A stretch of 64,000 nt of DNA, from the IMG/VR virus record IMGVR_UViG_3300025782_000009; one strand, written 5' to 3'. Under the pieces are notes generated by a model that saw nothing but the letters and a program-made list of their open reading frames with translations, was not told the origin of the DNA and did not search any database. How positions within the stretch are numbered: position 1 is the first letter of the stretch; the number at the start of each line of letters is the position of its first letter. Both the position numbers and the translations under genes were made by a program. The DNA is from a virus (lineage: Duplodnaviria; Heunggongvirae; Uroviricota; Caudoviricetes). Of the stretch, positions 1 to 64,000 are shown piece by piece.

Positions 1-369
1 CCTGACTTTTCGTCCAAATCCAACCGCTAAATCCGCCGTATTTGACGTTTGTATGATCTTTTTACCCGGATATCTACCCAAAAACCAGCTCGGCAACAAA
101 TAACTCGCAAATTCCGACTTCGTATGACGCGGAGCCATATTAATAATCAGCCGTTTTATCTTCCCCGCAGCTATCTCTTCAAATTTTTTAGCAACCAACG
201 CATGATGCCTCCCAGGAATAAACCCCGGCCACATCATCTTTACATAATTCAAAAACTTTTCCTGAGCCTTCTCCCTCTCCATCGCCTCCTTATAAACTTG
301 GAAGTCGTAAAACAACTTCTCCTGCTCGTTTATAGGCAGTTTCGAGATCAACTCAGCTATATCACTCAC
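1..369 (-). CDS. terL: Terminase large subunit, N-terminal part; the CDS continues beyond the window start
   Basis: Hand translation of the reverse strand gives VSDIAELISKLPINEQEKLFYDFQVYKEAMEREKAQEKFLNYVKMMWPGFIPGRHHALVAKKFEEIAAGKIKRLIINMAPRHTKSEFASYLLPSWFLGRYPGKKIIQTSNTADLAVGFGRKVR. The FIPGRHH and INMAPRHTKS (Walker A-like) motifs are typical of the TerL ATPase domain. The GTG start at 369 overlaps the stop of the upstream gene (GTGA). Confidence 0.7.
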   Translation of the reverse strand, partial: MSDIAELISKLPINEQEKLFYDFQVYKEAMEREKAQEKFLNYVKMMWPGFIPGRHHALVAKKFEEIAAGKIKRLIINMAPRHTKSEFASYLLPSWFLGRYPGKKIIQTSNTADLAVGFGRKVR

Positions 370-710
370 TCAACGTTCCTAAAATTTATATAAACCGGGC
401 GAATACTCCTCTTACCCTTCACCTTCTTTAAAACGCCAAGCTCAATCAACCGATCAACCATATGGCTCGTACTCCCAATACTCTTAACCCCCCTCTGATT
501 ACATATATCTCTTATAGACGGGCTACATCCAAACCTCTTCCACCACTCATCCACCACTATAAATACTTCCCTTTGCGCCGGTGTCATATCTTCCTCCAAA
601 CATTTTTCAAAAGTCGTCCGCTTTCTAACCGCCATTTTGCGATTTATTAATAACTTCGTTTCCAAATCACTTCGTTTTATCTTCATATGTAATACTTTTG
701 GGGGGGACAA
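366..710 (-). CDS. LexA-N-terminal-like winged-helix DNA-binding protein with no peptidase domain. The true start is probably the internal ATG at 587 (72 aa), which follows a GGAGGA Shine-Dalgarno; the track start at 710 is a TTG
   Basis: TPAQREVFIVVDEWWKRFGCSPSIRDICNQRGVKSIGSTSHMVDRLIELGVLKKVKGKRSIRPVYI aligns in pattern with the LexA N-terminal DNA-binding domain (LTxRQxEVxxxI...PSxREIxxxxGxxSxxxxxxHLxxLxxKGxI). It sits between terS and terL. Confidence 0.5.
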   Translation of the reverse strand: MSPPKVLHMKIKRSDLETKLLINRKMAVRKRTTFEKCLEEDMTPAQREVFIVVDEWWKRFGCSPSIRDICNQRGVKSIGSTSHMVDRLIELGVLKKVKGKRSIRPVYINFRNVE

Positions 711-759
711 TTATAACCGTTATAATTGTCCCTAAAAAAGTTCTAATATATACCCCCCC
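700..759. promoter_or_regulatory. G7 run, 29-bp perfect palindrome (GGGACAATTATAAC-C-GTTATAATTGTCCC), C7 run. Candidate operator or packaging-initiation element between terS and the winged-helix gene
   Basis: Read directly from the sequence. The 14-bp arms are perfect reverse complements, and the flanking GGGGGGG (700-706) and CCCCCCC (753-759) runs can extend the stem. Confidence 0.4.
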
Positions 760-765
760 ATGTAA

Positions 766-1470
766 TCAAAAAGGTTTCGATAAGGGGGTGTTTTCTGTGG
801 ATTGATCGCTTTCTGGGGGTAAACTTTTTGATGGGGGTAGGGTGTCTGGAATAGTATGTAGCTCACCAAGGGACTCCTGAACGCCTAAAGGGGTGTGTGG
901 GGTGCTCGATGCTGCTCCGGATAATTCGTCAAGGAGTAGGTCAACTTCTTTCACGTCAACGTCAATAGCTTGGCTCTTCATCATAGTCTTAAGCTCATCC
1001 ATTAGCTTAGATCTAGCGTCGGCGCTATTAGTAATGTGCGTTACTTCCTTACGTTCGGTAAACGCTGAGACTTCGGTTACTGTTCCGAGTACTTTGCTTG
1101 CGTTGATCTTTGCACTGTGTGAGGCATCAGGGTCAATGATGACCTGAACCAGTGATTGAATAACAAGCGCCCTTAATTGTGCAGGAGTACGATGTTTTTC
1201 CGCCTCTATTGCTAGCTTATAGGCTTCTAGTTCAGCTTGAATTCTGTTATCAGCTTTGAGCCTACTAGCATTGTCTCCTATTGTTTTGGGTGTTCCGTTA
1301 GTATCGTATGCCTGGCGGTAGGCATCTGCTCCCGTCATACCGAGAGCCAAACCCTTTGCAAATTCTTTCTGTTTTGTGGTTAGTTCACCGGGAACGTGAA
1401 GTATTTGATCTATTGGTATCTGGGTTAGACCTTCCTTTACCTGCTTTCTAGTTAGTTTCTTAATAGTCAT
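766..1470 (-). CDS. terS: Terminase small subunit
   Basis: LTTKQKEFAKGLALGMTGADAYRQAYDTNGTPKTIGDNASRLKADNRIQAELEAYK matches the Terminase_2 / P27-family TerS helix-turn-helix signature. It lies immediately upstream of terL in the same orientation. Confidence 0.75.
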   Translation of the reverse strand: MTIKKLTRKQVKEGLTQIPIDQILHVPGELTTKQKEFAKGLALGMTGADAYRQAYDTNGTPKTIGDNASRLKADNRIQAELEAYKLAIEAEKHRTPAQLRALVIQSLVQVIIDPDASHSAKINASKVLGTVTEVSAFTERKEVTHITNSADARSKLMDELKTMMKSQAIDVDVKEVDLLLDELSGAASSTPHTPLGVQESLGELHTIPDTLPPSKSLPPESDQSTENTPLSKPF

Positions 1471-1705
1471 ACTTACCTACTGTCTGAGTTAATGTATTAG
1501 ACGTTGATTATAGGGGAACATGCAGAGAAACTGCAACGCTTCGCTATGAATACAAGCGGGCGTTAATCAATTAGTACTTTCGTTCTACGGGTTTCCGATT
1601 AGAAAATAATTGGTTGAATAGTTGCGAAGTGAATAAAAGTATGCTAAGCTACAACGTATCGTAATTAAGCGAAACAAAGTAAACCAAACAACTAAAGGGA
1701 TTCAA

Positions 1706-1918
1706 ATGTTATTAAAAGCACGTTTCACAATAAATGTAGAAAAACTCAACGCTATCGTTGACCAGTACAACCAAACAAACGGCGTAGTTAAGTTTCTAAC
1801 TCAACCAGTATTTACTAGCAATAGCGAAGTAGTAGGCGAACAAAATGAGATTATGTTCTTTATCGGGTTTGTTGCAGGGCTCGGAGTACACGACCTTGAG
1901 CATGTAGCAAAGGCTTAA
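1706..1918 (+). CDS. Hypothetical early protein (70 aa)
   Basis: ORF with the upstream motif aaagggattcaaATG. It is the first gene of the plus-strand early operon. Confidence 0.5.
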   Translation: MLLKARFTINVEKLNAIVDQYNQTNGVVKFLTQPVFTSNSEVVGEQNEIMFFIGFVAGLGVHDLEHVAKA

Positions 1919-1919
1919 A

Positions 1920-1969
1920 GGTTAACTGACGAGACTTGAATAGTCGAAACCGCTCCGGCGGTCTTAACC
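1920..1969 (+). ncRNA. Hammerhead self-cleaving ribozyme, type I (copy 1)
   Basis: GGUUAA (stem I 5' strand), CUGACGA core, G, stem II GACU-ugaau-AGUC, GAA, A15.1, stem III CCGC-uccg-GCGG, U16.1, C17, then UUAACC (stem I 3' strand). All invariant core positions are present. The predicted cleavage site is after the GUC triplet, between 1963 and 1964. Confidence 0.7.
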
Positions 1970-1988
1970 AACTAAAAGGAATTTAAAA

Positions 1989-2303
1989 ATGATGGATTAT
2001 CTTTATATTGGCTCAACGCCACATGATGAGGATTGTGCCCAGGTAGGCTCAGAGGATTATGCCAACCGTGCTCGCGCAGAATGCCGGCTCTTTGCTTTGC
2101 AGATACTTAAACACTATCCCGAGCCCGAAAATGGTTATTTAAAAATAAAAGCTAACGCCCACGACTTTGGCACTTATTACGAAGTGGTAGCAGTTTATGA
2201 CGTAGAGGACGAAAAATCTACGAATTGGGCTTTTGATATTGAATCCGATACTTTGCAAGTACTGGCAAAGTGGGATGACGAACTACAACCACAAACCGCA
2301 TAA
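1989..2303 (+). CDS. Hypothetical early protein (104 aa)
   Basis: ORF preceded by the aaaaggaatttaaaaATG Shine-Dalgarno, 20 nt downstream of the hammerhead. Confidence 0.55.
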   Translation: MMDYLYIGSTPHDEDCAQVGSEDYANRARAECRLFALQILKHYPEPENGYLKIKANAHDFGTYYEVVAVYDVEDEKSTNWAFDIESDTLQVLAKWDDELQPQTA

Positions 2304-2314
2304 GGAATTACAAA

Positions 2315-2503
2315 ATGATAACACTATCAACCGAAACCCCTCAAAGCTACTTCACACCTAAACAAGCTCAATTTATTTGCTATCAAAACAATGCGGATGA
2401 GTTAGATGGTTGGACATACAAAGTAGAAGATGTAAACAACTCTAAAGGGTTATTAGTAATCCGTGTTTATGACGAAACCGGACACCCTTTGGGATATTTC
2501 TAA
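2315..2503 (+). CDS. Hypothetical early protein (62 aa)
   Basis: ORF with the coupling motif taaggaattacaaaATG. Confidence 0.5.
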   Translation: MITLSTETPQSYFTPKQAQFICYQNNADELDGWTYKVEDVNNSKGLLVIRVYDETGHPLGYF

Positions 2504-2555
2504 GGTCTACTGACGAGGCTTAATTAGCCGAAACCGCTCCCGGGCGGTATAGATC
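2504..2555 (+). ncRNA. Hammerhead self-cleaving ribozyme, type I (copy 2)
   Basis: GGUCUA, CUGACGA core, G, stem II GGCU-uaauu-AGCC, GAA, A, stem III CCGCUCCCGGGCGG, U, A17, then UAGAUC. Compensatory changes relative to copy 1 preserve stems I and II. The predicted cleavage site is after GUA, between 2549 and 2550. Confidence 0.65.
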
Positions 2556-2576
2556 AACTTAAAAGGAAATAATCAA

Positions 2577-2813
2577 ATGTATATACCAAAAAAAGCTTTT
2601 AAAGATATCAACGACCGATTAGAGCACGGCGATACTTATTTGGACTCAATCAAATACACCGCCTATTTTTACGGGTTCGAGCCCTCAGAGCTCCGCACGG
2701 CCTACGAGAAAAGAGCCTACCGCTCCGAGCTCCTTAGCAACACCGCAACCGCATTAGGAATGCTTGCAATTTTCCTTTGCCCGGTAATTTTCTATTTTGT
2801 TGCCAGGGGTTAA
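2577..2813 (+). CDS. Hypothetical early protein with C-terminal transmembrane segment (78 aa)
   Basis: ORF. The C-terminus ALGMLAIFLCPVIFYFVA is hydrophobic. An aaaaggaaataatcaaATG Shine-Dalgarno precedes it. Confidence 0.5.
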   Translation: MYIPKKAFKDINDRLEHGDTYLDSIKYTAYFYGFEPSELRTAYEKRAYRSELLSNTATALGMLAIFLCPVIFYFVARG

Positions 2814-2815
2814 AA

Positions 2816-3091
2816 ATGAAAGCATACATTCGCACCTATAACTTAAGACCTGACGGAGCAAAGGATTGTTTTACAACTGTCTCAGCCCCGGTTAAATCCG
2901 AGCCCCTAGCCTGGCAACTACTGGGACTGCAAGCTACCCGCTCGGGTTATGGCTCTAAGATACCGACCCAATACAAAATCTTATTAAATGGGAAATGGCG
3001 GCGAGTATATAGCGCTATTTTCTCAAATATTGGAACGCTTTACATTGGTAAATTATCCGATCGGCTAATTGTTGACATAGAAAGGGCTTAA
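2816..3091 (+). CDS. Hypothetical early protein. The track ORF 2777..3091 probably starts at the internal ATG at 2816
   Basis: Start MKAYIRTYNL at 2816 follows the ggggttaaaaATG coupling motif. Confidence 0.45.
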   Translation: MKAYIRTYNLRPDGAKDCFTTVSAPVKSEPLAWQLLGLQATRSGYGSKIPTQYKILLNGKWRRVYSAIFSNIGTLYIGKLSDRLIVDIERA

Positions 3092-3093
3092 AA

Positions 3094-3348
3094 ATGTACT
3101 GTTTAATTCAAGATAAACACGGCGATATTCTCGCTCAATACGTCCTTGACGATACCGACCCGCTAGATTGTGACTATTACGCCGAACGATTTGGCAATTC
3201 GCACGGCGTAGAGCTTGACGGTGAAACCCCCGGCGCAATGATACCGGACGGCGGAGAGGATATCAGAGTCACGTTATTAGAAGACCCAAACAATCCAGTA
3301 GTAATCTGGAACTCACACAATTACATCATTAAAAACGAGGAATACTAA
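3094..3348 (+). CDS. Hypothetical acidic early protein (84 aa)
   Basis: ORF with the gggcttaaaaATG coupling motif. Confidence 0.5.
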   Translation: MYCLIQDKHGDILAQYVLDDTDPLDCDYYAERFGNSHGVELDGETPGAMIPDGGEDIRVTLLEDPNNPVVIWNSHNYIIKNEEY

Positions 3349-3351
3349 ACC

Positions 3352-3798
3352 ATGAAAAACCAAATTATCAACGCACTTTATAACTTCGCCAACAAACGCC
3401 CAGGACTAGAGCCACGCAATTACATAAGGGACTACCGCGACTCAGAAGGGCTGGCAACTTACCGCAGGGAATCCAGGAGCATAACTAAAGACTTGAACCA
3501 TGCCCGCGCACTACTTCGCCGCCTGGAACTTTCAGGCATTACCGCCGAGGAAATAATTGAGGCATCAAAGGAGGCATTTTCCGGGCGGTTAACCATTACC
3601 GCCACAAATGACGGGATTGTGAAAATCAATTATTGCGTAGGTCAATACTTCCCTACCGAGTACCGCAAAGCAGTAGCCGCCGTTTGTGCTCGAGCTTTAT
3701 GGAACTATTGGCGCGAAGATTCAAAGACCGCGGACAGTATTCGCAACACCGCCCGCCGTGAACTTCCCCGCGCTATCGCTCGCGCATACTTTAATTAA
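3352..3798 (+). CDS. Hypothetical early protein (148 aa)
   Basis: ORF tightly packed after the previous gene. Confidence 0.55.
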   Translation: MKNQIINALYNFANKRPGLEPRNYIRDYRDSEGLATYRRESRSITKDLNHARALLRRLELSGITAEEIIEASKEAFSGRLTITATNDGIVKINYCVGQYFPTEYRKAVAAVCARALWNYWREDSKTADSIRNTARRELPRAIARAYFN

Positions 3799-3807
3799 GG
3801 TCTACCA

Positions 3808-3975
3808 ATGTATAAAGTAATTGAAAAGAATAACCCGCTCGCCGTACATTGTATTTGTGACACCCTGGCACGCGCCGAGCATTGGATTAAACACACCGCC
3901 CCGGAGTATTGCTCAAAGGGTTATTTTATAAATAAGACCTTGAACCCGGAAAGTTTCACAATTAAAAAGGCTTAA
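3808..3975 (+). CDS. Hypothetical small protein (55 aa), below the ORF-track cutoff
   Basis: Hand-translated as MYKVIEKNNPLAVHCICDTLARAEHWIKHTAPEYCSKGYFINKTLNPESFTIKKA. Preceded by the taaggtctaccaATG motif. Confidence 0.4.
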   Translation: MYKVIEKNNPLAVHCICDTLARAEHWIKHTAPEYCSKGYFINKTLNPESFTIKKA

Positions 3976-3978
3976 ACC

Positions 3979-4110
3979 ATGTACACAGTAACCTACAAAG
4001 ACACAGGCGGCGGGCTATTCGGCGATTCTATGGAAACCCGCACATTCTCAAAATATCAAAGTGCCCGAGTATTCGCCCGGGTAAAACGCGGAACTATAAC
4101 AAAGGTTTAA
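3979..4110 (+). CDS. Hypothetical small protein (43 aa)
   Basis: Hand-translated as MYTVTYKDTGGGLFGDSMETRTFSKYQSARVFARVKRGTITKV. Preceded by the aaaaaggcttaaaccATG motif. Confidence 0.35.
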   Translation: MYTVTYKDTGGGLFGDSMETRTFSKYQSARVFARVKRGTITKV

Positions 4111-4112
4111 AA

Positions 4113-4286
4113 ATGCAATTTAAAGAATTAAAAGCAGATCAAAAATTTTACGACTTAAACAGTGGAGAATATTTTTTAAAAGTATGTCAAAACTGTGCGG
4201 AATGGTTACCAAATTCTCATCACCAATCCGGTCAATTAGTTACTTTTGATGAGGATGAATTTGTTGATTTGGTTTTGGAAAAATAA
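4113..4286 (+). CDS. Hypothetical small protein (57 aa) with a CxxC pair, in an AT-rich island
   Basis: Hand-translated as MQFKELKADQKFYDLNSGEYFLKVCQNCAEWLPNSHHQSGQLVTFDEDEFVDLVLEK. Confidence 0.4.
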   Translation: MQFKELKADQKFYDLNSGEYFLKVCQNCAEWLPNSHHQSGQLVTFDEDEFVDLVLEK

Positions 4287-4300
4287 CACAAGGGAAAAAA

Positions 4301-4471
4301 ATGAAAACTTATGAAGTACATGCAACAGTAACAGAAGTTTATATTATTGAAGCCGATAACTTTGATGATGCTATTGAAAAAGCATCAGAAATGAGTAGCC
4401 CAACTTATACAAACTCGCAAGGGTTTGATTATGTAATTGATCGGGAAACTAGCGAAGACTTATTTTTATAA
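4301..4471 (+). CDS. Hypothetical small acidic protein (56 aa), in an AT-rich island
   Basis: Hand-translated as MKTYEVHATVTEVYIIEADNFDDAIEKASEMSSPTYTNSQGFDYVIDRETSEDLFL. Preceded by an agggaaaaaaATG Shine-Dalgarno. Confidence 0.4.
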   Translation: MKTYEVHATVTEVYIIEADNFDDAIEKASEMSSPTYTNSQGFDYVIDRETSEDLFL

Positions 4472-4492
4472 TTTTGAATTGAAGGCTAACAA

Positions 4493-4660
4493 ATGAAAAC
4501 ATTATTCCATGACGAATTACACGCACACCGTACCGCTCGCCGAGCTCAGGAAACCCAGCCAGATAAAAAATTCATAGTTGACCAAGTTATTTGGGGCTAT
4601 AACGCCGCCTGGATTATTTACATTTTGGACACCGATGACCGCATTGTCGGACGCCTCTAA
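4493..4660 (+). CDS. Hypothetical small protein (55 aa)
   Basis: Hand-translated as MKTLFHDELHAHRTARRAQETQPDKKFIVDQVIWGYNAAWIIYILDTDDRIVGRL. Preceded by a gaaggctaacaaATG Shine-Dalgarno. Confidence 0.4.
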   Translation: MKTLFHDELHAHRTARRAQETQPDKKFIVDQVIWGYNAAWIIYILDTDDRIVGRL

Positions 4661-4689
4661 TTTTCACAATCAACAAAAAGGAATTACAA

Positions 4690-5049
4690 ATGGGATATTT
4701 TTCTAAAACATGCGCTAAAACTAACATGCCAATAGTTGCAAAAGATCGAGGATGGCCGCTATTTCACCAAGTAGTTGCGCTCACCCCTGACAAAATTGTG
4801 CGCGGTTCTTATGATGGATATGGTCGCGTTGACGGGGAAGACTTGCAGGAAGTATGGGACAAAGTAAAAATTGTTTTAAGTCACGCATACGAAGGGGAGA
4901 CCTACGACCAACTGGCAAAATCGGGTCAGGAACTGGGACAGGGTTATTTTATGGCGGATGAATTTTTAAGGGTTTGCACTTTTAAAAAATCTTTTAAGAA
5001 TTACGCGGAATATAAAAGAACATTTAAAAAACACGCTAACTGGATCTGA
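4690..5049 (+). CDS. Hypothetical early protein (119 aa)
   Basis: ORF with an aaaaaggaattacaaATG Shine-Dalgarno. Confidence 0.55.
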   Translation: MGYFSKTCAKTNMPIVAKDRGWPLFHQVVALTPDKIVRGSYDGYGRVDGEDLQEVWDKVKIVLSHAYEGETYDQLAKSGQELGQGYFMADEFLRVCTFKKSFKNYAEYKRTFKKHANWI

Positions 5050-5094
5050 TAACCCATTTTTCACGCCTGAGTCAGGCTTAAAGGAACTACTACT

Positions 5095-5412
5095 ATGAAT
5101 TATTTAAAATATTTCCCCGACTATGACGGACTACTTCCCCAGATAGATGGATTCAAAGATTCATCCTGGCCCGATGATATATGCCCAACCCTGGAGTACA
5201 AAATCAACGACAATCATTATTTAAAAATATTTAGTGATTATGTAGACCCAACACGGCGCGAAGTGGGCGGCCTTAGGTTTTCGGTATCCCTAGGAAATAC
5301 TGACGAACTAAAACCGATTTACACTACCGAGTCAGAGTCACTATTAAAAGCATACATCAAAGGGTTTATTGAGGCCATTGATAATGTACTAGAAATCTAC
5401 CTAAATGATTAA
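5095..5412 (+). CDS. Hypothetical early protein (105 aa)
   Basis: ORF with an aaaggaactactactATG Shine-Dalgarno. The palindrome GCCTGAGTCAGGC lies just upstream. Confidence 0.55.
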   Translation: MNYLKYFPDYDGLLPQIDGFKDSSWPDDICPTLEYKINDNHYLKIFSDYVDPTRREVGGLRFSVSLGNTDELKPIYTTESESLLKAYIKGFIEAIDNVLEIYLND

Positions 5413-5602
5413 AGCATTATTCACGATTGATCTAATAGAGGACGAGGACGGGAAAGTCCTTGTTCGTTCTGAATATACTGGCACGGGTCAGGCTGTGGAG
5501 GAAATAGGGCACGATATCCTCAGGCAATTACTATTAGCCGAGTCCATTAGTGGCGGAAATATAACAGTCCAAACCCTCCACTACTTAGCTCATATTCAAT
5601 AA
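5405..5602 (+). CDS. Hypothetical early protein (65 aa), last gene of the plus-strand early operon
   Basis: ORF overlapping the previous stop (ATGA). Confidence 0.45.
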   Translation: MIKALFTIDLIEDEDGKVLVRSEYTGTGQAVEEIGHDILRQLLLAESISGGNITVQTLHYLAHIQ

Positions 5603-6430
5603 TTGGGTCAGGCTTAGACCTGATTTAAGCAGTCCCTGGCGCTTGTGCGCGTCATTAAAATCTTCTCCTACTACGGGGCTAATCCAGTACGGAGCACCGA
5701 TTTCCTTAGCTATTCTCTCCCCCGTACCGCTCGCGTCATTGTCAGCAATCACCACGATTGGGTCAGGCTTCAAAGATTCTGCAATCTTTTTTACATTGTG
5801 CGCGGAAAAACACACATGGATTGTGTACTTCCTCTTCATGTGCTTGAGCACCTTACGAACCGATAACCCGGTCGCATAACCCTCACACAAAATATGTGGG
5901 CCTTGATTGTCAATTACAAACTCTGCCAGGCTAGTGCGTTGACCGTACAAGAATTTCTTATCTCCTGATTCGTCAATCAACTGACAACCGACAATCAACC
6001 CAGCCACGCGCATTGGCACAACCAATAGCTTTTCCGAGTCACAAGCATAGATCAACCCCTCCTCATCCTCAAACCCTTTAGCCTTTAAGTATGGATGAGT
6101 ACCGAGCTGGCACTTGGATATGATTGAGTCAACCTTAGCCTTTGCCTCCTGGTTTAATCTAATTCGATCCTGATCTACCTTGTGCAACTGAGCTCTGAGT
6201 TTAGCTGGGTCAGTCTTGATGCTTGAGTCAGAGTTCCAAATTGATACTTCTGTATCTGTCGCATGATTCTGGACAAATGCCATATCACCCATAAACTTAA
6301 CCGCACCATTACGCTTGTTTGGATGATCCTCTGTTGGGTATCTTTTCCATACGCCTATTGGTGGCATCTGATTCACGAGTATCCCGTGCGCCTTACAAAA
6401 ACTAAGCAGATCCATTGATTCTCTCTCCAA
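5585..6430 (-). CDS. DNA primase, TOPRIM domain (DnaG-like or phage/plasmid type)
   Basis: The TOPRIM signature is present: ILCEGYATGLSV (conserved Glu) and VIADNDASGTG (DxD). It is the last gene of the leftward operon, following the helicase and methyltransferase. Confidence 0.6.
   Translation of the reverse strand: MERESMDLLSFCKAHGILVNQMPPIGVWKRYPTEDHPNKRNGAVKFMGDMAFVQNHATDTEVSIWNSDSSIKTDPAKLRAQLHKVDQDRIRLNQEAKAKVDSIISKCQLGTHPYLKAKGFEDEEGLIYACDSEKLLVVPMRVAGLIVGCQLIDESGDKKFLYGQRTSLAEFVIDNQGPHILCEGYATGLSVRKVLKHMKRKYTIHVCFSAHNVKKIAESLKPDPIVVIADNDASGTGERIAKEIGAPYWISPVVGEDFNDAHKRQGLLKSGLSLTQLLNMS
5609..5625. terminator. Candidate bidirectional terminator hairpin between the convergent operons
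   Basis: TCAGG-cttaga-CCTGA stem-loop followed by TTTAAG, located between the 3' ends of the plus-strand gene ending at 5602 and the minus-strand gene ending at 5585. Confidence 0.3.
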
Positions 6431-7868
6431 TCCATCTCATTACTGGAACAGCCATTGAATTACCAAGTGCTTTATATCTTGGACCATCGGGCGTGTCTTT
6501 CCCTTTTGGCTTGATGTCGGTGTAATTATCAGGGAATCCTTGCAGTCTCTCGCATTCAACTGGCGTTAATCTTCTAACTGCCATAGACGCCTGATAAACC
6601 GCATTAACTTGCTGAGTAACTTCTGAGGATTGCGGTGACCTTGAAGGGTCATTTGTAGTTAGCGTTGGAGCAATAACAGTTCCAATTGATTCATTTACTC
6701 CGCCTTGTGGGCTTTTAATAGTTTGATTGACATCCGATAACGAATGGTTGTAGGTGTCAAAAGCAGCAACTCCATGACTATGTGCTTTTGTTAGAGTTGG
6801 ACATGGATCACCTGGATTTCCTATTCCAAAACCTCTGCGATTATCTTCTTTATCTCTACCTAACAAATTCATGGTATTTAAAGGTATTGGTTGTGCAACT
6901 CCATGCACACCCGTAGCATTAAGGGTATACATCGGACCACCCTCTGTAAATCCATCCCCATTACCGCCATTCTGCGGTTGCCTACCAATAGTATTCTCTG
7001 CCAATGCTATCGCCTGAACGAATGGAGTATTACCTCCGCCAGTACCCCAACTAGACGTTACAGTTTGGCATACATCACCCATTAGCTTGACCCTGGAGTC
7101 ACTTGGGTGGTTCTCATACACTACGCACTCTTCATGGTTGTTGCGACTCGCTCCAAAACGTGCCGTAATAGTTCCTGCAACTTGTGGATCACGAGGCTCT
7201 ACTATGCACTTTCCTTCAGATACATATTGATTACCTACTCCTTTGAAGTCTCTAGCGCACAACGCTCCAACGCTATCTGTAGAGCTTCTGGCAATTTCTT
7301 TCCTCTGCTCTCTGCTCGGCGGAGGATTCCCGCGCAAGCTTTCTGGCTCAAAAAGAACCTTTGCGGCAGACTCCCAGTCTCCAAGACATCCGACAACAAA
7401 CACACGACGGCGTCGTTGGGCCACTCCGAAGTACTGAGCGTCAAGGACTCGATAGCTCCACCCATACCCGAGTTCTGCCACCGCCCCGAGGAAGGAACCA
7501 AAATCCCGTCCTCCATTTGAACTGAGGACACCCGGCACGTTTTCCCATACGAACCACTTGGGTCTAAACTTATCAAGAATTCCGCAATAGACGAGCATAA
7601 GGTTTCCCCTTGGATCTTCAAGTCCTTTTCTGAGCCCGGCAACGGAAAAAGATTGGCAAGGTGTTCCACCGACCAGAAGGTTAACTGTTCCAAGATCCCA
7701 CTCCTTATATTTAGTCATATCCCCAAGATTAGGGACGTTTGGGTAATGATGTTTTAATACTTCGCTTGGGAACTTTTCAATCTCACTGAAACCGACTGCC
7801 TCCCAGCCCATGTGATGCCATGCTACTGTGGCGGCCTCAATACCCGCGCATACGCTTAGATATCTCAT
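6402..7868 (-). CDS. DNA (cytosine-5)-methyltransferase, orphan, with a large variable (TRD) insertion
   Basis: C5-MTase motifs are present in order: motif I VCAGIEAA, motif IV GGTPCQSFSVAG, motif VI ENVPG, motif VIII QRRRRVFVVG, then QGFPDNY and motif X ALGNSMAVPV after an insert of about 230 aa. No restriction endonuclease lies adjacent. Confidence 0.9.
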   Translation of the reverse strand: MRYLSVCAGIEAATVAWHHMGWEAVGFSEIEKFPSEVLKHHYPNVPNLGDMTKYKEWDLGTVNLLVGGTPCQSFSVAGLRKGLEDPRGNLMLVYCGILDKFRPKWFVWENVPGVLSSNGGRDFGSFLGAVAELGYGWSYRVLDAQYFGVAQRRRRVFVVGCLGDWESAAKVLFEPESLRGNPPPSREQRKEIARSSTDSVGALCARDFKGVGNQYVSEGKCIVEPRDPQVAGTITARFGASRNNHEECVVYENHPSDSRVKLMGDVCQTVTSSWGTGGGNTPFVQAIALAENTIGRQPQNGGNGDGFTEGGPMYTLNATGVHGVAQPIPLNTMNLLGRDKEDNRRGFGIGNPGDPCPTLTKAHSHGVAAFDTYNHSLSDVNQTIKSPQGGVNESIGTVIAPTLTTNDPSRSPQSSEVTQQVNAVYQASMAVRRLTPVECERLQGFPDNYTDIKPKGKDTPDGPRYKALGNSMAVPVMRWIGERINGSA

Positions 7869-8065
7869 GTATTGCGCTCCCTCAATATTTTCTCAACCCA
7901 CTCTGCAACCCGGTGGGGGTCGTTTGCTAATAATGGATTGAAGTCGTTCCAGTCAGCGCCATTCAACCCTACCCAGCCCTTCCATCTCGGCTCTGAAATA
8001 GATTTGTTCTGCATCTTTATCTCACGCTCTATGCGCTCAAACTCTTCGTCTTCAGGTGTCTTCAT
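7865..8065 (-). CDS. Small protein (66 aa), a divergent member of the WVGL...KEKNT-type cassette family
   Basis: The C-terminus KGWVGLNGADWNDF...VAEWVEKILRERNT resembles the cassette-array C-terminal module. The nucleotide core CAACCCTACCCA is present at 7966. ATGA coupling to the methyltransferase gene. Confidence 0.5.
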   Translation of the reverse strand: MKTPEDEEFERIEREIKMQNKSISEPRWKGWVGLNGADWNDFNPLLANDPHRVAEWVEKILRERNT

Positions 8066-8238
8066 TTTTTCTTCGCCTTCTTTAATAGCTTTTGCTGGAT
8101 CAAAGCATGACCAACCCTACCCCTGATGTAATCATTATTGGTATAGCCAAAATACGCCGCAAAATCTAGCTCTTCCTTGAAAATTACGATCCTTAACTTA
8201 ATCTTTCCCTTTTTGTTTTTAACTATTACTGGAATCAT
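8062..8238 (-). CDS. Hypothetical small basic protein (58 aa), below the ORF-track cutoff
   Basis: Hand-translated as MIPVIVKNKKGKIKLRIVIFKEELDFAAYFGYTNNDYIRGRVGHALIQQKLLKKAKKK. Its start overlaps the helicase stop (ATGA) and its stop overlaps the next start (ATGA). Confidence 0.35.
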   Translation of the reverse strand: MIPVIVKNKKGKIKLRIVIFKEELDFAAYFGYTNNDYIRGRVGHALIQQKLLKKAKKK

Positions 8239-9722
8239 CTTGCCCTCTTCATCTTTCTTATGTATGCCTTGATTCTGGAGTCAATAAACTTCTCCACTTC
8301 CAGGCTGGGTTGCTTGGGTGTATCGGATAAATTCTTAGGCCATACCCCAAACTTGTCTTTGTAGGTGTGAGCTGCCCTGCCCTGCGACCACCCGGAATGA
8401 TGCGTATACCACTGCAACTGCGACCACCAGTCCTGCTTATTCTCCCTAGACATAGTTGCTAGTTCTGACATCTCGCCGGGTACGGATTCCACCTTGTTTT
8501 TACGCTCTCTGACATGCCCGCAATGGCTACATACATCCATATACCCAGGCATATATGCCGAGCACTTAGGACATTTAGCCTCTTTCTTTTCCATCTCTGT
8601 TGGCTCTTTCTTAGGCTTCTCCTTGCTATCGTCCAACTGGCTGACACCGTTTTCGTATACGTCTTCCCAGTCCTCACGAAATCTTAAGTAGTTACCGCTA
8701 TGGTCTAACCAAACCGCGTAAGGCTTAGATTCAGGATCATCCTGGTTTGACCTCATCACGCGCCCCATTTGCTGAATGTGGCTGGATAGTGACTTGGAGA
8801 ATGGACGAGCTGATACCCCGATCATTACGTCTGGTGTGTCAAATCCCTTGGTTAAGATATCTGTAGCTATGAGCCCATGTATCTCTGTGTCAGGCTTGCT
8901 GAACTCCGCAATGACTTCCTTCTTAAACTCATTATCATCCCTGTAGCTGATGGAGATAAAGTTATAGCCCTGCTCTGCAAACTTCTGGCTTAGATCTATC
9001 CCGTGCGCCACCCCCGAGCAAAACACAATAGTCTTCCTCGGTCTACCGAATATCTCATGTGTCTTCTTAATCCACTCGGTGACAATATCCCCGGTAATCT
9101 GCATTCCTCTTGTAGACGATTCCTTTTGTGACCATTCCCCGGCTACCTTCTTAACCCCCTCCATGTCTATCTCTTTGGCTACGAATACCCTCAAAGGCAC
9201 GAGCACACCCTGATCCACGAGTTCTTTTGTTGTTATTGTGGATACAACGTTTTGGTAAATCTTTCCTAGTCCCTTAGTGAATGGTGTAGCAGTTAAACCT
9301 ATTACTCTTACGTCTGGATTGTTCTTAATAAACTCTACTGTCTGATCCCGCGTCTGATGCGCCTCATCAACAATTAACAGTTGGAGCTCGGGTATCTCCC
9401 CCCTCTTTTCTAACGTTTGAGCTGAACATACCTGGATATGCTCATAGGGTCTGTACCGCCAGTGACCTGACTGTAACACCCCGTGATCAATCTTGTACCT
9501 ATCCAACCTTTGGCTGGTCTGGTCGCAAAGCACAATCCTATCTAGGATCATGGCTGACTTGTTTCCCTTGGATCTGGTGGCTTCTAAGAGGGCAATAGCC
9601 ATCTCGGTTTTCCCACCTCCCGTCCCAAGATAAAGTATTTGGCTTCGGTATCCTTTGGCAAAACCTTCTCGGAGCTTCTGCAACCCAAGCTCTTGATAGC
9701 TTCTTAACTTTAGGCTAGACAC
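8235..9722 (-). CDS. Superfamily 2 DEAD/DEAH-box DNA helicase with a C-terminal zinc ribbon
   Basis: Motif I GTGGGKT, motif II DEAH, motif III TATP and motif VI QQMGRVMR are present. The C-terminus has CPKC...CSHCGH. Confidence 0.85.
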   Translation of the reverse strand: MSSLKLRSYQELGLQKLREGFAKGYRSQILYLGTGGGKTEMAIALLEATRSKGNKSAMILDRIVLCDQTSQRLDRYKIDHGVLQSGHWRYRPYEHIQVCSAQTLEKRGEIPELQLLIVDEAHQTRDQTVEFIKNNPDVRVIGLTATPFTKGLGKIYQNVVSTITTKELVDQGVLVPLRVFVAKEIDMEGVKKVAGEWSQKESSTRGMQITGDIVTEWIKKTHEIFGRPRKTIVFCSGVAHGIDLSQKFAEQGYNFISISYRDDNEFKKEVIAEFSKPDTEIHGLIATDILTKGFDTPDVMIGVSARPFSKSLSSHIQQMGRVMRSNQDDPESKPYAVWLDHSGNYLRFREDWEDVYENGVSQLDDSKEKPKKEPTEMEKKEAKCPKCSAYMPGYMDVCSHCGHVRERKNKVESVPGEMSELATMSRENKQDWWSQLQWYTHHSGWSQGRAAHTYKDKFGVWPKNLSDTPKQPSLEVEKFIDSRIKAYIRKMKRAR

Positions 9723-9912
9723 TGTTGTTTTCCTTCTTTATTTCCTTCCACTCCCCGCCATTAACTGGCTGCCAACCATGCGTCTCGGTTAACACTTCGT
9801 TTTGATGCCACTGCTCAAGCACGGTAATGGTTTTGCCATCATTTGAATCATACTGATAAACTTGTTTATCTATCCATCTGAGTTGTGTTGTTGGTGTTCG
9901 TCTTGTGTTCAT
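9715..9912 (-). CDS. Small protein (65 aa), paralogue of the 12952..13152 product; the pair flanks the cassette array
   Basis: MNTRRTPTTQLRWIDKQVYQYDSNDGKTITVLEQWHQNEVLTETHGWQPVNGGEWKEIKKE versus MNKRLIPTTQLRWVDKKYYYYDSYDSQNQTIAVLEQWHQNEVLTENQGWQTVEGGEWKEIKKE. Confidence 0.5.
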   Translation of the reverse strand: MNTRRTPTTQLRWIDKQVYQYDSNDGKTITVLEQWHQNEVLTETHGWQPVNGGEWKEIKKENNSV

Positions 9913-10083
9913 TCGTTTTCCTTAAAGAAATCTTCTAAAACTTTTGCCGCCTTTTCGTCCATTCTGTCTTGCCAGTATTTTTTAGCAATGCTAGCTTCCT
10001 CTTCGGTCACTGGAATCCATTTGCCGTCCGCATCCTGCTTATTCCACCAAGGTTTGCCATCTTTATGCCCCAGAAACCACATG
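9910..10083 (-). CDS. Hypothetical small protein (57 aa), below the track cutoff
   Basis: Hand-translated as MWFLGHKDGKPWWNKQDADGKWIPVTEEEASIAKKYWQDRMDEKAAKVLEDFFKENE. The ATG sits inside the conserved junction aaggataagaatcATGtgg. ATGA coupling to the next gene. Confidence 0.4.
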
Positions 10084-10347
10084 ATTCTTATCCTTTAATT
10101 TAGCTTCTATACGCCTTGCATCAAGCAATAGCTGATCGTGGTTATAGTCAGGATCTCCTCTGTATGTACCAAAAATTCCAAAGATATCCTCATCTGTCAA
10201 CCCTACCCATTCTCTCCTCAATAAATTCTGAACATCGTTGCACATAACTTTTACTGAGTTGTAACCTTCGGCATCGCCACGGTCAGCGAGTTCATAGGCT
10301 TCTTGCATTATTCTGATTCTTATTGGTTCAAAATCTTTGTTATTCAT
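10063..10347 (-). CDS. Cassette-array protein (94 aa), mosaic
   Basis: Residues 1-55 are near-identical to the 12000..12290 product. The C-terminal module EWVGLTDEDIFGIFGTYRGDPDYNHDQLLLDARRIEAKLKDKNH equals that of the 12287..12601 product. The DNA blocks 10198-10347 and 12141-12290 are near-identical. Confidence 0.55.
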   Translation of the reverse strand: MNNKDFEPIRIRIMQEAYELADRGDAEGYNSVKVMCNDVQNLLRREWVGLTDEDIFGIFGTYRGDPDYNHDQLLLDARRIEAKLKDKNHVVSGA

Positions 10348-11051
10348 GTGTTGCGTTCCTTCAATTTAGCGTCTATTGCCTTAGCAAATCCAATCATGTC
10401 TGGAATACTACAATCTTCACCCACCCAAGATTCACTTAACCCCAAAACACCTTTGATGTCGTACTCAGTTAACTCTACCCATTCTGATTTAGCTTGATGG
10501 TATCCCTTGCTAAATCCTTCTCCATCAAAGTTTTTAATGTGTGTCTGCAAGTCAACGATGCGGGCTGTTTGGCGTTCTAGCATTGCGTGATTACCATCAA
10601 TTTCTTTATGCAAAGCATCGCACTCAGTTAATAAAAACTCAATGGCTTCTGCGGCATGTTCTGCTGTATTTGCTCGGGTCTTGTCCCTGAGTTGCTTAAC
10701 GTATTCTTGGCAAGAATCAATGCTCCAATGGCGTTTGTAGATGTCTTGTTCAGGTATTTCCTGCTCAATAATTTGTCCGTCTACAAACCACACTTTTTTC
10801 ATTTCTGTTGTCATTTCTCTGTCTCCTTTTGTGGCAAAGTTTTTTTTGCCGTACTGACAGCCTTTATTCTTGGTGTAACCGCAGTCACCACCGCATGATG
10901 GACATTGTTTCCATCTAGTCGGTTCATGTTCATTGCCAAAATCAACGTACCACGCCACAGACTTTTCCAGCGCATCTGCCGCTTCAAGTAACAGCAAGTG
11001 GTCAGGGCTTGTACCATCACCCAGCCGTAAGCGTTCAATTAAATCATTCAT
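10344..11051 (-). CDS. Cassette-array protein (235 aa) with a Cys-rich putative zinc-binding N-terminal domain
   Basis: The N-terminal 80 aa (MNDLIERLRLGDG...CPSCGGDCGYTKNKGCQYGKK) are identical to residues 10-90 of the 11382..11786 product. The C-terminus is SEWVELTEYD...AIDAKLKERNT. Confidence 0.55.
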   Translation of the reverse strand: MNDLIERLRLGDGTSPDHLLLLEAADALEKSVAWYVDFGNEHEPTRWKQCPSCGGDCGYTKNKGCQYGKKNFATKGDREMTTEMKKVWFVDGQIIEQEIPEQDIYKRHWSIDSCQEYVKQLRDKTRANTAEHAAEAIEFLLTECDALHKEIDGNHAMLERQTARIVDLQTHIKNFDGEGFSKGYHQAKSEWVELTEYDIKGVLGLSESWVGEDCSIPDMIGFAKAIDAKLKERNT

Positions 11052-11394
11052 GATTTTTTTCCTTTAATTTATCTTCAACCATCCGCATTGCATCTATGTA
11101 GTCTTGCACCGAAATCATGGGCGTTTTGATCTTCATTTGCAATTGAAAATATTCCTCATCCGTCAGACCTGCCCATTCTTTAGTTTGTAATGGAATCTTT
11201 GGTTTAATGTAATAATATTTCCATCCCCTAGGAATCTCTACGCCTTGACCAACACCATCCACTACTTCGTATTCTTTCTCTTGCTTTAGTGCTTCTCTCA
11301 GGTTCTGCCACTCAATAGTGCAAGGTCTGCACTTATCTGCATGGGGAGCAAAGGCATCTACCATTCTTTGTGCCGCTTCTTTTAATTTATGCAT
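11044..11394 (-). CDS. Cassette-array protein (116 aa)
   Basis: C-terminal module KEWAGLTDEEYFQLQ...VEDKLKEKNHE. Preceded by the conserved AAGGAGAAGAACACATG junction. Confidence 0.55.
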   Translation of the reverse strand: MHKLKEAAQRMVDAFAPHADKCRPCTIEWQNLREALKQEKEYEVVDGVGQGVEIPRGWKYYYIKPKIPLQTKEWAGLTDEEYFQLQMKIKTPMISVQDYIDAMRMVEDKLKEKNHE

Positions 11395-11786
11395 GTGTTC
11401 TTCTCCTTAAATTTAGCTTCTATTGCTTTTGCTAATTTAGTTGGAAAACCTGCGTTTTTTATTACCAAATCAACAATTTCCTCATCTGTTAACCCTACCC
11501 ATTCTTTAGGTTCACCCTGCTCTTGCGATGTCAACATATCAGGCAAAGTTTTTTTGCCGTACTGACAGCCTTTATTCTTGGTGTAACCGCAGTCACCACC
11601 GCATGATGGACATTGTTTCCATCTAGTCGGTTCATGTTCATTGCCAAAATCAACGTACCACGCCACAGACTTTTCCAGCGCATCTGCCGCTTCAAGTAAC
11701 AGCAAGTGGTCAGGGCTTGTACCATCACCCAGCCGTAAGCGTTCAATTAAATCATTCATGTGTTTTCTCCCTGAGTTTGATTTCAA
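11382..11786 (-). CDS. Cassette-array protein; the probable start is the internal ATG at 11759 (MNDLIERL...)
   Basis: Shares its N-terminus with the 10344..11051 product. The C-terminus is KEWVGLTDEEIVDLVIKNAGFPTKLAKAIEAKFKEKNT. The DNA repeat 11530-11786 is approximately equal to 10810-11051. Confidence 0.55.
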   Translation of the reverse strand: MKSNSGRKHMNDLIERLRLGDGTSPDHLLLLEAADALEKSVAWYVDFGNEHEPTRWKQCPSCGGDCGYTKNKGCQYGKKTLPDMLTSQEQGEPKEWVGLTDEEIVDLVIKNAGFPTKLAKAIEAKFKEKNTCIN

Positions 11787-12003
11787 TGGCTTCTAGCGTT
11801 GATGCGGTAATGCGATAAAACCCAATGGGCGTATCTGGATACCACTGCAACACCCAGACGCTATCTTCCGCTACAGCCTTGTGCCATTCTTCTGGTGAAA
11901 CAAAACAGTCGGCTTCATAAAATTCTTCAACAGTTTCGTAAACATCACGGTGTTCATTGTGACTCAGATGTAAACCACATTTGTGTTCTGGTAACCAGTT
12001 CAT
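11752..12003 (-). CDS. Cassette-array protein (83 aa)
   Basis: Ends ...TLEAIEIKLREKTHE. ATGA coupling. Confidence 0.5.
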   Translation of the reverse strand: MNWLPEHKCGLHLSHNEHRDVYETVEEFYEADCFVSPEEWHKAVAEDSVWVLQWYPDTPIGFYRITASTLEAIEIKLREKTHE

Positions 12004-12290
12004 GTGTTCTTCTCCTTAAATTTAGCTTCTATTGCTCTGCCTACTTCAAATATATTCACACTTCCTTTGACTCCACCTTTAGGGTCAACAACTTTAAGAT
12101 GACAACTCTCGTCAAAACAATCTTCTATTTGCTCATTAGTCAACCCTACCCATTCTCTCCTCAATAAATTCTGAACATCGTTGCACATAACTTTTACTGA
12201 GTTGTAACCTTCGGAATCGCCACGGTCAGCGAGTTCATAGGCTTCTTGCATTATTCTGATTCTTATTGGTTCAAAATCTTTGTTATTCAT
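12000..12290 (-). CDS. Cassette-array protein (96 aa)
   Basis: The N-terminal 55 aa are identical to the 10063..10347 product. The C-terminus is REWVGLTNEQIEDC...GRAIEAKFKEKNT. Confidence 0.55.
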   Translation of the reverse strand: MNNKDFEPIRIRIMQEAYELADRGDSEGYNSVKVMCNDVQNLLRREWVGLTNEQIEDCFDESCHLKVVDPKGGVKGSVNIFEVGRAIEAKFKEKNT

Positions 12291-12601
12291 GTGTTAAGCC
12301 CCTTAATCTTAGATTCAATACGCCTTGCATCAAGTAATAGCTGGTCGTGGTTATAGTCAGGATCTCCTCTGTATGTACCGAAGATGCCAAAGATATCCTC
12401 GTCAGTCAACCCTACCCATTCTTTGTATTCAACCATTGGTACGCACTCGCTTTGATAGTTTGCATCCCACTGGTTTGCTACGCATACGCACCCGCGCTCA
12501 TGGCATCCGATATCCACCATGAGAATTTTGTCTGAGTCCCAGGGTGTCTGCATCTTTTTTATTTCATTCATGTGTTCTTCTCCAATTGTTTGTTGATCCA
12601 C
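12287..12601 (-). CDS. Cassette-array protein; the probable start is the internal ATG at 12571 (MNEIKKMQTPW...)
   Basis: The C-terminus KEWVGLTDEDIFGIFGTYRGDPDYNHDQLLLDARRIESKIKGLNT duplicates the C-terminus of the 10063..10347 product. The N-terminal part is Cys-rich (GCHERGCVCV). Confidence 0.55.
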   Translation of the reverse strand: MDQQTIGEEHMNEIKKMQTPWDSDKILMVDIGCHERGCVCVANQWDANYQSECVPMVEYKEWVGLTDEDIFGIFGTYRGDPDYNHDQLLLDARRIESKIKGLNT

Positions 12602-12822
12602 TCATCCAACTTTTCATGCAACCATTCAATATTACGCTCACCAACTGATTTGCCGTTGTTTGTTATTCTAGGGTCAGTCAAAATATCTTTAATAACATCC
12701 CCTGAAGTGAACGTGATAGTGGTTCCATCATGCATCGTGTTTACACTTAAGCCGACTCCTTTATGAGAAACGCCAAACCCCGCTGTTAAAACTTCATTCA
12801 TTTTCGCTCTCCATAACATCAA
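12568..12822 (-). CDS. Cassette-array protein (84 aa or shorter)
   Basis: Ends ...NIEWLHEKLDEWINKQLEKNT, followed by an overlapping start. Confidence 0.5.
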   Translation of the reverse strand: MMLWRAKMNEVLTAGFGVSHKGVGLSVNTMHDGTTITFTSGDVIKDILTDPRITNNGKSVGERNIEWLHEKLDEWINKQLEKNT

Positions 12823-13045
12823 TAATTAACTGTTGCTTTACTAATTCCAAACAACCGATTGCGGTTGCTGTGTAAAGCGCTTCATCGTACTTGTGGATTA
12901 GTTCTAGCATTTCTTCAACAAGACTATCCGCTAATTTGCCTTGACTAAAGTTCATGGATTTTGCTCCTTTTTTATTTCCTTCCACTCCCCGCCCTCCACT
13001 GTTTGCCAACCTTGGTTTTCGGTCAATACTTCGTTTTGATGCCAC
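12794..13045 (-). CDS. Hypothetical small protein; the probable start is the internal ATG at 12955 (53 aa)
   Basis: The ATG at 12955 overlaps the stop of the upstream 66-aa gene (ATGA). Confidence 0.4.
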   Translation of the reverse strand: MASKRSIDRKPRLANSGGRGVEGNKKGAKSMNFSQGKLADSLVEEMLELIHKYDEALYTATAIGCLELVKQQLIIDVMESENE

Positions 13046-13152
13046 TGCTCAAGCACGGCTATGGTTTGATTTTGGCTGTCGTAGGAATCGTAGTAATAAT
13101 ATTTTTTATCTACCCATCTGAGTTGTGTTGTTGGTATTAGTCTTTTATTCAT
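12952..13152 (-). CDS. Small protein (66 aa), paralogue of the 9715..9912 product
   Basis: Shares LRW.DK..Y.YDS....TI.VLEQWHQNEVLTE..GWQ.V.GGEWKEIKKE with the 9715..9912 product. Confidence 0.5.
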   Translation of the reverse strand: MNKRLIPTTQLRWVDKKYYYYDSYDSQNQTIAVLEQWHQNEVLTENQGWQTVEGGEWKEIKKEQNP

Positions 13153-13964
13153 ATGATCTCCGTTTCGAGCTTCTTAATCTTTTTCTCGAGCCATTTGATT
13201 TGCTTCTTTAATTCATCATTCTCATTCTGAAACTGATCCCGGCTGAGCTTTACCGCCTTCAGCTCCATCTCCATGTCTTTGATCTGCTGGCGTAGTTCAG
13301 TGATGTGCTCTTCTGTATGAGTTGGATCTGCCGATACTGTTACCGCCAACTGATCCAATAGCTTTTGATTCTCTTCAATCAATATTTCCAGGGCTTCATT
13401 GGCTGTATCTAGCTTAGATTCATTGACCACTGGATCGGGCGCAACACTAGGCTTGATTTTCTTTGTCTCCGTCTTGGGCTTTACCTTGCGCTCAATGACC
13501 TCTCCCTCTGAGTTCTTATACTTAATGCTCTCAGGTTGTTTGCCCTTGCGCTGCTTGGCTACAAAGGCTTCTGATACGTTACATTGCCTGGCTATTTCTG
13601 CCGTGCTCCAGTTTGACCACTCAAAGTTATCGAGCATCATCATTACTGCGTTACGCTTGTCCTCTATCGTCCTGGGCTTGCCGTGCTTGTCGTTAGCCCC
13701 TACCGCGTAGAGCACCGCATCTGATAGCGTTCCTGCCGTTACTTCTGCTTCAATGCCTGTGCGCTTAGCCTTCTGGGCTGCATGGAATCTGTGGAATCCA
13801 TCTGCCAGGTAGTAATGAACGCCATCGTGGAATATGCGTACCGGGGGAAACTCCGCTCCCGATAGCATCGCTTCGCAGTATTCATCTACTGTTGGCTGGT
13901 CAATCTCCTTTCTGCTCTGTGTGCCACAGTCAATTCTGATCTTCTTTATGGTTACTATTTGCAT
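13149..13964 (-). CDS. ParB-like nuclease-domain protein with a C-terminal coiled coil
   Basis: PVRIFHDGVHYYLADGFHRFHAAQKAKRTGIEAEV matches the ParB/Srx N-terminal domain signature. The C-terminal third is heptad-rich (ELKKQIKWLEKKIKKLE). Confidence 0.7.
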   Translation of the reverse strand: MQIVTIKKIRIDCGTQSRKEIDQPTVDEYCEAMLSGAEFPPVRIFHDGVHYYLADGFHRFHAAQKAKRTGIEAEVTAGTLSDAVLYAVGANDKHGKPRTIEDKRNAVMMMLDNFEWSNWSTAEIARQCNVSEAFVAKQRKGKQPESIKYKNSEGEVIERKVKPKTETKKIKPSVAPDPVVNESKLDTANEALEILIEENQKLLDQLAVTVSADPTHTEEHITELRQQIKDMEMELKAVKLSRDQFQNENDELKKQIKWLEKKIKKLETEII

Positions 13965-14163
13965 GGTTAATTCCTTCCTCTTTTAAATTAAATGTTTGAC
14001 CGCATTTTGTGCAGCGGTATATCTTCCTGAAAATCTGCTGAATCTCTCCAGTCCTTACTCCAAACTCTCTGCCCTCGTATGTGTTGATTGTCTCAATCAT
14101 CATCGTCTCCTTCGCAGCTGCTGCATCCAGGGTGATCTGGGTCTCTGCAATCTGGGTGTGCAA
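13930..14163 (-). CDS. Small protein with a classic C2H2 zinc finger. The real start is probably internal (MMIETIN..., about 14103), coupled to an upstream 49-aa ORF (14096..14242)
   Basis: YRCTKCGQTFNLKEEGINHANSNH has the spacing C-x2-C-x12-H-x4-H. Confidence 0.5.
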   Translation of the reverse strand: MHTQIAETQITLDAAAAKETMMIETINTYEGREFGVRTGEIQQIFRKIYRCTKCGQTFNLKEEGINHANSNHKEDQN

Positions 14164-14356
14164 TCAAATGACCTTGATACCTTCTGCTCCAAAACGCCTG
14201 GGCTTGCAACTCAGCTATCTCTGGGTCTTCGTCTTCCATCATCGTAATCTCCTAAGATAAAAATTATGTAACAAAATACTGCCGTGATCCATACCGCCCC
14301 CAGCCCGAGAACAGCTATGAGTATTAAAAATTCAAGCACATCGTTCATTCTTATTC

Positions 14357-14545
14357 CTATATTGTTCCGTGCATGATTCGCTTTCTACACTCCTGCTTCA
14401 CTTCGATTGGTATGTCTGGTGATATCTCTGACCAGTCGCATCGGTATATCACTACGCCATCGTGCGCTGATCCCGCCCATATCCCTAAAGTTAGTACAGC
14501 TGCGCCTATGCAAACATAGACAACAAACTTTAATAACTCACTCAT
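14357..14545 (-). CDS. Small membrane protein (62 aa)
   Basis: FVVYVCIGAAVLTLGIWAGSA is a hydrophobic segment. Confidence 0.4.
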   Translation of the reverse strand: MSELLKFVVYVCIGAAVLTLGIWAGSAHDGVVIYRCDWSEISPDIPIEVKQECRKRIMHGTI

Positions 14546-14768
14546 ACCATTCCCTTGAAAGCAATCCTAGAACCGCATAGACCACAATAAAGATACAAAC
14601 ATATTCAATGAAGTTATCAATGTGGTACGTCCAGTCTGGCTTAACGTTCAGCATTCGCGCTTGTATCCAGTCCTGGTCTTCGTTGTGGTAGTTGATCTTG
14701 GGTTCGTAGTAGATCCCAATTTGTATTCCCTTTTTCGTTGTGTACGGTGTTATTTTTGCCATTGCCAT
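14538..14768 (-). CDS. Hypothetical small protein (76 aa) with a C-terminal hydrophobic segment
   Basis: ORF. Overlaps the 14641..14904 ORF in another frame, so one of the two is shorter than drawn. Confidence 0.4.
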   Translation of the reverse strand: MAMAKITPYTTKKGIQIGIYYEPKINYHNEDQDWIQARMLNVKPDWTYHIDNFIEYVCIFIVVYAVLGLLSREWYE

Positions 14769-14904
14769 TCCTTAAGTGGTGAAGTATGTCATCTACAAAG
14801 CAGTGATGTTGCTTGCCCCAACGCTCTATCTCTGTCACGATAAAGTCGCAGCCGGCTTCAAATCCGGCTATGTAGTGCTTATCCTCCTTGCTGTACGTTT
14901 CCAT
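14641..14904 (-). CDS. Hypothetical small protein (87 aa, possibly shorter)
   Basis: ORF METYSKEDKHYIAGFEAGCDFIVTEIERWGKQHHCF... Confidence 0.4.
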   Translation of the reverse strand: METYSKEDKHYIAGFEAGCDFIVTEIERWGKQHHCFVDDILHHLRNGNGKNNTVHNEKGNTNWDLLRTQDQLPQRRPGLDTSANAER

Positions 14905-15033
14905 AGTTTTTCCTTAAATATTGAAGTAGTGATCTGTCTTCTTTAATCCGAATCAATAACTCAAACTTTCCTTTCTTTTCGTAGTCGCGCTTAAGCTTCT
15001 GTATCCGAGCCTTTAGTAATTCCTGCATCTCTA

Positions 15034-15216
15034 TCATTTGCTTTCCTTTTTAAACTTATCCTGATCTCTAGCCATCTTCATTACTTCCTCATCAACTAAC
15101 TCATTGATCTTCTTACCTACATATTCTGTTTTCTTTCCAAATATCTTTTCAAAGTTTTCACTAAACTTTTGATGGTCGAATGGTCTTTGTGCTGATCCTT
15201 TTCCGCCGTCACCCAT
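15034..15216 (-). CDS. Hypothetical small charged protein (60 aa)
   Basis: ORF. A downstream 52-aa ORF (14879..15037) is coupled by ATGA. Confidence 0.4.
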   Translation of the reverse strand: MGDGGKGSAQRPFDHQKFSENFEKIFGKKTEYVGKKINELVDEEVMKMARDQDKFKKESK

Positions 15217-15359
15217 TTTGTTTCTCCTTTAATGATTTCTGATAAATGTCTTGTAACGCCTTTGAAAGATTGTTGGAATGGTATGCAATTAAATCCATCA
15301 GCCTATCCACTGACTTTACAAAACCCGTGTCTCGCCTGGTCATGCGTCTGCGCCATACT

Positions 15360-15596
15360 TTAATCTTCATTCTCTTTCCTATTGGCAATAATTATTTCCA
15401 TAGTTTGTCTTTGCGCTTCATACAAAGGCTTTGCACATTCTTTGCAGAGCTGGGCATTTAATCCTTGCCAATGAAATGAAAACATTCTGTGTGTTTTTGG
15501 AAATTCCATTCCCGGATAATCACTGCACTCATAAACTTCTGTATCAAGCGTCTTCTTGCAACCATCACAAATGTGTTCGTAGGTTAACTTAATCAT
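15360..15596 (-). CDS. Small zinc-ribbon protein (78 aa)
   Basis: CDGCKK ... CKECAK gives two CxxC pairs. Confidence 0.5.
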   Translation of the reverse strand: MIKLTYEHICDGCKKTLDTEVYECSDYPGMEFPKTHRMFSFHWQGLNAQLCKECAKPLYEAQRQTMEIIIANRKENED

Positions 15597-15747
15597 TCTT
15601 TATCTCCTAAATGTTTTTCTATGTACTCCCGCAACTCATCAATCTCTTCGCACAATCTATCAACAATCATTTGGTTTGTAATCATGCCTGACTGATGGTC
15701 TGGGTGCTCTTCACACCTTTGACCAAAATCTTTAATGTCTTTGTACT

Positions 15748-15957
15748 TCATTCTTGTCCCCTTGCACGAATAGCATCAGCACTAGACTTGCAACCATTCC
15801 TCCATGTTTTATTCATGTTGGCTTCAGTATTGCTCATGTCTTCACAAATCCTTGCACACGCTTCACGCTCATCTTCAGCAATAGCATCAACTATTGTGCG
15901 TACCATACCCTCACTAAAGTGTTCCAAAAGTATTTGAACCGCTGTATCTTTAATCAT
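15748..15957 (-). CDS. Small protein (69 aa), tandem paralogue of the 15954..16166 product
   Basis: Shared EREACARICEDMS / EREECAKMCDESE and a C-terminal IRARGQE / IRARGQQ. Confidence 0.5.
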   Translation of the reverse strand: MIKDTAVQILLEHFSEGMVRTIVDAIAEDEREACARICEDMSNTEANMNKTWRNGCKSSADAIRARGQE

Positions 15958-16166
15958 TGTTGTCCCCTTGCACGAATTAAATAAGCCAAATCAATTCCAT
16001 CAGGATACTCAGATTCATCACACATCTTTGCACATTCCTCACGTTCTTTTTCTATTGCCATCTCCACCATCTTGCGTAACTCATCATCACAATGAAATAC
16101 GGGTTTGAATGCGACAAGATTAACTTCTGCTTCATGGAACAACTTAATGTATTCTTCTTTAGTCAT
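15954..16166 (-). CDS. Small protein (70 aa), tandem paralogue of the 15748..15957 product
   Basis: See the paralogue. ATGA coupling. Confidence 0.5.
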   Translation of the reverse strand: MTKEEYIKLFHEAEVNLVAFKPVFHCDDELRKMVEMAIEKEREECAKMCDESEYPDGIDLAYLIRARGQQ

Positions 16167-16329
16167 TTATTAACTCCATATAAATTCCTAGAAATGTTTT
16201 TAACATCCATCGTTGAAAAGCATTAGGCGGCTTTGGTACATGGCAGTGAAAAATTATGTTGCTATCTTTACCAAGTCTAAACTTAACATTTGGCTCGGGC
16301 GGTGAATGAAAAGCATATTCTTCGTTCAT
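16159..16329 (-). CDS. Hypothetical small protein (56 aa), first gene of the leftward operon, below the track cutoff
   Basis: Hand-translated as MNEEYAFHSPPEPNVKFRLGKDSNIIFHCHVPKPPNAFQRWMLKTFLGIYMELIND. A strong aaaaaggagaacaaATG Shine-Dalgarno precedes it. Confidence 0.4.
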   Translation of the reverse strand: MNEEYAFHSPPEPNVKFRLGKDSNIIFHCHVPKPPNAFQRWMLKTFLGIYMELIND

Positions 16330-16348
16330 TTGTTCTCCTTTTTCGTGA

Positions 16349-16376
16349 AGTATACAATAGATTGTTCTGTAGTCAA
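16349..16376 (-). promoter_or_regulatory. Sigma70-like promoter of the leftward operon (TTGACT-N16-TATACT on the minus strand)
   Basis: The -35 element is the reverse complement of 16371-16376 and the -10 element the reverse complement of 16349-16354. Followed by a Shine-Dalgarno and the ATG at 16329. Confidence 0.45.
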
Positions 16377-17249
16377 CTCATGTGTTGCATGATACATTAA
16401 AAAAGATTCTTACCCTTGAACCTTCCTTCCCCGGTATTAGGGGCGAGGGGCAGATTCAAGGAACCTTTACGACAAACTCTGATCATCTTCGATCTTTCGG
16501 TAGAGCATACCGCTTCCTCTGAACTTATCGAGATAGCTAGGATGGTTGCCAGCTATTCGGGCATCTATTGCTAGAACTTCAGCGACTCTTGCGAGGTAGG
16601 TGTGTTTCCTTTTTACGGGATTTGTCTATATCCTGTTCGCTTTCGCTACTTAGACCAGCGGGTCACTGGGGCCGTTTTATGTTTTCTTCCGCGCAACCCA
16701 TATAGGTTCTTGCTAACGTGCGGAGTACGGCTGACGTATAAAGGTATAGATAATAAAAAAGCCGCTTAGCCATACATTCTGGTTACGGTCTATATCCTAT
16801 AAATACCACCGACTTATAGGATATAGCAGAATGTATGAGTAAACGGCTTACAACTAACTATTGCCCGTAACGACAACGGTTTTAGTATAGCAAATAACTT
16901 CAGGGCGTGTCAAACTAAGTAAAAATATTTGTAGTCTTGTCAATAAAAATAATGGAGTGCTACTGGCATAACTCCAACAAGAATGAGGACTGCCTTTGCT
17001 ACGGCGGCAGTCTCCAACCACCGCAGAGGTTTCCAGCCCCTGACAATCCTCATACTTGTTGGTGCGGGGTTGTTCACATAAAGCAGTGTTATCACAACTA
17101 AGGAGTACAAATTCACTTATCAACCGAGCCGGCGCTAACCCGACTTCAACCCCGCGCATCTAGTATACAAAAAAAATGGGGATGCCACACGACACCCCCA
17201 AAATCCATTCAACAGAAAGGAACTACAAATGAAAAAAACCAACTGAATT

Positions 17250-17561
17250 TTATTCGCAAGCTTTCAAAATTGCAAGCGCATCTTCAGGGGATTCCACTAT
17301 TGCCAATAATCCACCCGTCCATTCATCAAAAAACTTCTGCTCCGCCTTGGTCAACTTCCTGGCACTTGGTGTTTTGTTGCCGTCCTTTACTTCCAAGAGC
17401 AACGTATATCCTTTATAGCCCACCAAAAGATCCGGCACACCATCTCCCATCGTCACAATACGCACATATGCCCCAGCTTTTCGTAGGGTTTCTACAATAA
17501 TACTTTCGTTGTCATCTCGTCTTGCGGAGTATCTCATATTAAACCTTTCGTGGGGGGTCAT
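17250..17561 (-). CDS. VRR-NUC domain nuclease (PD-(D/E)xK). The probable start is the internal ATG at 17537 (95 aa), which has a gaaaggtttaatATG Shine-Dalgarno
   Basis: GVPDLLVGYKGYTLLLEVKDGNKTPSARKLTKAEQKFFDEW matches the VRR-NUC D...E.K core. Confidence 0.65.
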   Translation of the reverse strand: MTPHERFNMRYSARRDDNESIIVETLRKAGAYVRIVTMGDGVPDLLVGYKGYTLLLEVKDGNKTPSARKLTKAEQKFFDEWTGGLLAIVESPEDALAILKACE

Positions 17562-17575
17562 GCCTAACGTTAGGC
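17562..17575. promoter_or_regulatory. Perfect 14-bp palindrome GCCTAACGTTAGGC, a candidate operator in the divergent control region
   Basis: Read directly. It lies 25 nt upstream of the VRR-NUC start, next to a copy of the leftward-promoter motif ATACAATAGtTaGTTCTG. A related palindrome, GCCTGAGTCAGGC, lies at 5065..5077. Confidence 0.4.
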
Positions 17576-17613
17576 GTGCGATACAATAGTTAGTTCTGGT
17601 GTCATTCTATCTA

Positions 17614-17642
17614 TTGACATTATTCAAAACAAGATATAACAT
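17614..17642 (+). promoter_or_regulatory. Sigma70-like promoter of the plus-strand recombination module (TTGACA-N17-TAACAT)
   Basis: Hexamers read directly. The first gene ATG is at 17675 with an aaaggaaacacaaATG Shine-Dalgarno. Confidence 0.45.
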
Positions 17643-17674
17643 TCAAGCCCCAACAACATATAAAGGAAACACAA

Positions 17675-17935
17675 ATGATTGATTTAAACGTAAGTCTTCG
17701 AGACTATTTCGCGGCTCATTGCCCGGACTCTGAACTCCCACAAAGTGTATCAGAGGGTGACATTATCAAGGCTTTGAATATGACACCGCAGAACGGCGAA
17801 CGGCTTGATCCTGAGTTTAGAAGGGCTGCCACAGTGCAGATCAGATGCTTGGCTAGGTATGCCTATGCCGATGCAATGCTAGCTGCTAGAGAGACAAAGG
17901 AGGATGCAGATGAAAGCATTTCCGAATCCGAATAA
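17675..17935 (+). CDS. Hypothetical protein (86 aa)
   Basis: ORF with a consensus Shine-Dalgarno. Confidence 0.5.
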   Translation: MIDLNVSLRDYFAAHCPDSELPQSVSEGDIIKALNMTPQNGERLDPEFRRAATVQIRCLARYAYADAMLAARETKEDADESISESE

Positions 17936-18095
17936 CACACAACAAGCCGGCATGGATCTGAGAGATTGGTTTGCAGGGCAAGTATTACCTAAGTTGATTG
18001 GTACTGCACCTATAAATTTAGCCGCACAGTCAGCTTATCGTTGGGCAGATGAAATGATGAAAGCGAGATCAAATGAAGATAACAAACAAGTTTAA
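17904..18095 (+). CDS. Hypothetical protein (63 aa)
   Basis: ORF overlapping its neighbours. Confidence 0.4.
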   Translation: MQMKAFPNPNNTQQAGMDLRDWFAGQVLPKLIGTAPINLAAQSAYRWADEMMKARSNEDNKQV

Positions 18096-18969
18096 TCTGC
18101 CAGAGACAATCCTAAACGTACTGGCTCGCCCTACCTATTCCAAAGGCAAGGCTAATATTTCGGCTACTGAATTGATCAATTCACCCCGTATCGTGCAGCT
18201 CAAAAGGAAGCACTGGGACGAGGTGGAGGAGGATGCAAGCTCTATGGTCTGGTCACTGTTTGGCTCTGCCGTTCACAATATCCTGGAGCACGGCAAGCAG
18301 GACAATCATATCGTTGAGGAACGAGTGCACATTACCCACGAGGGATGGCATATCTCCGGCGCAGTAGATCTTCAAGAGGTCTATGAGGACGGAATTGTTA
18401 TCAATGACTACAAGACCACTACCGCCTGGGCTGTACAAAACGACAAGCCGGAATGGGAAGAGCAGCTCAACATATACGCCTGGCTAATCCAGAAAGCTAA
18501 GAATAAACCCGTCAAGGGCTTGCGTATCGTAGCCATAGTGCGCGATTGGAGTCAAAGAGATGCCGTGAATAGGGAAGGCTATCCGCAAGCGCCTATCGTG
18601 ATCCTAGACCAGCAGCTATGGCCTTTTGAGAAGGCTGAACTGTTCATTGAGGAAAGACTAAAGGCACACGGCGAAGCTTACTTTGAATCCGAGACAGACG
18701 GTCAGCTGCCAGAATGTTCACCAGACGATATGTGGGAGAAGCCAACAACCTATGCCGTGATCAAAGTCGGTGGCAAGAGAGCTAAGTCAGTCCATTCCAC
18801 AAAGAGGGACGCGGAAGCAGACTTGGATACAGCCGGCAAAGGATACGAGATCCAGGTCAGACCAGGAGAACGGACACGGTGCAGCAGCTACTGCCAGGTC
18901 AATCAATGGTGCAGCCAGTACCACAAATATTTACAAGAAAACGCAATCGTTGAAGAGGCAATTGAATGA
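18073..18969 (+). CDS. PD-(D/E)xK exonuclease, Cas4/RecB-like, with a C-terminal Cys cluster
   Basis: AVDLQEVYEDGIVINDYKTT carries the D..E.K catalytic core. The C-terminal cysteines are CSPDD ... CSSYCQVNQWC. It is paired with the downstream ERF annealing protein. Confidence 0.7.
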   Translation: MKITNKFNLPETILNVLARPTYSKGKANISATELINSPRIVQLKRKHWDEVEEDASSMVWSLFGSAVHNILEHGKQDNHIVEERVHITHEGWHISGAVDLQEVYEDGIVINDYKTTTAWAVQNDKPEWEEQLNIYAWLIQKAKNKPVKGLRIVAIVRDWSQRDAVNREGYPQAPIVILDQQLWPFEKAELFIEERLKAHGEAYFESETDGQLPECSPDDMWEKPTTYAVIKVGGKRAKSVHSTKRDAEADLDTAGKGYEIQVRPGERTRCSSYCQVNQWCSQYHKYLQENAIVEEAIE

Positions 18970-20162
18970 AAAAAGTAATTCACGAAGCCGATTCCAGACC
19001 CATAAAGATCTGGACGGATGACGTAGAAGAGGAGGCGCTGACCCAGCTTAAGAACCTGGCAAGGCTGCCCTTTATCAACCATCACGGCGTAGTCTGTATG
19101 CCTGATGTTCATGCGGGCAAAGGATCGACCGTGGGAACGGTTATAGCTACCGAGAAGGCGATTATTCCTGCTGCTGTAGGCGTTGACATTGGTTGCGGCA
19201 TGAACGCTGTTAGAACGTCTTTAAAGGCTTCTGACTTGCCTGAATCTTTAAAGGATGTCCGTACCCAGATTGAGCGTGATGTTCCGCTGGGCGCAGGTGG
19301 TCGGGTTCAAGCAGCAATTGATATTGATGATCGCATGAAGCGCTTGCCAAAAACATCATTTGATCTTTGCACAAGGCTAAATGAGATTATCGGTGACTAC
19401 TGGAAAAAGGCTGCCCCACAACTTGGGACGCTTGGATCAGGTAACCACTTCATTGAGCTTTGTATTGATGAGAACCAGGATGTATGGGTAATGCTTCATT
19501 CTGGATCTCGCGGAATAGGAAACATGATTGGCTCTTACTACATTGAAAAAGCCAAGAAAACAATGGAGAAGTTCTTTATCCATCTGCCTGATTCTGACCT
19601 AGCCTATTTGCCAGAGGATACCGATGACTTTAATGAATACATGGATGCCGTGAGTTGGGCGCAGAGCTATGCATTGGAGAACCGCAAGCTAATGATGGAG
19701 ATTGTTTTGGATGCGCTCAGAAGGCATATTTCAAAAGAATTCACGATTACCCAAGAGGCGATCAATTGCCACCATAACTATGTAGAGAAGGAGAATCACT
19801 TTGGAAGAAACCTCTGGGTTACTCGTAAAGGAGCTATTCGTGCGAGATCCGGAGACCTTGGAATTATTCCAGGTTCGATGGGTCAAAAATCATATATTGT
19901 CCGTGGCAAGGGTGAGTTGCAATCCTATTGTTCTTGTTCGCACGGGGCAGGACGCAGTATGTCCAGAGCTGAAGCTAAAAGGCGCTTCAGTATTGATGAC
20001 CTCATTAAACAAACCGAAGGAGTAGAGTGCCGTAAGGATGCGGCAGTGATAGATGAAATCCCAGCTAGTTATAAAAACATAGATCAGGTAATGGCTAACC
20101 AAACAGATCTAGTCGAAGTAGTTCACACCCTAAAACAAGTAATGTGCGTCAAAGGCGCTTAA
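18966..20162 (+). CDS. rtcB: RtcB-family RNA 3'-phosphate ligase
   Basis: Conserved metal-site motifs GSGNHF, HSGSRG, NCHHNY and CSHGAGR are present. The length (398 aa) matches bacterial RtcB. Confidence 0.9.
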   Translation: MKKVIHEADSRPIKIWTDDVEEEALTQLKNLARLPFINHHGVVCMPDVHAGKGSTVGTVIATEKAIIPAAVGVDIGCGMNAVRTSLKASDLPESLKDVRTQIERDVPLGAGGRVQAAIDIDDRMKRLPKTSFDLCTRLNEIIGDYWKKAAPQLGTLGSGNHFIELCIDENQDVWVMLHSGSRGIGNMIGSYYIEKAKKTMEKFFIHLPDSDLAYLPEDTDDFNEYMDAVSWAQSYALENRKLMMEIVLDALRRHISKEFTITQEAINCHHNYVEKENHFGRNLWVTRKGAIRARSGDLGIIPGSMGQKSYIVRGKGELQSYCSCSHGAGRSMSRAEAKRRFSIDDLIKQTEGVECRKDAAVIDEIPASYKNIDQVMANQTDLVEVVHTLKQVMCVKGA

Positions 20163-21085
20163 AGGAAACACAAATGAGTTTATTTTTTATTGCAATTTTT
20201 TTATTAGCCGCCCCAATTGGCATTGGCTATGGTTTGTATATTTTTTCTTTGGCAGACGTAAGGGCTAGGAACTCAATGAGAGACAAACAAGTTCCTGAAC
20301 CAACGTTTAAGCCAACACTGCCAGCCGTTACAGGATTAGTCCTAATGCTTCTGTACATTAGTCTTGAATCCTACGTTATTGTTCCTGCCGGTCATATCGG
20401 CATTCAGGTGACGTTTGGCACGGTCAACCAGGAAACACTGGGCGAAGGCTTGCACCTGGTCAATCCATTGTCTAGCGTACAGAACCTGGACGTTCGTTTG
20501 GTATCTGCCAAGCTTGCGGGATCGGCCGCTGGGACTAAAGATCTACAGCAAGTACACACCGATATCGTTGTGAACTACCGTATCTCTGGCGACCGAGCAG
20601 CCCATATCTACAAGGAGTTTGGTTTAGATCTTCAGGATAAAGTGGTCATGCCTTTTGTCAACGAATCGTTCAAAGCCATTACCGCGCACTACACCAGCGA
20701 GGAGTTGATTACTAAGCGGGACGAGGTATCCGCAGGAATTAAGCAGGAGCTGTCAGACAAGCTGGGAAAGTACAACATTATTGTGAGCGATATCTCTTTG
20801 GTGAATTTCGGTTTCTCTGCCGAATACCAAAAGGCTATCGAGGCAAAGGTAATAGCAACGCAAAGCAAACTCCAGGCGGAGCAAGACCTAGCCAGGATTG
20901 AGGTAGAGGCTAAGCAGACTATTGCCAAGGCAGAGGGTCATGCAAAGGCTATCCAGATTGAGACGGCTGCAATCAACTCACAGGGAGGACAGTCATACGT
21001 TCAACTCAAAGCCATTGAGAAATGGAACGGTACTTTGCCTAGCACCATTGCCGGGGGCGCGACACCGTTCGTGAATCTGAAATGA
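20144..21085 (+). CDS. SPFH/Band-7 (prohibitin, HflK/C-like) membrane protein. The likely start is the MSLFF... ATG at 20174
   Basis: N-terminal transmembrane segment FFIAIFLLAAPIGIGYGLYIF, then an SPFH domain (NYRISGDRAAHIYKEFG ... FGFSAEYQKAIEAKVIATQ ... coiled coil). Confidence 0.8.
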   Translation: MRQRRLKETQMSLFFIAIFLLAAPIGIGYGLYIFSLADVRARNSMRDKQVPEPTFKPTLPAVTGLVLMLLYISLESYVIVPAGHIGIQVTFGTVNQETLGEGLHLVNPLSSVQNLDVRLVSAKLAGSAAGTKDLQQVHTDIVVNYRISGDRAAHIYKEFGLDLQDKVVMPFVNESFKAITAHYTSEELITKRDEVSAGIKQELSDKLGKYNIIVSDISLVNFGFSAEYQKAIEAKVIATQSKLQAEQDLARIEVEAKQTIAKAEGHAKAIQIETAAINSQGGQSYVQLKAIEKWNGTLPSTIAGGATPFVNLK

Positions 21086-21174
21086 CAGCATTCTGGTGGG
21101 ATTTAGCACAAACAGTCATTCCAATAGTCGCATTGATATTGGCAATATACATTTTTTTAAGGAGCATAACGTGA
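21082..21174 (+). CDS. Tiny single-pass membrane peptide (30 aa), coupled to the SPFH gene
   Basis: Hand-translated as MTAFWWDLAQTVIPIVALILAIYIFLRSIT. Its ATG overlaps the SPFH stop (ATGA) and its stop overlaps the next GTG start (GTGA). Confidence 0.3.
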   Translation: MTAFWWDLAQTVIPIVALILAIYIFLRSIT

Positions 21175-21362
21175 ACGAAAAGAAAGCAAAAGCCATTCGC
21201 AAGCAGGTTGGTTTTCATCCCGCAGACCCAAGAGGATATAAGGGAGGTAACAATTCCAAAAAAGCAGAATCTACTGGAACCGTTGCAGCCACAGGATCGA
21301 GAGCAGTCTATAACCAGGCAAAGAAACTAGCGGAGCAAATCAATGAACGATACACAGCTTAG
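21171..21362 (+). CDS. Small basic protein (63 aa) with a KGG motif, GTG start. The track ORF 21096..21362 is probably over-extended
   Basis: AAGGAG lies 6 nt before the GTG at 21171. The product VNEKKAKAIRKQVGFHPADPRGYKGGNNSKK... carries a KGG motif. Confidence 0.4.
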   Translation: MNEKKAKAIRKQVGFHPADPRGYKGGNNSKKAESTGTVAATGSRAVYNQAKKLAEQINERYTA

Positions 21363-21499
21363 ATGCACCGCCATGCAGTTCACACTTGATATTGTCAAGA
21401 TGATGGACGAGGCAGAAGTAATTAACGTTAGCCCACACGACTTTGGGGTAATCGTTAAAGGAGCAGAGAAGATTTATAACTTTTTAAAGGGAGATACAA

Positions 21500-21802
21500 A
21501 TGAAAATTGATTGGAACGATATAGACAAAAACAGAATCTTAATAGATATGGATTTAAATGAATGGGATTTTGTTAAGGCAGGAATCAAAGAAAAAGCAAA
21601 TAGGTTGCTTAGTAATTTTGATACTTGCTTAGATTACAGGCTTGAACAATTAAAAGAAAAACCAACACTAAAAGATGTTGATCCTGAGATCGTTGAAATA
21701 TTTAATAAAGAATATGCTGAGTTTAAAAACAAATCAAAAAAAGCACCATACGGTTATAAATTAGATGGCACGCCTAAGAAAAGACCAGGAAGAAAAGCAT
21801 GA
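21500..21802 (+). CDS. Hypothetical protein (100 aa)
   Basis: ORF with an aaagggagatacaaATG Shine-Dalgarno. Confidence 0.5.
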   Translation: MKIDWNDIDKNRILIDMDLNEWDFVKAGIKEKANRLLSNFDTCLDYRLEQLKEKPTLKDVDPEIVEIFNKEYAEFKNKSKKAPYGYKLDGTPKKRPGRKA

Positions 21803-21993
21803 AGCTTGCGGTAGGTGAGGACGAGTGGTATCCAGTATTTACTTTATGCGAAGCAGATTCTTTTGTATGGAAATATCACTTGTCTGAGTTTGTCGAAATT
21901 ACAGAGGAAGAATATAAGGATTACAAAGAAACTATGAACAAATTTGAAGAATGGCAATCAAAAATTAATAACCTAGAAAGGGTTAACAAATGA
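21799..21993 (+). CDS. Hypothetical protein (64 aa)
   Basis: ORF with ATGA coupling. Confidence 0.45.
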   Translation: MKLAVGEDEWYPVFTLCEADSFVWKYHLSEFVEITEEEYKDYKETMNKFEEWQSKINNLERVNK

Positions 21994-22712
21994 CAGTATT
22001 TAAAAAACTACAGAAGGCGCGGTCAGAAATAGCCCATAAGCCTCTCAAGAAATCCGGCAAGAACAAGTTTGCAGGATACGAGTATTTTGAGCTGGGAGAC
22101 TTCATCCCTACTGCTCACGATATATTTGACCAACTCGGATTGTGCGGAGTATTCAATATCAGCCTTGAGACTGCTACGCTTTGCATTCACGACACCGAGA
22201 CGGGCGAAGTGGTTCAATTCTCCTCGCCGACCGTTCTAGCAGAGAATGCCAAGGGACAGGCCATCCAGTCTATGGGTAGTACTCACACCTATTTCCGCCG
22301 TTACCTTTGGTTGATGGCGCTGGAGCTAACTGAGCACGATACAGTCGATGCAGCAGAGCCAACAGAAAAGAAACCAGAACCTAAGCCAAAAGTTGACGAG
22401 CAAATTGTTAAGTCATCTGTAGATCCGAAAACTGGCGAGATCAAACCACCCGCCAATATCGAGGGCAAAGGCGGGGAGTGGAACATCAAGATCAATGCTA
22501 AATCTACTGCAACAGCAGAAGACTGGGCAAATATTGTCTATGACGCAGCCATAATCTGCCTAGATACGGCTAAGAGCTTAGATGATGTGATGACCATATT
22601 CAGGGTCAACCGTCCTATCTTTGATCGTCTACGCGCCGATTCTGAGCCAGCCTACTCTAAATTAATGAACGAGTTTAAAAAGTACAAGGAGTCTTTCAAT
22701 GCCATCCCCTAA
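21990..22712 (+). CDS. ERF-family single-strand annealing protein (recombinase)
   Basis: KNKFAGYEYFELGDFIPTAHDIF and GSTHTYFRRYLWLMALEL match the P22 Erf blocks (NSFGKYKYRSCEDIL / TSSYARKYCLNGLFGI). Confidence 0.75.
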   Translation: MTVFKKLQKARSEIAHKPLKKSGKNKFAGYEYFELGDFIPTAHDIFDQLGLCGVFNISLETATLCIHDTETGEVVQFSSPTVLAENAKGQAIQSMGSTHTYFRRYLWLMALELTEHDTVDAAEPTEKKPEPKPKVDEQIVKSSVDPKTGEIKPPANIEGKGGEWNIKINAKSTATAEDWANIVYDAAIICLDTAKSLDDVMTIFRVNRPIFDRLRADSEPAYSKLMNEFKKYKESFNAIP

Positions 22713-22986
22713 TCAATACCCCAATTCAGGAACCCTGAACATTAACAAGTTTAAAAAGGAGGGAGACAAGTCCCCCAATTTAAACGGTGAATTAAAGATG
22801 GAGCGCAGCGCTTTAAAACAGCTGCTGGACGAGCAGGGCGATGAAATTAGTATCAAGATATCAGCCTGGACGATGCCGGATTACGGTCACGGCAAATGGC
22901 TTAGGCTTGCCTGGAACAACTATAAATTGGAAAAGCCGGCTTCTCCGAAACAGCAATCCATAGAAGATGAAGACATCCCCTTCTGA
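22699..22986 (+). CDS. Small SSB-like protein with a C-terminal acidic DIPF tail
   Basis: It ends ...SIEDEDIPF, the hallmark SSB C-terminal tip (DDDIPF). The N-terminal part only weakly resembles an OB fold. Confidence 0.5.
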   Translation: MPSPNQYPNSGTLNINKFKKEGDKSPNLNGELKMERSALKQLLDEQGDEISIKISAWTMPDYGHGKWLRLAWNNYKLEKPASPKQQSIEDEDIPF

Positions 22987-23408
22987 TGGAAACGCTACAG
23001 TTTGAGGGAGTAAAGGTCGCATTAAAGCAGGATAAAACCGGCTATATGCTGACCTTGAACGTACACCCGGACGAGATACCAGACCAGCTGATGCGTGACT
23101 TTGTAGGAGCCAGGTATCAGGTGGTAATGGTACGTCTTGACGGAAATGAGAAACCCATGAACCGGGAACAGGAATACTCCCCAGACATGGTTAGATCATC
23201 CGCAATACTGTGCCGCGATCCAAGCTTTTGGAAGTTCTTGGTTGAAACCAATCAGACCTTTGACGCAAGCGAGGAAACGGCTACAGCATGGCTAAAGCAA
23301 GAACTAGGAATTGAATCCAGGACGGAGCTTAAAACAAACAAAGAGGCTGCAAGCCAGTACAAATTTATATTTAAGGAGTTCCAATCATGGAAGCAAGCAA
23401 ACGGTTAA
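22986..23408 (+). CDS. Hypothetical protein (140 aa)
   Basis: ORF with ATGA coupling. Confidence 0.5.
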   Translation: METLQFEGVKVALKQDKTGYMLTLNVHPDEIPDQLMRDFVGARYQVVMVRLDGNEKPMNREQEYSPDMVRSSAILCRDPSFWKFLVETNQTFDASEETATAWLKQELGIESRTELKTNKEAASQYKFIFKEFQSWKQANG

Positions 23409-23668
23409 TTCCGTACAGCGTACATCTCACCCCAGAGATATACGATAAGCTGAAAGAGCTAGCCCAGGAGCGTAAAGCTTCTAAGCTGGTTCGGGATGCC
23501 ATTACAATGATCTTAAATGGCAAGGGAGACTTTGACAGCGGATACGACAAAGGTATTATGGATGCTATAGATATAGTCGCAAATAATACCGTTGCAAACA
23601 AGATATCCTATGAAGAGGACACCATTGCAGATGCGATCATTGACCAACTGGAGATGTTACTGAAATGA
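23387..23668 (+). CDS. Ribbon-helix-helix (CopG/Arc-like) DNA-binding protein
   Basis: The N-terminus RLIPYSVHLTPEIYDKLKELAQERKASKLVRDAITMIL fits a beta-strand then two helices, as in an RHH fold. Confidence 0.55.
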   Translation: MEASKRLIPYSVHLTPEIYDKLKELAQERKASKLVRDAITMILNGKGDFDSGYDKGIMDAIDIVANNTVANKISYEEDTIADAIIDQLEMLLK

Positions 23669-23674
23669 GAAACG

Positions 23675-24049
23675 GTGCACTGGTATTTAAAGGCAAGATG
23701 TTCCGGTGCACCCATTGTGGTATCAAGTGGGCTTCTATCGAACCGGCAGAGGCTCACATCTGTGAAGAACGAAATGCAAAGCAAGAACAAGAAACCACCA
23801 ACCGCATCAGAGAAGAAACACATCCAGAGGGTAAAGGAGATGCCATGTATCATATGCGGCGCATCCTCACCGAGCGATTGCCACGAGATTAAACAGGGTC
23901 AGTGGTTTACTTCTATCCCGCTATGCCGGGATTGCCACATGGGCAGCCACAACGGCATACATGGTCGTAAAGCTATATGGAATGTAAAGCGCCTAGACGA
24001 ACTAGACGCATTAGCCCTCACTATCGAAAAGCTTATAACTGAGCCATAG
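23675..24049 (+). CDS. Small HNH-type endonuclease-like protein. The real start may be internal (about 23844); it overlaps the alternative ORF 23665..23892
   Basis: CIICGASSPSDCHEIKQGQWFTSIPLCRDCHMGSHNG has the pattern CxxCG ... DCHEI ... LCxxCH. Confidence 0.45.
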   Translation: MHWYLKARCSGAPIVVSSGLLSNRQRLTSVKNEMQSKNKKPPTASEKKHIQRVKEMPCIICGASSPSDCHEIKQGQWFTSIPLCRDCHMGSHNGIHGRKAIWNVKRLDELDALALTIEKLITEP

Positions 24050-27000
24050 CACGAAGCTTCTTAATATTTATATTCTTTAAGATCAGCTCTTCTTGTTTGT
24101 GTAGATTCTCAATCTGCTTTTCTTTCTTGTCCGGATCCATGTTCGGCTTGTTGCTGATAATGGCTATAGCGTTTTGGATGTTAGATAGATTCTTAGCTAT
24201 CTTATCTATATCGCTATGCATACCAACCCGCATCTGGTGCTCTTTTGACTTCATGTAATCAGCCGCCTCGCTTGGGGTGCGCTTCTTAATATCATTGAAC
24301 GTAGCAGATGCTTTGTCTACTTCATCCTTCAGAATATAGAAGTCACGTTTCAAGCCGGTCTGGTTTTCCTTGGATATAAATCCACTAGATCCTGGGACAG
24401 AGGCAAGCACATCATGCCAGCCAATCGTAGGTCTTTCTACATTTGGATCTGTGTGCAGGATTGGATTGGTCAGCATAAGCGTTAGACCGCCAACAGAACC
24501 AAACATACCGCGGATGATATGGTCAGCGTTGATAGGCGCAATCAACCCGGTCTTACCAAGTACCTTACCAAGCTCAGATGTTGAGTCATTGAACTGCCTG
24601 GATACATCCTCCTTCAGCATGAACGGATTGATCAGGTTGCGGTTCTGGAAAAAGTCATAGTTCAGTGCAACTTCAACTGCTGGCTTGATAGCCTGGGGAA
24701 CAGGAGTAGGAGCCATCAAAGATGAAGTCAAAGCTGATGCCATTGAATCTCTAAACTTACGCCCGTCTTCTGTAGCGTTGTTGGTCATCAATAAATACAG
24801 GTGCTCTGTAATGATCTTTGGAATGGTAAAGACATCGTTCCTGAGTGGAATGCTGAGACCGCCAGATCCAGGGATCATTAGCAGTCTATCCCGTACAGTC
24901 GTTGGCTTCTTTAGGTAGTCATCATCGTCACCGTTCATCATTGCGTACAGCAAAGATAAAGCCATAACAGATCCGGTAGTCATAGCAAGGGTTTGTAATC
25001 CTGCCTTCCTCTCGGTCGGGGATATGCCCTCGCCGGTAATGGTTTTGAATGCTACGTTTTGAACAGCAAGGTAGGCATTGAAGAACGGTATAACTTGGCT
25101 AACTACGCGCAGGGTGGTAGATGTACCCCTCCTACGCACGTTAAACACCTCAAAGGCTTTCTCAATAGCCTCACCGCGGGTCAGTCCTGCCGATACAGAT
25201 GCCTCGTATACAGCTTGTCTAACAGCGTTATCTGATGCCATAGAGATATGCTTGAGCATACCTTTGACCTTGCCCCATCCGCCTGGTGGTGGTTTAACGC
25301 CGGCATAAACCTCAGCATCTCTACGCGCCAGATCAGATGTAAAGTCTGTATATCCTACAGCTCTGTACTTCTTAAGCTCCTCATGGGTTGTACTGGTACG
25401 TCTAAGCGTCTTAACAAACTCCTTGGCTGCAAGCGCAGGGATTCTCAGGGCGTACTGTGGAGACAAGCCGGACGTAAAGATAGCGGAGAACGCATCTTGT
25501 GGTACTTGGCTGACCGCAAAGAGCGGGTTCATTACAACAGATTCTCTAAGGATGTTTGCAAACTTGGAGAAGAACTTAACAGTAGGAACAGATACCGCCT
25601 GGATACCGGCAAAGGCATCTACAAAGAGCGGATCCTTCATGTCGTAAAACTCTTCCTTACCATCTCTCCAAATGCGAACCACGTTAGCATTCTTAATGGG
25701 ATGAGGAATCTTCTTAGCTATACCAAGGCTTTCCAAGTCCTTGCTCATAGCTGTATCAATCATCGCCTTAGCCTGGGAGTTTCTGATGGAACGGTTATAT
25801 GAATACTCGATCCACTTCGCCATGTTGTCCACGATATTGGCAACTGGTCTTTCAGATCCGGTCATCTTGAACTCTCTGGCTTTAACCATCAAGCCGGATA
25901 GATAGTTCTTATCTCCGCCTTTAGCCTCTTCCTCCTCGAACTCGCGCTGGAACGGAACGTAGTCAATGTTTGACATCATCTGCTCTGCGTACTCTTCACT
26001 CCACAGACCAGACTCAACCAGAGCGTCCTTAGCGTTGTTTCTCATGCCCTGCCAGATATCCACAGTATCTTGCAGCTCAGGCATAGACTTAAAGAAATCA
26101 AGACCTGTAGCAATCTGCTCGTCCGATAGATGAATAAGCTTTGGCTTTTGCTTGGCAAGATTCTCAAACCTAGAGATAGCAGCCTTCACTTCTGCCCTCT
26201 GCGCCTTGGTATCAGGATCATTCCCGGTCAGGCTGTTCAGTAGTTCATTGAGAGCCTCGATCTCTTCAGGAGCGCTGGCAATAGATGCGTTGAAGTCTTT
26301 CAGCGACTGGGTACGTCTAGCCTCAAACGCCATGTGCGTAACAAGCTCTGCCTCCTGGTACGTCATGTTGTACTTATTGGCAAACTCACTAATTGATTTA
26401 ATAAGTTCTTTTAAGTTGTATCTATCCTTTACAACCTCCCACTTCTGAACATCATCATCGTATCCCAGCTTTCCATCAAGCAGTGCACCATTGGCAACAA
26501 TATCAGCACCAACAGCTTGGCTGGTACTGATATTAAGCCGGTTTCTAACCTTATCACTCATCTCGCCATCCGCTTGCATGATGCCGCGTTTGATGTTGTT
26601 ATTGAATGCAGAGTCACTGCTAAATATCCAGGTCTGTATCTTGTCAGAGAACTTGGTAGCAGCTTTTTTGGCATCTTCTATAGCCATGCCAGGATTGTCT
26701 ATAGCGTTATCCCAGTAGCTCTTAAGGTTCTCGTAGAAACTCTTTGGTTGCTCTTCTACTTCACGACCCATATCCCTTAATGAATCAAGTGCATCTCTGC
26801 CCGCGCCAGTGGCTTGACTTGGCTGGATTGGAGATTCCTCTGCGGTCATCTTTGGATTTGATTTCAGCCTTCCCGGAGGGGCTTGAGGAGTAGTTGGAAC
26901 ACCTAATGTGTACCCTTTCTTTTCCAGATCTTTAGCAATCTCTAGCGCTGGATTTTCAAACATATCAGTAGATATTCTGATTAATCTATCCAATGCTGTT

Positions 27001-30000
27001 TCGTATTCTGGAGATAAATTTAAAACCTTACGGACAAACTCCATCAATTTATCAAGAGCAGTCTTATTGCCAACTTTAATTCCAGCCAAATATTTCTGCA
27101 TTGCAGGATCGGTCAATCCTTGCGTAATAAACTCAGCATAGAAATCACCCTCTACACCTGTTGATTTTTTAAAGGCATAATTAATTGAGAATTCATCTCT
27201 AATATATTTGCCTTCTTTCTTGTCCTTTCTCCATTGTTTATGAACAAGCTTTCTTAAATCATCTAATTCTTTTACGAGAGGATTATCTGTGCCAAGGAAT
27301 TTAATTTCCGCCAAAGAAATAAGATGTATAAATTCATGCGCTAAGACTTCAAAAGTAGAACCCTTCTCGCCATTAATTTCCATTATGAAATTTATTTTCC
27401 CAAGACCTGAAGGACTAAATACTCTACCCAAAGATGAACGTTTTTTATTCATTACATATTTGGTAGAAAAAGTCATTGGTACGCCGCGGCGATCAAACTC
27501 TTGTACTTTGCGAAGAATGTGTTCAGCTATTCCTTTGTGATATGAGTCATGCGCTATATCAACTAAAATCTGCGCTGCCTCAACAATATTTTTACCATTT
27601 AACCTTTTAAGCAATTCTGCTTTGCTCAACTGAGGCTTTTGGAAAAAAGTATCTTTTGTTGGCGGCTCATCTGGAGGAGTAAATAAATCTTTCTCTCCTT
27701 CAAATGCCTTTTTAAACACCTCATCCAGCGAGCGTTTGGGAACTTCCCCGAACATATCTGTGTCTGTTCTGTTGTGCTCTTCAAGCGCGGCATTAGCTAA
27801 GTTATTTAATCCTTCGGTAATCTTCTTACCCGACCTGCCAGAGTCTGCAAACATTTGAAGAATTCTTTGGGTATAAGGATTAGTCCCTATATCCATTTGC
27901 TTAGCCATATCTTCAAGCGGTATATTTCTACGCCTTGCATTAACCGCTGCTTCTGCGGCTTGGGTTACATAAGGACGGATATCGTACTCTCCAGCGCCAT
28001 CAAGCTGCGCCATCTTAGGAGCAACGGTTCCAAGTGAATTTAATACAAGTCTTGACTCAGCATCCCTGGTTGGCCCATACAGATTAATTAACTGCTCATT
28101 GCCATATGCCTTCCAAAACACAGCATTCATCAAACGATCTTCTGCTTTCTTTGAAGGCTGACCAAACAAGTCCTTTAAATCAGGATGCTCTGATACCGGC
28201 ATCGCATTAACAAAGTCCCGCAATGAATCAATATGCGGATCACCGTTATCATAAAATTTCAAAGAATTAATATCTATTCGGTTGGCATCTTGTTTGGCTG
28301 AATCAATAGCTGACAAACCAGAGATACCAGATACGTTTGATATATCACCAATGTTAGGCGTAATAAAAGACTTAGGCATCACCCGCACCAACACGGGCTG
28401 CTTCATGTCCGCAATAGTCTTGGGATCAATGCCGTGGGCTGCATCGTTAACCAACTCTTCCTTGTACTTGCCAGCTGTTCCGCGCTGATAAGCCTCTTGT
28501 ATACCTGCTACACGACCATTACCCGCAACCGGGCGAATAGCAGAGACAGATAAATCCTGGTACTCAGCATTCTTTGTGCCATCATGGGAATGAGATGGTA
28601 GCAATTCATGTGCATCAACAACTGCATACCTAACTGGAATCTTTGTTCCGTCAGATGCTGTGGTCATCTCATAGTTTCCAAGCTGGTTTTCGTTTAGCTT
28701 CTCATCGGTCATAACCACTGGAGCGCCAGAACCAAAACTGCGAGATATGCTTAAATCGTTATATCTTGGATTAGCTGCAACACCTTGCATTTGCTGAATA
28801 GATGCATCTGTAGATCTGTCTCTATTTTGAAAGACCGTACTGGATGCGTCTGGCAACCCTTGGTGGTAATTCTCAAAGTGCTGAGACAAGTCTGGATTTG
28901 CACCTGGCGCAACATTTCCCGGTGGAGTAGTAGGAGGATTGACCGGAGGCGTGGCAGGTGGAGTCTCAGGAGCAGCTGGAGGAGCGGGCGGAGTAGTACC
29001 CGGCTTTTGTGCGGCTGCTGGCTTCTGAAGCAAACCCATACCACCGGCAGTACCAATAGCACCAATACCCGCCTGGGCAGCAGTGCGTCCAAGATTCTCT
29101 GTTAACTCTGCATTAGGATCTACCTGTTGCTGAGCTACGTTCTGAGCAAGCTGTCCACCAACTTCCTCAATCTCTTCACTGGGTAGCTCACCAAGGGCGA
29201 GACCTGCTGCATTACGCAACCTACCTGCTTTACCTGCTTTACCTGCCAATGCCTCAGCAAACCTGTGTCCGCCTGGTAGATTCTGAGCGCCAAGGGATAT
29301 AGCTGCACCTGCAACACCAGTAGCCCTAGCGTACTTCAATGCTCTTTCTTTAGCCTCGTCCTCTGGTACGCCATCAGCAATCATCTTGTCATAGGTTGCT
29401 TTGTATACCTGTGCACCTACGTCAGAGCCTTGCTGTAAAGCACCAGTACCGATAGCAGCCCGTGCGCCAGACTTAACGGCAGCAGCTTGAGCAGCTTCAG
29501 CAGCAGCCTTCTCGGCAGCAGTACCTACGGCTTTCCTAGCGGCAGCTCTAGATGCGGCAACAGCAGGAGATAGTTCAGGAGCAGCAATAGCAGCAATAAT
29601 AGCCGGCAATTGTTCAGGTAACTGCTGGGCAATAAAGTTAAGACCAAGACCAAATGGGTCTTTGATTGTCTCTAATGCTTCACGACCAAGGGCGCTGAGC
29701 TGTCCACTCTTTTCCGCTTCTTTGACCTTCTCTTCTTTGAGTTGTTCCCTAGCTTTTAAACCAGGAGACTTCATCTCTTCGCCGTACTGTTGCAGCTTAT
29801 TACCAATAGCCATTACGCCGGTATCGGAGAAATCTCCAGTAGCCAGACCATACATCTGCGGTACAAACTTAGCTGCACCACCAACGCCAGATACTAATCC
29901 AGCACCAATGTCCGTTGCAGCCTGACCAAACGTCCTGCTTGTATCAGGAGCTTTGGGTGGCGGCGGAGCGGGTAGATCAGAAATGTCTACTGGTCTAGGC

Positions 30001-30035
30001 TTGGTAGGATCCGGTAAATCGCTAATATCAATCAT
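24033..30035 (-). CDS. Giant virion-associated or ejection protein (2000 aa) with a zincin-like HExxH motif, Ala-rich and Pro-rich N-terminal segments
   Basis: A continuous 6-kb ORF at the end of the late operon. FEVLAHEFIHLISLAE contains HExxH. Features include an N-terminal DISDLP repeat, an Ala/Gly-rich helix region and a PPAPPAAPETPPATPPVNPPTTPP linker. Confidence 0.8.
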   Translation of the reverse strand: MIDISDLPDPTKPRPVDISDLPAPPPPKAPDTSRTFGQAATDIGAGLVSGVGGAAKFVPQMYGLATGDFSDTGVMAIGNKLQQYGEEMKSPGLKAREQLKEEKVKEAEKSGQLSALGREALETIKDPFGLGLNFIAQQLPEQLPAIIAAIAAPELSPAVAASRAAARKAVGTAAEKAAAEAAQAAAVKSGARAAIGTGALQQGSDVGAQVYKATYDKMIADGVPEDEAKERALKYARATGVAGAAISLGAQNLPGGHRFAEALAGKAGKAGRLRNAAGLALGELPSEEIEEVGGQLAQNVAQQQVDPNAELTENLGRTAAQAGIGAIGTAGGMGLLQKPAAAQKPGTTPPAPPAAPETPPATPPVNPPTTPPGNVAPGANPDLSQHFENYHQGLPDASSTVFQNRDRSTDASIQQMQGVAANPRYNDLSISRSFGSGAPVVMTDEKLNENQLGNYEMTTASDGTKIPVRYAVVDAHELLPSHSHDGTKNAEYQDLSVSAIRPVAGNGRVAGIQEAYQRGTAGKYKEELVNDAAHGIDPKTIADMKQPVLVRVMPKSFITPNIGDISNVSGISGLSAIDSAKQDANRIDINSLKFYDNGDPHIDSLRDFVNAMPVSEHPDLKDLFGQPSKKAEDRLMNAVFWKAYGNEQLINLYGPTRDAESRLVLNSLGTVAPKMAQLDGAGEYDIRPYVTQAAEAAVNARRRNIPLEDMAKQMDIGTNPYTQRILQMFADSGRSGKKITEGLNNLANAALEEHNRTDTDMFGEVPKRSLDEVFKKAFEGEKDLFTPPDEPPTKDTFFQKPQLSKAELLKRLNGKNIVEAAQILVDIAHDSYHKGIAEHILRKVQEFDRRGVPMTFSTKYVMNKKRSSLGRVFSPSGLGKINFIMEINGEKGSTFEVLAHEFIHLISLAEIKFLGTDNPLVKELDDLRKLVHKQWRKDKKEGKYIRDEFSINYAFKKSTGVEGDFYAEFITQGLTDPAMQKYLAGIKVGNKTALDKLMEFVRKVLNLSPEYETALDRLIRISTDMFENPALEIAKDLEKKGYTLGVPTTPQAPPGRLKSNPKMTAEESPIQPSQATGAGRDALDSLRDMGREVEEQPKSFYENLKSYWDNAIDNPGMAIEDAKKAATKFSDKIQTWIFSSDSAFNNNIKRGIMQADGEMSDKVRNRLNISTSQAVGADIVANGALLDGKLGYDDDVQKWEVVKDRYNLKELIKSISEFANKYNMTYQEAELVTHMAFEARRTQSLKDFNASIASAPEEIEALNELLNSLTGNDPDTKAQRAEVKAAISRFENLAKQKPKLIHLSDEQIATGLDFFKSMPELQDTVDIWQGMRNNAKDALVESGLWSEEYAEQMMSNIDYVPFQREFEEEEAKGGDKNYLSGLMVKAREFKMTGSERPVANIVDNMAKWIEYSYNRSIRNSQAKAMIDTAMSKDLESLGIAKKIPHPIKNANVVRIWRDGKEEFYDMKDPLFVDAFAGIQAVSVPTVKFFSKFANILRESVVMNPLFAVSQVPQDAFSAIFTSGLSPQYALRIPALAAKEFVKTLRRTSTTHEELKKYRAVGYTDFTSDLARRDAEVYAGVKPPPGGWGKVKGMLKHISMASDNAVRQAVYEASVSAGLTRGEAIEKAFEVFNVRRRGTSTTLRVVSQVIPFFNAYLAVQNVAFKTITGEGISPTERKAGLQTLAMTTGSVMALSLLYAMMNGDDDDYLKKPTTVRDRLLMIPGSGGLSIPLRNDVFTIPKIITEHLYLLMTNNATEDGRKFRDSMASALTSSLMAPTPVPQAIKPAVEVALNYDFFQNRNLINPFMLKEDVSRQFNDSTSELGKVLGKTGLIAPINADHIIRGMFGSVGGLTLMLTNPILHTDPNVERPTIGWHDVLASVPGSSGFISKENQTGLKRDFYILKDEVDKASATFNDIKKRTPSEAADYMKSKEHQMRVGMHSDIDKIAKNLSNIQNAIAIISNKPNMDPDKKEKQIENLHKQEELILKNINIKKLRAMAQL

Positions 30036-32608
30036 TATTTATAGCCTTGTTCAGCAAGATACTTCTGGGCAGCTGCTTGATCTCCTTTGAAATGCGTGTC
30101 TGCATAAGCCTTTAATTTAGCACCAGAAGGCATTGCAAGTTGAGCAGTACTTTCCTGACTTTCTCCAGCCATTTTACTTTCCAAATCTTTAAGCTTCTTA
30201 GTGTAATAGGTATAGTTTGCAGCTGCGGCTCTATACTCATCTGTATCAGTGTTGTAGGCATTAGCTTTCATAAAGTCCATAGCTTTATTGGCCATTTGCG
30301 TATAACCTTGAACACCAAGTTTTTCACCAAGTCCAGACTTAATGTTAAACGCAGCAGTTATTCTGTCTGCATATGACATACCTTTATACTTAGGATCGTT
30401 CTTAAGTTCTAAGGCAATATCATTAGCGGTAAGTTCTTTGCCCGCCAAAGTTGCATCCCTGTTCATCTTAGCAATAGCCATTTGCGTGCTAGCACCAAGC
30501 TGAGCTACCGCCATCGCATTCTTAGCCCGCATATCCTCAACATCTCTTGCTGTTTGAGCTTGACTATTTGTGTTGTAAATATTACCGCCAAGCGTAGCAG
30601 CCTTACCCTTATCAGCGTCAATGGCTGCCGTGATATTGTTAAGGTCTGTCATCTTCTCGCCTCTGGTCTTATCTTTAGCCTGGCGGATCATATCGTGATA
30701 TTTCTCTGCATGAGCCTGGTCAGATAAGCGCTGAGCAGTCACAAAGTTTTCTTCCTCTACACCACCGCCAGCCAATCCACCCCTGGCAATACCATTGAGC
30801 ACCTTGAGGAAATGCTCCATGCTCTTGTCTTGACGCTTGTATTCCTCGTCAAAGTGTTTAGCTTGCTCAGCCAATGAATCACCGGCTTCATCAGAAATAC
30901 CCAGAGCTTTCTTGCCTTCAGCAAGGTCTTGGATTCTTTTCTTAGCATCATCTACCTTTAGACCCGCCATCATGGCTTCATTTGCCAATCTTGTAACTTC
31001 ATTACTTGGGGGAACCAGTGCAGCTGCTATGCCAGTCTTCTTATCTTCTGGCGCGGCAGCAACAAGAGGAGCGGCTTCTTTAGCTTTCTCGCGTCTTCTT
31101 TCCTCGTGTCTTTTCTCTTCGTTCTTTGGTAAAGCTTCTGTGATTCCACCCGCAGTTGTAAAAGGGTTTGGCGCAGTAGTAGTTTGAGCAGCAGCGGGAG
31201 CGGCAGCAGGAGTTGGTATATTGCTTTGACCATTCATCAAAGCATTTCTATTGTTTAGCAATGACGCTGCATTTGCTTGAGCATCAGCAGATGGGGCGTT
31301 AGCAGCGGGAGCGGTTCTTGTTCCACCCAATCTTGGGTTGGTGGATGCAGGAGCATTGCTAAAGAAGTTTCCTATAGAATCATATATACCCTGGAATGGG
31401 GATGGAACATTGCCTCTTACATGAGGAGCTACGCCAGTATCTAACTGGGGTAGGCTCATTGGTGTATATGTATTAGCTGCTGCCGCCCTGGCATTAGCAA
31501 GCGTATTCCCAGGAACGATGCCTGGATCAGCAGTCACTGCATTTAACTGTGCATTGATTGCAGCAGGGTCAATGTTTGTCCCGGGAGGAGGACTAGCAGG
31601 AGCTTGCTGAACTACTGGCGCGGGTTGAGCTACCGGTGCAGGTTGAACTACTGGAGCTGTACTTCCCGCGGATGGAGCAGGTTGAGGAACCGCCCTAGCT
31701 CTAGCATCAGCAAGTGTATTGCCTGGAACAATACCTGGATCAGCAGTAATAGCGTTAAGTTGAGCATCTAAATCAGCAGGAGACAAAGTAACTTTGCTTC
31801 CGCTTTTTCCATCAAATCCAAGTATTCCACCTTCTTTAAAGTGGTACATATGCTCAGGCACATGATGCATCAGACCGCCATGAGCTGCGGCAATAGGCTG
31901 CTGCGAGCTGTATTGACCAAGCTGGCTAAGTGACAAGTCTTGGCTAATAGGCGCTGCTTCTGTCCCTGGTCTAGCTTGAGGGCGAGTAGCAAACACCATA
32001 GATGCATAGTTCTGCATAGGCATAGCCTGTCCGGGCTGGGGAGCTGCTACTCCCGTTTGCTGAGCTTGCTGAGGAACGGCAGCAACGCTATTTTGATTGA
32101 TAGCTTGCATGAGCTGAGCCAATTGCTGAGCACGTTGAACTTGCTGGTTTTGCTGAGCCTGTCCACCGCTTGCAAATGATGCAATACCGCCGGATGCTTT
32201 CTGAACCGGCTCTGGAGCACCTTGTGTTTGAGGGGCTACTTGAGTAGGCAATATACCCATAGCAGATCCAGGAGGCATTTGTTGTGGTTGAAGAGCTGCG
32301 ATACCTTGCGCCCCAGGTTTAGCTTGCGCTTGTGGGGGAACGGCTGGCATAGGAGGAGTAGGTGCAGTAGGAGCTTGTGTCATTCCTTGAGATAACTTTT
32401 GAGCAACGGTAGGCATGGGTTGCTGTTGCGCTGCTTGCTGTTGTTGGAGCTGTTTATCAGAGTTAGCCACCATCATAGCAGCTAGTTTCTTAGCAGGATC
32501 AGGGCTATTGATATCCTGCGCCGCTTGCTGCGGAGGAAGATTCTTCATCATATCAAATATTTTGCCCAGGCTAGGCATGGATATAGGTGTGTAGTTTTGC
32601 ATTGTCAT
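30035..32608 (-). CDS. Large Q/A/P-rich structural protein (857 aa) with an internal repeat and an HGG/His-rich patch
   Basis: The internal repeat LNAITADPGIVPGNTLADARA / LNAVTADPGIVPGNTLANARA occurs twice. AAHGGLMHHVPEHMYHFKEGGILGFDGKSGS is shared with the 794-aa neighbour. Confidence 0.7.
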   Translation of the reverse strand: MTMQNYTPISMPSLGKIFDMMKNLPPQQAAQDINSPDPAKKLAAMMVANSDKQLQQQQAAQQQPMPTVAQKLSQGMTQAPTAPTPPMPAVPPQAQAKPGAQGIAALQPQQMPPGSAMGILPTQVAPQTQGAPEPVQKASGGIASFASGGQAQQNQQVQRAQQLAQLMQAINQNSVAAVPQQAQQTGVAAPQPGQAMPMQNYASMVFATRPQARPGTEAAPISQDLSLSQLGQYSSQQPIAAAHGGLMHHVPEHMYHFKEGGILGFDGKSGSKVTLSPADLDAQLNAITADPGIVPGNTLADARARAVPQPAPSAGSTAPVVQPAPVAQPAPVVQQAPASPPPGTNIDPAAINAQLNAVTADPGIVPGNTLANARAAAANTYTPMSLPQLDTGVAPHVRGNVPSPFQGIYDSIGNFFSNAPASTNPRLGGTRTAPAANAPSADAQANAASLLNNRNALMNGQSNIPTPAAAPAAAQTTTAPNPFTTAGGITEALPKNEEKRHEERRREKAKEAAPLVAAAPEDKKTGIAAALVPPSNEVTRLANEAMMAGLKVDDAKKRIQDLAEGKKALGISDEAGDSLAEQAKHFDEEYKRQDKSMEHFLKVLNGIARGGLAGGGVEEENFVTAQRLSDQAHAEKYHDMIRQAKDKTRGEKMTDLNNITAAIDADKGKAATLGGNIYNTNSQAQTARDVEDMRAKNAMAVAQLGASTQMAIAKMNRDATLAGKELTANDIALELKNDPKYKGMSYADRITAAFNIKSGLGEKLGVQGYTQMANKAMDFMKANAYNTDTDEYRAAAANYTYYTKKLKDLESKMAGESQESTAQLAMPSGAKLKAYADTHFKGDQAAAQKYLAEQGYK

Positions 32609-34989
32609 GCTGGAACCTCTGCATATTTAATTGCTTTGTAGCCTGAATCCAAAGTAACCACAGCATTTGGATATATCTTTTCAACCTCTTGAGCCATGAG
32701 TCCAATGAATCTACCGTGCCCTGCGGTCGGCGTATCTTTAAACTCAGGCTTGTACTCAAACTCGTATACACCAAGACCATCAGGACGAACTGCAATCTTA
32801 ACGATATTCTCTTTTGCCCTGATATCAGATGTTGTCCCGCCACCTGTTCCATTCGTACCGGAAGATGTAGTTGTATTGCTTTGCGGAGTAAGCGAATTGT
32901 AAATTCCAGTCAAACCAGATAGATCGCCGGCAATAGTAGACAACGTGGATGTATTCGGCGTTGTAGCAGCAGCAGATATTGGTAGACCTGCAAGCATACT
33001 TGCCTGATCGGTGAGTAATGTCTGTGGGTACTGAACCTGTTGGTTGAACTGATTGAGCGATGCTGTGTCCGCAGCTTGTTGTAGTCCTTGCTGTGTTCCT
33101 CCGGCTGTTCCAAGAGCCTGATTCGCTGCCAAACCGTAGTTAGCTGCCGCCTCATTAGCCGCTTCTTGATTCTGCTGAGCTTGCAAGCTTTGTGTATTAG
33201 CAGTATTAAACTGATTCATTGCGTTGTTGTACGCAGTGTTGTATCCAGTACCAATCAAATTAGCTTGTTGCGCCAATAGATTATAGGCATCCTGTCCTTG
33301 TAGAACTGCTTGTCTTGTACCGCCATAAGCCCCAGCATTGGTTAGCTTGCTTAGATCTCCTTGCTCATTTTGTTTAGCTTGGAGTTGTAAAGCTTGGAGT
33401 TGTGGATTTAAAGATGCCTGTGTATATGGGTTCATATACTGAGCTGCCGCATTAGCATCAAACGTACCAGACTGGAACTGGGTAGGCGTTAACCCTGTAG
33501 CAGCTATTTGATTGGCATTGGCAAAGTATTGGTTCTGTAGATTGGATGGGCCAGCAGTTAATTGACCCGTATAAACCGGCATACCAGAGTTAACTAGAGC
33601 CTGTTCTTGCCCGAGCATATTAGTAACATAAGGAGCAAATGTGCTGTTTAATCCTTGTGTTGTAGATGTTCCAAGACCCGATACCGCCGTGGGCGATGTG
33701 GCAGTATTGGCTGTAACAGTACTTCCTGTCGTACCGTCAAAGCCTTTAACGCCTCCACCAGACGCATATCCTGCAATACCACCAGGCATAAAGTGATCTG
33801 GGTTAATTTCTTTGCCCTGCTTCTTAGTACCCGTGCGAGCCATGCGAATCTTATCCATCATCTGGTAAAGCTTCTTAGCACCGGCATCAGAGTTGCCATT
33901 ACCTAAATGGGAAACGACATCGGCAGGAATAACAAACTCACCGTGGCTTAGCTTGGCTGGTTGTACACCGTCAATAGATGTATCTAGCTTATCTGCCATT
34001 CCGTCTGTTGAGCCTTGGAGATAGCGACCGCCATGAGCCATTCCTGCTATTCCGCCTGGCATCATTCCACCGTGAGCTGCGTGAGTGGTGGGTAAGTTTT
34101 GTTGTTGAGCAGGATTTTGCTGAAGGTTAGCCACTTGAGCCTGTATGGCTGCAATCTGATCTGGCGTAGCAACTTGAGCTATTCCTGTTGGTTGGGGCGC
34201 TGTTACGGGCGTGATAGCCTGTACTGGTTTTCCTTGGTTAGCCCATGCAGTATTGACGTTAGCTGCGGGCAATGGCTGAGCAGCTACTGGAGCTTGGGTT
34301 AAGCTTTGAGCTTGTTGGTTTGCTGTGGCTCTTGCAGCAGATATCTGAGATGGATCAACATACTGACCTGGAGTAAAGAAAGCCTGTCCTTGACCTGCTT
34401 GCGCTAAAGGAACCTGTTGATTTACATAGCTTAGATTAGGTATGCCAGCTGAGTTACTTAAAGCTGTTTTTGTATTGTTTCCTCCCAACATAGCTGCAAT
34501 ACCAGCAGCAGTGGTTAAGTTTCCAGCATTCAAAATGGAGGCAGGAATATTAGTTGCTTTACTGATGGCGTTAAGCAATCCTTGTGCGCCAGACTGAGCG
34601 CCAGCGGAAGAATCTGAACTAGCGGGAGTAGAAGAACTGGAAGACGCAGAAGGAGTTACTGTAGGTGTAGAGTAATACTTGCCGTCAGCCGTAACCGGAG
34701 CACCACTTTTTGAATCAACAAAACCTGTTGGGCTTGAGTTGCTTGTGGTTACACCCTCTGGCAGCGCAGTACCTGTAACTTCTGTCGTGTAATTACCTTG
34801 GGAATCCAAATAATAATTAAGAACCGTACCGTTTGCCTGTATTTGCTGATCAATTAGATCGCCTTTGCCGCTTGAAGTTCCGGTAGAAGAGGCAATGCCC
34901 TGGGCTGGCATGGATGTTGTAGAAGTTCCATCATCATAATATGTGGTAACGCTACCGTCCGAATTTTGAATTTGATCGGTAATATCCAT
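32605..34989 (-). CDS. Fibre or spike protein (794 aa) with a C-terminal intramolecular-chaperone (peptidase S74-like) auto-processing domain
   Basis: The C-terminus SDIRAKENIVKI...GVYEFEYK...HGRFIGLMAQEVEKIYPNAV carries the S-D-x-R-x-K signature. The body is Q/S/T/A-rich and also has an HGGMMPGGIAGMAHGG patch. Confidence 0.75.
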   Translation of the reverse strand: MDITDQIQNSDGSVTTYYDDGTSTTSMPAQGIASSTGTSSGKGDLIDQQIQANGTVLNYYLDSQGNYTTEVTGTALPEGVTTSNSSPTGFVDSKSGAPVTADGKYYSTPTVTPSASSSSSTPASSDSSAGAQSGAQGLLNAISKATNIPASILNAGNLTTAAGIAAMLGGNNTKTALSNSAGIPNLSYVNQQVPLAQAGQGQAFFTPGQYVDPSQISAARATANQQAQSLTQAPVAAQPLPAANVNTAWANQGKPVQAITPVTAPQPTGIAQVATPDQIAAIQAQVANLQQNPAQQQNLPTTHAAHGGMMPGGIAGMAHGGRYLQGSTDGMADKLDTSIDGVQPAKLSHGEFVIPADVVSHLGNGNSDAGAKKLYQMMDKIRMARTGTKKQGKEINPDHFMPGGIAGYASGGGVKGFDGTTGSTVTANTATSPTAVSGLGTSTTQGLNSTFAPYVTNMLGQEQALVNSGMPVYTGQLTAGPSNLQNQYFANANQIAATGLTPTQFQSGTFDANAAAQYMNPYTQASLNPQLQALQLQAKQNEQGDLSKLTNAGAYGGTRQAVLQGQDAYNLLAQQANLIGTGYNTAYNNAMNQFNTANTQSLQAQQNQEAANEAAANYGLAANQALGTAGGTQQGLQQAADTASLNQFNQQVQYPQTLLTDQASMLAGLPISAAATTPNTSTLSTIAGDLSGLTGIYNSLTPQSNTTTSSGTNGTGGGTTSDIRAKENIVKIAVRPDGLGVYEFEYKPEFKDTPTAGHGRFIGLMAQEVEKIYPNAVVTLDSGYKAIKYAEVPA

Positions 34990-34990
34990 A

Positions 34991-37396
34991 TTAAACTCTC
35001 CAGTCCATTAATCTTAATAAATCGTCTACTGAGCCGCCCGTAGCCGCCATTGTAGTGGTTTGCGCTTCATTTGGCGAGGCATAAATAACCTGTTGCACGT
35101 CTTGTGGTGCGCCATAATTTGTAGGTAAATCAGCCATAGTTGGCATATCAGCCATAGGTGTAGGGGATATGTTTTGTACAACGTTTGTGGGCTGATCTAC
35201 CAATCCAGCTAAATTTACCTTTGGAGCACCGGTATCCACAACTGGTGCGTTAGGCGTGTATATCGTAGGAGTAGCAAGGATTGCAAGCTGATTAGCAGTT
35301 AAACCGCTGGTTCCTGTAGTAGATCCCGTCAAACCAACCGCTGCCGCAGCAGAGCCAGCCGCGCTAGATGCTCCAGTTGCCCCTGTACTTGTAGTAGGAA
35401 CAAGCGGATTAGCCCCGGAAGTAGGCACATTTCCATATATCTTTTTAACGTCAAAGCCTATTTGGCTCAGCGGATTTGTTGGGTCTGCCGCAACAAGTGG
35501 TGATTCAGGGTTCTGAACAATATCTGGTATAGCAGGGTTGGATATGCCGGTAGGATTATTAAAGGCATCCACGATTTGCGTATAGGCTAATGCCAGTTCC
35601 GTTGGCGCTTGGAATCCGGCATCTTTAGCGGTTTGCTGTTGCTCGTATCCATTCCATCCGGCTTGTTGGGCAGTTTGATTAGCTGTATTCCAATCTGCGG
35701 CAGTGGCAATTCCATAATGAGTAGCAGTCTCATATGTTTTGGGATCAGAGAATCCTGCATCAGAAGCCATGCGCTCCTGTGGATAATTTACCCATCCATT
35801 CTTTTGCGCCTCAGAGTTAACGTCTAACCACTGAGCCATTGTTGGAACGTTGTATTCTTGCGCTGATTCGTATATAGCTGCGTTTGTAAATCCTGCGGCA
35901 GCCGCAACTTGTTGAGTAGGATAGTCTTTCCATCCCTGCTGTTGGGCAACGGAATCAATTGTTTGCTCGGCAGTTTTAACCGTAGTATCAGCTAATTGCT
36001 GAGTAATACCAGTGGCATCCTGTACCACATATTGTTCATAGTTAACAACATTATTTGCAACGCTAGCAGTTTGCGTATTAAGACTATCCAAATATGCGTT
36101 AACCTGTGTCTGAGCTGTAGATACCGCATCCGAATATGGTTTATATGACGTTTGCGCGGCAGTCATCTTTGCGCCAAGATCATTCAAATTAGCTATCTGC
36201 TGCTGAATATCAGGAGCTTGCTTTGCTAAAGCATTACCCTCCGCATTAATTTGATCGGCGGTCTTTGGCGAGGCATCAGGATTAGCGTTATAAGTATCAA
36301 CATCAGCTTTATAAGTAGCCAAGGCATCATTAAACGCTTTAGCATTTGCTTCTACCGTTGGCTGCAATTGAGAATATTGAGTTTGTATTGGATCTACATT
36401 GGTAGTAAAGTAATCTTGCGCTGCTTTAGCGGCAGGAACAAATGTATTGTTATAGTAATCTTTTGCTTGTGCTTTTAATTGATTTAATTGATCTGTTCCA
36501 TAAGATACGGCTTGTGCAATCGTAGTGGCTTTAGCAGATGTTCCAATTGCCGTTGCCACATCCTGTCCATTTAATATAGCTTTTGTAGCTGCATTAGTTG
36601 CATTAACTACATAGCTTGTTGGAATATTTCCGTATCCAGCAGCCTTCAATTCATTAGCAACATATCCACTAGCCGCTCCGGCAACAGCAGAATACATAAT
36701 CTGATTAACTGGTTGACCCATCAACGCAGCAGTAGCAGCTTGACCTGATGCACTTGTAACAACTTGCTTGATCAATTGTTGAGTAGCAGTAGTTATTCCA
36801 CTTTGCGTAGTTACTGCGCCGGTAGATGCATCTTCATATATAGCAGCTGCTGTACTTGTTCCTCCGGTTGCCACATTGCTTGCAGCAGTACCTGCATATT
36901 GACCAATGATTGATCCGGCATATCCAGCTCCAATAGCCAAGATCATCTTGCTCATATCACCGCCATTGATAGCGACAACTGCTGCGTTAGTAATAGCAGC
37001 TCTGAGTGCGGCATCCTGAATTAAAGCTGTACTAGCACCCGCTCCTGCGGCAGCTCCAGTAGCTGCACCCGCTGCGGCTCCTGAACCTGCTCCTGCTCCC
37101 GCACCAATAGCTTCTCCAGCGCCGCTTGTAACAGCTGCACCAGTACTATCAACAAGTGCTGAACCCGCCGTGGCTCCTGCTCCTGCGCCAGCACCTGCAC
37201 CTGCTCCGGCAGAACCTATTCCAGACGGCCCAAGAGCATAAGATATAGCAATTGCTTCAATAATAGGTAAAGGATTAGCAATAATGTAATTGACCGTATT
37301 CTCTAGCTGCTTACCAAGCTTTGCAGTTGCACCTTCAGCTTGTGATATAGGGTTGGCAAGCGCACGAGATATAGGATTACCGCACGACATTTGCAA
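34991..37396 (-). CDS. Large structural protein (801 aa) with a Gly/Ala-rich N-terminus and three GW-YP repeats of about 40 aa
   Basis: (GA)n stretch GAGAGAGAGATAG. The repeats are QQQGWKDYPTQQVAAAAGFTNAAIYESAQEY / KNGWVNYPQERMASDAGFSDPKTYETATHY / QAGWNGYEQQQTAKDAGFQAPTELALAY. Confidence 0.7.
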   Translation of the reverse strand: MQMSCGNPISRALANPISQAEGATAKLGKQLENTVNYIIANPLPIIEAIAISYALGPSGIGSAGAGAGAGAGAGATAGSALVDSTGAAVTSGAGEAIGAGAGAGSGAAAGAATGAAAGAGASTALIQDAALRAAITNAAVVAINGGDMSKMILAIGAGYAGSIIGQYAGTAASNVATGGTSTAAAIYEDASTGAVTTQSGITTATQQLIKQVVTSASGQAATAALMGQPVNQIMYSAVAGAASGYVANELKAAGYGNIPTSYVVNATNAATKAILNGQDVATAIGTSAKATTIAQAVSYGTDQLNQLKAQAKDYYNNTFVPAAKAAQDYFTTNVDPIQTQYSQLQPTVEANAKAFNDALATYKADVDTYNANPDASPKTADQINAEGNALAKQAPDIQQQIANLNDLGAKMTAAQTSYKPYSDAVSTAQTQVNAYLDSLNTQTASVANNVVNYEQYVVQDATGITQQLADTTVKTAEQTIDSVAQQQGWKDYPTQQVAAAAGFTNAAIYESAQEYNVPTMAQWLDVNSEAQKNGWVNYPQERMASDAGFSDPKTYETATHYGIATAADWNTANQTAQQAGWNGYEQQQTAKDAGFQAPTELALAYTQIVDAFNNPTGISNPAIPDIVQNPESPLVAADPTNPLSQIGFDVKKIYGNVPTSGANPLVPTTSTGATGASSAAGSAAAAVGLTGSTTGTSGLTANQLAILATPTIYTPNAPVVDTGAPKVNLAGLVDQPTNVVQNISPTPMADMPTMADLPTNYGAPQDVQQVIYASPNEAQTTTMAATGGSVDDLLRLMDWRV

Positions 37397-37778
37397 CTCC
37401 TTGATACATCACGGAGCCTTTTTTATCTTTGCCAATTGGACTAATATCCATCTGCCATCCGGCTTTTCTAAATTGGTTGAATATATTTATATCAGATGAA
37501 TCACCAAATATAGTGTGATACCCAGCAATTATCATTGCCCTAGAAAATTCTTGTATGTTTCTAAGAAAAGTCTTGTATGAATCTGTGTTAAATATAGACA
37601 GCTTAGCCACGCCAGGAGATACGATTTCAATCCAAAACAAAGTATTGTTCTGCCTGATTACCCTGTATTTATTAGAAGCAATAGACTGATGAATGTTGTA
37701 ATAAAGATCTTTCCAATCCATTCCATAATCCTCAAAGTGAGGACTTTTCTTAATGATTTCCTGCTCGGTCATCCTCAT
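37377..37778 (-). CDS. Hypothetical structural-module protein (133 aa)
   Basis: ORF in the operon. Confidence 0.5.
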   Translation of the reverse strand: MRMTEQEIIKKSPHFEDYGMDWKDLYYNIHQSIASNKYRVIRQNNTLFWIEIVSPGVAKLSIFNTDSYKTFLRNIQEFSRAMIIAGYHTIFGDSSDINIFNQFRKAGWQMDISPIGKDKKGSVMYQGVANVVR

Positions 37779-38029
37779 GGTTTTACCTTGAGAACATAGT
37801 TAGCAGTCTTGTCTACATATACCTGCCCAGGTCTAAGTGAGCTTACCTGGGTCTGATCCGGCAAAGTGTTGTAGTCAAAGATAATTCCATTAACAGATAT
37901 GATCTGTTGGGCGTTAACCTGGTTTAAGAACATACGCAAAATATTAATCAGCATATTCATGTATGCTTGATCGTATTCCTTGGGAGGAACCGGGAAAGCT
38001 GGCGGGTTTTGATTCTGTAGCATTCCCAT
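37775..38029 (-). CDS. Hypothetical protein (84 aa)
   Basis: ORF with ATGA coupling. Confidence 0.5.
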   Translation of the reverse strand: MGMLQNQNPPAFPVPPKEYDQAYMNMLINILRMFLNQVNAQQIISVNGIIFDYNTLPDQTQVSSLRPGQVYVDKTANYVLKVKP

Positions 38030-38030
38030 G

Positions 38031-40133
38031 TTAGCCCCTTAATCCATCTGACTTCCAATCAAATCTGTGTATACCTGATTGCCATGAGAGATTTAACTGA
38101 TTACCAGCTATCTTGAAATATATCTGCCGTCCACGAACCCTGGTATTGACCTGTCCAGTGAATTGCTCAATAGGATATGTAGCCGTTTCCGTGATCGTGC
38201 CGTTGCTTACCCCGCCAGTAGACTGGGGCGTATAGTATCCAGAGCCAGAGTTGAGCATAGGATAAAAGCTCATCGTTACTTGCGGGTTGGTCGCAGTAGA
38301 TCCAAGGAACGTAAAGTCTGGCAGCATCCTCCATATATAGGAAACATTACCTGTTCCGTCCTGGATATCAAACTCACTACTGATCAAGTATGTGTTCATC
38401 GGCTGAGCAGTACCAGTCTCGTTATTGTTATTTCCGTACTCATGGAATACCAATGTCTGATTTGATCCTGTTGCGCCGACTGGGTATTGATACAAGCCGT
38501 TCTGTAACCAAGCTGTCCGGCTGAGTGATCCGTAGTACCAAATATCTAGCTCATAGTTGTACACAACGTATGCATCGTTATATCCATCAGAAGAGGATGT
38601 AGTGGTATAGAACCACCATACTTCATTGAACTCCTCATTGGTTCCGCAAGTAACCTGGAGATATTGATTGGGATCAAGGTTGTCAAAGATGTATTTCTTT
38701 AGGTCGCATCTAAGAGTCTTTAGCGTACCGTCATACATATAGAACTTGCCGTATCCCATCCAATAAGCCGCACCATTTGCATAAGCCGCTGCGTTAGGGC
38801 TGGCAATAGACTGAGTTTCACCGACCAAGGTAAATGTCCATACAGCAGGTGTACCTACATATTGACCGGCATACAAGGACGAATCAGTAAAGACCAGGAT
38901 CTGTTGGTTCATCTGCAAGGCGGTAACGATATGAGTACCGTGCGACAAAGGAATAGAACCTGCCTGGTTGGTAGAGCTGGGAGTCCATGTCGTTACGCTT
39001 TCCTGGTCTGACCAGCGAATCAGCATAGGATTAAATGTAGTACTAGCCGTATCGTTCGTGCCAAACAAGAGCAAGAACCTGCTGGAATCAGATACAAGTA
39101 AATAATTAGCAGTTAAAGGCAAGTCCGTACCGCCAAAAGATAAAGTAACCGCTGCATTTGTAGCGGTAGCTGCCTGAGATAAAGTAAGACTTGTCCCGCT
39201 TATCGTTGCTACAGTCGTGCCAAAAGGTATACCTGTACCCGTTACCACGGATCCCTGATAAATACTTGCATTGGTTGCTGACAAAGTAACTGCCGTAGAC
39301 GTAGCCGTTATGCTTGCCGTCTGGGTGGTAATTGGTATCGTAGCCAAGGATATAGCTCTGGTAGTTAAAGAATTACTTCCATACCAGTAATAAATTGGGC
39401 CACCTATTGGACAGAAAACCAAGTCTTGCCCGTAGTTATCTTGTGACCACAAACGAAGTGGGATAGCCTGAGTAGCACCATTGCCCCATGTACCTGCTCC
39501 CCAAGCACCTGCCCCCCATCCAGTCTGAGCCTGGGTTAAAGCGGGGCCAGTGTTAATCTGATAAGTTGCAACCACAGAAGAGCCACCGCCAGTGCCGTTA
39601 GCATTAGCAAGAGTGGCGGCAGTAACGGTATAAGTAGTTGGAGCAATCGCCGAGCAAGTGATTTGATACTGTCCATTTAATGTAATCCCGTTAACCGTTG
39701 TCGCTCCGCTAAATGTAACAAAGTCACCATTTGTATATCCGCTTGTACTGTCCGCAACAGTCACCACCGCAGAACCATTGACCGTAGTAAAAGGATTAGA
39801 CCCCAGCGTATAAGATGCGCGGATAGGCGTAATATCGTAATAAGCCCCACCGTTTTGAACGTAGAACTTTAGATTAGTCCCTACTCCGATATAGGTCAGA
39901 TAAGCAAGCGTTACCCATGACCACAAGGAACGGCAGATGCCAAGGAATTTAGAGTTGGTAATAGGATTCCATCCGCCCATGCTCTCAGGCATACCCTGGC
40001 GAAAGCGGACTAAGTTAGATTCGTACCAGCCCGTCACATAGCCAGATGCATTATTAACCCCTAATAGCTGGGTTGCATATCTGGTATTTTCTCTATTAAC
40101 ACCTGGGCGGCAGACGATATCTTTTAATGGCAC
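38031..40133 (-). CDS. Large tail or virion structural protein (700 aa)
   Basis: Long ORF with beta-rich S/T/G/N composition, directly downstream of the endolysin in operon order. Confidence 0.65.
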   Translation of the reverse strand: MPLKDIVCRPGVNRENTRYATQLLGVNNASGYVTGWYESNLVRFRQGMPESMGGWNPITNSKFLGICRSLWSWVTLAYLTYIGVGTNLKFYVQNGGAYYDITPIRASYTLGSNPFTTVNGSAVVTVADSTSGYTNGDFVTFSGATTVNGITLNGQYQITCSAIAPTTYTVTAATLANANGTGGGSSVVATYQINTGPALTQAQTGWGAGAWGAGTWGNGATQAIPLRLWSQDNYGQDLVFCPIGGPIYYWYGSNSLTTRAISLATIPITTQTASITATSTAVTLSATNASIYQGSVVTGTGIPFGTTVATISGTSLTLSQAATATNAAVTLSFGGTDLPLTANYLLVSDSSRFLLLFGTNDTASTTFNPMLIRWSDQESVTTWTPSSTNQAGSIPLSHGTHIVTALQMNQQILVFTDSSLYAGQYVGTPAVWTFTLVGETQSIASPNAAAYANGAAYWMGYGKFYMYDGTLKTLRCDLKKYIFDNLDPNQYLQVTCGTNEEFNEVWWFYTTTSSSDGYNDAYVVYNYELDIWYYGSLSRTAWLQNGLYQYPVGATGSNQTLVFHEYGNNNNETGTAQPMNTYLISSEFDIQDGTGNVSYIWRMLPDFTFLGSTATNPQVTMSFYPMLNSGSGYYTPQSTGGVSNGTITETATYPIEQFTGQVNTRVRGRQIYFKIAGNQLNLSWQSGIHRFDWKSDGLRG

Positions 40134-40144
40134 AGCTATTCCTC

Positions 40145-40741
40145 TTATGCAAAGACGGATAACGCATGATTGGTTTTAGCAATGCGATCTTCTAGTCCTA
40201 TTGTCCCACCATTGATCTTCTTGGTCAACGCTACCCAGTCCTTTGCCTGGGCTAAATTATTGCATCCATGCGTGTTCCAAAACCATCCCGCAGACAGCAT
40301 CGCATACATGGGCGTAGCTACCAGATCAGGCTTTCTTACCAGGTCTTCCTTAATAGCTTGACCACAATGCCAGTAGTTATCGTGCAGAGTAAGTTGAATA
40401 GCTCCTCTTCCCCGGTACATATAACCATCCCCGCTTGCCTCGTCCCGGTTGCCGCCTTTGTTGGCATATGCCCGGTTTGCAATTTTCTGGGGGTTATTTG
40501 CGTACTCGGCTGCGTTGGCTGAGTTGAAATGGGTAGGCCATAGGCGGATCAGTGTCTCTGCTTTATAGTGCAGATTCTCTTCCAGGGTTCTATAGTTTCC
40601 GCTCTCATGGGCAGTCTGGGCTATGAACGCAGCAGCTTCTTCAGGAGTAACAATACTAAATGCGGCAAAGGTCGTATTAAGAGGTTCTACCCATTCCGGG
40701 CCAATACCCATTGCATGAAGCTGCTGTGCTGTAACGTTCAT
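40145..40741 (-). CDS. Endolysin, glycoside hydrolase family 19 (chitinase-like lysozyme)
   Basis: AAFIAQTAHESGNY and YRGRGAIQLTLHDNY match the GH19 catalytic motifs. Confidence 0.85.
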   Translation of the reverse strand: MNVTAQQLHAMGIGPEWVEPLNTTFAAFSIVTPEEAAAFIAQTAHESGNYRTLEENLHYKAETLIRLWPTHFNSANAAEYANNPQKIANRAYANKGGNRDEASGDGYMYRGRGAIQLTLHDNYWHCGQAIKEDLVRKPDLVATPMYAMLSAGWFWNTHGCNNLAQAKDWVALTKKINGGTIGLEDRIAKTNHALSVFA

Positions 40742-41202
40742 TTCTTAGCCTTATTAAACGTATCTCTTACTTCGTTGTACTTGGTGATGCAAGCGTTGAG
40801 GTCTTTGATGGCTGAGTCCCCGTCTGTTGTGATGGAGACAATATCTTTAATAGCCTGTCTGTCAGATTCGCTTGCCTGACTTCCATCTCCAGCGGCGGTA
40901 TCTGTGGCGGGCTGTACGGCACAACTGGTCGGGAGGCGCAGCTCACCAGAGTCAATGCGAGAATTAATATTAGCCTGTTTAGATTTGATTTCATCTTTAG
41001 CCTTTCTAAGCTGGGAGTTTATCTGGTCAAACTTATCCGCTACTCTGTGTTCTTTTTCCAGGGATTCTGCGTTGAGTCTTGAAATCTCCACTGCGTCTTC
41101 GGTTGATTTCTGTTCATATCCTTGATGATGGCCATAGCCATATACACCAACAAGTGCACAAACAAAAGCAAGAATAATATAGGGATTAGGTAGTCCAAAC
41201 AT
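40738..41202 (-). CDS. i-spanin (Rz-like): N-terminal transmembrane segment plus a periplasmic coiled coil
   Basis: N-terminal transmembrane helix PYIILAFVCALVGVYGY, a charged helical region and GELRLPTSC. It sits immediately upstream of the endolysin with ATGA overlap and contains an embedded lipoprotein ORF. Confidence 0.65.
   Translation of the reverse strand: MFGLPNPYIILAFVCALVGVYGYGHHQGYEQKSTEDAVEISRLNAESLEKEHRVADKFDQINSQLRKAKDEIKSKQANINSRIDSGELRLPTSCAVQPATDTAAGDGSQASESDRQAIKDIVSITTDGDSAIKDLNACITKYNEVRDTFNKAKK
40767..40994 (-). CDS. o-spanin (Rz1-like) lipoprotein embedded in the +1 frame of the i-spanin gene
   Basis: Signal peptide with the lipobox LTLVSC, then a Pro-rich mature region PVVPYSPPQIPPLE. 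It lies entirely inside 40738..41202. Confidence 0.55.
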   Translation of the reverse strand: MKSNLNRLILILALTLVSCASRPVVPYSPPQIPPLEMEVRQANLTDRLLKILSPSQQTGTQPSKTSTLASPSTTK

Positions 41203-41203
41203 A

Positions 41204-41662
41204 TCACCTCAAGTCTGCTTTGATGTTAGCCAACCGCTCACGCTCTGCTTCGTCCAGAACTGGTGGGGTAGTTGGTGCGGGAGGCGGTGTCCAACCAGGA
41301 GCAGCTGCCATTGTAATAGTCTCTACCTTGGGAGCCACATAAGCGGACGTACCTGCTTTGACGTTATTCATCATAGCCGTTGCCTCGTTGGTCAAGCCCT
41401 TGGTCATAATGCCACCGATACCGCCCACGATTAGCAGGACGATATCATTCAGCATCTTGGTAAAAGCCTGGTCAATAGGAGCCATAGCCTTAATTGGCTG
41501 GCTAACAAACATGACACTATAAATTAGGGTAACTACTATAAAGAATAGTATGAGAGTTACCACAACAATGACAAAAGCCCTGGTGCGGGCTTCTATTTCA
41601 TCGGCAGTTAGCCGTTCCTGATTGGGGTTGGGGGTTAGCAGGAGTAGCAGGATTTCCTTCAA
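41204..41662 (-). CDS. Membrane protein (152 aa) in the lysis/membrane cluster
   Basis: Transmembrane segment FVIVVVTLILFFIVVTLIYSV. Overlaps the upstream lipoprotein ORF, so its start is uncertain. Confidence 0.45.
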   Translation of the reverse strand: MKEILLLLLTPNPNQERLTADEIEARTRAFVIVVVTLILFFIVVTLIYSVMFVSQPIKAMAPIDQAFTKMLNDIVLLIVGGIGGIMTKGLTNEATAMMNNVKAGTSAYVAPKVETITMAAAPGWTPPPAPTTPPVLDEAERERLANIKADLR

Positions 41663-41831
41663 TTTTCTTCTCCAGTATTGGGGCTACAAGGTATTCGGGA
41701 CAGTCTTGGGTGAATTCACAACGGGGATGCTGACACTGAGCCGCGCCGAAGTGGTCTGGGTCTTGGCAGTAATAGCGGTACTCATCGTGACACCCCGCTA
41801 ATAATAAAATCAATAAAGCGCATTTTCTCAT
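41598..41831 (-). CDS. Cys-rich lipoprotein (77 aa). It is an additional lipoprotein distinct from the embedded Rz1; possibly superinfection-exclusion or spanin-related
   Basis: MRKCALLILLLAGC has the lipobox LLAGC. The mature part holds 6 more Cys (YYCQDPDHFGAAQCQHPRCEFTQDC). Confidence 0.5.
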   Translation of the reverse strand: MRKCALLILLLAGCHDEYRYYCQDPDHFGAAQCQHPRCEFTQDCPEYLVAPILEKKIEGNPATPANPQPQSGTANCR

Positions 41832-42022
41832 TCACTTTTATCCTTTTGCCGTTCCATTTCTTTCTTCAGCTTTTCAATCCGCTTTATGTCTGCTTGCAAC
41901 AGAATCCTCTCTTGCCTTACATCCATATACAAAAGACCTAGAACGGGGAGTACCAGAACAAATAACAACGCCAATATGATTATCGTTATTACATAGGCCC
42001 AGTCATTACTTTTATTGCCCAC
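41828..42022 (-). CDS. Small single-transmembrane protein (64 aa); holin or antiholin candidate
   Basis: Transmembrane segment YVITIIILALLFVLVLPVLGLLY followed by a highly charged C-terminus. Confidence 0.45.
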   Translation of the reverse strand: MGNKSNDWAYVITIIILALLFVLVLPVLGLLYMDVRQERILLQADIKRIEKLKKEMERQKDKSE

Positions 42023-42618
42023 ATCAGCCCCGCCATATAAATTGCAACTATTATCACCGCTATAGTCGAAGCTGTCCTAAACCAAATCTTATCAGCCAGT
42101 TCCCTCTCCCTCGCTTCAATCTCTCTTCTCTTCCTGAACATAGCTTGCTTTGCCATAGCCTGTTCATTTGCAATCGTCCCGATCATCTTGTTCACACGGG
42201 TGTACAAGTCTTTCAACTCAGGGGGAACGTGGTAAACCATATACTCCCTTAGTTCTACCTGCATCTCCTCCATCTGGGACATGGCTAGAACTCTTTGCAC
42301 CGCCTTCTCAGTCTGATCACCGCTTGGATCGTAGACCGTCCGTGACTTCTCTTCCTCTTCTTCGATGTGATCTTTTAGCGTGTTGTACGCCTTAAAGAAT
42401 GCCGTGATTTGTTTTCCTATCTCAGCGTAGACCGCAGGAGCATCAAACTCTTCTGCTTGCTTTTTCTTTTTCTTTACTTCTACTGGGACTGCTTGCTCTG
42501 GTGTTGAGAACAGATTAGCAATCCATCCAAAAATTCCTGATACTTCTTTGCCAATTGCTTTGACTTCGTTGGCTGTCTTTACTACATCTTTCACCACCGC
42601 CTGTCCCTCACGGAACAT
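41989..42618 (-). CDS. Protein with a C-terminal transmembrane anchor (209 aa)
   Basis: Charged helical body, with the C-terminus TIAVIIVAIYMAGLMWAI. Confidence 0.5.
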   Translation of the reverse strand: MFREGQAVVKDVVKTANEVKAIGKEVSGIFGWIANLFSTPEQAVPVEVKKKKKQAEEFDAPAVYAEIGKQITAFFKAYNTLKDHIEEEEEKSRTVYDPSGDQTEKAVQRVLAMSQMEEMQVELREYMVYHVPPELKDLYTRVNKMIGTIANEQAMAKQAMFRKRREIEARERELADKIWFRTASTIAVIIVAIYMAGLMWAIKVMTGPM

Positions 42619-42842
42619 TTCACAACCCTGTTTAACTAGCTTCAGGGCTGTGCTGGCAGCGGCTATGAGAGTAAACGGGTCAATGGTTACTCTGCTGGCG
42701 TAGGGGCTGGTTGCTGTGCGTTCACTTCTTTTTGCACGGCTTCAATGATTTGGAATACTTCTTGAAAAGGCTTTGTTCCAAGATAGCCCATAACCATGTT
42801 GAGTGTTTGTACGGATAGTTTTACTTCTTGCATTTGTTTTCC

Positions 42843-43031
42843 TTAAGAGGTTTGATTAAGTTCAATGTATCGCAGTAATACCACGACCACGGAAATTATA
42901 ATGCCCACAAACATCTGGTGTATTGGGGTCAGCGGAAAGACAAACAGAAAGCCCTGCATCACGGATAGCACCGCAATAAAGAGCGCCCAAAGAACGTGCT
43001 TGTCTTTTAAAAGTGTGGTGAGTTGGTTCAT
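42843..43031 (-). CDS. Two-transmembrane small protein (62 aa); class II holin candidate
   Basis: Two hydrophobic helices, LWALFIAVLSVMQGFLFVF and MFVGIIISVVVVLL, with a short polar C-terminus. Confidence 0.5.
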   Translation of the reverse strand: MNQLTTLLKDKHVLWALFIAVLSVMQGFLFVFPLTPIHQMFVGIIISVVVVLLRYIELNQTS

Positions 43032-43282
43032 GGTTTAACTTGAGCCGCAACCACCGCCTGATAAGCTGATATTACTTCTTGTGTCCATACTGCACTAGCT
43101 ATTGCAGGTACAGGTGCGGGATCAGATTGAGCTTCTGTATCCCCTGGGTGTCTAACCCAACGGCTAAAGTTTCTTGCAATTTCTACACCGTCTTTAGTGA
43201 TGATTTCTGCTTGACGTACTTGAATAGTGCCGTCTTGTAAGGTTTCTACTTTGTCGATAACTGTGGATGTTGCGAGTGTCAT
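43028..43282 (-). CDS. Hypothetical protein (84 aa)
   Basis: ORF with ATGA coupling. Confidence 0.5.
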   Translation of the reverse strand: MTLATSTVIDKVETLQDGTIQVRQAEIITKDGVEIARNFSRWVRHPGDTEAQSDPAPVPAIASAVWTQEVISAYQAVVAAQVKP

Positions 43283-43291
43283 TGTGACTCC

Positions 43292-43885
43292 TTAGAATGT
43301 TGCAATATATGAACCTGAAAATAGTAGGTATGTGTCAGTACTTGAGAGATTACTAATTGCTATGCTTGTCCCAGATGTAGCCGCACCATTTCTTAACAAT
43401 GTTATGTATGATCCAGCATTTGAAAATTCACCACCTATTATTGGGTAAGATGATGAAGAAGGAAAAGATGCGCTCCATTCGCTGGGAGCAATAGTTCCAT
43501 TTGTGCTATTTGATGCAGCTGTAAAAGGCAAACCGCCAATAAAAGCACTTCCTGACCCACCCGAAAAAGAAGAAAATCTAAAAAAACATTGAACAAATAC
43601 TAGATTTCCAATTTTTGTATAAGTTCCTTTATTGGCTGAGTTATAAGTTACTGTGGGATTTGATGATGATCCTAAAAGTGTAGGTGTCCAAGTCCCTGTC
43701 TCATAGTCATTAAGCGTACTATTTGTAGTGGCACTACTGTTGTTGAATATGATTCCATTAGTACCAGATGCAAAGGTTAAATTGCCACTTAGCTGACCGC
43801 CCGTCAAAGGCAAGGCCGCAGTAGACTGTGTTGTTGAGTCACTAAACGTAATTGATGGGGCTGATCCCCCAATAACTGTTGTCAT
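43292..43885 (-). CDS. Tail fibre or receptor-binding-like protein (197 aa), S/T/G/N-rich
   Basis: Composition and context among fibre paralogues. Confidence 0.55.
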   Translation of the reverse strand: MTTVIGGSAPSITFSDSTTQSTAALPLTGGQLSGNLTFASGTNGIIFNNSSATTNSTLNDYETGTWTPTLLGSSSNPTVTYNSANKGTYTKIGNLVFVQCFFRFSSFSGGSGSAFIGGLPFTAASNSTNGTIAPSEWSASFPSSSSYPIIGGEFSNAGSYITLLRNGAATSGTSIAISNLSSTDTYLLFSGSYIATF

Positions 43886-44094
43886 GGTAATGTCTCCATA
43901 AATGTTGTTAGTGCTGATCCAGTAATAGGATTACCTTCAGCATCGTTTAAGACTACTCCGTCTTGGATGTCTTTTTTGAATTGTTGGTAGTCTGTGTTGT
44001 TTTTAGAAAATGGTATAACCCAAATTTGACTACTATCATCCGTTCTTTGAACACAACTATTGTTTCTTAAATCTGTTAATATTTTATAAGTCAT
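43882..44094 (-). CDS. Hypothetical small protein (70 aa)
   Basis: ORF with ATGA coupling. Confidence 0.45.
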   Translation of the reverse strand: MTYKILTDLRNNSCVQRTDDSSQIWVIPFSKNNTDYQQFKKDIQDGVVLNDAEGNPITGSALTTFMETLP

Positions 44095-44103
44095 TTTTAA
44101 TCC

Positions 44104-45342
44104 TTATAGTTCAGCAGAAAAACCAACATATGCCGATGTACTGTTGCCAGTAAATGCTTGATATGGTCTATATACTGTTAATCCACTAGAAACAAACCAA
44201 TTAACACCTGATGATAAAACACCTCTTTCAATACCGCTTGATGATAGACCAACGCTTGTTATTGCTACGTTTGCGTTAACACCGTCTTCAAGTTGCAAAG
44301 AACCAGAATATGTTAAAGAAGGAATGGTTCTCATTGATACAGGAAAAACAACAGTAGTAGTTGCCGCAGTAGTTGCATATGCTGAACCCCAAGTTCCGAT
44401 ATGTTCATATACAGTTGAGCCTCCAAACGTGCAATAATACCTCTGACACAAAGCCAACTCAGTACCATAAGGACGATAATCAAAAGATGTTGCTTGGGTT
44501 CCTACTTCTAGTTGAACGCCTGTGATGTACCAAGTAGCAGACGCAGTTCCTACGACAGAAGTTCCTCCTGTTGCAGAATTATAGTTACCAGAAGACCAAG
44601 AACCTGCCGCACCACTATAAGTGGAACCAACGCCTAAACCAAACTGAATATACACACCGCCACTATTGTTTGCAGTCCAAGTTCCTGCCGTTGGTCCTGC
44701 AATAGTAATAGTAATATAAGTCCAAGTATTTGCTGATGAAATTGTGTATGTAAATGGGTATGTATAAGTTGATTGACCACATCCTAAACTGCCTCCAAAA
44801 GTACCAGTTAATGAACTGCGTACCCAAAATGAAAGTGTAACGGTTGCGGCATTAGCTGTTCCCCAACTTAAGTCAGCAATATTGTAAGCTTCAATTCCTT
44901 GTGTTACCAAAAACCTATCTGTTGCTCCAATTGATACTGCGCTTGCAACTTGCAATCCATAGTAATTACTAAATCCCGTTGGAGGTGTCACACTATTTAG
45001 GTTTTGCCCCATTGTAAATTTAGATGCTTGAGAAGCATAGCAGTACCAACGATCAAGATAATAAATAACTCCCGTTCCAGATGGAGTGCCGCTTGCACCT
45101 GCATTCCTTTGGTCAATAACCATCCCACCATTAATAATACGGTTCTTAAACCCAAATGTATTAGGTACGTTAATCGTATTAGCAAAGGTTGCTTGTTGGG
45201 AGTTGTTTAGCGTAAGTGCTGTTACCGCTGTACCCGAACTATTTGTCGTTTGTAAGGCAAGCTGTCCGCTCGAATCAGCAGTCTGTACTATTCCCGTCAC
45301 ACCTGACGAAACACCATTATCACTTTTAATCGTTGATGCCAT
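44104..45342 (-). CDS. Tail fibre-like protein (412 aa)
   Basis: The N-terminus MASTIKSDNGVSSGVTG...LALQTTNSSGTAVTALTLNNSQQATF parallels the 45344..46747 N-terminus. S/T/G-rich beta composition. Confidence 0.6.
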   Translation of the reverse strand: MASTIKSDNGVSSGVTGIVQTADSSGQLALQTTNSSGTAVTALTLNNSQQATFANTINVPNTFGFKNRIINGGMVIDQRNAGASGTPSGTGVIYYLDRWYCYASQASKFTMGQNLNSVTPPTGFSNYYGLQVASAVSIGATDRFLVTQGIEAYNIADLSWGTANAATVTLSFWVRSSLTGTFGGSLGCGQSTYTYPFTYTISSANTWTYITITIAGPTAGTWTANNSGGVYIQFGLGVGSTYSGAAGSWSSGNYNSATGGTSVVGTASATWYITGVQLEVGTQATSFDYRPYGTELALCQRYYCTFGGSTVYEHIGTWGSAYATTAATTTVVFPVSMRTIPSLTYSGSLQLEDGVNANVAITSVGLSSSGIERGVLSSGVNWFVSSGLTVYRPYQAFTGNSTSAYVGFSAEL

Positions 45343-45343
45343 A

Positions 45344-46747
45344 TTATGCTACCTTCACAATAATAGTTGTTACGTTGTTGGCAACAGATATGACTTTACC
45401 AACCGACTGCATATACTGCTGAAGTGTAATTGCAGATTCTGATACTGCTTCTCCGCCAATAGAGCCGTCTTGTTTTGCAATTGGAACAATATACTGCCCT
45501 GCCGTTGCTCCCGTTACATTGACTGGTACTTGACCGCAGAAAGCAATTCGATCAACCATTTGTCTTGCCGACTCTAAAGCGGTTGCAAGTTCAGTTTTGT
45601 ATGCAGACAAAGCTGTTTGATAATTTGCTTGAGCAGTTTGCCAATCTGCATCTGATTCTCCGCTAGACCTTGTTGGTTCTTGAGGAGCAGTTAAACCTAG
45701 AGCTTCTTCACTTCCCCATGCGTCTCCACCCACAAGCCCGGGATTTGTTGACTTAACAACAAAACTTATAGCATTTGCAAATACATTTGTTAACTTACCG
45801 TTTGCATCAATACCGCAAATATCACCTTTGTTAATGGTGAAATTACCTGACTTAGTCATGTATTCAGCATAGTCAGCACCGTTTTGATTTACAGTACCCG
45901 CACAATTTATTGATCTACCATTTGAAACTTTTTGAACAAGAAGAACAGTTTGAGTAGCACTTGCACCGCCATTTGACGCTGCGTAGCCAATAATATCGCC
46001 ATCGCAATTTATATATTGACTTGATGATCCACCAGTAGTTAAAATATTAAACCTAGCAGTAGCTGCCGTTGTACCACCAATCACCAAATTACCACTATTA
46101 TCTAGTGTCATTGGATTGGTTGTAGTGGAACCGTCTGTACTTAGTCTCCAACGAAAATTAGGTGATCCAAGTGTTGTATCTGTTGCAACAAAATCATAAG
46201 CACCACCTGAATAACTTATTGTTCCATATTGACCAGCAGTACCATTTCTTGTAAATCTTACTCCAGAAGTAAAGTAACTATCTGAATTTTGTATTACATG
46301 AAGTTGAGCAGATGGAGAACCACCTATTCCTAAGTTACCGCTAGTATCAAGTTTCATCATTATTGAAGAACCGTTATTGGTACTCCAATTCATGTTTGTT
46401 GCGTTAGCGGAAAAAGATATATCGTATGCAGATGTTCCTGTAATTATGTAACCACCCGCAGAGCTTTCCATTCCAAATGCTAATCTGCCACCCGTATTTG
46501 CAATTGATTGAAGATTGGCTCCAGTTCCAGTTCCTGAAAGACCTAATAAAACAGCGGATGTATTAGTTGTTCCTGCAAGACTTAATAAGTTACTAGGACT
46601 AGCCGTACCAATTCCCACCTGCTGACTGGTGTTAATAGTTAAAGCCGCAGTCGTACCATTAGTCTGTAGCTGAAGTACGCCAGATGTATCAGCCGTGTAA
46701 ACTAGTGCGGTAGTTGTCGTGGTTCCTGCTGAAATCGTAGATGCCAT
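45344..46747 (-). CDS. Tail fibre-like protein (467 aa)
   Basis: The N-terminus MASTISAGTTTTTALVYTADTSGVLQLQTNGTTAALTINTSQQVGIGTASPS is homologous to the N-terminus of the 412-aa neighbour. Confidence 0.6.
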   Translation of the reverse strand: MASTISAGTTTTTALVYTADTSGVLQLQTNGTTAALTINTSQQVGIGTASPSNLLSLAGTTNTSAVLLGLSGTGTGANLQSIANTGGRLAFGMESSAGGYIITGTSAYDISFSANATNMNWSTNNGSSIMMKLDTSGNLGIGGSPSAQLHVIQNSDSYFTSGVRFTRNGTAGQYGTISYSGGAYDFVATDTTLGSPNFRWRLSTDGSTTTNPMTLDNSGNLVIGGTTAATARFNILTTGGSSSQYINCDGDIIGYAASNGGASATQTVLLVQKVSNGRSINCAGTVNQNGADYAEYMTKSGNFTINKGDICGIDANGKLTNVFANAISFVVKSTNPGLVGGDAWGSEEALGLTAPQEPTRSSGESDADWQTAQANYQTALSAYKTELATALESARQMVDRIAFCGQVPVNVTGATAGQYIVPIAKQDGSIGGEAVSESAITLQQYMQSVGKVISVANNVTTIIVKVA

Positions 46748-46756
46748 GTTATTTCC

Positions 46757-48061
46757 TTAGATCGTTACCCAACGCTGTCCTGAGCTTACCGTTACCGTTA
46801 CGCCCGAATTCAGAGTTATTGGGCCTACTGAAAATGCGTTATTGCCTGATGCGATAGTATAGCTAGTTGATACTGTCGTACCGTTAATCATAAAGCCGTT
46901 AGATGAAATATGGACTGGAGCCGTTAATTCACCCGTGCTCGGCTTGAATGTGTACTGTGTATTTGAAGTGTAGATAACCTGTGCCGTGCCGCTTGTCGCA
47001 TGAGCAAACAAAGGATAGTAAGCCGTAGATGAGGATGTATCATTACTGATACTTGATCCACCAACCGAGTACCATCCAGGCGTACTAGATACTTCACTAT
47101 AACCCTCAAACTGTTTTGTTGTGGAGTTATAACGGATCATTCCTTCTACTGGAGATCCTGGTTCCTGTCCTGTTGTGCCGACCGGCAGTAAAATAGCTCC
47201 AGTCGTTGGAAAAGAAACAATACCTGTTGTAGCTACGCTAAGTGCAGTCACCGCACCTGCATTGCCTACCTTCATCACAATACTATCTGTAGCACCAACG
47301 CCAGATGTAGACTGTAAAGTTAAGCTAGAACCTGTGCCTGTTCCGCCGTAAACCAATGGGACGGTAGCAGATGTTGTAAATGTAGGAGTAGTAATCGTGG
47401 GGCTTGTAGCCAATACTACGTTACCAGTACCTGTAGAACCAGTTAAAGACGGAGCCTGTGCCGCCGATCCAGTCCCGGTCGATGTGTAAAACTGGGGAGT
47501 AGTAGTTGTATTTCCAGATAAAAATGTAGTCGTACTGGCTGCCGACTGATAAGGTACAGAACCTAAACTACCACCAGCTAGATTCGTTGCGGTAGTAGTC
47601 GTAGTACTAGATGTAATCTTAACAAAGTCATTTGCTACGCTACTCCAAAATACAATAGCCTTCTCGCCATTGGCTACTGTTACCCCAGTCGTATATGTAG
47701 GGCCAGCTGAATAGCCACGAATAACTACGCTGTACCCGCCTGATGTGGAGTTGTTCACCACATACATTTTGCTGGATTCAGGGCAGTTGATATTCCTTAT
47801 CGCAGTCCTAGCACCTGTGCACAAGAGCTGCATATATTGAGCTGTTGTGGAGTTGGGTGAAGCAACAATATTTGATCCGGAGCTACTACCATTGGTAATA
47901 GAAAACGTAATATCCAAATCATTTGTGATATTGTTTGTACCGGCAACCGCTATATCTATATAGTCAGTTATCCCCAGGGAGACATCATCTCCCCAGGTTC
48001 CTGACTCAGTTCCAGTAACTGGAAGAGCTAAGCCTAATAATGTTGTGTAATTAATCGTCAT
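46757..48061 (-). CDS. Tail fibre-like protein (434 aa) sharing a C-terminal module with the 49265..50191 product
   Basis: C-terminus ...SGNNAFSVGPITLNSGVTVTVSSGQRWVTI versus ...SGSAVGPITMSSGVTVTVPSGSRWLIL. Confidence 0.6.
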   Translation of the reverse strand: MTINYTTLLGLALPVTGTESGTWGDDVSLGITDYIDIAVAGTNNITNDLDITFSITNGSSSGSNIVASPNSTTAQYMQLLCTGARTAIRNINCPESSKMYVVNNSTSGGYSVVIRGYSAGPTYTTGVTVANGEKAIVFWSSVANDFVKITSSTTTTTATNLAGGSLGSVPYQSAASTTTFLSGNTTTTPQFYTSTGTGSAAQAPSLTGSTGTGNVVLATSPTITTPTFTTSATVPLVYGGTGTGSSLTLQSTSGVGATDSIVMKVGNAGAVTALSVATTGIVSFPTTGAILLPVGTTGQEPGSPVEGMIRYNSTTKQFEGYSEVSSTPGWYSVGGSSISNDTSSSTAYYPLFAHATSGTAQVIYTSNTQYTFKPSTGELTAPVHISSNGFMINGTTVSTSYTIASGNNAFSVGPITLNSGVTVTVSSGQRWVTI

Positions 48062-48069
48062 CTCATATC

Positions 48070-49263
48070 CTATTGAGTGGGCAATACTACCCAGCTTGGC
48101 GATTCAGCATCATTTACAGCAGCCCATCCAGGCGAGTTTGAATCTGTTACAGCCGTCCAAGCTGGCGTTTGTGTCGTATTTACGGCTTGCCAGTTTGGAT
48201 TTTCGCTGTCCCCTACATTTTGCCACGAAGGAGTCTGATTGTCATCAACTAAACTCCAATAACTAACACCTAATGATCCTACCGTTCCAGCCGCCCCTAC
48301 GCCGGTTAACTGAGCAGTCCTGTTTCCTATCGTGACATTACCTGCCAATCCATTAGCCCCAACGCCAGTCAAAGCTATAGTAATGTTTGGAGCTATTACG
48401 CCTGTTCCACCAACCGCTGTTACAGATCCAAGTGGTACGGAAACCGATCCAACCGCACCAGCTGCATTTACACCGGTCAGGGCAATTGAAATATTGGGGC
48501 CAATTGTTCCTACATTACCTTGTGCATTTACACTTATTACCGGGTCTGAATCACTCTCTATTACCGTTCCCGCCGCACCAGCAGCACCAACCCCCGTCAA
48601 AGCAACAGAGATACTTTGGGTAACAGAGCCAACCAATCCTGATGCGTTAACCCCGCTTATAGATTCAACATCTGATTCCGTTACGCTTCCAACCGCACCA
48701 GCTGCATTTACTCCTGTAATTGCAATCGTAATATTTGGAGTAACCGTGCCCGTTAAGCCTGACGCAAAATTACCAGAAATAGCTTCCGTATCTGACTCGG
48801 ATACCGTTCCGGCCAACCCAGATGCATTTACCCCAGATAAACCCGCAGAGCTAGATGGCGTAACAGAGCCAGTTGAACCGGCAGCAAATACCCCAGACAT
48901 AGCCTGGGCATGAGATACAGATACAGTTCCCGCAAATCCAGATGCTTGACCTCCGCTAATCGTAATATTGACCTGGGATGTAACTGCCCCAACAGTACCG
49001 GCGGCTGAAACACCAGTCAAAGCTATGCTTATATTTGGCCCAACCGTTCCTACATTACCCTGACCATTTACCGACAATAAGGGATCGGCATCGCTTTCAA
49101 TAACTGTTCCAACACTACCCGCAGCATTTACTCCGGTTAAGGCTACAGATAAATTAGGCGTTAATGAACCTACATTTCCAGCTGCGTTATCACCGGTTAG
49201 AGGAGCACTTTTGCCGCCAAGAGCATTAAACGGTGCTTGGGCAAATGTGGTTAAACCAAACAT
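48070..49263 (-). CDS. Repetitive fibre-like protein (397 aa) with about 12 imperfect tandem repeats of about 30 aa
   Basis: The repeat unit is LTGVNAAGAVGSVTESD..ISG / ALTGVGAAG.VG.. throughout. The C-terminus holds five short P-W-containing repeats (NQTPSWQNV, ENPNWQAVN, QTPAWTAV, NSPGWAAVN, ESPSWVVLP). Confidence 0.6.
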   Translation of the reverse strand: MFGLTTFAQAPFNALGGKSAPLTGDNAAGNVGSLTPNLSVALTGVNAAGSVGTVIESDADPLLSVNGQGNVGTVGPNISIALTGVSAAGTVGAVTSQVNITISGGQASGFAGTVSVSHAQAMSGVFAAGSTGSVTPSSSAGLSGVNASGLAGTVSESDTEAISGNFASGLTGTVTPNITIAITGVNAAGAVGSVTESDVESISGVNASGLVGSVTQSISVALTGVGAAGAAGTVIESDSDPVISVNAQGNVGTIGPNISIALTGVNAAGAVGSVSVPLGSVTAVGGTGVIAPNITIALTGVGANGLAGNVTIGNRTAQLTGVGAAGTVGSLGVSYWSLVDDNQTPSWQNVGDSENPNWQAVNTTQTPAWTAVTDSNSPGWAAVNDAESPSWVVLPTQ

Positions 49264-49264
49264 C

Positions 49265-50191
49265 TCAGAGGATCAGCCAACGGCTGCCAGATGGAACAGT
49301 GACTGTCACACCGCTTGACATAGTTATTGGGCCAACTGCACTTCCTGAATATCCGCTAGGGATGGAATAGCTTGTACCAATAGTCTTGTTATTCACAATA
49401 ATTCCATTGGATGCAACCAACTCCGCACCCTGCAACTGGTTGGGCGTAGTGACGTTTCCAGCCGTACTAATGGTTAAAGAATCAGATGTTGTACCAGTAT
49501 TACCTGAGTTAACAACAAAATGTATGGCATTGGAGCCATATGTTGTTAGTACTAAATCAGACCCTACTGATTCAACAAAATTAGCATTTGCGGCATTTGC
49601 GGAATTATTACCATACCCTGCCGCAGAATAACTATAAGTGGAACTGTTTGTTCCCATCTCCATATAAACGGATGAATAGTTATTTGCAGTAGTTACATAA
49701 GAAGCATAAGATGTATTGCCGCCGTTGTTATTTTGTAAGACTACATTTGACCAGGTAGTATCTGTACCATAAAAAGTTGCAAGCTGACCAGTAGCAGAAA
49801 CACTATAGCCGCTCGTTCCTACATTTAACGTACCAATCGTAGTAGTAGCATTAGATACATAAGTTAATATATTAACGTTGCCGTTTGCATCTTGAATAAC
49901 AGCTTTCTCCGCAGGGTAGTCTACCCAAACGTTAACCGTTCCGCTAAACGTAACAACGCTACCACTATTACTGGAGGCTAATATTGTTGTACGAGCCAAA
50001 GCTCCGGTAGTATAAGTACCGTATCCAACCTCCCAGTTACCAGCAGAATCCGTTGCTGTGTAGTAGGTTGTGTTGCCACTTGTTAAAACTGTAAAGGCTT
50101 GGAACCCAGTAACCGTAGTGCCAAGAGTAAAGCTACTGGTGGTATACGATGTACTGGTTACTTGGACTCTATCGGCTAGTTGTAGAGCCAT
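49265..50191 (-). CDS. Tail fibre-like protein (308 aa)
   Basis: S/T/N/G-rich. Shares a C-terminal module with the 46757..48061 product. Confidence 0.6.
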   Translation of the reverse strand: MALQLADRVQVTSTSYTTSSFTLGTTVTGFQAFTVLTSGNTTYYTATDSAGNWEVGYGTYTTGALARTTILASSNSGSVVTFSGTVNVWVDYPAEKAVIQDANGNVNILTYVSNATTTIGTLNVGTSGYSVSATGQLATFYGTDTTWSNVVLQNNNGGNTSYASYVTTANNYSSVYMEMGTNSSTYSYSAAGYGNNSANAANANFVESVGSDLVLTTYGSNAIHFVVNSGNTGTTSDSLTISTAGNVTTPNQLQGAELVASNGIIVNNKTIGTSYSIPSGYSGSAVGPITMSSGVTVTVPSGSRWLIL

Positions 50192-50200
50192 GATTTACCT

Positions 50201-50677
50201 TTAGGTTGTTGTCAATCTCAAAAGAGCTGATGTCGTTGTATTTGTAGGCATTGTCAATGTAAATGTGCCGGCTGTAATGGTTTGAGCGCCAAATGTATGT
50301 ACGCTGACCGCAGCATTAGACTGGCTTGAGTTATAAATCAAGACAGTATCAAAAGCAGTTGTCAATGTAACAGTTGAGTAAACCAAGTTACCAGATGGTG
50401 TCCAATATCCCACTCCAGCCGTAGATGATGTATTGGTAGAGGACGGAGCCGTTGCATTTGTTACAGTTATTCCACCTGCCGTATAACCTGTACCGCTTAC
50501 CTCATTGGTAGATGAATAAACTGTAGTTGCAGCGTTAACAGTAGCTGTAGTTACATACAAAGCAGCTTTGAATGTATCTGCTGTGCTTGCCGCACGGATT
50601 GGTGATGTGCCAAAATTATGGGTAGCTGTCATTAGCTGACCCAAGAAAGAAGTGCACATTGATTGGGTATTACTCAA
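50201..50677 (-). CDS. Fibre-associated protein (158 aa), paralogue of the 50879..51304 product
   Basis: Shared YSSxNEVxGTGYTAGG motif and overall S/T/N composition. Confidence 0.55.
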   Translation of the reverse strand: MSNTQSMCTSFLGQLMTATHNFGTSPIRAASTADTFKAALYVTTATVNAATTVYSSTNEVSGTGYTAGGITVTNATAPSSTNTSSTAGVGYWTPSGNLVYSTVTLTTAFDTVLIYNSSQSNAAVSVHTFGAQTITAGTFTLTMPTNTTTSALLRLTTT

Positions 50678-50687
50678 AATATTCTCC

Positions 50688-50879
50688 TTATGCCATTGAT
50701 GCGGCTACTAAATTTGTAAAAGGGCTGGTTTTAAGCGTTACATGAGCAGAACGATGAACTAATTCACCTTCGTGGTAATACTCGACCCAGGTCGTTAATT
50801 CGATATCATTGTCAATTGAACCCTCTCTTTTTTCAAGCAAAGAGTCATCCATATCGCCTTTGGTTGTTGTAATAATCAT
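50688..50879 (-). CDS. Hypothetical small protein (63 aa)
   Basis: ORF between the paralogues. Confidence 0.4.
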   Translation of the reverse strand: MIITTTKGDMDDSLLEKREGSIDNDIELTTWVEYYHEGELVHRSAHVTLKTSPFTNLVAASMA

Positions 50880-51304
50880 TAAGCACTCCTGATTAAAGCT
50901 GTTGATGAACTATTCGCCGGCATAGTCACTGTAAATGAATTGGAGCAACTCTTATCTGATCCAAAGTCAATTACCGCAATAGATGCATTACCCGCCGTAG
51001 CATCATAAATCAAAGCACATCTAGTGGTAAATGAAGCTGGAGTCCAAACAACATTATTCCAATTCAAATAAACAACGCTATTCGTAGCATCATAGTTTAT
51101 CGTAAGTCCAGTCATTAACTTTCCGCCGGCCGTATACCCAGTACCAACTACTTCATTCACAGACGAGTATGCGGTTGTGGATAAATTTAAATTAGCCAGG
51201 CCCGTATATAGAGCCATGTAGATATTGTCTGTCGAAAGATTAAATACTCCGCCATTGAATAGCTGGTATTTAAAACTTGTGGTCTGACCTTGGACTATGC
51301 TCAT
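50879..51304 (-). CDS. Fibre-associated protein (141 aa), paralogue of the 50201..50677 product
   Basis: See the paralogue. Confidence 0.55.
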   Translation of the reverse strand: MSIVQGQTTSFKYQLFNGGVFNLSTDNIYMALYTGLANLNLSTTAYSSVNEVVGTGYTAGGKLMTGLTINYDATNSVVYLNWNNVVWTPASFTTRCALIYDATAGNASIAVIDFGSDKSCSNSFTVTMPANSSSTALIRSA

Positions 51305-52404
51305 GGTACGGGTTGAATCCTAGTTTGACCAGAGCGGTATGCATCTTGACGATCCAATCCATCTCCAAGGCGTTTCGCAATGGCTAATGCTTCCTTGTAT
51401 TGATTTTCATAAAAGGCAATCAAATCTTTATCGCCCTTTTGGTAGGTATAAGCTTCAACCAAAGAGCCGTACAAAAGCACTGAATCAAAGTTATTGCCAA
51501 GCCAGGACTGACCTGCTGCATTGGTAATTGTTGAAACTGGTACGGCAAATCCTGACCCTGATCCGCCAAGATAAGTATTAGATACAGTTAAAGAATCTCC
51601 AACTACATAGCCTGTTCCACCAGATGCCAGGGTAGCTGATGTAACTACGCCACCCGCTACAACAACCGTAGCATAAGCAAAAGAGCCAGTCCCGCCAGAC
51701 AAAGGAACGTTGTAATATGTTCCAGAGACATATCCCGTTCCTCCACTAGATATAGTACCCAGTGCAGTAATCGGAGCCTGAACAATACTATCTGGATAGA
51801 AAAAGTAATGTAACTCAGCCAAATAAGACTGATCAGGAGTCGGCCCAAGCATAAAGCTAAGATATAAAGGCGCAGAGCTTTGGGGGCCAAATAATGCATA
51901 GTGTTTAGGCAAGCTCTGATAGCTTGATGTTGGATAGCACTCGCGAATAAAGTTAACGTCTTTATTTAACAAATACAAATAATCTGTTTGAAAAACAATC
52001 GTACCAGATACCGCTGCAATGTTGTACTGCGATAAAGTAATTGTCGTTCCTGATACGCTAAGCACTTTGCACTGAACACCAATACCTGTTCCGCTTACGC
52101 TTTGACCGGCAAAGATATTTGTAGCAGATGAAACCGTAATGGTGTTTGTGCCAACCGTCCCAGTCGCTGTGGTGCTCACACTTGAGAATACTGCCAATGA
52201 AAAAGGAGCTAAAAAATCATTGGGGCAAGACAAGTATGAGTTACCAGCAGTCAATACGCCCGTCACATTCTTACGCAGGGACGGAAACAAGATAGAGTTA
52301 AATACTCTTTGCTCTGCCTGTTGTATGAATGTATTGATATCATTCGTAGGGAATGTGTATTCCAAATACGAATTGATCTCAGTGACGAGCTGGCTATAGT
52401 TCAT
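51301..52404 (-). CDS. Tail structural protein (367 aa)
   Basis: ORF with ATGA coupling. The C-terminus has the repeated motif GGTGYV(S/V)G. Confidence 0.6.
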   Translation of the reverse strand: MNYSQLVTEINSYLEYTFPTNDINTFIQQAEQRVFNSILFPSLRKNVTGVLTAGNSYLSCPNDFLAPFSLAVFSSVSTTATGTVGTNTITVSSATNIFAGQSVSGTGIGVQCKVLSVSGTTITLSQYNIAAVSGTIVFQTDYLYLLNKDVNFIRECYPTSSYQSLPKHYALFGPQSSAPLYLSFMLGPTPDQSYLAELHYFFYPDSIVQAPITALGTISSGGTGYVSGTYYNVPLSGGTGSFAYATVVVAGGVVTSATLASGGTGYVVGDSLTVSNTYLGGSGSGFAVPVSTITNAAGQSWLGNNFDSVLLYGSLVEAYTYQKGDKDLIAFYENQYKEALAIAKRLGDGLDRQDAYRSGQTRIQPVP

Positions 52405-52778
52405 GCCATTGGGCCTCTAGCAATTCTGCCACGTTCAGCTGCGCCATTACCCCTGGTCTCTTCACCAGATGTTTTGATCTCATCCATATTGCCAATTGAT
52501 ACGCCACCGTTTAATGGAGTCCAATTCTTACGAGTAGGCATCTTCACTGCTAAACCAATGTCTGGATGAGTTTGATTTTGCTCAATAGCTTCAGTACCAA
52601 ACTTTTTACCATTCATCTTATGTGGTGCAGCATACTCTTCAGCCGGGCCATTTGTCTTGTTTTTAGCTTTGACAATAGCTGGGCTATTCTTTTTTGTAGG
52701 TTTGATGACCTGCATATTAACCTCCGGTTTGATAGCTAGCTCTGGACAAGTTGCGTCCAAGAGCTTTACGGCTTTCAT
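52401..52778 (-). CDS. Basic structural-module protein (125 aa)
   Basis: ORF with a Lys-rich N-terminus. Confidence 0.5.
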   Translation of the reverse strand: MKAVKLLDATCPELAIKPEVNMQVIKPTKKNSPAIVKAKNKTNGPAEEYAAPHKMNGKKFGTEAIEQNQTHPDIGLAVKMPTRKNWTPLNGGVSIGNMDEIKTSGEETRGNGAAERGRIARGPMA

Positions 52779-52908
52779 TTGAAACGCCGGCTACTCCGCC
52801 TTTTGCAAGCTTAGTAGGCTTCTTTCCTTTGTGCATATTCTTCTCATGCTTATGCACTTCTTTTGCAGCCTCTTTATCTGCAATTTTCTTAACTTCTGCT
52901 TTCTTCAT
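52717..52908 (-). CDS. Small Lys-rich protein (63 aa) with a KGG motif
   Basis: MKKAEVKKIADKEAAKEVHKHEKNMHKGKKPTKLAKGGVAG. Confidence 0.4.
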   Translation of the reverse strand: MKKAEVKKIADKEAAKEVHKHEKNMHKGKKPTKLAKGGVAGVSNESRKALGRNLSRASYQTGG

Positions 52909-52918
52909 AACTGCTCCT

Positions 52919-53311
52919 TTAAGTAGTAGAAATTGTAACCGTGCCCACCTGATTTGTGGTAACTAAATTATTAGGAGTCAGTACAGAATCAAACTGACTT
53001 GCCCCGCCTATCGGGTTCCAGCCCCACTGAATATCCCTTGATCCACCGGACGGGAATCCTAAGATATCCAGTCCAGATGCAACATAACTTAAGTCCGGTC
53101 TTGGTTGGCGAACAGCTTGAGGATCATCAACTGGATACATACCCAATTGAAGCTGTGGCTGATCTGGATCCCAACATTCAGGACAAACCTTTAGCTGATA
53201 CAGCTTGGTCTTAATGACCTCCATCTTGAGTTGGCTAAGTTTGTACCGCTGACCGCATCTATCGCATTCAGCAATGGAAAATTTGCCAGAAGCGAACCTA
53301 TTGCCCATCAA
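52919..53311 (-). CDS. Zinc-ribbon protein (130 aa)
   Basis: CDRCGQ ... CPEC in the N-terminal half. Confidence 0.5.
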   Translation of the reverse strand: MMGNRFASGKFSIAECDRCGQRYKLSQLKMEVIKTKLYQLKVCPECWDPDQPQLQLGMYPVDDPQAVRQPRPDLSYVASGLDILGFPSGGSRDIQWGWNPIGGASQFDSVLTPNNLVTTNQVGTVTISTT

Positions 53312-54270
53312 TAAGCTCCGCCACCACCACCCAAGAATTGCTGTCTTGGCACAAACCGAATAGCCGCCTTCTCTCTATCCTCGCCAGCAGCAATATCAAA
53401 CTGCTCATCATATGCCTGTTTAAGCATTTGCACTCTGGGCATTAATTCTGGGACTTTCATTGAAATATGGTACGCCAGACCGGCAGCTACGGCTGGCAAG
53501 AACCTGAAGTTCATGTCTTGCACATTCGGCCCTGCTCCGGCATCCTGAACACGCCGCAGCCGCCAATAAGCAAAGGTATAAACTTGCGATGAATCTGGTG
53601 TTGGCCATACAGTTACTGCCGGTAGTTTAGGAACATATACCGCTGCACCCAGTGCATAAGACTGAGCCGTGGTGTTCGCTTGTGCTCTAAAGCAATTCTG
53701 TAAAGTGTTACCGGAAATGTATGAATAATAAATAATCTCGCCGCCTATAGAGCCAAGCTGGATATAGCCGTTTGCAGCCAATCCTACCGTGCTAGAAAGC
53801 GTTATTGTGGTAGCAGTGGATGATACTGCTGCTGCCACTTGAATCGTTGTTGTAGACGTTTCTCCAGACATTCTCTGAACCCAAACTTGAATAGGTCTAG
53901 CCTGGGTTAGTTTGTTTGGAATAGTCGCATAGGTAGAAACACTGATACGAGTAATTGTTAGGTCAGATTGATTAGAGGTGCTGTTGGCATTGGTGCGGAT
54001 TACATGATCCAACAAATCAATCGTATCAGTGGGCAATGGATAAGTATTTAAACCAGGTGTTAAGGTGATAACGCCCTGGTCAATAGTCCACATATTAATG
54101 CCACGGTTTTGCCATTCGATGGTCATCAGGTTCATTGACCTGCGAGCAGTACGCAAGTCATAACCGGAACGCATCTCCCTGCCAGCTCTTTCCCATGCTT
54201 CCTCTGCTATTTCGGCAAAGTCTAGGTCAAAGCTGGTTGTTCCAGTAGTGGTTCCGGTATTGATTGACAT
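53308..54270 (-). CDS. Virion structural protein (320 aa); tail tube or adaptor candidate
   Basis: ORF in the structural operon with ATGA coupling. Confidence 0.6.
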   Translation of the reverse strand: MSINTGTTTGTTSFDLDFAEIAEEAWERAGREMRSGYDLRTARRSMNLMTIEWQNRGINMWTIDQGVITLTPGLNTYPLPTDTIDLLDHVIRTNANSTSNQSDLTITRISVSTYATIPNKLTQARPIQVWVQRMSGETSTTTIQVAAAVSSTATTITLSSTVGLAANGYIQLGSIGGEIIYYSYISGNTLQNCFRAQANTTAQSYALGAAVYVPKLPAVTVWPTPDSSQVYTFAYWRLRRVQDAGAGPNVQDMNFRFLPAVAAGLAYHISMKVPELMPRVQMLKQAYDEQFDIAAGEDREKAAIRFVPRQQFLGGGGGAY

Positions 54271-54521
54271 TATGCGCTAGGAGCTTCTGGCTCTTGTGGA
54301 GCATCAACTAATACAGACTGCACAAAAGCATCTACAGTCTTTGCCGGAGCTTCTTGAGCCTCTTCTTGAACTGGAAGCGTAGCATTGAGTTGTGCATCCA
54401 AATCATTGATTACTCCTTGAAGATCAGGGTCGATACCGTTATAAGCAGCCATTTGATGCTCAGCTCTTTTGTTCAATTCATCAAGGATGAATAGCGCGTC
54501 TTCGTTGCTAATCTGAATCAT
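54270..54521 (-). CDS. Hypothetical acidic small protein (83 aa)
   Basis: ORF with ATGA coupling. Confidence 0.5.
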   Translation of the reverse strand: MIQISNEDALFILDELNKRAEHQMAAYNGIDPDLQGVINDLDAQLNATLPVQEEAQEAPAKTVDAFVQSVLVDAPQEPEAPSA

Positions 54522-55057
54522 TTCTTTTTCCTTGTTTTAGCGGATTTAATAAAGTCTGCCTTGGATGGAGCGCCTTTGGAGCCAGGCTTACGCATATGCT
54601 CGCCAGAACCTGCTGCTATCCTAGCTTGTTTTGCATGGATATTGGCATAAAGTCCAGGATGATTAGTTGCTCCGCCTTTTTTGTATGAAGTATCGCTTAG
54701 ATTTTTTACAGTATATCTTGAGCCGCCGTATTCGTTATCCAATCTATCAACAGCTTTATTGGCACTGCTTAAAGAATCGTATGCTTTGCCTCTTACCAAA
54801 CTATTGGCATGAGTATCCCAAACGCGGTATTGAGCCGGAGCAGAAGAAGTAGAAAAGCTACCCCCGCTTCCTCCGCTAGTACCTTCAAGTATTGGTGTAT
54901 TCTTGTCAGTAGGATTAGCCTTTCCACCAACGCCAAATTTCTTGATCTTTCCGCCCTTCTTAAACTGCTCAAAGTCAGTATCATCACGGCGTTTTTTAAT
55001 CTTTCCTTTTGGCATTTTGGAGGCGCTAATATCCCCCATACCGCGGCTTGCCATCAT
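54518..55057 (-). CDS. Basic Gly/Lys-rich protein (179 aa) with KGG motifs; likely an internal virion or DNA-associated protein
   Basis: KKGGKIKKFGVGGKA and YKKGGATNH are present, with a strongly basic C-terminus KSAKTRKKK. Confidence 0.55.
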   Translation of the reverse strand: MMASRGMGDISASKMPKGKIKKRRDDTDFEQFKKGGKIKKFGVGGKANPTDKNTPILEGTSGGSGGSFSTSSAPAQYRVWDTHANSLVRGKAYDSLSSANKAVDRLDNEYGGSRYTVKNLSDTSYKKGGATNHPGLYANIHAKQARIAAGSGEHMRKPGSKGAPSKADFIKSAKTRKKK

Positions 55058-55239
55058 TTGTGCATACCCCTTAAGGTTTCAGCTAAGCGAGCACGTTGCC
55101 CCAGTTTACCTGGAGCTTTTGCCGCTTTAGCTAGTTTCTTGGCTGGAATCTTTTTACCTTCAGGAACGCCAAGCTGCTCGCGCAATGCGCCAGCTTTTTT
55201 GATGGCGTGTTGGATCCACTTTTCAGCCATGATGACTCC

Positions 55240-55464
55240 TTAACAGGCTTTACCGCCGTGCTTCATGTGTTTCTGATGCTTGTGCAAATGCTCAATAGCT
55301 TCATGGTGTTTTACATGACCACCGGCTTTGTGCTCGCCGTAGTGGTGGTGATGATGAACGTGACCTCCGGCCTCGTGCTCTTTCATGTGATGAACCATGT
55401 GCTTGTGCTCATGCTCATGGGGAGCTTCGCCGTGTTCCATAATGGGAGCGTGATCGTGTTTCAT
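55240..55464 (-). CDS. Extremely His-rich small protein (74 aa, about 30 percent His)
   Basis: MKHDHAPIMEHGEAPHEHEHKHMVHHMKEHEAGGHVHHHHHYGEHKAGGHVKHHEAIEHLHKHQKHMKHGGKAC. Confidence 0.5.
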   Translation of the reverse strand: MKHDHAPIMEHGEAPHEHEHKHMVHHMKEHEAGGHVHHHHHYGEHKAGGHVKHHEAIEHLHKHQKHMKHGGKAC

Positions 55465-55473
55465 ATTTGATCC

Positions 55474-56184
55474 TTATTTCTTGTGATGAACTTTAGCTTT
55501 GCCGCCGTGCTTCATGCCAGTAGTTGTACCAGCCATCTTAGGCATCATTGCGCGGGTATGACCCTTTTGCTGAATGCCATGCTCGCCATGTGCGCGTTTT
55601 TTCTCGCCCTTTTCAATGCTAGACAAGCCTTTTTTCATGCCTCTTACATCTTCAGCAGCTTCTTTCTTGCCGCCAGATGCTTTTACTTCTACGGTGTCAT
55701 CAATGTGTCCACCTTTAGCATAGTGGTGTTTAGCCTTAGCTTTACCGCCATGCTTAAGAGCCTTTTCACCCATGTCTTTAGAATGGGGTTCTGCTTTTTC
55801 GCCGTGCATACTCATGTGATGCTCAGCCATCGCCAAATGGTGATGAGCTAAGTGCTTGTGGTGAGCCTTTGTTAGACCACCGTGAGCCATGCCAGGAGCG
55901 CCAGGAGGCATTGCACCAGGCATATTCATTGCAGGAGCGGCAGGAGCTGCCATAGCCCTTGGAGCCGCAGCTCTAGGACGGCGAGCCGCCATTAATGCAG
56001 CCATTGCTTGAGCCGCTTTAGGATTCATCGTTGCCATATCACCACCTCTTTTAAAATGTTTGCCTTTATCGGCTTCCGCAAAATCACGACCCACCGATTG
56101 TGGAACGTGCACCTTCTTTGCAAAAGCCTTATTATGGGCTATTGCTTCCATAAAATCATGCTGCTTTTTACTGCTGCTTGGCAT
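55474..56184 (-). CDS. His/Lys/Ala-rich protein (236 aa) with HGGKAK / KGG repeats
   Basis: MAHGGLTKAHHKHLAHHHLAMAEHHMSMHGEKAEPH, KHGGKAKAKHHYAKGGH and MKHGGKAKVHHKK. Confidence 0.6.
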   Translation of the reverse strand: MPSSSKKQHDFMEAIAHNKAFAKKVHVPQSVGRDFAEADKGKHFKRGGDMATMNPKAAQAMAALMAARRPRAAAPRAMAAPAAPAMNMPGAMPPGAPGMAHGGLTKAHHKHLAHHHLAMAEHHMSMHGEKAEPHSKDMGEKALKHGGKAKAKHHYAKGGHIDDTVEVKASGGKKEAAEDVRGMKKGLSSIEKGEKKRAHGEHGIQQKGHTRAMMPKMAGTTTGMKHGGKAKVHHKK

Positions 56185-56189
56185 TTCAA

Positions 56190-56429
56190 TCAGCCTTTTT
56201 GACGAATAAGGAGATCAATTTTTTCTTCAAGCCTGTTAAAGCGTTGATCAATGTGGTCTGTAATTCGATTAACTTCTGCATTGGTGACATATTCACGAGC
56301 AATCTCCTCTCTGGTTTTGTTTAACAGAATATCAAGTCTTTTGACTTCTGCAAACTTCTCTTTTAAAAAGAACCCAATTATCCCTATCAATAGAGATAAA
56401 ACGCCGTTCCAAACAACCATTGCGTCCAT
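56190..56429 (-). CDS. Small membrane protein (79 aa)
   Basis: N-terminal transmembrane segment VVWNGVLSLLIGIIGFFL, then a charged helix. Confidence 0.5.
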   Translation of the reverse strand: MDAMVVWNGVLSLLIGIIGFFLKEKFAEVKRLDILLNKTREEIAREYVTNAEVNRITDHIDQRFNRLEEKIDLLIRQKG

Positions 56430-56731
56430 TATAGATACCTGCCCTTTGTATGACCTTTTTTAGCAGTGCCGTCAGCGCGACTTGATGCGGAAGAGCGGAC
56501 TTTGCCGCCTTTTGCTAGCCTGTTGGTACGAGCAACTTCGCGAGTAAGCTCTGACATCTCTTCTTCAGATCGTCCTTTTGGGCCTGTTATAGCATCAACA
56601 GTTGCAGCAATGGGAAAGCCTAAGTTGGTTTTTATACCCTCTTTTTCCTTACCCAATTTTGATGTCATTGGATATGCTCTCTCAAACTCCATATCTTCGG
56701 CTATTTTTCTAGCAGGTGTTTTTTCGGCCAT
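56429..56731 (-). CDS. Small basic protein (100 aa) with a KGG motif
   Basis: ...RLAKGGKVRSSASSRADGTAKKGHTKGRYL. Confidence 0.5.
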   Translation of the reverse strand: MAEKTPARKIAEDMEFERAYPMTSKLGKEKEGIKTNLGFPIAATVDAITGPKGRSEEEMSELTREVARTNRLAKGGKVRSSASSRADGTAKKGHTKGRYL

Positions 56732-56740
56732 TTTTTGCTC

Positions 56741-56983
56741 CTAGCATTTCCACTTTCTTAAGCTCTTATTTACTCTGCTTTCCGGGTCGTTTGCTGTCTC
56801 TGATCCGGTCAATTTCTTCTTTAATCCTTCCATCCTGGCGCAAAAAGAATCTTTCCTTGAGCCACCCTCTGGCTGAGGAGGCTTCAGATTCATTCCTTGC
56901 TTCTTGGCGGATTCTCTCCCTTTGGAGTTCAGACCACCAGCCGGGTTTTTCCCCTCTTTGCGTTGCCAAGCTGGTGTCTTCAT
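56741..56983 (-). CDS. Small basic protein (80 aa). The alternative overlapping frame 56766..56999 cannot be excluded
   Basis: ATGA coupling to the upstream 271-aa gene favours this frame. Confidence 0.35.
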   Translation of the reverse strand: MKTPAWQRKEGKNPAGGLNSKGRESAKKQGMNLKPPQPEGGSRKDSFCARMEGLKKKLTGSETANDPESRVNKSLRKWKC

Positions 56984-57798
56984 CAGGTGTTTCCTGCATC
57001 AGCTGAGTTCTTAATCAACTTACCCGCAATAACCATACCGGCCGCAATTGTGGATGAGGTACTTGTTGTAAGTTGCCATTGAATATCCGTTTTCTCTGTA
57101 TATACAAAAGGAACGGTTGATCTGTTAATTGTGTAAATGGCTACAAATGGTTGTTGCAAAACATTTAATTGAACACCGGTTAAACTGTTATACGCCTGTA
57201 CGCTATAAGTAAGATACTCTGTACCCGCATATGTGTTTGAAGTATTTACTTCCGCAATATCCAAATAAAAAGTATACCCAGCCGGCACAGTAAAAACAGA
57301 CATCTGAGATTTACCAATTGCTGCGTTAATGTACGCATAGGCATTTCCAGATGAGCCAGTTGTAATGCCCGCATATGTGCTAGATGTTGTGGCGGTAATT
57401 TTGCCTACGTTATTCTTTTGACCAGATGCAGGAGAAACCAAAAACAAACTTTGAATTCTTAAGTATGTTTTGGTAGTTGTACCAGTTGGATTTGTTGCTC
57501 CAGTTATGGTAACTGTTTCGCTTATTTGATTAAAGTTTGCATCTAAACCATTTATTAATATAGTTGCGCCAGCATCAGAGGCGCTTGCACTATACAAATA
57601 AAATGTAGCAGCAGATGACAAATAATTTGGATATACAGTAGCTGATTCCCAGACGGGAATTGTTGTATTAGCAACTGCTGATTGATAGCCAAAAAGACTA
57701 ACAATACTGTGGCCATAAACTTGACCGCGAGCCACTTGCAAATCAAAAGGCTCTGTTTTCCCTTGACGGGTCATTGACGATAACACTGCATTTGCCAT
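56983..57798 (-). CDS. S/T/A-rich virion structural protein (271 aa)
   Basis: ORF two genes downstream of the major capsid gene. It is followed upstream by a UUCG-loop hairpin. Confidence 0.6.
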   Translation of the reverse strand: MANAVLSSMTRQGKTEPFDLQVARGQVYGHSIVSLFGYQSAVANTTIPVWESATVYPNYLSSAATFYLYSASASDAGATILINGLDANFNQISETVTITGATNPTGTTTKTYLRIQSLFLVSPASGQKNNVGKITATTSSTYAGITTGSSGNAYAYINAAIGKSQMSVFTVPAGYTFYLDIAEVNTSNTYAGTEYLTYSVQAYNSLTGVQLNVLQQPFVAIYTINRSTVPFVYTEKTDIQWQLTTSTSSTIAAGMVIAGKLIKNSADAGNT

Positions 57799-57824
57799 GA
57801 ATAATCTCCTTAAAGTTTAAAGAT

Positions 57825-57840
57825 AGGGGCCGAAGCCCCT
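57825..57840 (-). terminator. Stable GC hairpin with a UUCG tetraloop (AGGGGC-UUCG-GCCCCU on the transcript) between the 233-aa and 271-aa genes; attenuator or RNA-stability element
   Basis: Read directly: + strand aggggccgaagcccct. Confidence 0.3.
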
Positions 57841-57845
57841 AGAGA

Positions 57846-58547
57846 TTAGTCAAAGTTACCGTATGGGTAAGTTGTGCTATTACCAATGTTCATGTCATTT
57901 TGGTTGTAACGGATTGTTACTTCAATCTGACCTGATGTTGGAGTTGTCAAACTTGTGTTAGTAATCTTCAGTGTAACAACAACCTGGCTGAACCATGATG
58001 GCTGCTGACCAACCAATGGGTTCTGGAAGTCTTGCAATGTAGCATTGCTGTTTGTTAACTGTGATCCAACAAATGTTGCTGTTCCGCGAGTAGCAGAAGT
58101 AATCGCAGCCATCGTTGCATATACGCCTGTGCTTGTAGCAAAGTTGTTAGAAACATAAGGCTGGATAGAGTTAGCTGTTACGCTTCCGTCTGTAGGCAAT
58201 GTGCCAACGTCAACGATCACATCAGTGATGTTGCAAGAATAGGGTAGATAGAACACTACGCCACGATAAATTGTTCCAGATGTATCTGCTGTAGGAGCAG
58301 ATGCAGTAGTTGGGCCGCTATTGCTGAAAGCACCAGATTGTGGAGTGTAGATCGTAGCAATGCTATTGGGAATATTGTTTGAAGAAACAAATACTCCAGA
58401 ACCGCCGCCGTAGTTAGCTGTATTAGCAGCTGTTACGGAAAAATCTAAAAGAGCTGTTTGAACCAGGTCTGTGTAGCCAACGTCACGTTGTGGGCCAAAA
58501 CGGTTATCGCCAGATAGAATCGGGCCTTCAAAGGTACTGCGTCCCAT
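57846..58547 (-). CDS. S/T/N-rich virion structural protein (233 aa)
   Basis: ORF immediately downstream of the major capsid gene and its terminator. Confidence 0.6.
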   Translation of the reverse strand: MGRSTFEGPILSGDNRFGPQRDVGYTDLVQTALLDFSVTAANTANYGGGSGVFVSSNNIPNSIATIYTPQSGAFSNSGPTTASAPTADTSGTIYRGVVFYLPYSCNITDVIVDVGTLPTDGSVTANSIQPYVSNNFATSTGVYATMAAITSATRGTATFVGSQLTNSNATLQDFQNPLVGQQPSWFSQVVVTLKITNTSLTTPTSGQIEVTIRYNQNDMNIGNSTTYPYGNFD

Positions 58548-58664
58548 TATAAGTTTCCTTATGCAAAAGTTCTCTTGTTAATCGTTGCATCGTCTGCTGG
58601 GCCAGTGGCAACAAGAGTGAATTCCCAGATGCGTAGATAATACAACAAATACAATATTTGTCAA

Positions 58665-58697
58665 CAAAAAAGGGAGCCGAAGCCCCCTTTTTTTATC
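58665..58697 (-). terminator. Rho-independent, bidirectional-looking terminator after the major capsid gene
   Basis: aaaaaaGGGAGC-cgaa-GCCCCCttttttt: a 6-bp GC stem with a UUCG loop on the minus-strand transcript, flanked by an A-run and a T-run. Confidence 0.5.
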
Positions 58698-58707
58698 AAT
58701 CCGAAGA

Positions 58708-59610
58708 TCAATAAGTTCCGTAAATACCGAGAGGATCAGACCACCCGAATGAATAACGCTCACGGCTCTTATATCTAACGTTACCAGTATCGAAGTCACC
58801 ATCCATTGAATTTTGCAATGGGGTTCTTTCGAAGTGCTTCATACCGTTAGGTACATCGGTTAACAAGAACCAAGCATTAGGCGCTGTCAAGAAGTGATTG
58901 ATTGTGTATCCTTCTGGGATAGAACCATTGTTCTCGATAGCGTTAATGTCGTTGTTAGTTGTACCAACGCGCAGTTTAGTTTCGAGCAAACGGGTTGCAA
59001 CGAACTGTAGTGCTGGAGGAACAATCAACTTTCTTGGCTTAGCAGCGATCAAAAGTCCGCGCTCGTCTGTCCATGCAGCGATCTGAATAACGGCATTCTC
59101 AAGAGAAGTCTCGTTCAAATCGGCAGGAGTAGCTGGGCTGTTGGAGTTTGTACCACCGTTAACCAATGGGTGTGAGTTGCTGAACAAAGAAACGCCGTCA
59201 CCACCAACATAAGCAGAGTTGAAGCCGTTGTTTAATACGGCAGCAGCTTTAACTTGTTTGGTGTAAGCCATTGCGCGAGCAAGACCCTTGGTGTAGCGAG
59301 CAGACAAGCTGTCGTACAGGTTATCTTCAATCGCCTCTTCAGTGATTGAAAATCCAAGAGCAATAGTCTCGTGGTTATAGCGAGTTGTCCATGCCTCTTG
59401 TGCATTGTCATAAGCGATGGCAGAGCCTTCGTTTTTGACTGGTGCAGCAGAGAAACCGGATAACTTGGTCTCTTCTTCAAAGCTACGCTCAGATGTCTCT
59501 GTTTCGTAGATCTCTTTGTGCTCTTCGCCGTAGCGGGCGTACTCAAGTCCAAACAATGCGTTCAGTCCAGGGAGCAACTCTTTCAATAGTTGTGCGCGTG
59601 AAATAGCCAT
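58708..59610 (-). CDS. Major capsid protein (HK97 fold)
   Basis: 300 aa. The N-terminus MAISRAQLLKELLPGLNALFGLEYARY is characteristic of the gpT/E-like major head protein family. It lies after the scaffold genes and is followed by a strong terminator. Confidence 0.7.
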   Translation of the reverse strand: MAISRAQLLKELLPGLNALFGLEYARYGEEHKEIYETETSERSFEEETKLSGFSAAPVKNEGSAIAYDNAQEAWTTRYNHETIALGFSITEEAIEDNLYDSLSARYTKGLARAMAYTKQVKAAAVLNNGFNSAYVGGDGVSLFSNSHPLVNGGTNSNSPATPADLNETSLENAVIQIAAWTDERGLLIAAKPRKLIVPPALQFVATRLLETKLRVGTTNNDINAIENNGSIPEGYTINHFLTAPNAWFLLTDVPNGMKHFERTPLQNSMDGDFDTGNVRYKSRERYSFGWSDPLGIYGTY

Positions 59611-59622
59611 TTATGTTACTCC

Positions 59623-60489
59623 TTAAACTGTAACTGGGTAGTAGTAACCATGTGTGCCGAAGTTAAACTTAACGAGTAACTCTGGGTATTGGTTAAATAC
59701 TAAGGTTGAAGATGCGACCATTGCTGGGCTTGGTGCTGCGTTCACTGTTAGTGATGTTGCTCCAGCAGAAGCTGCTGCGGCAATAAAGCTACCAGATGAA
59801 ATGTACTGACCGTTAGCAGCAAGAGTTCCAAGATCAGTACCAACTGGCAATGCGTTTGGAATTGCAGCGCAGGTAATGGTCGTAGAAGAAATGCTGGTAT
59901 AGGTAGTAGTACCTAGTGACACAACAGTATCAGGAACAACGTTCAAGACACGCATTGGTACAGCAGCTGTAGTTGTCAATGATGTTGGAGATGTAACACC
60001 GATGTATGAATCACCTGTGTTAACGTTTCCTACACCAGCCGCCCATGAGCGGTTAATACCAACATCTTGACCAACTAAAGCAAAAGAACCAGAAGCAAGA
60101 GTTCCAGCAGATGCTAAAGCAACGACTTTGAAAACTTGATCAGGATCATCCGCAATAATAGCTTGTGCATCACCAGCTAAAGTGTTAGCGGGCCAGTATT
60201 GGCTGTACTGCTTTTGCTTGGTTGTTGGGTTTGTATAAGAACAGCCCAAGAAAATACCAACGATATTATCTGTAGGTGCGTCTGTACCCCATGTGCTTAC
60301 ACCAGTACTTGTGGTAATGGTAGATTGCACAACAAAGCCACGAACCAATTTAACGATATCGCCGTAGTACAAGTTTGTACCGTAGTTGTATTGGATAGGT
60401 AGGTTACGAGTAGAACCCGCAAATACCTGTCCACCGATCAGATTGACCGGCTTGAACCCGTATGGGGCCGAGACAGTTGGATATGCCAT
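59623..60489 (-). CDS. S/T/G-rich capsid-associated protein (288 aa); decoration or minor capsid candidate
   Basis: ORF between the scaffold genes and the major capsid gene. Confidence 0.55.
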   Translation of the reverse strand: MAYPTVSAPYGFKPVNLIGGQVFAGSTRNLPIQYNYGTNLYYGDIVKLVRGFVVQSTITTSTGVSTWGTDAPTDNIVGIFLGCSYTNPTTKQKQYSQYWPANTLAGDAQAIIADDPDQVFKVVALASAGTLASGSFALVGQDVGINRSWAAGVGNVNTGDSYIGVTSPTSLTTTAAVPMRVLNVVPDTVVSLGTTTYTSISSTTITCAAIPNALPVGTDLGTLAANGQYISSGSFIAAAASAGATSLTVNAAPSPAMVASSTLVFNQYPELLVKFNFGTHGYYYPVTV

Positions 60490-60505
60490 TTAAGGACTCC
60501 TAAAA

Positions 60506-60955
60506 TTAAGATTTACCGAATGTCACCTCGGAACGTCTGTCTTTAAACAGAGGCATCCTTGGATCACTATTACGCATGAAACTGTTATCTACTGATTCCA
60601 TCTGAGCCTGGTTCTGCTTAGCGTAGTAATCTGACGCTTGCTTAACAAACTCGGCTGGAATTCTGCATAACAACAGTCCACCTACTTCAATGCCACCTTT
60701 AAATCGACCGTCATTAACTTCGTGCATCATCAACTCAGGATACTCTTCCGCTTTGCAAGGCTCATAACCTTCGCGCAAACGCATAGAAATATTCTTAGGA
60801 TCAGCGCTTCCGACCATGCTAATGCGAATGTATCTGTGCTCCCATCCAGGACGGGCATCAGGCATTGGCAACTGCTCTGGAGGTCTCCAGGCATCCGGTC
60901 TTTGTGCTACTGCACGAGTTTCAACTTCTCTAGGTTTACGATTTTGTTCTGACAT
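60506..60955 (-). CDS. Hypothetical head-module protein (149 aa)
   Basis: ORF. Confidence 0.5.
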   Translation of the reverse strand: MSEQNRKPREVETRAVAQRPDAWRPPEQLPMPDARPGWEHRYIRISMVGSADPKNISMRLREGYEPCKAEEYPELMMHEVNDGRFKGGIEVGGLLLCRIPAEFVKQASDYYAKQNQAQMESVDNSFMRNSDPRMPLFKDRRSEVTFGKS

Positions 60956-60957
60956 GA

Positions 60958-61881
60958 TTAAGCTCCTGATCTTTGTTTAGCAACCTGACGGGCATAGTCC
61001 TCTAATGAGACACCAAGCCTTTTGGCGATGTTTACCTGACTTGTAGTAAGTACGATTTTTTTAGACGCTGTACTCCTAGACGCAGGTGCAACTACCGACT
61101 TCTTGGGTGGAGGAGATGCATCCACTTCAGTATCGCTTTCAAAAGCATCTGGGAACCTAGTACGCATTTCGGAATCAATTCTTCGGTAGTACTCTTCGCT
61201 CGATGGATTTAATCGCTCATCTTGCGTGAGTTCCTCGTGTATGGCAAGCGCATAACTGGTCATGCGCCGATTTTGCCCGAACCAAGGATTCTTATCTTTC
61301 CAGGCCTCCGCCTTTCGGTCTAGCTGCGCTGGTTGCGTTACCTGCGTTTGTACCTCATTTCTTTCCTCTTGTAAAGGGGCTGGCTTGAAATTATGTAACT
61401 CTCTTGCCTTAATTGTTACGGCAGTTAGTTCACTTTGTGCTTCAGCTAAAGCATCAGAATCACCCATTTCATAAGCAGCTTTGTACTTATTCTTGGCAGA
61501 TTGAAGCTCGTTTTCAACCACTTTTTTAGCTTGTTCCAGCAAAGCGGTTTGCCCTTGATTCAAGGAACCTTTGAGTTTTTTGTTCTCTTCCACTACGGTT
61601 TGAGCAAGCCTTAAAGCTTCTTCGCGCTCACGGTAGGCCGCTTCTTTTGCACGGCGTTCATCGTGATATCCCTTGGTGAAATGTTTAATCCGTTTCTTTA
61701 CGGAGTCGTTGTAGGTCTCCAACTCATCATCGGAAAACTCTTTGGGTGGTTCGTCAGCCGGCTTGCGACCGCGGTCTGGCTCAGGAGTATCGTCAACGAT
61801 CTCAAGCTCAGGCGTTTCTTCTACTTCAATCTTCTCTTCCACTTCGTCTGGGAATTTAAATTCTCTTTGTTCAGTTGCCAT
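60958..61881 (-). CDS. Scaffolding-like protein (307 aa), acidic and coiled-coil
   Basis: Highly charged helical composition (EEKIEVEETPELEIVDD ... LEQAKKVVENELQSAKNKYKAAYE). It sits between the portal and capsid genes. Confidence 0.55.
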   Translation of the reverse strand: MATEQREFKFPDEVEEKIEVEETPELEIVDDTPEPDRGRKPADEPPKEFSDDELETYNDSVKKRIKHFTKGYHDERRAKEAAYREREEALRLAQTVVEENKKLKGSLNQGQTALLEQAKKVVENELQSAKNKYKAAYEMGDSDALAEAQSELTAVTIKARELHNFKPAPLQEERNEVQTQVTQPAQLDRKAEAWKDKNPWFGQNRRMTSYALAIHEELTQDERLNPSSEEYYRRIDSEMRTRFPDAFESDTEVDASPPPKKSVVAPASRSTASKKIVLTTSQVNIAKRLGVSLEDYARQVAKQRSGA

Positions 61882-61890
61882 GTTGTTTCC

Positions 61891-62343
61891 TTATGCTGCT
61901 CGTTGAATGCCGCGGGGATCAAGCACAACGGCTTCGACCTGATCATCTTTGATCAAGCGGAATTCTTTGCCGTGGATTTTGATTCGAGTGCCAGAGTTGG
62001 GACGGACAATAACAAAGTCACCTTCCTTGCACGATGGCCCGGACGGGAATCTTGATTTGTCTTGATAGCAATCTGGGCCAAGCTTGATTACAAATAGCAC
62101 TGGGGTCAGCACCTCTTCGTAATTCATCGTTGTACCAGCTTTGATTAAACCGCTTTCGTACTCTTCATCTACTTCAGGCAGAACCGTCAGTATGTGAAAA
62201 GTTTGCGGCGTTGGAAGTTGCGTTGCCTTATCTTCGGCTTTCTTGTTAAGAATTCCAGATAAGTCTACAGCTTGAACATTGAAGTCCATAGTTCTCCTTC
62301 GCAGGGGGCTACAAAAAAGCTTACCGATGCACCCCCGCCACAT
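61891..62343 (-). CDS. GroES/gp31-like co-chaperonin candidate. The likely start is MDFNVQ at 62289
   Basis: GLIKAGTT...KEGDFVIVRPNSGTRIKIHGKEFRLIKDDQVEAVVLD parallels GroES GGIVLTGSAA...[36 protein letters not shown]. Confidence 0.45.
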   Translation of the reverse strand: MWRGCIGKLFCSPLRRRTMDFNVQAVDLSGILNKKAEDKATQLPTPQTFHILTVLPEVDEEYESGLIKAGTTMNYEEVLTPVLFVIKLGPDCYQDKSRFPSGPSCKEGDFVIVRPNSGTRIKIHGKEFRLIKDDQVEAVVLDPRGIQRAA

Positions 62344-62355
62344 CGGCTCGCCGGG

Positions 62356-62559
62356 TTATTCGTTGTCTTCGTCTTCCTTGAAACGCTGCATCATGGTGTC
62401 TATCTCTCCTTTGCAAAGGGACAAGCCCTTGAAGACACCACACATTTCAGAATACTCGGCATAGTCCCTGGCGCTTTTGCCGGACAATGCAATTGCATAT
62501 TGATCTTCGATCTGCTTGATCTTTACCAATAGATGTTCAAGTATTTTCTGTTCCATCAT
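62356..62559 (-). CDS. Hypothetical small acidic protein (67 aa)
   Basis: ORF with ATGA coupling. Confidence 0.45.
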   Translation of the reverse strand: MMEQKILEHLLVKIKQIEDQYAIALSGKSARDYAEYSEMCGVFKGLSLCKGEIDTMMQRFKEDEDNE

Positions 62560-62969
62560 TCATCCTTTTTAGGCTCTGGTTTTTTAACATTCTGAGCCTT
62601 GGCCTGTTGCTCAGCTTGCCTTTCACGGATCTCATTCATCTTCTTAGCCGTTTGTTCAGCTAACGTCATACGCTGCATTTCTTGGGCTTCTCTAATCCTA
62701 GCCATCTGCTGATCTTGATTCATTTTCTGCGCGTGTTGCTCTTGCAGCATCTGTAAATCAAGCGCGTGTTGTTGCTGGTTGTGCATCAAATTTTGCTGAG
62801 CCTCTGCGATCTTTTTCTGCTCTTCAATTGCAGGATTTGGCCCGGCTTTTTGTTGAGCTTGTTGAGCTTTGATCTGCAACTCCTGCTGCTTGATAGCCAA
62901 GTCTCCATCGACTTTCTTAGCCTTGGTTTGTGCTTCCATCTGAGCAATTTGCAACTCAGCTTGTTGCAT
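62556..62969 (-). CDS. Q/A/K-rich coiled-coil protein (137 aa); second scaffolding-like protein
   Basis: Low-complexity helical sequence such as QQELQIKAQQAQQKA.... Confidence 0.5.
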   Translation of the reverse strand: MQQAELQIAQMEAQTKAKKVDGDLAIKQQELQIKAQQAQQKAGPNPAIEEQKKIAEAQQNLMHNQQQHALDLQMLQEQHAQKMNQDQQMARIREAQEMQRMTLAEQTAKKMNEIRERQAEQQAKAQNVKKPEPKKDE

Positions 62970-63080
62970 TTGGACAAGTGGATCTTGAGCTTGCTGCTGG
63001 GCTTGCTGCTGCGCGGCTTGACCTTTGCTCTGCTGTAAAACTTGCTGAGCAGCTTGTGCTGTGAGCTGAGAGATTTGAAC

Positions 63081-64000
63081 CTAAAGCTCTTGTGGCATAT
63101 CCTCATCTGGAGCAGGTAGCGTAGCACCCAGTTGCTGTTGGATCTTATTCCTATACTGGAATGCCAAGTGCTCAGAGATATGAGCCATGATGGCTGCACC
63201 CATCTGTTGCCCCATAGGACTTTGACCAATTTGCGCCTGGAGTAGCGGGTCTTGCATCATTGCCTGGTGAACCGCGATATGTGCATCGTGATCCTGATAC
63301 ATAAACGCCTTGGTTGGTTTTCCTTTTAAGAAAGCCATGTTCTCTGATATTGGATCTCTTGGTTTTTGATCGTCTTCAGTTGGAACAATATCCTCGGCGT
63401 TGGGTATACCAATCACATCAAGCATTTGCCTGTGTAACTTGGGAAGATTGTAGATTTGGGGCGCTTGCTGGGCCATCTGCATTGCAGCTTGGTACTGCAT
63501 GAGCCTTTGCGCCATCGTAGAACTGTTGGGATCACTGACTGGTATAACTTCAACCATGTCGTAATCACTTTGCTTTGCGCTTTTATCTGCTTTCTCAGGG
63601 TTGTATTCATAATCCCTAGGAGCAAAGTCGCGAATCATTGGCTTGAGCAGTTTGAATTCCTGCTTCATAGAGTAATGAACCCTAGCCTGTACCGCGCTCA
63701 TCGTCTTAAGTTGTCTTTCGAGTAGAGCAAGCGTAGTTCCGACCGGCGCATTAGCAGACATATCGCTAATGTTCATGTCAGATATAGCGCCAAGCTTCCT
63801 TGCCTCGTCAGTAATAGAAGCAAGCAACGCACTGAGTACGGAACTTGGCTCTTTATAAGGCAAGGTCATTATGTTATCTTTGATTGACCCGCCAGGAACG
63901 TCAACATCCCTGAATTCGCCCGGTGCAATCGGGGTATCGTCCCCTTTTACGCGCAATCCGCGAGCTTTTAGACCGCCAGGTAGGTTAGCCAATGATCCAG
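63081..64000 (-). CDS. Portal protein, C-terminal part; the CDS continues beyond the window end
   Basis: It is the first gene of the head module upstream of the scaffolds and has an acidic C-terminal tail PAPDEDMPQEL. The ORF is open to the window edge. Confidence 0.5.
   Translation of the reverse strand, partial: GSLANLPGGLKARGLRVKGDDTPIAPGEFRDVDVPGGSIKDNIMTLPYKEPSSVLSALLASITDEARKLGAISDMNISDMSANAPVGTTLALLERQLKTMSAVQARVHYSMKQEFKLLKPMIRDFAPRDYEYNPEKADKSAKQSDYDMVEVIPVSDPNSSTMAQRLMQYQAAMQMAQQAPQIYNLPKLHRQMLDVIGIPNAEDIVPTEDDQKPRDPISENMAFLKGKPTKAFMYQDHDAHIAVHQAMMQDPLLQAQIGQSPMGQQMGAAIMAHISEHLAFQYRNKIQQQLGATLPAPDEDMPQEL

Follow-up and report, generated by a model that had tools for sequence, protein, structure and literature searches.

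What does a long perfect palindrome do between the two terminase genes of a phage, and does it serve DNA packaging or the control of a neighboring gene? The question is raised by one end of the window, as we call the whole 64-kb stretch of viral DNA analysed, whose phage is a lytic-looking podovirus with a terL of the Terminase_6C type. An earlier note on this DNA had treated a run of seven G, a 29-bp palindrome and a run of seven C as one element, a candidate packaging (pac) site or late-gene operator, with the adjacent winged-helix protein (wHTH) as a plausible ligand. The features of the locus are the following.

1-369, minus strand: 5' part of terL, with a GTG start at 369; the N-terminus matches PHROG 4758/38 (E ~1e-22) and the gene runs off the window.
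366-686, minus strand: wHTH gene, 106 aa from the ATG at 686, matching Pfam LexA_DNA_bind (E 1.1e-6).
700-706, plus strand: G7 run (C7 on the gene strand), lineage-specific, extending the promoter-distal arm of the palindrome.
704-732, both strands: perfect palindrome (14+1+14), candidate binding site of the adjacent wHTH protein.
733-744, minus strand: AT-rich linker AGAACTTTTTTA between G-box and palindrome, matching a conserved GAACTTTTAG(G) motif.
745-759, minus strand: G-box core GGGGGGG-TATATATT, strand-specific, whose G-run is the C7 run of the earlier note.
784-797, minus strand: 5' half of the G-box module, CAGAAAACACCCCC, inside the last terS codons.
1470-766, minus strand: terS, 234 aa, matching PHROG 51 (E 4.6e-7) and retained ahead of the wHTH gene in related loci.

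A LexA-like winged-helix gene does lie between terS and terL, as the earlier note had it, but the strands implied there were wrong, since terS, wHTH and terL are all minus-strand genes. The GTG start of terL (369) overlaps the wHTH stop (GTGA). The gap of about 180 bp that had been given between terS and the wHTH gene was too large: from the terS stop (766) there are 79 nt to the first in-frame wHTH ATG (686) and 130 nt to the conserved family Met (635).

Elsewhere in the window, a gene at 6402-7868 (minus) encodes a 488-aa DNA methyltransferase (PHROG 116, E 7e-94), and the region 9730-13160 (minus) contains a cluster of paralogous small genes and repeats; the latter include direct ones of 90-240 nt (77-96% identity) and six copies of a 45-nt motif. 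Rfam gave no match at the gathering score in the whole window, with only chance-level matches in 560-860. Two hammerhead-ribozyme-like motifs with the core CUGACGAG..CGAAAC..GUC were seen between small early genes, at 1893-1968 (+) and at about 2500-2555 (+). The former scored 26.3 bits against RAGATH-1-hammerhead (RF03152), below the gathering score of 56.3 and with an E-value of 0.044 in a 741-nt search, and 17.4 bits against Hammerhead_1; the latter was recognised by eye only.

The palindrome proved to be just as perfect as had been claimed. Its plus strand at 704-732 reads exactly GGGACAATTATAAC-C-GTTATAATTGTCCC, and the gene (minus) strand GGGACAATTATAAC-G-GTTATAATTGTCCC. The plus strand of 700-759 is GGGGGGGACAATTATAACCGTTATAATTGTCCCTAAAAAAGTTCTAATATATACCCCCCC, which can be parsed as GGGGGGG ACAATTATAAC C GTTATAATTGT CCC TAAAAAAGTTCTAATATATA CCCCCCC. 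No other perfect inverted repeat with arms of at least 10 and a loop of at most 10 exists in the 64 kb. Sixty 64-kb sequences simulated with a first-order Markov model never reached a perfect arm of 14, their longest ones being 8-12. Within the palindrome is the half-site core found throughout the family, TAAC..GTTA, here with a 1-nt center, and each arm also contains TATAAT; TATATAT is present in the G-box. Neither the half-site nor GGGGTATA has a further copy elsewhere in the 64-kb window, and the palindrome is thus neither a dispersed promoter motif nor the mark of a regulon within the window. Two related loci (L003 and L004) carry the same palindrome, and in a third that is 93% identical (L005) 12 of the 14 positions pair.

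Several analyses indicated that the protein encoded next to the palindrome belongs to the LexA DNA-binding family. It scored 28.8 bits against LexA_DNA_bind (PF01726), above the curated cut-off of 23.7, and matched LexA in the PDB (3k2z) by phmmer with an E-value of 0.006; a further match was to PHROG 3502, a group of unknown function. An AlphaFold model of the protein (pLDDT 81) superimposed on LexA DNA-binding domains with an rmsd of 1.2-1.3 Å. Such domains made up the top nine Foldseek matches, among them the LexA-DNA complex 3jso (rmsd 1.3 Å over 68 residues), followed by HrcA, PefI, MarR and DtxR, and no terminase subunit was among the structural matches. The S24 peptidase/dimerisation domain with its self-cleavage site is absent, since the protein ends at residue 106 and matches the DNA-binding domain only, and for this reason RecA-driven self-cleavage is not expected. 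The recognition helix spans residues 70-83, where the clade of the window has S72, S74 and H75 in place of the N (at least 90%), K and E of the family. As modelled, the protein has the fold and the sequence of a transcription repressor.

Relatives of the wHTH protein were found to be numerous and confined to metagenomes. They are encoded on 273 IMG/VR contigs and form 396 clusters in the protein database, all metagenomic and of about 100 aa. The order terS-wHTH-terL was kept in all 80 loci fetched, wherever the flank was present, and also in more distant clades. No cultured phage matched the wHTH protein, terS or the DNA in near and distant DNA searches and in protein searches, and we found no description of the gene arrangement or of the G-box sequence in the literature. 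A search of genome bins for a host gave five matches in MAGs of five unrelated taxa; these are most likely mis-binned phage contigs and the assignment was rejected.

The terL gene could be followed further in the related locus L003 (4318-6699), which is identical to 1-369 of the window over the shared part. Its full-length product of 793 aa carries an intein (Intein_splicing PF14890, E 8e-19, residues ~220-520), and tblastn of this protein against intein-free relatives gave matches split in two pieces. The nearest cultured relatives of this terL, at 48-56% identity, are Pelagibacter phages HTVC027P and HTVC023P, DSL-LC04 and Planktothrix phage Pag-Yong1, all of which were without a wHTH gene upstream of terL and without a G-box. 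Phages with the same terL family and no wHTH gene occur among both cultured and uncultured phages, and the wHTH gene therefore looks accessory rather than a core part of the packaging machinery. As predicted from sequence, the arrangement is one of a repressor-type protein and a dyad site embedded in a terminase operon, with a highly conserved terL-linked element alongside. If so, the terminase operon in a large uncultured group of freshwater phages includes both a protein that binds DNA sequence-specifically and the site that it recognises.

Comparison of the related loci showed that a dyad next to the wHTH gene is the rule. With sites called at an inverted-repeat score of at least 7, a dyad was present within 130 nt upstream of the conserved wHTH Met in 97% of 59 distinct related loci, compared with 8% of 242 control intervals from the same loci and 5% of shuffles. 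These sites are kept across wHTH proteins that are only 40-60% identical. Alignment of 26 distinct sites on their centers gave the consensus nnATGGwAAC|GTTwCCATnn, with AACGTT as the usual center. Positions ±6 and ±7 were complementary in 26/26 sites and positions ±1 to ±10 in 21-26/26, and beyond ±10 symmetry fell sharply (8-12/26 sites). With TGG/CCA at ±5 to ±7 around an N8 spacer, the consensus has the arrangement of a LexA box, and one site (L022) is an exact CTGT-N8-ACAG. The site of the window has TTAT..ATAA at those positions and an odd center, and is not an SOS box of the E. coli type. The dyad overlaps the wHTH ATG in four loci (L063, L047, L068 and L051) and lies 10-45 nt upstream of it in others, and in three of these four (L063, L047 and L068) the GAACTTTTAG(G) motif continues into the wHTH Shine-Dalgarno sequence AGGAG. 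Where dyads fall inside the N-terminal coding region they are read in different frames, and coding is therefore not the reason for their conservation. A dyad that is just upstream of, or overlaps, the start of the gene and is conserved as a class among homologues is what would be expected of a self-regulated operator. Aligned in this way, the palindrome is the version of this dyad that belongs to the clade of the window.

The sequence of the dyad was found to vary with the recognition helix of the protein beside it. Helices of the form GNTK[E/D] accompanied TG[G/A] at -7..-5 in 13/13 distinct sites, compared with 2/12 for other helices, these being descriptive counts uncorrected for phylogeny. 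In the clade of the window the TAAC..GTTA core is retained and TTA replaces TGG. A clade of shorter proteins with the helix GRGNVxRK has (G/A/T)TAACA-NN-TGTTA sites. In the clade with the helix SNTSK (MSMSNTSKIIKRL), the stretch from the terS stop to the wHTH start is filled by arrays of 3-5 AGAAA-N10-TTTCT units, of which there were 109 in 8.8 kb of upstream intervals and 38 in 119 kb elsewhere. The 10-bp center of the units varies between phages and is often non-palindromic, and it does not differ from repeat to repeat in a given phage. Together, the dyads in relatives, their LexA-box geometry and the half-sites that track the helix support the earlier proposal that the adjacent protein is the ligand, and the palindrome is probably its binding site. 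If this is correct, the evolution of specificity could be studied in these phages, where matched variants of protein and site occur naturally as a series.

The G and C runs had been described as flanking the palindrome. Both runs exist, but the G7 run (700-706) shares its last three bases with the start of the palindrome, and the C7 run (753-759) sits 20 nt past it. They are the only runs of at least seven G or C in the window; although either alone would be unremarkable from base composition (~1-2.5 expected), it is not expected that both should fall within 60 nt of the unique palindrome. In L005, the relative with 93% identity, the position of the G7 run has the degenerate sequence CCCACC, and a G6 run is on the other side of the palindrome. 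The C7 run, by comparison, belongs to a separate and more widely conserved module that is linked to terL, and the single element of the earlier note has to be divided: compared with relatives, the region reads as two separate conserved modules, the palindrome and a C-run/G-run module.

This second module, the G-box module, is about 65 nt long and consists of a C-run, about 25 nt, a G-run, TATAT and a T-run, with the consensus ..AG(A/G)AA(A)CA-CCCCCC, ~20-27 nt, (ACCCCC or GGGGT)GGGGGG-TATAT(A/T)TTTT. On the gene strand of the window the order is CAGAAAACACCCCC (797..784), 24 nt including the terS stop, and GGGGGGG TATATATT (759..745), the core occurring once in the window. The module has a strong strand preference: in 692 kb of related loci, GGGG(G)TATA occurred 75 times on the gene strand and three times on the opposite one. 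An exact 16-mer, GGGGGGTATATWTTTT, matched more than 120 IMG/VR viral contigs (loci L167-L286) and was single-copy in all except one, which has two copies. Within 3 kb of the module, and on its strand, the terL family of the window followed in 95 of 101 evaluable contigs, and a related terS family is present in other G-box contigs. Three gene orders were seen: G-box, terS, terL and portal, at a divergent intergenic region (26 contigs); terS, G-box, wHTH and terL (>33 contigs); and the G-box followed directly by terL, with the terL start less than 130 nt from the G-run (three contigs). The last order was assigned by distance alone and is uncertain, as the one locus inspected (L268) has a short wHTH ORF in between. 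Some wHTH clades (L051, L054 and L057) have dyad sites and no G-box. The distance from G-box to dyad center is 34-53 nt in one clade, and in another the order of the two is reversed.

Nearly all predicted folds pair the C-run with the G-run, which begins 25-30 nt further downstream, and the terS stop then falls between the two. A U/A-rich tail follows, UAUAUAUU in the window, and a minority of copies have A-rich tails. With such a tail the hairpin resembles a terminator, although it fits the features of one only in part. The C:G pairs are invariant among the copies and show no covariation, and a covariation test of the pairing is thus uninformative. A terminator or attenuator, a late promoter and a packaging site are all possible roles for the module, and if there is a packaging site at this locus, the module is a better candidate for it than the palindrome stretch. 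This terL-tied module is, in our opinion, the best lead in these phages to a control point of the late operon or to the start of packaging. Individual copies have additional repeats nearby: TTGACTGTCAA in L268, with one copy in the hairpin loop and one after the hairpin; CAACTTGTTG in L204, on both sides of the G-box; and CGGTACAAA in L245, three times, beside a second, degenerate G-box.

How the palindrome itself works can be read in several ways, and not all of them need a protein. It could act as an RNA hairpin in the terS-wHTH-terL transcript, with or without a protein, and influence how the wHTH mRNA is translated or how stable it is, for example by covering the start region. The minus strand of 630-800 folds better than shuffles (z -3.3), the palindrome being predicted to form a 13-bp hairpin extended by CUUUUU:AAAAG. 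The variable positions of the family dyad stay complementary, and the left arm in several relatives carries the wHTH ATG, with AGGAG before it; in addition, the center measures 0, 1 or 3 nt in phages with the same wHTH protein, which a simple half-site model does not readily accommodate. The details of the sites, however, favor half-sites for a protein over a hairpin, given that the half-sites track the helix, that one site (L033) is a hybrid of two different half-site variants that is not self-complementary, that two others (L050 and L080) share the same asymmetric positions, that the palindrome of L005 has two uncompensated mismatches, and that dyad mismatches among the relatives show no G.U bias. 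The array units, with their non-palindromic 10-nt centers, would have arms of only 5 bp, the start codon of the window is outside the hairpin, and no Rfam family matches it, all of which make an RNA element improbable. What a pure half-site model does not predict is the symmetry at non-conserved positions, as ±4, ±9 and ±10 are symmetric in 21-22/26 sites with ~9 expected, and this holds even between L015 and L022, whose proteins are identical over the domain. This excess points to either an added hairpin constraint or correction of one arm by the other through template switching.

Self-templated correction of this kind might also keep a palindrome perfect that has no function of its own, or one with a cruciform or replication-type role in the DNA. 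Perfect symmetry at non-conserved positions would fit, as would the two mismatches that the nearest relative tolerates, but the excess of dyads in related loci over controls, with conserved half-sites beside such divergent proteins, makes this account very improbable. Less credible still, and in our judgment close to dismissible, is an intrinsic terminator after terS. The palindrome would form a stable hairpin past a stop codon, but what comes after this hairpin on the transcribed (minus) strand is CCCCAAAAG rather than a U-tract, the T6 run precedes the hairpin, and the other strand is no better. The palindrome was not called in a terminator scan, A-rich sequence follows the sites of the relatives, and the terminator-like element at this locus is the separate C-run/G-run hairpin.

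The reading that we prefer, tentatively and with confidence somewhat short of even, is that the palindrome is an autoregulatory operator that gates expression of wHTH and terL. A wHTH dimer would bind both arms as duplex DNA, with its gene 18 nt downstream on the minus strand. The site would lie between the end of terS, with the G-run/TATA module, and the wHTH start codon, and because of this position its occupancy would hinder RNA polymerase, whether initiating at the TATA-like box or arriving by read-through out of terS. The outcome would be negative autoregulation of wHTH and, through the overlap of start and stop codons, of terL. In this scheme we infer the binding of wHTH itself, the sign of the regulation and the position of the transcription start. 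No promoter of the sigma-70 type was called in 1-2000 on either strand, where shuffles led us to expect 4.1; this interval includes the divergent region 1471-1705, in which early and late promoters should lie, and the result suggests that the promoters of the host or phage are of a type outside the E. coli consensus. A sigma-54 promoter in the dyad consensus of the relatives and a Bacteroidetes -7/-33 promoter in the G-box were considered by eye, and both were rejected on spacing. Some observations run against an operator: no called promoter overlaps the site; the order of site and G-box flips between clades and their spacing varies over 34-53 nt, which is not the classic geometry of promoter and operator; the wHTH gene is kept between terS and terL, as a packaging factor would equally be; and there is no obvious benefit in repressing an operon that starts with terL.

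The strongest competitor to an operator is a packaging recognition site, in which the wHTH protein bound to the palindrome would mark phage DNA for the terminase, in the manner of gpNu1 at the R sites of lambda cosB. In lambda the order is cosN - I2 - cosB (R3, R2, R1) - Nu1 - A, and cosB is bound by the winged-helix domain of gpNu1 (PMC4856287); the G/C-rich box, the AT-rich tract with T6, the wHTH site or sites, the wHTH gene and terL mirror this order. The neighboring G/C-run module would then be the place of terL action, as a cosN-like or pac cleavage region. Both the palindrome and the G-box are single-copy in the 64 kb and lie in or next to the terminase genes, as a pac or cos site would, and the G-box module stays upstream of its terL family whichever small gene intervenes. 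Sites are arrayed three to five at a time in one clade, the terS-wHTH-terL synteny is conserved with the wHTH stop overlapping the terL start, and the overall pattern is one of a conserved core with variable, protein-matched sites. Nevertheless, a complete terS with its own HTH is already present, and the wHTH fold is of the LexA type, not the Nu1 or terS type, and lacks an additional domain for contact with terL. Site and G-box vary in their spacing and order, unlike the fixed distance in lambda, the clades noted above have sites and no G-box, and relatives with the same terL family do without the wHTH gene.

The ends of contigs do not favor packaging at this locus either. More than 10 near-complete contigs (57-67 kb) have the locus internally, at varied positions, and near the G-box contigs end at differing bases; among the wHTH loci, IMG/VR contig ends showed no pile-up at a fixed base. 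Contigs with the G-box did start more often just upstream of the G-run (14 vs 2), at points scattered over 9-135 nt. We rejected this asymmetry as a sign of genome termini, as de Bruijn assemblers yield the same at a repeat shared by co-occurring genomes.

Based on these considerations we regard a packaging site as possible but clearly the less likely of the two, and slightly less likely again is the specific scenario that, in an abundant but uncultured freshwater relative of the HTVC023P-type podoviruses, a LexA-type protein between terS and terL took over DNA recognition for packaging. Were that scenario correct, the packaging origin would be modular, with a clade-specific dyad as its "cosB" and a conserved C-run/G-run/TATA core as its "cosN/pac", and the terminase would in effect have three components. 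Between the alternatives posed by the earlier note we lean towards the operator, on the grounds that in most clades the site lies close against the start of wHTH, that the protein has a repressor fold and that phages with the same terL manage without it.

Among known systems, the cos region of lambda shares with the wHTH phages a conserved core box and variable sites matched to a protein. The wHTH protein, on the other hand, is LexA-type, of only ~100 aa, and accompanied by a separate full terS; it is not a terminase small subunit, which would combine a Nu1-type winged helix with a terL-binding domain. Spacing and order of box and site are unfixed in the wHTH phages, and terL is of the Terminase_6C and not the lambda gpA type.

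A second lambda element, PR'-qut-tR', provides a short terminated leader ahead of the late genes. The likeness is to the G-box module only, which may be compared with it as a single-copy conserved element before late or packaging genes, with a predicted hairpin and U-rich tail near a TATA-like box; the C:G pairs of the module differ in being without covariation. For the locus as a whole, a possible analogy is with RinA, LtrC, ArpU and Alt, which activate late genes in Gram-positive siphoviruses and have their genes adjacent to terS. There, too, the gene of a small DNA-binding protein neighbors the terminase genes and its site heads the packaging/morphogenesis operon, but the activator genes precede terS and the sites are upstream of the late promoter.

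A further likeness is to LexA and the SOS system. The wHTH DNA-binding domain has the same fold and belongs to the same family (PF01726; PDB 3jso, 1lea, 3k2z), its proposed target is a dyad, and in most relatives the conserved bases are at ±5 to ±7 with N8 between, as in the SOS box. The window site, ACAATTATAAC-G-GTTATAATTGT, is itself no SOS box, and the protein differs from LexA in being without the S24 peptidase/dimerisation domain and RecA-driven self-cleavage, and in having its gene embedded between terS and terL. In its domain content it resembles the phage and plasmid proteins that are made of a LexA-type DNA-binding domain alone.

What the first reader, a model, noticed from the sequence alone, without database searches (positions are those of the whole stretch)
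1920..1969. Canonical type I hammerhead ribozyme immediately after the stop codon of an early phage gene
All invariant hammerhead nucleotides are present in the right order. Stem I is GGUUAA/UUAACC, the core is CUGACGA, stem II is GACU-loop-AGUC, then GAA, stem III is A-CCGC-uccg-GCGG-U, and the cleavage triplet is GUC. The element starts 2 nt after a TAA stop and ends 20 nt before the next Shine-Dalgarno. Self-cleavage would therefore cut the polycistronic early mRNA between two ORFs, leaving a 5'-OH on the downstream message. Hammerhead ribozymes are rare in phage genomes, and this one sits in a lytic early operon.
Basis: seen in the sequence. Interest (0 to 1): 0.85.

Follow-up and report, generated by a model that had tools for sequence, protein, structure and literature searches.

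The report
Two hammerhead ribozymes between phage genes
The flagged 50 bases are a genuine self-cleaving hammerhead RNA motif, one of two between small genes at the start of a phage operon; they most likely cut the long messenger RNA into gene-sized pieces, an arrangement known in phages since 2011, so this is a clean but ordinary example.

Summary
Window 1920-1969 (+) is a complete type I hammerhead with every invariant core base, and cleavage is predicted between 1963 and 1964. Its stems I and II carry compensatory changes. Chance does not explain this: 300 random 64-kb sequences gave 0 hits to the same descriptor.

Both elements belong to a large phage-borne subfamily. 143 distinct relatives are ~100% paired, and 12 of 15 pairs show changes on both sides. 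Stem I is exactly 6 bp and is bracketed by conserved A residues. The element sits between an upstream stop codon and a downstream Shine-Dalgarno/ATG. Rfam thresholds miss the whole subfamily (Hammerhead_1 23.4 bits against a cut-off of 34).

Clustered hammerheads flanking phage genes, including an active one in phage PaP3, were described by Perreault et al. 2011. The claim that they are rare in phages is therefore wrong.

The most likely role is host-independent processing or "insulation" of cistrons. The elements also coincide with mosaic recombination junctions. The phage encodes RtcB ligase, but RtcB and hammerheads are not co-distributed among relatives, so a circular-RNA reading is unlikely. 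This is a new member of a known kind, of modest interest.

The parts
1920..1969 (+). Hammerhead 1 (type I). Stem I 1920-1925/1964-1969; core CUGACGA 1926-1932; stem II hairpin 1933-1945; GAA 1946-1948; stem III hairpin 1949-1962; C17 at 1963. Predicted scissile bond 1963|1964.
   Evidence: Sequence; descriptor; MFE fold equals the hammerhead; model R1 75.7 bits; orthologous copies in L016/L017/L018/L019.
2504..2555 (+). Stem I 2504-2509/2550-2555; core CUGACGA 2510-2516; stem II hairpin 2517-2529; GAA 2530-2532; stem III hairpin 2533-2548; A17 at 2549. Predicted scissile bond 2549|2550.
   Evidence: R1 72.5 bits. Relative to HH1 it has compensatory changes in stem I (U-A to C-G, A-U to U-A) and stem II (A-U to G-C).
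1919..1919 (+). Conserved unpaired A just 5' of stem I of HH1. The equivalent for HH2 is A2503, the last base of the TAA stop.
   Evidence: A at -1 in 20/21 and in 78/79 independent family members.
1970..1988 (+). Leader of the downstream cistron: conserved AA(C) directly after stem I (1970-1972), Shine-Dalgarno AAGGA 1976-1980, then ATG at 1989. After cleavage the 5'-OH leader would be 1964-1988 (25 nt).
   Evidence: A at +1 in 79/79 and A at +2 in 60/79. The ATG lies 10-23 nt after the motif in 19/24 family members.
2556..2576 (+). Leader after HH2: AAC 2556-2558, Shine-Dalgarno AAGGA 2563-2567, ATG at 2577.
1706..1918 (+). ORF1 (70 aa, unknown function), the first gene of the + strand operon. 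Its stop TAA 1916-1918 abuts HH1.
   Evidence: no Pfam or PHROG hit.
1989..2503 (+). ORF2 (1989-2303, 104 aa) and ORF3 (2315-2503, 62 aa), the two cistrons enclosed by the ribozymes. The predicted inter-ribozyme RNA is 1964-2549 (586 nt), with a 5'-OH and a 2',3'-cyclic phosphate.
   Evidence: ORF2 homologues occur in 44 viral contigs. No informative family hit.
2577..2813 (+). ORF4 (78 aa), the first cistron downstream of HH2. A near-identical relative (L016) carries different genes here.

Best explanation
Both elements are functional, cis-acting type I hammerhead ribozymes in the transcript of a + strand operon of small phage genes.

As the RNA is made, each motif folds into a three-way junction. 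Stem I is exactly 6 bp and is capped by an A/A juxtaposition that probably docks loop II. Each then cleaves itself after C1963 (HH1) and A2549 (HH2).

Cleavage splits the polycistronic RNA into three pieces:
- ORF1 plus the ribozyme body, ending in a 2',3'-cyclic phosphate.
- A 586-nt ORF2-ORF3 RNA.
- An RNA starting at ORF4.
Each downstream piece begins with a 5'-OH and a short, standardised leader: 6 nt of stem I, then AAC, the Shine-Dalgarno and the ATG.

The effect is host-RNase-independent processing that uncouples the stability and translation of neighbouring cistrons. This resembles the RNase III sites in the T7 early mRNA, and it insulates each ribosome-binding site from whatever lies upstream, as the synthetic RiboJ insulator does. 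That insulation would suit genes that are swapped as cassettes, and the ribozymes do sit at mosaic junctions.

Shown here: motif, covariation, family, placement and junctions. Inferred: cleavage itself and its consequences for expression.
For: Motif completeness and non-randomness.

Covariation:
- 22 distinct copies are 100% paired, with 9/15 pairs changed on both sides and a covariation score of 0.538 against 0.120 shuffled (0/500 shuffles reach it). Slid controls pair at about 24-38%.
- 143 distinct copies are ~100% paired, with 12/15 pairs changed on both sides and a score of 0.733 against 0.153 shuffled.
- The pairs that never vary are G10.1-C11.1, A15.1-U16.1 and C15.2-G16.2. Position 17 is C, A or U and never G, as the class requires.

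Unbiased stem I tests:
- The pattern specified neither stem I nor the 3' half of stem III, yet all 17 matches were complete hammerheads.
- Of 83 further pattern matches that fix only U1.1 in stem I, 79 have exactly 6 contiguous pairs (31 distinct sequences), with A at -1 in 78/79 and A at +1 in 79/79. Shifted controls give 0-3 pairs.

Placement: always on the coding strand. Where an upstream ORF was found (21 of 24 copies), its stop lies within -24 to +4 nt of the motif start. The next ATG lies 10-23 nt after the motif in 19/24.

Orthologues at 96% and 81% protein identity keep both ribozymes.

Mosaic junctions: the window and L016 are identical through the 3' edge of HH2 and unrelated after it.

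Related phages: 16/80 loci carry such ribozymes in the same divergent operon.

Literature:
- Tandem prophage hammerheads cleave in vitro and in vivo, and mRNA processing was proposed for them (PMC3088659).
- The PaP3 intergenic hammerhead is active and is detected by my model at 30.5 bits.
- RiboJ-type hammerhead insulators cleave with 84-94% efficiency in E. coli, and uncleaved mRNA decays faster (PMC7536230).
Against: - No cleavage data exist for this sequence.
- Rfam scores are below gathering thresholds.
- Stem I is A/U-rich and marginal in context. The hammerhead fold is 0-1.8 kcal/mol above the MFE, and stem I pair probability ranges from 0.02 to 0.71 depending on the flanks. An upstream hairpin (1892-1923) competes with the 5' strand of HH1.
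- A ribosome terminating at the adjacent stop codon would cover the 5' strand of stem I, so cleavage must fit between ribosome passages (inference).
- The elements are dispensable. Most relatives lack them: 64/80 loci around the regulator-like gene and 39/44 ORF2 loci.
- The biological purpose of bacterial and phage hammerheads is still called unresolved in the 2019 review PMC6765202.
Confidence: 0.72

Rival explanations
1. RtcB-coupled RNA circle or religation. The two ribozymes release a 586-nt RNA (1964-2549) with 5'-OH and 2',3'-cyclic phosphate ends. The phage's own RtcB ligase (18966-20162) circularises it or religates it to other pieces, as in retrozymes and viroid-like RNAs.
For: - The phage encodes a full-length RtcB (phrog_1075, E 9e-155; 74% identity to the RtcB of Bordetella phage PHB04).
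- RtcB's substrates are exactly the ends a hammerhead produces (established biochemistry; used for that purpose in cyPhyRNA-seq, PMC8782182).
- Two ribozymes flank a short segment.
Against: - RtcB lies 17 kb away in a replication/recombination block.
- No hammerhead lies within 2 kb of any of 80 RtcB homologues.
- No contig is shared between the RtcB list and the hammerhead contigs.
- Four long hammerhead-bearing relatives (L380, L407, L422, L440; 53-67 kb contigs) are absent from the RtcB list. The one related contig known to carry RtcB (L428 = L116) has no hammerhead in the equivalent region.
- RtcB is widespread in phages: 710 GenBank phage records hold a match.
- The two stem I sequences are not interchangeable: the 5' strand of HH2 against the 3' strand of HH1 gives 4/6 pairs (sequence).
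- Perreault et al. looked for circular or spliced products from tandem prophage hammerheads and detected none.
- Caveat: the RtcB and hammerhead lists were truncated at 80 and 118 rows.
Confidence: 0.05
2. Active but essentially selfish or neutral module. The ribozyme travels with gene cassettes, or promotes recombination at the DNA level through its roughly 50-nt conserved sequence. It confers no expression benefit, and cleavage is tolerated rather than used.
For: - Patchy distribution among close relatives.
- Location at mosaic breakpoints, and rearranged gene order between the window and L018 with the ribozymes at the joints.
- Many copies per contig.
- Perreault et al. note that self-cleaving ribozymes are common in selfish elements.
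Against: - Extremely constrained placement relative to the stop codon and the Shine-Dalgarno/ATG, and always on the coding strand.
- Strict conservation of catalytic bases and of the extra-core A/A and loop features across 143 distinct copies. This indicates selection on RNA catalysis in that exact mRNA context rather than on DNA similarity alone.
- This rival is not exclusive of the main explanation.
Confidence: 0.15
3. Non-catalytic look-alike. The region is an intergenic structured element, such as an mRNA-stabilising hairpin pair, a protein-binding site or a terminator, that merely resembles a hammerhead.
For: - Rfam scores are below threshold.
- The folding z-score of the isolated motif is modest, -1.88.
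- Perreault et al. list some hammerhead-like RNAs that were inactive.
Against: - All invariant catalytic bases are present in both copies, and they stay invariant across the aligned family copies while every helix covaries.
- Position 17 is never G.
- No U-tract follows stem III, and the terminator scan finds nothing here.
- The inactive examples in the literature carried core deviations. These two have none.
Confidence: 0.04
4. Chance occurrence of the motif in 64 kb.
For: The core-only pattern is expected about twice per window by chance.
Against: - With the helices required, 0 hits in 300 random windows.
- Two copies on the same strand in equivalent intergenic positions.
- Conservation with compensatory changes in orthologous loci.
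Confidence: 0.005

Closest known systems
Clustered hammerhead ribozymes flanking prophage genes (Perreault et al. 2011, PMC3088659; e.g. the triple arrangement around ardA in Agrobacterium tumefaciens, and Clostridium scindens and Azorhizobium caulinodans)
   Same: Several hammerheads within one operon of small phage genes, flanking single genes or short gene blocks whose identity varies. They were proposed to process long phage transcripts into gene-length mRNAs. Cleavage was shown in vitro and, for A. tumefaciens, in vivo in E. coli.
   Different: Those examples mix types I, II and III and sit in prophages of cultured bacteria. Here both are type I, of one tightly defined subfamily, in an uncultivated podovirus-like phage. 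Whether these exact sequences are in that paper's dataset could not be checked.
Pseudomonas phage PaP3 (Bruynoghevirus) intergenic hammerhead
   Same: A type I hammerhead between small leftward ORFs (orf67/orf66) of a podophage. My family model detects it (30.5 bits, L260 44031-44118). It is reported as active (PMC3088659 Fig. S6). The window's virion protein has distant matches to many Pseudomonas phage records, including Bruynoghevirus.
   Different: PaP3's copy has a core variation, longer stem II and III inserts and an imperfect outer stem I pair. It scores far lower than the window copies (30.5 against 72-76 bits).
Rfam Hammerhead_1 (RF00163) and RAGATH-1-hammerhead (RF03152)
   Same: Same catalytic core and type I topology. 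Both models align end to end with HH1.
   Different: Scores of 23.4 and 26.3 bits are below the gathering cut-offs of 34 and 56.3. No hammerhead in the 16 family-bearing loci scanned reaches any Rfam hammerhead threshold. The upstream hairpin that the RAGATH-1 model aligns (1893-1917) is not conserved in L018, where a different gene precedes the ribozyme.
RNase III processing sites in the phage T7 early polycistronic mRNA (own knowledge)
   Same: Works like it: intercistronic cuts give separate early mRNAs with structured 3' ends.
   Different: T7 depends on a host protein enzyme and leaves a 5'-phosphate and a 3'-OH. Here the RNA cuts itself and leaves a 5'-OH and a 2',3'-cyclic phosphate.
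Synthetic ribozyme insulators (RiboJ family)
   Same: A hammerhead placed just upstream of a ribosome-binding site that removes upstream context and normalises the 5'-UTR. Cleavage efficiencies in E. coli are 0.84-0.94, and uncleaved mRNA decays faster (PMC7536230).
   Different: RiboJ consists of a hammerhead ribozyme plus an added 23-nt hairpin. The natural elements leave only 6 nt plus AAC before the Shine-Dalgarno.
Retrozymes and viroid-like circular RNAs with paired hammerheads (PMC4918200, PMC7761336; found in the literature search, not read)
   Same: Two hammerheads delimit a short RNA whose ends are substrates for an RtcB-type ligase.
   Different: There is no repeat structure, the two stem I sequences differ, the segment encodes ordinary phage proteins on a dsDNA genome, and RtcB is not co-distributed with the ribozymes.

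Membership tests
Hammerhead ribozyme (class) | Three helices around a junction in the order stem I - CUGANGA - stem II - GAA - stem III - H17 - stem I (type I: stem I open) | tested here: met
   Sequence; descriptor; MFE fold of the 50-mer.
Hammerhead ribozyme (class) | Invariant core bases C3 U4 G5 A6 G8 A9 G12 A13 A14, plus the A15.1-U16.1 and G10.1-C11.1 pairs | tested here: met
   All present in both copies. Invariant in 22 aligned copies. The three pairs never vary in 143 copies.
Hammerhead ribozyme (class) | Cleavage-site nucleotide 17 is any base except G | tested here: met
   C1963 and A2549. In the family, C 78, A 4, U 1, G 0.
Hammerhead ribozyme (class) | Helices supported by compensatory substitutions | tested here: met
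   Stem I was also tested on pattern hits that did not specify it.
Hammerhead ribozyme (class) | Tertiary contact between stem I and loop II that gives fast cleavage at physiological Mg2+ | tested here: inconclusive
   No loop II-flank pseudoknot: self and cross complementarity are equal at about 4.5 nt. However, stem I is fixed at exactly 6 bp, the bracketing A(-1)/A(+1) are conserved in 78-79 of 79 copies, and loop II starts with a U that is invariant in the 22 aligned copies. These suggest a contact but do not prove one.
Hammerhead ribozyme (class) | Mg2+-dependent site-specific self-cleavage giving 2',3'-cyclic phosphate and 5'-OH ends | not testable with these tools
   Needs in vitro transcription or end-specific RNA-seq.
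Rfam Hammerhead_1 (RF00163) | Score at or above the curated gathering threshold (34 bits) | tested here: not met
   23.4 bits and no hit at gathering. The same holds for 16 related loci. This is a limit of the model and threshold, not of the motif.
Rfam RAGATH-1-hammerhead (RF03152) | Gathering score of 56.3 bits, including the conserved 5' hairpin | tested here: not met
   26.3 bits. The aligned 5' hairpin lies in the coding sequence of ORF1 and is not conserved in L018.
Clustered phage/prophage hammerheads (Perreault 2011) | Two or more hammerheads on the coding strand flanking genes in a phage operon | tested here: met
   HH1 and HH2 flank ORF2-ORF3. Related contigs carry 2-7 copies.
Retrozyme / viroid-like circular RNA | Paired ribozymes plus ligation to a circle, with co-occurrence or dependence on an RtcB-type ligase | tested here: not met
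   RtcB and hammerheads are not co-distributed. Circle formation itself is not testable here.

The most novel reading that the evidence does not exclude
The phage uses its two hammerheads together with its own RtcB ligase to make a 586-nt circular (or religated) messenger RNA encoding ORF2 and ORF3. That would be a ribozyme-plus-ligase RNA-circle pathway in a dsDNA phage. My co-occurrence data argue against an obligatory coupling but cannot exclude it for this particular phage.
Probability: 0.05. Interest if true: 0.8.

Novelty: new member of a known kind. Interest (0 to 1): 0.35.

Why it matters
The element is a textbook-quality natural hammerhead, and it has a partner 580 nt away. It is therefore a convenient experimental handle on an open question: what are the very numerous phage and bacterial hammerheads for?

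Three things from this work are useful beyond the single locus:
1. A sharply defined type I subfamily: 6-bp stem I closed by A/A, 4-bp stem II with a loop of about 5 nt that begins with U, and wedged between a stop codon and the next Shine-Dalgarno. It is abundant in uncultivated phages and present in isolated ones (Flavobacterium phage elemoA, PaP3). It is invisible at Rfam gathering thresholds, so it goes unannotated or is overwritten by spurious CDS calls.
2. Its edges coincide with mosaic gene-cassette junctions. This fits a "natural insulator" role that would make cassettes portable.
3. The tempting link to the phage's RtcB ligase is not supported by distribution.

Tried and rejected
- Rfam at gathering thresholds on the window, on 16 hammerhead-bearing loci and on 39 ORF2-homologue loci: no ribozyme family hits. 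This makes Rfam uninformative for this subfamily.
- blastn of 1500-2600 against GenBank phages: no match.
- blastn of the 60-nt motif: the hits in Erwinia phages lie inside an annotated CDS on the opposite strand, and the model rejected the representative I fetched (vB_EamM-M7). The Flavobacterium phage hit was real.
- Other hammerhead topologies: my type II and type III descriptors found none in the window or in L001-L059.
- Additional divergent copies in the window: none above 13 bits with filters off.
- Loop II pseudoknot with flanking sequence: no signal.
- The weak DUF2815-RNA match (18.2 bits) reflects only the stem III hairpin plus the A-rich ribosome-binding site. Rejected.
- Terminator reading: no U-tract and no scan hit.
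- RtcB coupling: tested three ways and not supported.
- Function of the flanked genes: no informative Pfam or PHROG hits. No link to anti-restriction genes such as ardA could be made.
- tRNA association: no tRNAs in the window.

Full report
**1. The observation.**
Window 1920-1969 (+) reads GGTTAA-CTGACGA-GACT TGAAT AGTC-GAA-ACCGC TCCG GCGGT-C-TTAACC. This is the full type I hammerhead order: stem I 5' strand, C3-A9, stem II hairpin with G10.1-C11.1, G12-A14, stem III hairpin closed by A15.1-U16.1, C17, stem I 3' strand. The isolated 50-mer has the hammerhead secondary structure as its minimum-energy fold (-14.3 kcal/mol; z = -1.88 against shuffles).

Two details need correcting. The TAA stop of the upstream ORF is 1916-1918, so only A1919 separates it from the motif. 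The Shine-Dalgarno AAGGA lies at 1976-1980, 7 nt after the motif, and it is the ATG at 1989 that is 20 nt downstream.

**2. A second copy, and chance.**
A core-only pattern search returned a second site. My full descriptor confirmed it at 2504-2555 (+): GGTCTA-CTGACGA-GGCT TAATT AGCC-GAA-ACCGC TCCCGG GCGGT-A-TAGATC. It starts directly after the TAA (2501-2503) of ORF 2315-2503 and ends 21 nt before the ATG of ORF 2577-2813.

Relative to the first copy it has compensatory changes in stem I (U-A to C-G, A-U to U-A) and in stem II (A-U to G-C).

The core-only pattern is expected about twice per window by chance. With the helices required, 300 random first-order Markov 64-kb sequences gave 0 hits at the observed stringency and 8 at a loose one. 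No type II or III hammerheads were found. With a family model and filters off, no further copy in the window scores above 13 bits.

**3. Rfam.**
At gathering thresholds nothing is reported in the window. On 1880-2010, Hammerhead_1 aligns end to end at 23.4 bits (cut-off 34; E 7e-4 for 131 nt, which by simple scaling is about 0.3-0.4 for the whole window). RAGATH-1-hammerhead scores 26.3 bits (cut-off 56.3).

The 5' hairpin that the RAGATH-1 model uses lies inside ORF1. It is absent in relatives where another gene precedes the ribozyme. No hammerhead in the 16 related loci scanned reaches any Rfam hammerhead threshold either.

**4. What the window is.**
It is a phage with no close GenBank relative. 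Its genes include:
- primase, helicase and DNA methyltransferase;
- ParB-like and Erf-like proteins, an exonuclease and an RtcB ligase;
- virion and tail proteins distantly similar to those of DSL-LC04, HTVC023P, Pag-Yong1 and many Pseudomonas podophages.

The + strand operon that holds the ribozymes starts after a 235-nt divergent intergenic region (1471-1705). It consists of small ORFs with no family assignment. "Early" is a reasonable inference. "Lytic" was not established.

**5. Related sequences.**
A DNA pattern that fixed only the core, parts of stem II and the 5' half of stem III found 15 IMG/VR stretches. All 17 matches turned out to be complete hammerheads with a perfect 6-bp stem I.

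Homologues of ORF 1989-2303 were found in 44 viral contigs. The closest (96% and 81% protein identity; L016/L017, L018/L019) keep both ribozymes, and one at 54% (L032) has one.

Covariation results:
- An alignment of 22 distinct copies is 100% paired, with 9 of 15 pairs changed on both sides. The covariation score is 0.538 against 0.120 in shuffles (0/500), and slid controls pair at about 24-38%.
- Because those sequences were partly selected for pairing, I repeated the test on 83 new pattern matches in which stem I was unspecified apart from U1.1. Of these, 79 have exactly six contiguous pairs (31 different sequences), bounded by A at -1 (78/79) and A at +1 (79/79). Shifting the partner strand gives 0-3 pairs.
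- A model-based alignment of 143 distinct copies is ~100% paired, with 12 of 15 pairs changed on both sides. The only invariant pairs are G10.1-C11.1, A15.1-U16.1 and C15.2-G16.2. This alignment is fitted to the model, so it leans towards the structure.
- Position 17 is C, A or U, never G.

This is the signature of selection for catalysis.

**6. Anatomy of the subfamily.**
Stem I is exactly 6 bp and closed by an A/A juxtaposition. Stem II is 4 bp, with a loop of about 5 nt whose first base is a U (invariant in the 22 aligned copies). Stem III is 5-9 bp. I found no loop II-flank pseudoknot. I therefore infer a loop II-to-stem I-end tertiary contact, but I did not show it.

The element always lies on the coding strand. 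Where an upstream ORF was found (21 of 24 copies), its stop is within -24 to +4 nt of the motif start. That stop sometimes uses the TGA of the CUGA core or a TAA/TAG in loop II. The next ATG with a Shine-Dalgarno follows 10-23 nt after the motif in 19 of 24 cases.

In context the hammerhead fold is 0-1.8 kcal/mol above the MFE, and stem I is marginal. That is compatible with rapid product release after cleavage. It also means that flanking sequence and ribosomes can interfere.

**7. Distribution.**
- The model found 158 copies in 90 loci, with arrays of 4-7 copies a few hundred nt apart.
- It found 27 copies in 80 bacterial and archaeal genome stretches, including five within 2.5 kb of a Nitrosopumilaceae contig.
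- Among isolated phages, it detects an unannotated copy in Flavobacterium phage elemoA_7-9A. That copy lies between two same-strand genes, under a probably spurious opposite-strand CDS.
- It also detects the PaP3 hammerhead between orf67 and orf66.
- In the window's own phage group, defined by homologues of the regulator-like gene 766-1470, 16 of 80 loci carry such ribozymes, always in the divergent operon.

**8. Known biology.**
Perreault et al. 2011 (PMC3088659) reported hundreds of bacterial hammerheads near prophage genes. They described multiple hammerheads flanking single genes or short blocks whose identities vary. Cleavage of tandem arrangements was shown in vitro and in vivo. They proposed that long phage transcripts are processed into gene-length mRNAs. 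They detected no circular or spliced products. They also showed activity of a PaP3 intergenic hammerhead.

The 2019 review PMC6765202 still lists the purpose as unresolved. Hence hammerheads are not rare in phages, and this locus is a new member of a known kind.

**9. Mechanism proposed.**
- Shown: two intact ribozymes bracket ORF2-ORF3.
- Inferred: co-transcriptional self-cleavage yields ORF1 RNA ending in the ribozyme body with a 2',3'-cyclic phosphate, a 586-nt ORF2-ORF3 RNA (1964-2549), and an RNA beginning at 2550. Each downstream piece starts with a 5'-OH and a standard 25-27-nt leader.
- From established knowledge, a 5'-OH is a poor substrate for 5'-monophosphate-dependent RNase E or J entry, and a structured 3' end slows 3' exonucleases. 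The cistrons would thus become independent in stability and translation. This is functionally like T7's RNase III sites, but without a host enzyme.
- It also resembles the synthetic RiboJ insulators, which normalise 5'-UTRs with 84-94% cleavage in E. coli and whose uncleaved mRNAs decay faster (PMC7536230).

**10. Mosaic junctions.**
The window and its 95%-identical relative L016 are colinear through the last base of HH2 and then unrelated. L016 has an extra 45-aa ORF and a divergent ORF4.

Relative to L018 the gene order is rotated: ORF1-HH-ORF2-ORF3-HH-ORF4 in the window against ORF1-ORF3-HH-ORF2-HH-ORF4 in L018. The ribozymes lie at the joints, and each keeps its own stem I sequence and its downstream gene.

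This fits a portable "ribozyme + RBS + gene" cassette logic. It could equally reflect recombination at the conserved 50-nt sequence.

**11. The RtcB lead.**
RtcB (18966-20162) seals exactly the ends that hammerheads make, and two ribozymes could release a circularisable RNA. The evidence against a coupling is as follows:
- RtcB is 17 kb away.
- None of 80 RtcB homologue loci has a hammerhead within 2 kb.
- No contig is shared between the RtcB and hammerhead lists.
- Four long hammerhead-positive relatives are not in the RtcB list.
- The one related contig that has RtcB lacks a ribozyme in the equivalent region.
- RtcB is common in phages generally (710 GenBank phage records hold a match).
- The two stem I sequences are not interchangeable (4/6 pairs).

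The lists were truncated, so this is evidence against an obligatory coupling, not proof of absence. I give the circle reading about 5%.

**12. Verdict.**
- Observation: confirmed, and extended by a second copy and a well-defined family.
- Interpretation: right about identity and likely cleavage, wrong about rarity.
- Novelty: new member of a known kind.
- Interest: modest (0.35). It rests mainly on the clean paired arrangement, the junction association, and the fact that standard annotation misses the whole subfamily.

Noticed in passing
window 18966-20162 (+), with 18073-18969, 20144-21085 and 21990-22712: The phage encodes a full-length RtcB RNA ligase (phrog_1075, E 9e-155; 74% identity to the RtcB of Bordetella phage PHB04). 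It sits in a block with an exonuclease-like gene, a phrog_200 'lipoprotein' gene and an Erf-like annealing protein gene. Its substrate ends match hammerhead products, but its distribution is independent of the ribozymes.
   Followed up: yes
window 2555-2580, compared with L016 3567-3600 and L018 3372-3400: Homology between the window and a 95%-identical relative stops exactly at the 3' edge of hammerhead 2; different genes follow. Gene order around the two ribozymes is rotated in L018. The ribozymes mark mosaic junctions.
   Followed up: partly
L261 2491-2558 (+) = GenBank MT497017.1, Flavobacterium phage vB_FspP_elemoA_7-9A: An unannotated hammerhead of the same subfamily (51.5 bits) lies between two same-strand genes. 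The record instead annotates a 35-aa hypothetical CDS on the opposite strand across it (elemo79Aphanotate_43), which is probably spurious.
   Followed up: partly
L273 7489-10038; L297 6079-8012; L338 10524-13304; L300 5403-7716; L187 112-2531: Arrays of 4-7 hammerheads spaced a few hundred nt apart, roughly one per small gene, in IMG/VR viral contigs and in a Nitrosopumilaceae archaeal MAG contig. The window's pair is a small example of a much denser arrangement elsewhere.
   Followed up: no
all hammerhead loci (e.g. L001-L019, L032) and window 1920-1969, 2504-2555: No member of this subfamily in the loci scanned reaches an Rfam hammerhead gathering threshold, so routine annotation would miss it. 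The custom model R1, built from 22 sequences, separates true hits (above 40 bits) from background (below 14 bits) cleanly.
   Followed up: yes
L007 4547-4668 (-): A Betaproteobacteria-1 RNA (RF02932, 72.7 bits) lies about 800 nt from a hammerhead in a viral contig. Together with the RtcB similarity to Bordetella and Burkholderia phages, this hints at betaproteobacterial hosts for part of the family.
   Followed up: no
window 1892-1923 (+): A hairpin formed by the end of ORF1 (GACCUUGAGC...GCUUAAAGGUU) competes with the 5' strand of stem I of hammerhead 1 in MFE predictions. It is what the RAGATH-1 model aligned as its 5' hairpin. It is not conserved in L018, so it is probably incidental.
   Followed up: partly
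window 1680-1705, 1970-1988, 2556-2576: The leaders of ORF1, ORF2 and ORF4 share an AACT(T)AAA(A)GG motif before the ATG. ORF1 has no ribozyme in front of it, so this is a common ribosome-binding region of the operon and not part of the ribozyme.
   Followed up: no
window 24033-30035 (-): A 2000-aa ORF with only 'unknown function' PHROG matches, followed by three ORFs of about 800-860 aa (30035-37396), of which the two scanned had no family match. This is a large uncharacterised virion-associated block.
   Followed up: no
window 366-710 (-) and 766-1470 (-): The genes divergent from the ribozyme operon are a LexA-type winged-helix DNA-binding protein and a protein whose only hit is a weak match to the N-terminal region of small terminase (phrog_51, E 5e-7). 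Both look more like regulators than packaging proteins.
   Followed up: no

Follow-up and report, generated by a model that had tools for sequence, protein, structure and literature searches.

The DNA analysed here (the window) is a 64,000-nt stretch from an uncultured phage, IMG/VR record IMGVR_UViG_3300025782_000009. Its content is phage-like: we found a weak match to a terminase small subunit, a C5 methyltransferase, a helicase, an ERF recombinase, structural and tail proteins and an RtcB RNA ligase, and a 2000-aa ORF (24033-30035, - strand) opens a large block of structural genes. Between 1500 and 4500, no nucleotide similarity to cultured phages was detected. This part of the window carries the beginning of a run of about 15 small ORFs on the + strand, extending from 1706 to approximately 5600, and at the start of this run lie two hammerhead ribozymes, copy 1 (1920-1969, +) and copy 2 (2504-2555, +). 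A 234-aa gene (766-1470) is divergent from the run; its product has no match in cultured phages and its relatives adjoin hammerheads of the family described below in a dozen other loci. When we scanned for promoters and terminators, we obtained no more sites than in shuffled sequence and no convincing promoter upstream.

The first ORF of the run encodes 70 aa (1706-1918, +), with 83% amino-acid identity in L077, a related IMG/VR locus, and its TAA stop (1916-1918) is located 1 nt before stem I of copy 1. Two ORFs follow on what is predicted to be a 586-nt inter-ribozyme fragment (1964-2549). The first of them, of 104 aa (1989-2303, +), starts 25 nt past the predicted cut of copy 1 with an AAGGA Shine-Dalgarno sequence ahead, and its product falls into a conserved family of hypothetical proteins (86 clusters) without a Pfam domain. 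Homologues of this protein are also found in one bacterial genome locus and two phage loci (L201-L203) with no flanking hammerheads, and the ribozyme is therefore not needed for that gene as such. In L201 (GCA_009612995.1, WBZL01000002.1 118617-130949) the homologue is placed among RadC, DUF2958, DUF6011, DUF6094 and DNA polymerase III beta, in what looks like a mobile-element region. The second ORF of the fragment, of 62 aa (2315-2503, +; 98% identity in L077), is closed by the TAA 2501-2503. The next ORF, of 78 aa (2577-2813, +), would open the RNA predicted downstream of the copy 2 cut; its start codon lies 27 nt past that cut, also with AAGGA ahead. For the flanked genes, Pfam, PHROGs and NCBIfam gave no functional match.

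Copy 2 was recognized from its sequence, by a descriptor scan, by a covariance model and by its predicted fold. It reads GGUCUA-CUGACGA-GGCU(UAAUU)AGCC-GAA-ACCGCU(CCCG)GGCGGU-A-UAGAUC. Stem I has 6 bp (2504-2509 with 2550-2555) and is followed by the core strand C3-A9, CUGACGA (2510-2516). Stem II (2517-2520 with 2526-2529) carries the loop UAAUU (2521-2525) and contains the closing pair G10.1-C11.1, here G2517-C2529. After G12-A13-A14 (GAA, 2530-2532) comes stem III (2533-2538 with 2543-2548, loop CCCG 2539-2542), which begins with the A15.1-U16.1 pair, A2533-U2548. The cleavage nucleotide H17 is A17 at 2549, and scission is predicted between 2549 and 2550. No core position is missing, the helices are arranged as in type I and, at the level of sequence, the identity of 2504-2555 as a hammerhead is confirmed. 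The preliminary description had placed this element directly after the TAA at 2501-2503, and the stop of ORF 2315-2503 does abut copy 2. With flanks of 3 nt, the hammerhead fold is the minimum free energy structure of both copies (-17.6 kcal/mol for copy 2); with 40 nt of context on each side, it lies 1.6-3.3 kcal/mol above the predicted minimum free energy fold. In the precursor, a helix enclosing the ribozyme can be drawn between 2493-2500 (AUAUUUCU) and the Shine-Dalgarno region 2563-2570 (AGGAAAUA). It exists in copy 2 only, being absent at copy 1 and not kept in L077, and this pairing is probably fortuitous.

Copy 1, also of type I, was identified by its sequence, the descriptor scan and the same covariance model, and reads GGUUAA-CUGACGA-GACU(UGAAU)AGUC-GAA-ACCGC(UCCG)GCGGU-C-UUAACC. 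Its stem I pairs 1920-1925 with 1964-1969, the core strand occupies 1926-1932, and stem-loop II (1933-1945), GAA (1946-1948) and stem-loop III (1949-1962) follow; C17 is at 1963, with predicted scission between 1963 and 1964. H17, which in hammerheads is A, C or U and never G, is C at 1963 in copy 1 and A at 2549 in copy 2. From start to start, the two are 584 nt apart. Most of the differences listed in the preliminary description are seen in the sequences: two full pair swaps in stem I (U-A to C-G and A-U to U-A), one in stem II (A-U to G-C) and the change of the cleavage nucleotide from C in copy 1 to A in copy 2, with CUGACGA, GAA and A15.1-U16.1 the same in both. Stem I holds a further difference that it did not mention, G-C in copy 1 becoming G.U in copy 2. 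The additional CG pair that it attributed to stem III of copy 2 does not exist; instead, the loop region is longer by a C and a G, which leaves room for no further pair other than a U.G wobble that closes the CCCG loop. It had also taken covariation between the copies as an argument for a selected RNA structure. Two copies alone provide weak support for this conclusion, which becomes overwhelming with the 134 distinct relatives described below.

We then asked how often such a motif is expected. For this purpose, both strands of the 64-kb window were scanned with a descriptor specifying the core, GAA, A15.1-U16.1, an H17 other than G and minimal stems. Exactly two sites were found, copies 1 and 2, compared with a mean of 0.0033 in 300 Markov shuffles. 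A covariance model, R1, was built from 24 gap-free unrelated IMG/VR members, the window and its close relative being left out. R1 detected copy 1 with 73.8 bits (E=1.3e-18, match at 1917-1972) and copy 2 with 61.7 bits (E=4.2e-15, match at 2501-2558). The structure-constrained alignment that had been proposed as a check on the first reading therefore holds, the alignment of each copy to R1 being full-length, from model position 1 to 56. The third-best R1 match, at 41567-41616 on the - strand, was rejected; it scores 17.9 bits, has the core CUGCCGA, lacks stem II and lies within an ORF. Three other CTGANGA...GAAA matches in the window are likewise without stem II, and descriptors for type II and type III hammerheads gave no match in the window. 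A search for further copies in this phage and its relatives had been suggested; the relatives have many, and the window has no more of any hammerhead type.

With Rfam 15 at gathering thresholds, no match was obtained in the whole window. In a 901-nt search, copy 1 reached 26.3 bits (E=0.054) against RAGATH-1-hammerhead (RF03152), whose gathering score is 56.3, and it reached 17.4 bits against Hammerhead_1 (RF00163), whose gathering score is 34. In E-value mode, copy 2 matched neither RF00163 nor RF03152 and gave only a partial Hammerhead_3 match; the DUF2815-RNA matches returned in this mode are just a Shine-Dalgarno sequence plus ATG. Failure to reach the Rfam thresholds, together with the GC-rich hairpin formed by stem III, could suggest a chance resemblance, an ordinary hairpin or a terminator. 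Against this, the chance expectation is 0.003 per window and an independent model gives E ~1e-15; the hairpin is not followed by a U-tract and there is no + strand terminator-like call at this place; and hundreds of covarying relatives exist. The probability left to such readings is negligible, and we consider both chance and a terminator as excluded.

These relatives were collected from IMG/VR with a pattern made of the core and stem-loop II only, CTGACGAGNCTTNANTAGNCGAAAC. At least 118 viral contigs contain a match. Among the 119 matches listed, 109 have flanks which, left unconstrained in the search, complete a 6-bp stem I, a stem III and an H17 that is C or A; stem III varies in length and sequence. 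R1 found 153 ribozymes in 100 IMG/VR loci. For 134 distinct members, 99.6% of 2002 stem cells are paired, as compared with 29-42% when the partners are slid, and compensatory changes are observed at 13 of the 15 pairs, with a covariation score that none of 500 shuffles reached. The alignment was fitted to the model, yet stems I and II are gap-free, so fitting cannot explain the covariation result. The 47 members lying outside the seed pattern behave in the same manner: their core strand is invariant except for N7, which is U, C or A, and their stem II covaries. Throughout the family H17 is only C, in the majority, or A; G10.1-C11.1 is G-C in 133 of the 134 members and A15.1-U16.1 is A-U in all 134. 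Catalytic nucleotides that stay invariant in 134 sequences while the helices are free to change are, as far as sequences can tell, the signature of selection for catalysis, and the G.U pairs mark the + strand RNA as the selected molecule.

The same data bear on the possibility that the element acts mainly at the DNA level, as a repeat marking a recombination boundary for cassette swaps in the way of the promoter/stem-loop repeats of T4-like phages, or as a non-catalytic RNA, i.e. a non-cleaving protective 3' structure. Some observations are in line with a boundary. The window is 95% identical to L077 over 1-2567, and although the BLAST alignment extends to 2567, base by base the homology stops 2 nt past the 3' end of copy 2, where a different gene begins. 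In L077 (reverse strand, ~1354-1709), 348 nt with an extra 45-aa ORF stand in place of 204 nt, to be compared with window 2556-2771, and homology resumes at 2772. Among related loci, 11% of 90 internal homology breakpoints fall within 20 nt of a ribozyme edge, about sixfold above the 1.8% of random positions, a baseline not matched for intergenic location. Copies with identical stem I also recur within genomes. A DNA repeat, however, would keep neither one-strand G.U pairing nor compensatory changes at 13 of 15 pairs, and the catalytic nucleotides are all invariant across the 134 sequences while the helices vary. We regard a main function in DNA or in a non-cleaving RNA as unlikely. In favour of a hammerhead, the three ribozyme differences between the window and L077 touch only sites which the family leaves variable: one base of loop III, the N of loop II and residue 17, which is A in copy 2 of the window and C in copy 2 of L077. 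A boundary role is compatible with catalysis, and is more an additional role than a rival to it.

As none of the approximately 50 family members in 15 sampled loci (L002, L016, L019, L020, L021, L031, L038, L045, L047, L064, L065, L077, L083, L090 and L092) reaches an Rfam 15 gathering score, standard annotation misses this subfamily. Compact type I hammerheads that form a large and coherent family, with hundreds of copies in viral metagenomes, in this way escape the curated Rfam thresholds, and annotators overlook these elements or lay spurious genes over them. We compared the family with the two closest Rfam models. Hammerhead_1 (RF00163), known from Schistosoma, newt and other satellite DNAs, shares with the family the type I topology and the core; its stem II likewise has 4 bp, and its loop II, also rich in A/U, resembles the present one and ends in UAG/AUAG. 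Its seed differs by a longer stem I with an internal loop contacting loop II, whereas the present stem I ends after 6 bp in an A-rich single strand. RAGATH-1 (RF03152), the best Rfam match for copy 1, is bacterial or phage-associated and type I-like, with a 5-bp stem I. Its model, in contrast, has a single-pair stem II and a required conserved 5' hairpin, while the present family is unconserved upstream of position -1. Membership in RAGATH-1 was rejected on the score of copy 1 (26.3 bits against 56.3), on the absence of a match for copy 2 and on the lack of conservation of the 5' hairpin in the family.

Natural hammerheads cleave fast at physiological Mg2+ only if elements of stem I and stem II are in tertiary contact. 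In this family stem I has exactly 6 bp, with G-C as the outer pair, and neither a pseudoknot nor an internal loop in stem I was found. Conservation does extend to a few unpaired positions. At -1, directly before stem I, A is found in all 99 of 99 non-redundant members and in 45 of the 47 outside the seed pattern; in copy 2 this base is A2503 (+), which at the same time completes the TAA stop of ORF 2315-2503. On the 3' side, position +1 is A in 98 of 99 non-redundant members (43 of 47 outside the seed pattern) and position +2 in 79 of 99, corresponding in copy 2 to the unpaired AA at 2556-2557 (+). Loop II follows the consensus UNANU, with U in 45, A in 40 and U in 42 of the 47 members outside the seed pattern. 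Nothing is conserved upstream of -1 or farther downstream and both flanks are A-rich, which indicates that stem I goes no further than 6 bp. The contact between stem I and stem II may then involve the unpaired A residues and loop II, the AA at 2556-2557 being a candidate partner of this loop.

The placement of the ribozymes relative to genes is also uniform. In loci with several copies, all are co-oriented, with up to 6 per locus at distances of 257-1849 nt. The next start codon follows the ribozyme at a median distance of 21 nt, and in 97 of 133 members the upstream frame ends between -3 and +12 nt from the ribozyme start. The upstream stop is a UAA within stem I (GGU-UAA) in 29 of 133 and the UGA of the catalytic core (C-UGA) in 19; in 31 more it ends 0-1 nt past the start of stem I or at most 1 nt short of it. 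With stops at or inside the ribozyme, a terminating ribosome would occupy its 5' half. The two copies of the window fit this placement: the stop offset is -1 for copy 1 and 0 for copy 2, and the leaders measure 25 and 27 nt.

Taken together, we conclude that copy 2 is very probably a type I self-cleaving hammerhead, the second of two among co-oriented small phage genes, which together would split a polycistronic mRNA in three. The motif, the family membership, the covariation and the genomic placement on which this explanation is built come from the present analysis; the cut site and the chemistry of the ends are taken from established hammerhead chemistry. The transcribed RNA would fold into a three-helix junction, in which the 2'-OH of A17 (2549) would attack its own 3' phosphate. 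The upstream product would then carry the folded ribozyme at its 3' end, terminated by a 2',3'-cyclic phosphate; indeed, a type I cut leaves almost all of the ribozyme with this RNA. The downstream product would begin with 5'-OH-UAGAUCAA, 27 nt before the next start codon, its order being the 5'-OH, six stem I nucleotides, AA and then the Shine-Dalgarno sequence. The copies are co-oriented and no terminator-like site separates them, which suggests that both ribozymes are on one transcript. Cuts at 1963/1964 and 2549/2550 would produce three pieces, namely the first ORF, the 586-nt piece with two ORFs and the remaining genes, whose stabilities might be independent of one another and each of which might begin with a short, standard leader free of structure. 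We infer that cleavage takes place in vivo and has consequences for gene expression. We also considered cleavage as a switch freeing the ribosome-binding site. The mean unpaired probability of the 30 nt after the ribozyme goes from 0.62 to 0.68, a small shift, expected from the removal of upstream sequence, so that there is no obvious translational switch and this proposal was rejected.

Cutting of a polycistronic mRNA into gene-sized pieces is the most likely function by analogy with described cases. Clustered hammerheads flanking small phage genes have already been described and shown by experiment (PMC3088659; PMC6155905). Perreault et al. (2011) reported clusters in phages and prophages, e.g. 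a triple hammerhead around ardA in Agrobacterium tumefaciens, and observed that tandem prophage hammerheads cut transcripts of ~2 kb at every ribozyme, in vitro and in E. coli (PMC3088659). Their cases resemble ours in the canonical core, in the several co-oriented copies in gaps between small, non-conserved phage genes, in the proposed cutting of long transcripts to gene-length mRNAs and in the fact that the identity of the flanked genes is not constant. They differ in that types I, II and III are mixed and many have a pseudoknot as tertiary contact, while the present family is uniformly of type I, with an open 6-bp stem I, flanking A residues, the UNANU loop and no pseudoknot or stem I extension detected; this separation is drawn from the published description of those cases. 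The arrangement is thus known in phages since 2011, and what is added here is two unannotated ribozymes in an uncultured phage. According to reviews, the biological role of phage hammerheads is still an open question (PMC6765202, PMC6155905). The present family offers clean material for it, because its placement is uniform, from the stop codon to ~21 nt before the next start, because the conserved candidate contact positions are mutable and because stem I sequences are kept alike within a genome, as described below.

Synthetic biology provides another comparison. In RiboJ-type insulators, a hammerhead is inserted after a promoter or an upstream gene, directly ahead of the ribosome-binding site, and its cleavage strips off the preceding sequence and leaves a short defined 5'-OH leader; RiboJ was engineered from a type III satellite-RNA hammerhead with an added hairpin. 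The element of the window, in contrast, is natural and of type I, and would leave only 6 nt plus AA on the downstream mRNA.

The sequence of stem I shows a regularity of another kind. At its variable positions, neighbours within a locus are 82% identical, against 38% between loci, whereas the free stem II pair is at chance (23% within and 27% between loci). In 13 of 27 independent clusters stem I is wholly identical, and in 35 of 53 adjacent pairs the stem I strands are fully cross-compatible, compared with 9.5% of random pairs; L020, L047, L064, L083, L031 and L038 (IMG/VR loci L001-L100) are examples. The pair of the window is an exception, GGUUAA and GGUCUA differing at 3 of 6 pairs, and GGUCUA set against UUAACC is compatible at 4 of 6. 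This uniformity of stem I within genomes suggests that the helix is under a genome-specific constraint, beyond what folding explains.

Such cross-compatibility brings the RtcB ligase into consideration. Its gene (18966-20162, +) is identified with confidence in the window (Pfam PF01139, 436 bits; PHROG 1075, E=9e-155), and, among cultured phages, Bordetella phage PHB04 (74% identity) and Burkholderia phage FLC9 have the most similar proteins. RtcB joins 2',3'-cyclic phosphate to 5'-OH ends, which are the ends that hammerheads leave. An alternative is hence that RtcB re-joins the hammerhead products, the 586-nt fragment being circularised or the fragments reordered, as in retrozymes, viroids and the synthetic Tornado system. 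Relatives of this RtcB occur in only 638 of 50,697 phage records (1.3%), which counts in favour of this alternative, as do the 35 of 53 adjacent pairs, whose fragment ends would meet in a nicked hammerhead. Linkage nevertheless speaks against this alternative: 80 viral loci carrying RtcB (1.28 Mb in total) contained no hammerhead at a distance of up to 10 kb from the gene, and 118 hammerhead loci (~1 Mb) contained no RtcB, where a general obligate link would predict approximately 10 matches in each test. In the window itself, RtcB is 16.5 kb away from the ribozymes and the stem I strands of the two copies are only 4/6 cross-compatible. Furthermore, a phage RtcB is usually explained as mending tRNAs that host nucleases have cleaved. 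Perreault et al. had suggested that products might be spliced or circular, but sought such RNAs and found none (PMC3088659). We therefore judge re-joining by RtcB to be very unlikely here.

In viroids, satellite RNAs and retrozymes, tandem hammerheads excise monomers that are circularised by tRNA ligase or RtcB (PMC7229834, PMC4918200). Common to these systems and to the present one are repeated co-oriented hammerheads, the stem I shared by neighbours in many relatives and the RtcB gene in the phage of the window; the differences are that a dsDNA phage with protein-coding mRNAs is concerned here, that stem I of the window matches at 4/6 and that no general RtcB association was found. For the family as a whole, stem I identity might allow the ends of excised fragments to re-form a nicked hammerhead from which, in phages that carry it like the present one, RtcB would make circular or reshuffled mRNAs, or the shared 5'-OH leader might be a recognition tag. 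This proposal is a long shot; if true, either outcome would be an undescribed layer of phage mRNA biology. The homogenisation of stem I and the co-occurrence with RtcB are, in our opinion, the leads most worth following.

The search pattern is strongly virus-enriched, with 8 occurrences in 185,579 species genomes; these are in MAGs or genomes of Bacteroidota, Betaproteobacteria, Rickettsiales and Clostridium, where R1 gives 11 matches on 8 contigs. A 27-nt match in Erwinia phages was discarded as chance (18 bits, stems fail). A member is present in a cultured phage, Flavobacterium phage vB_FspP_elemoA_7-9A (Elemovirus), with an R1 score of 50.7 bits. There, the R1 match covers L199 5994-6057, the ribozyme being at about 17287-17350 on the minus strand of MT497017, and it lies between two co-oriented small genes. 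A 35-aa CDS annotated as 'hypothetical protein' (L199 5962-6069 = MT497017.1 17275-17382) runs antisense over this hammerhead, and it is probably spurious.
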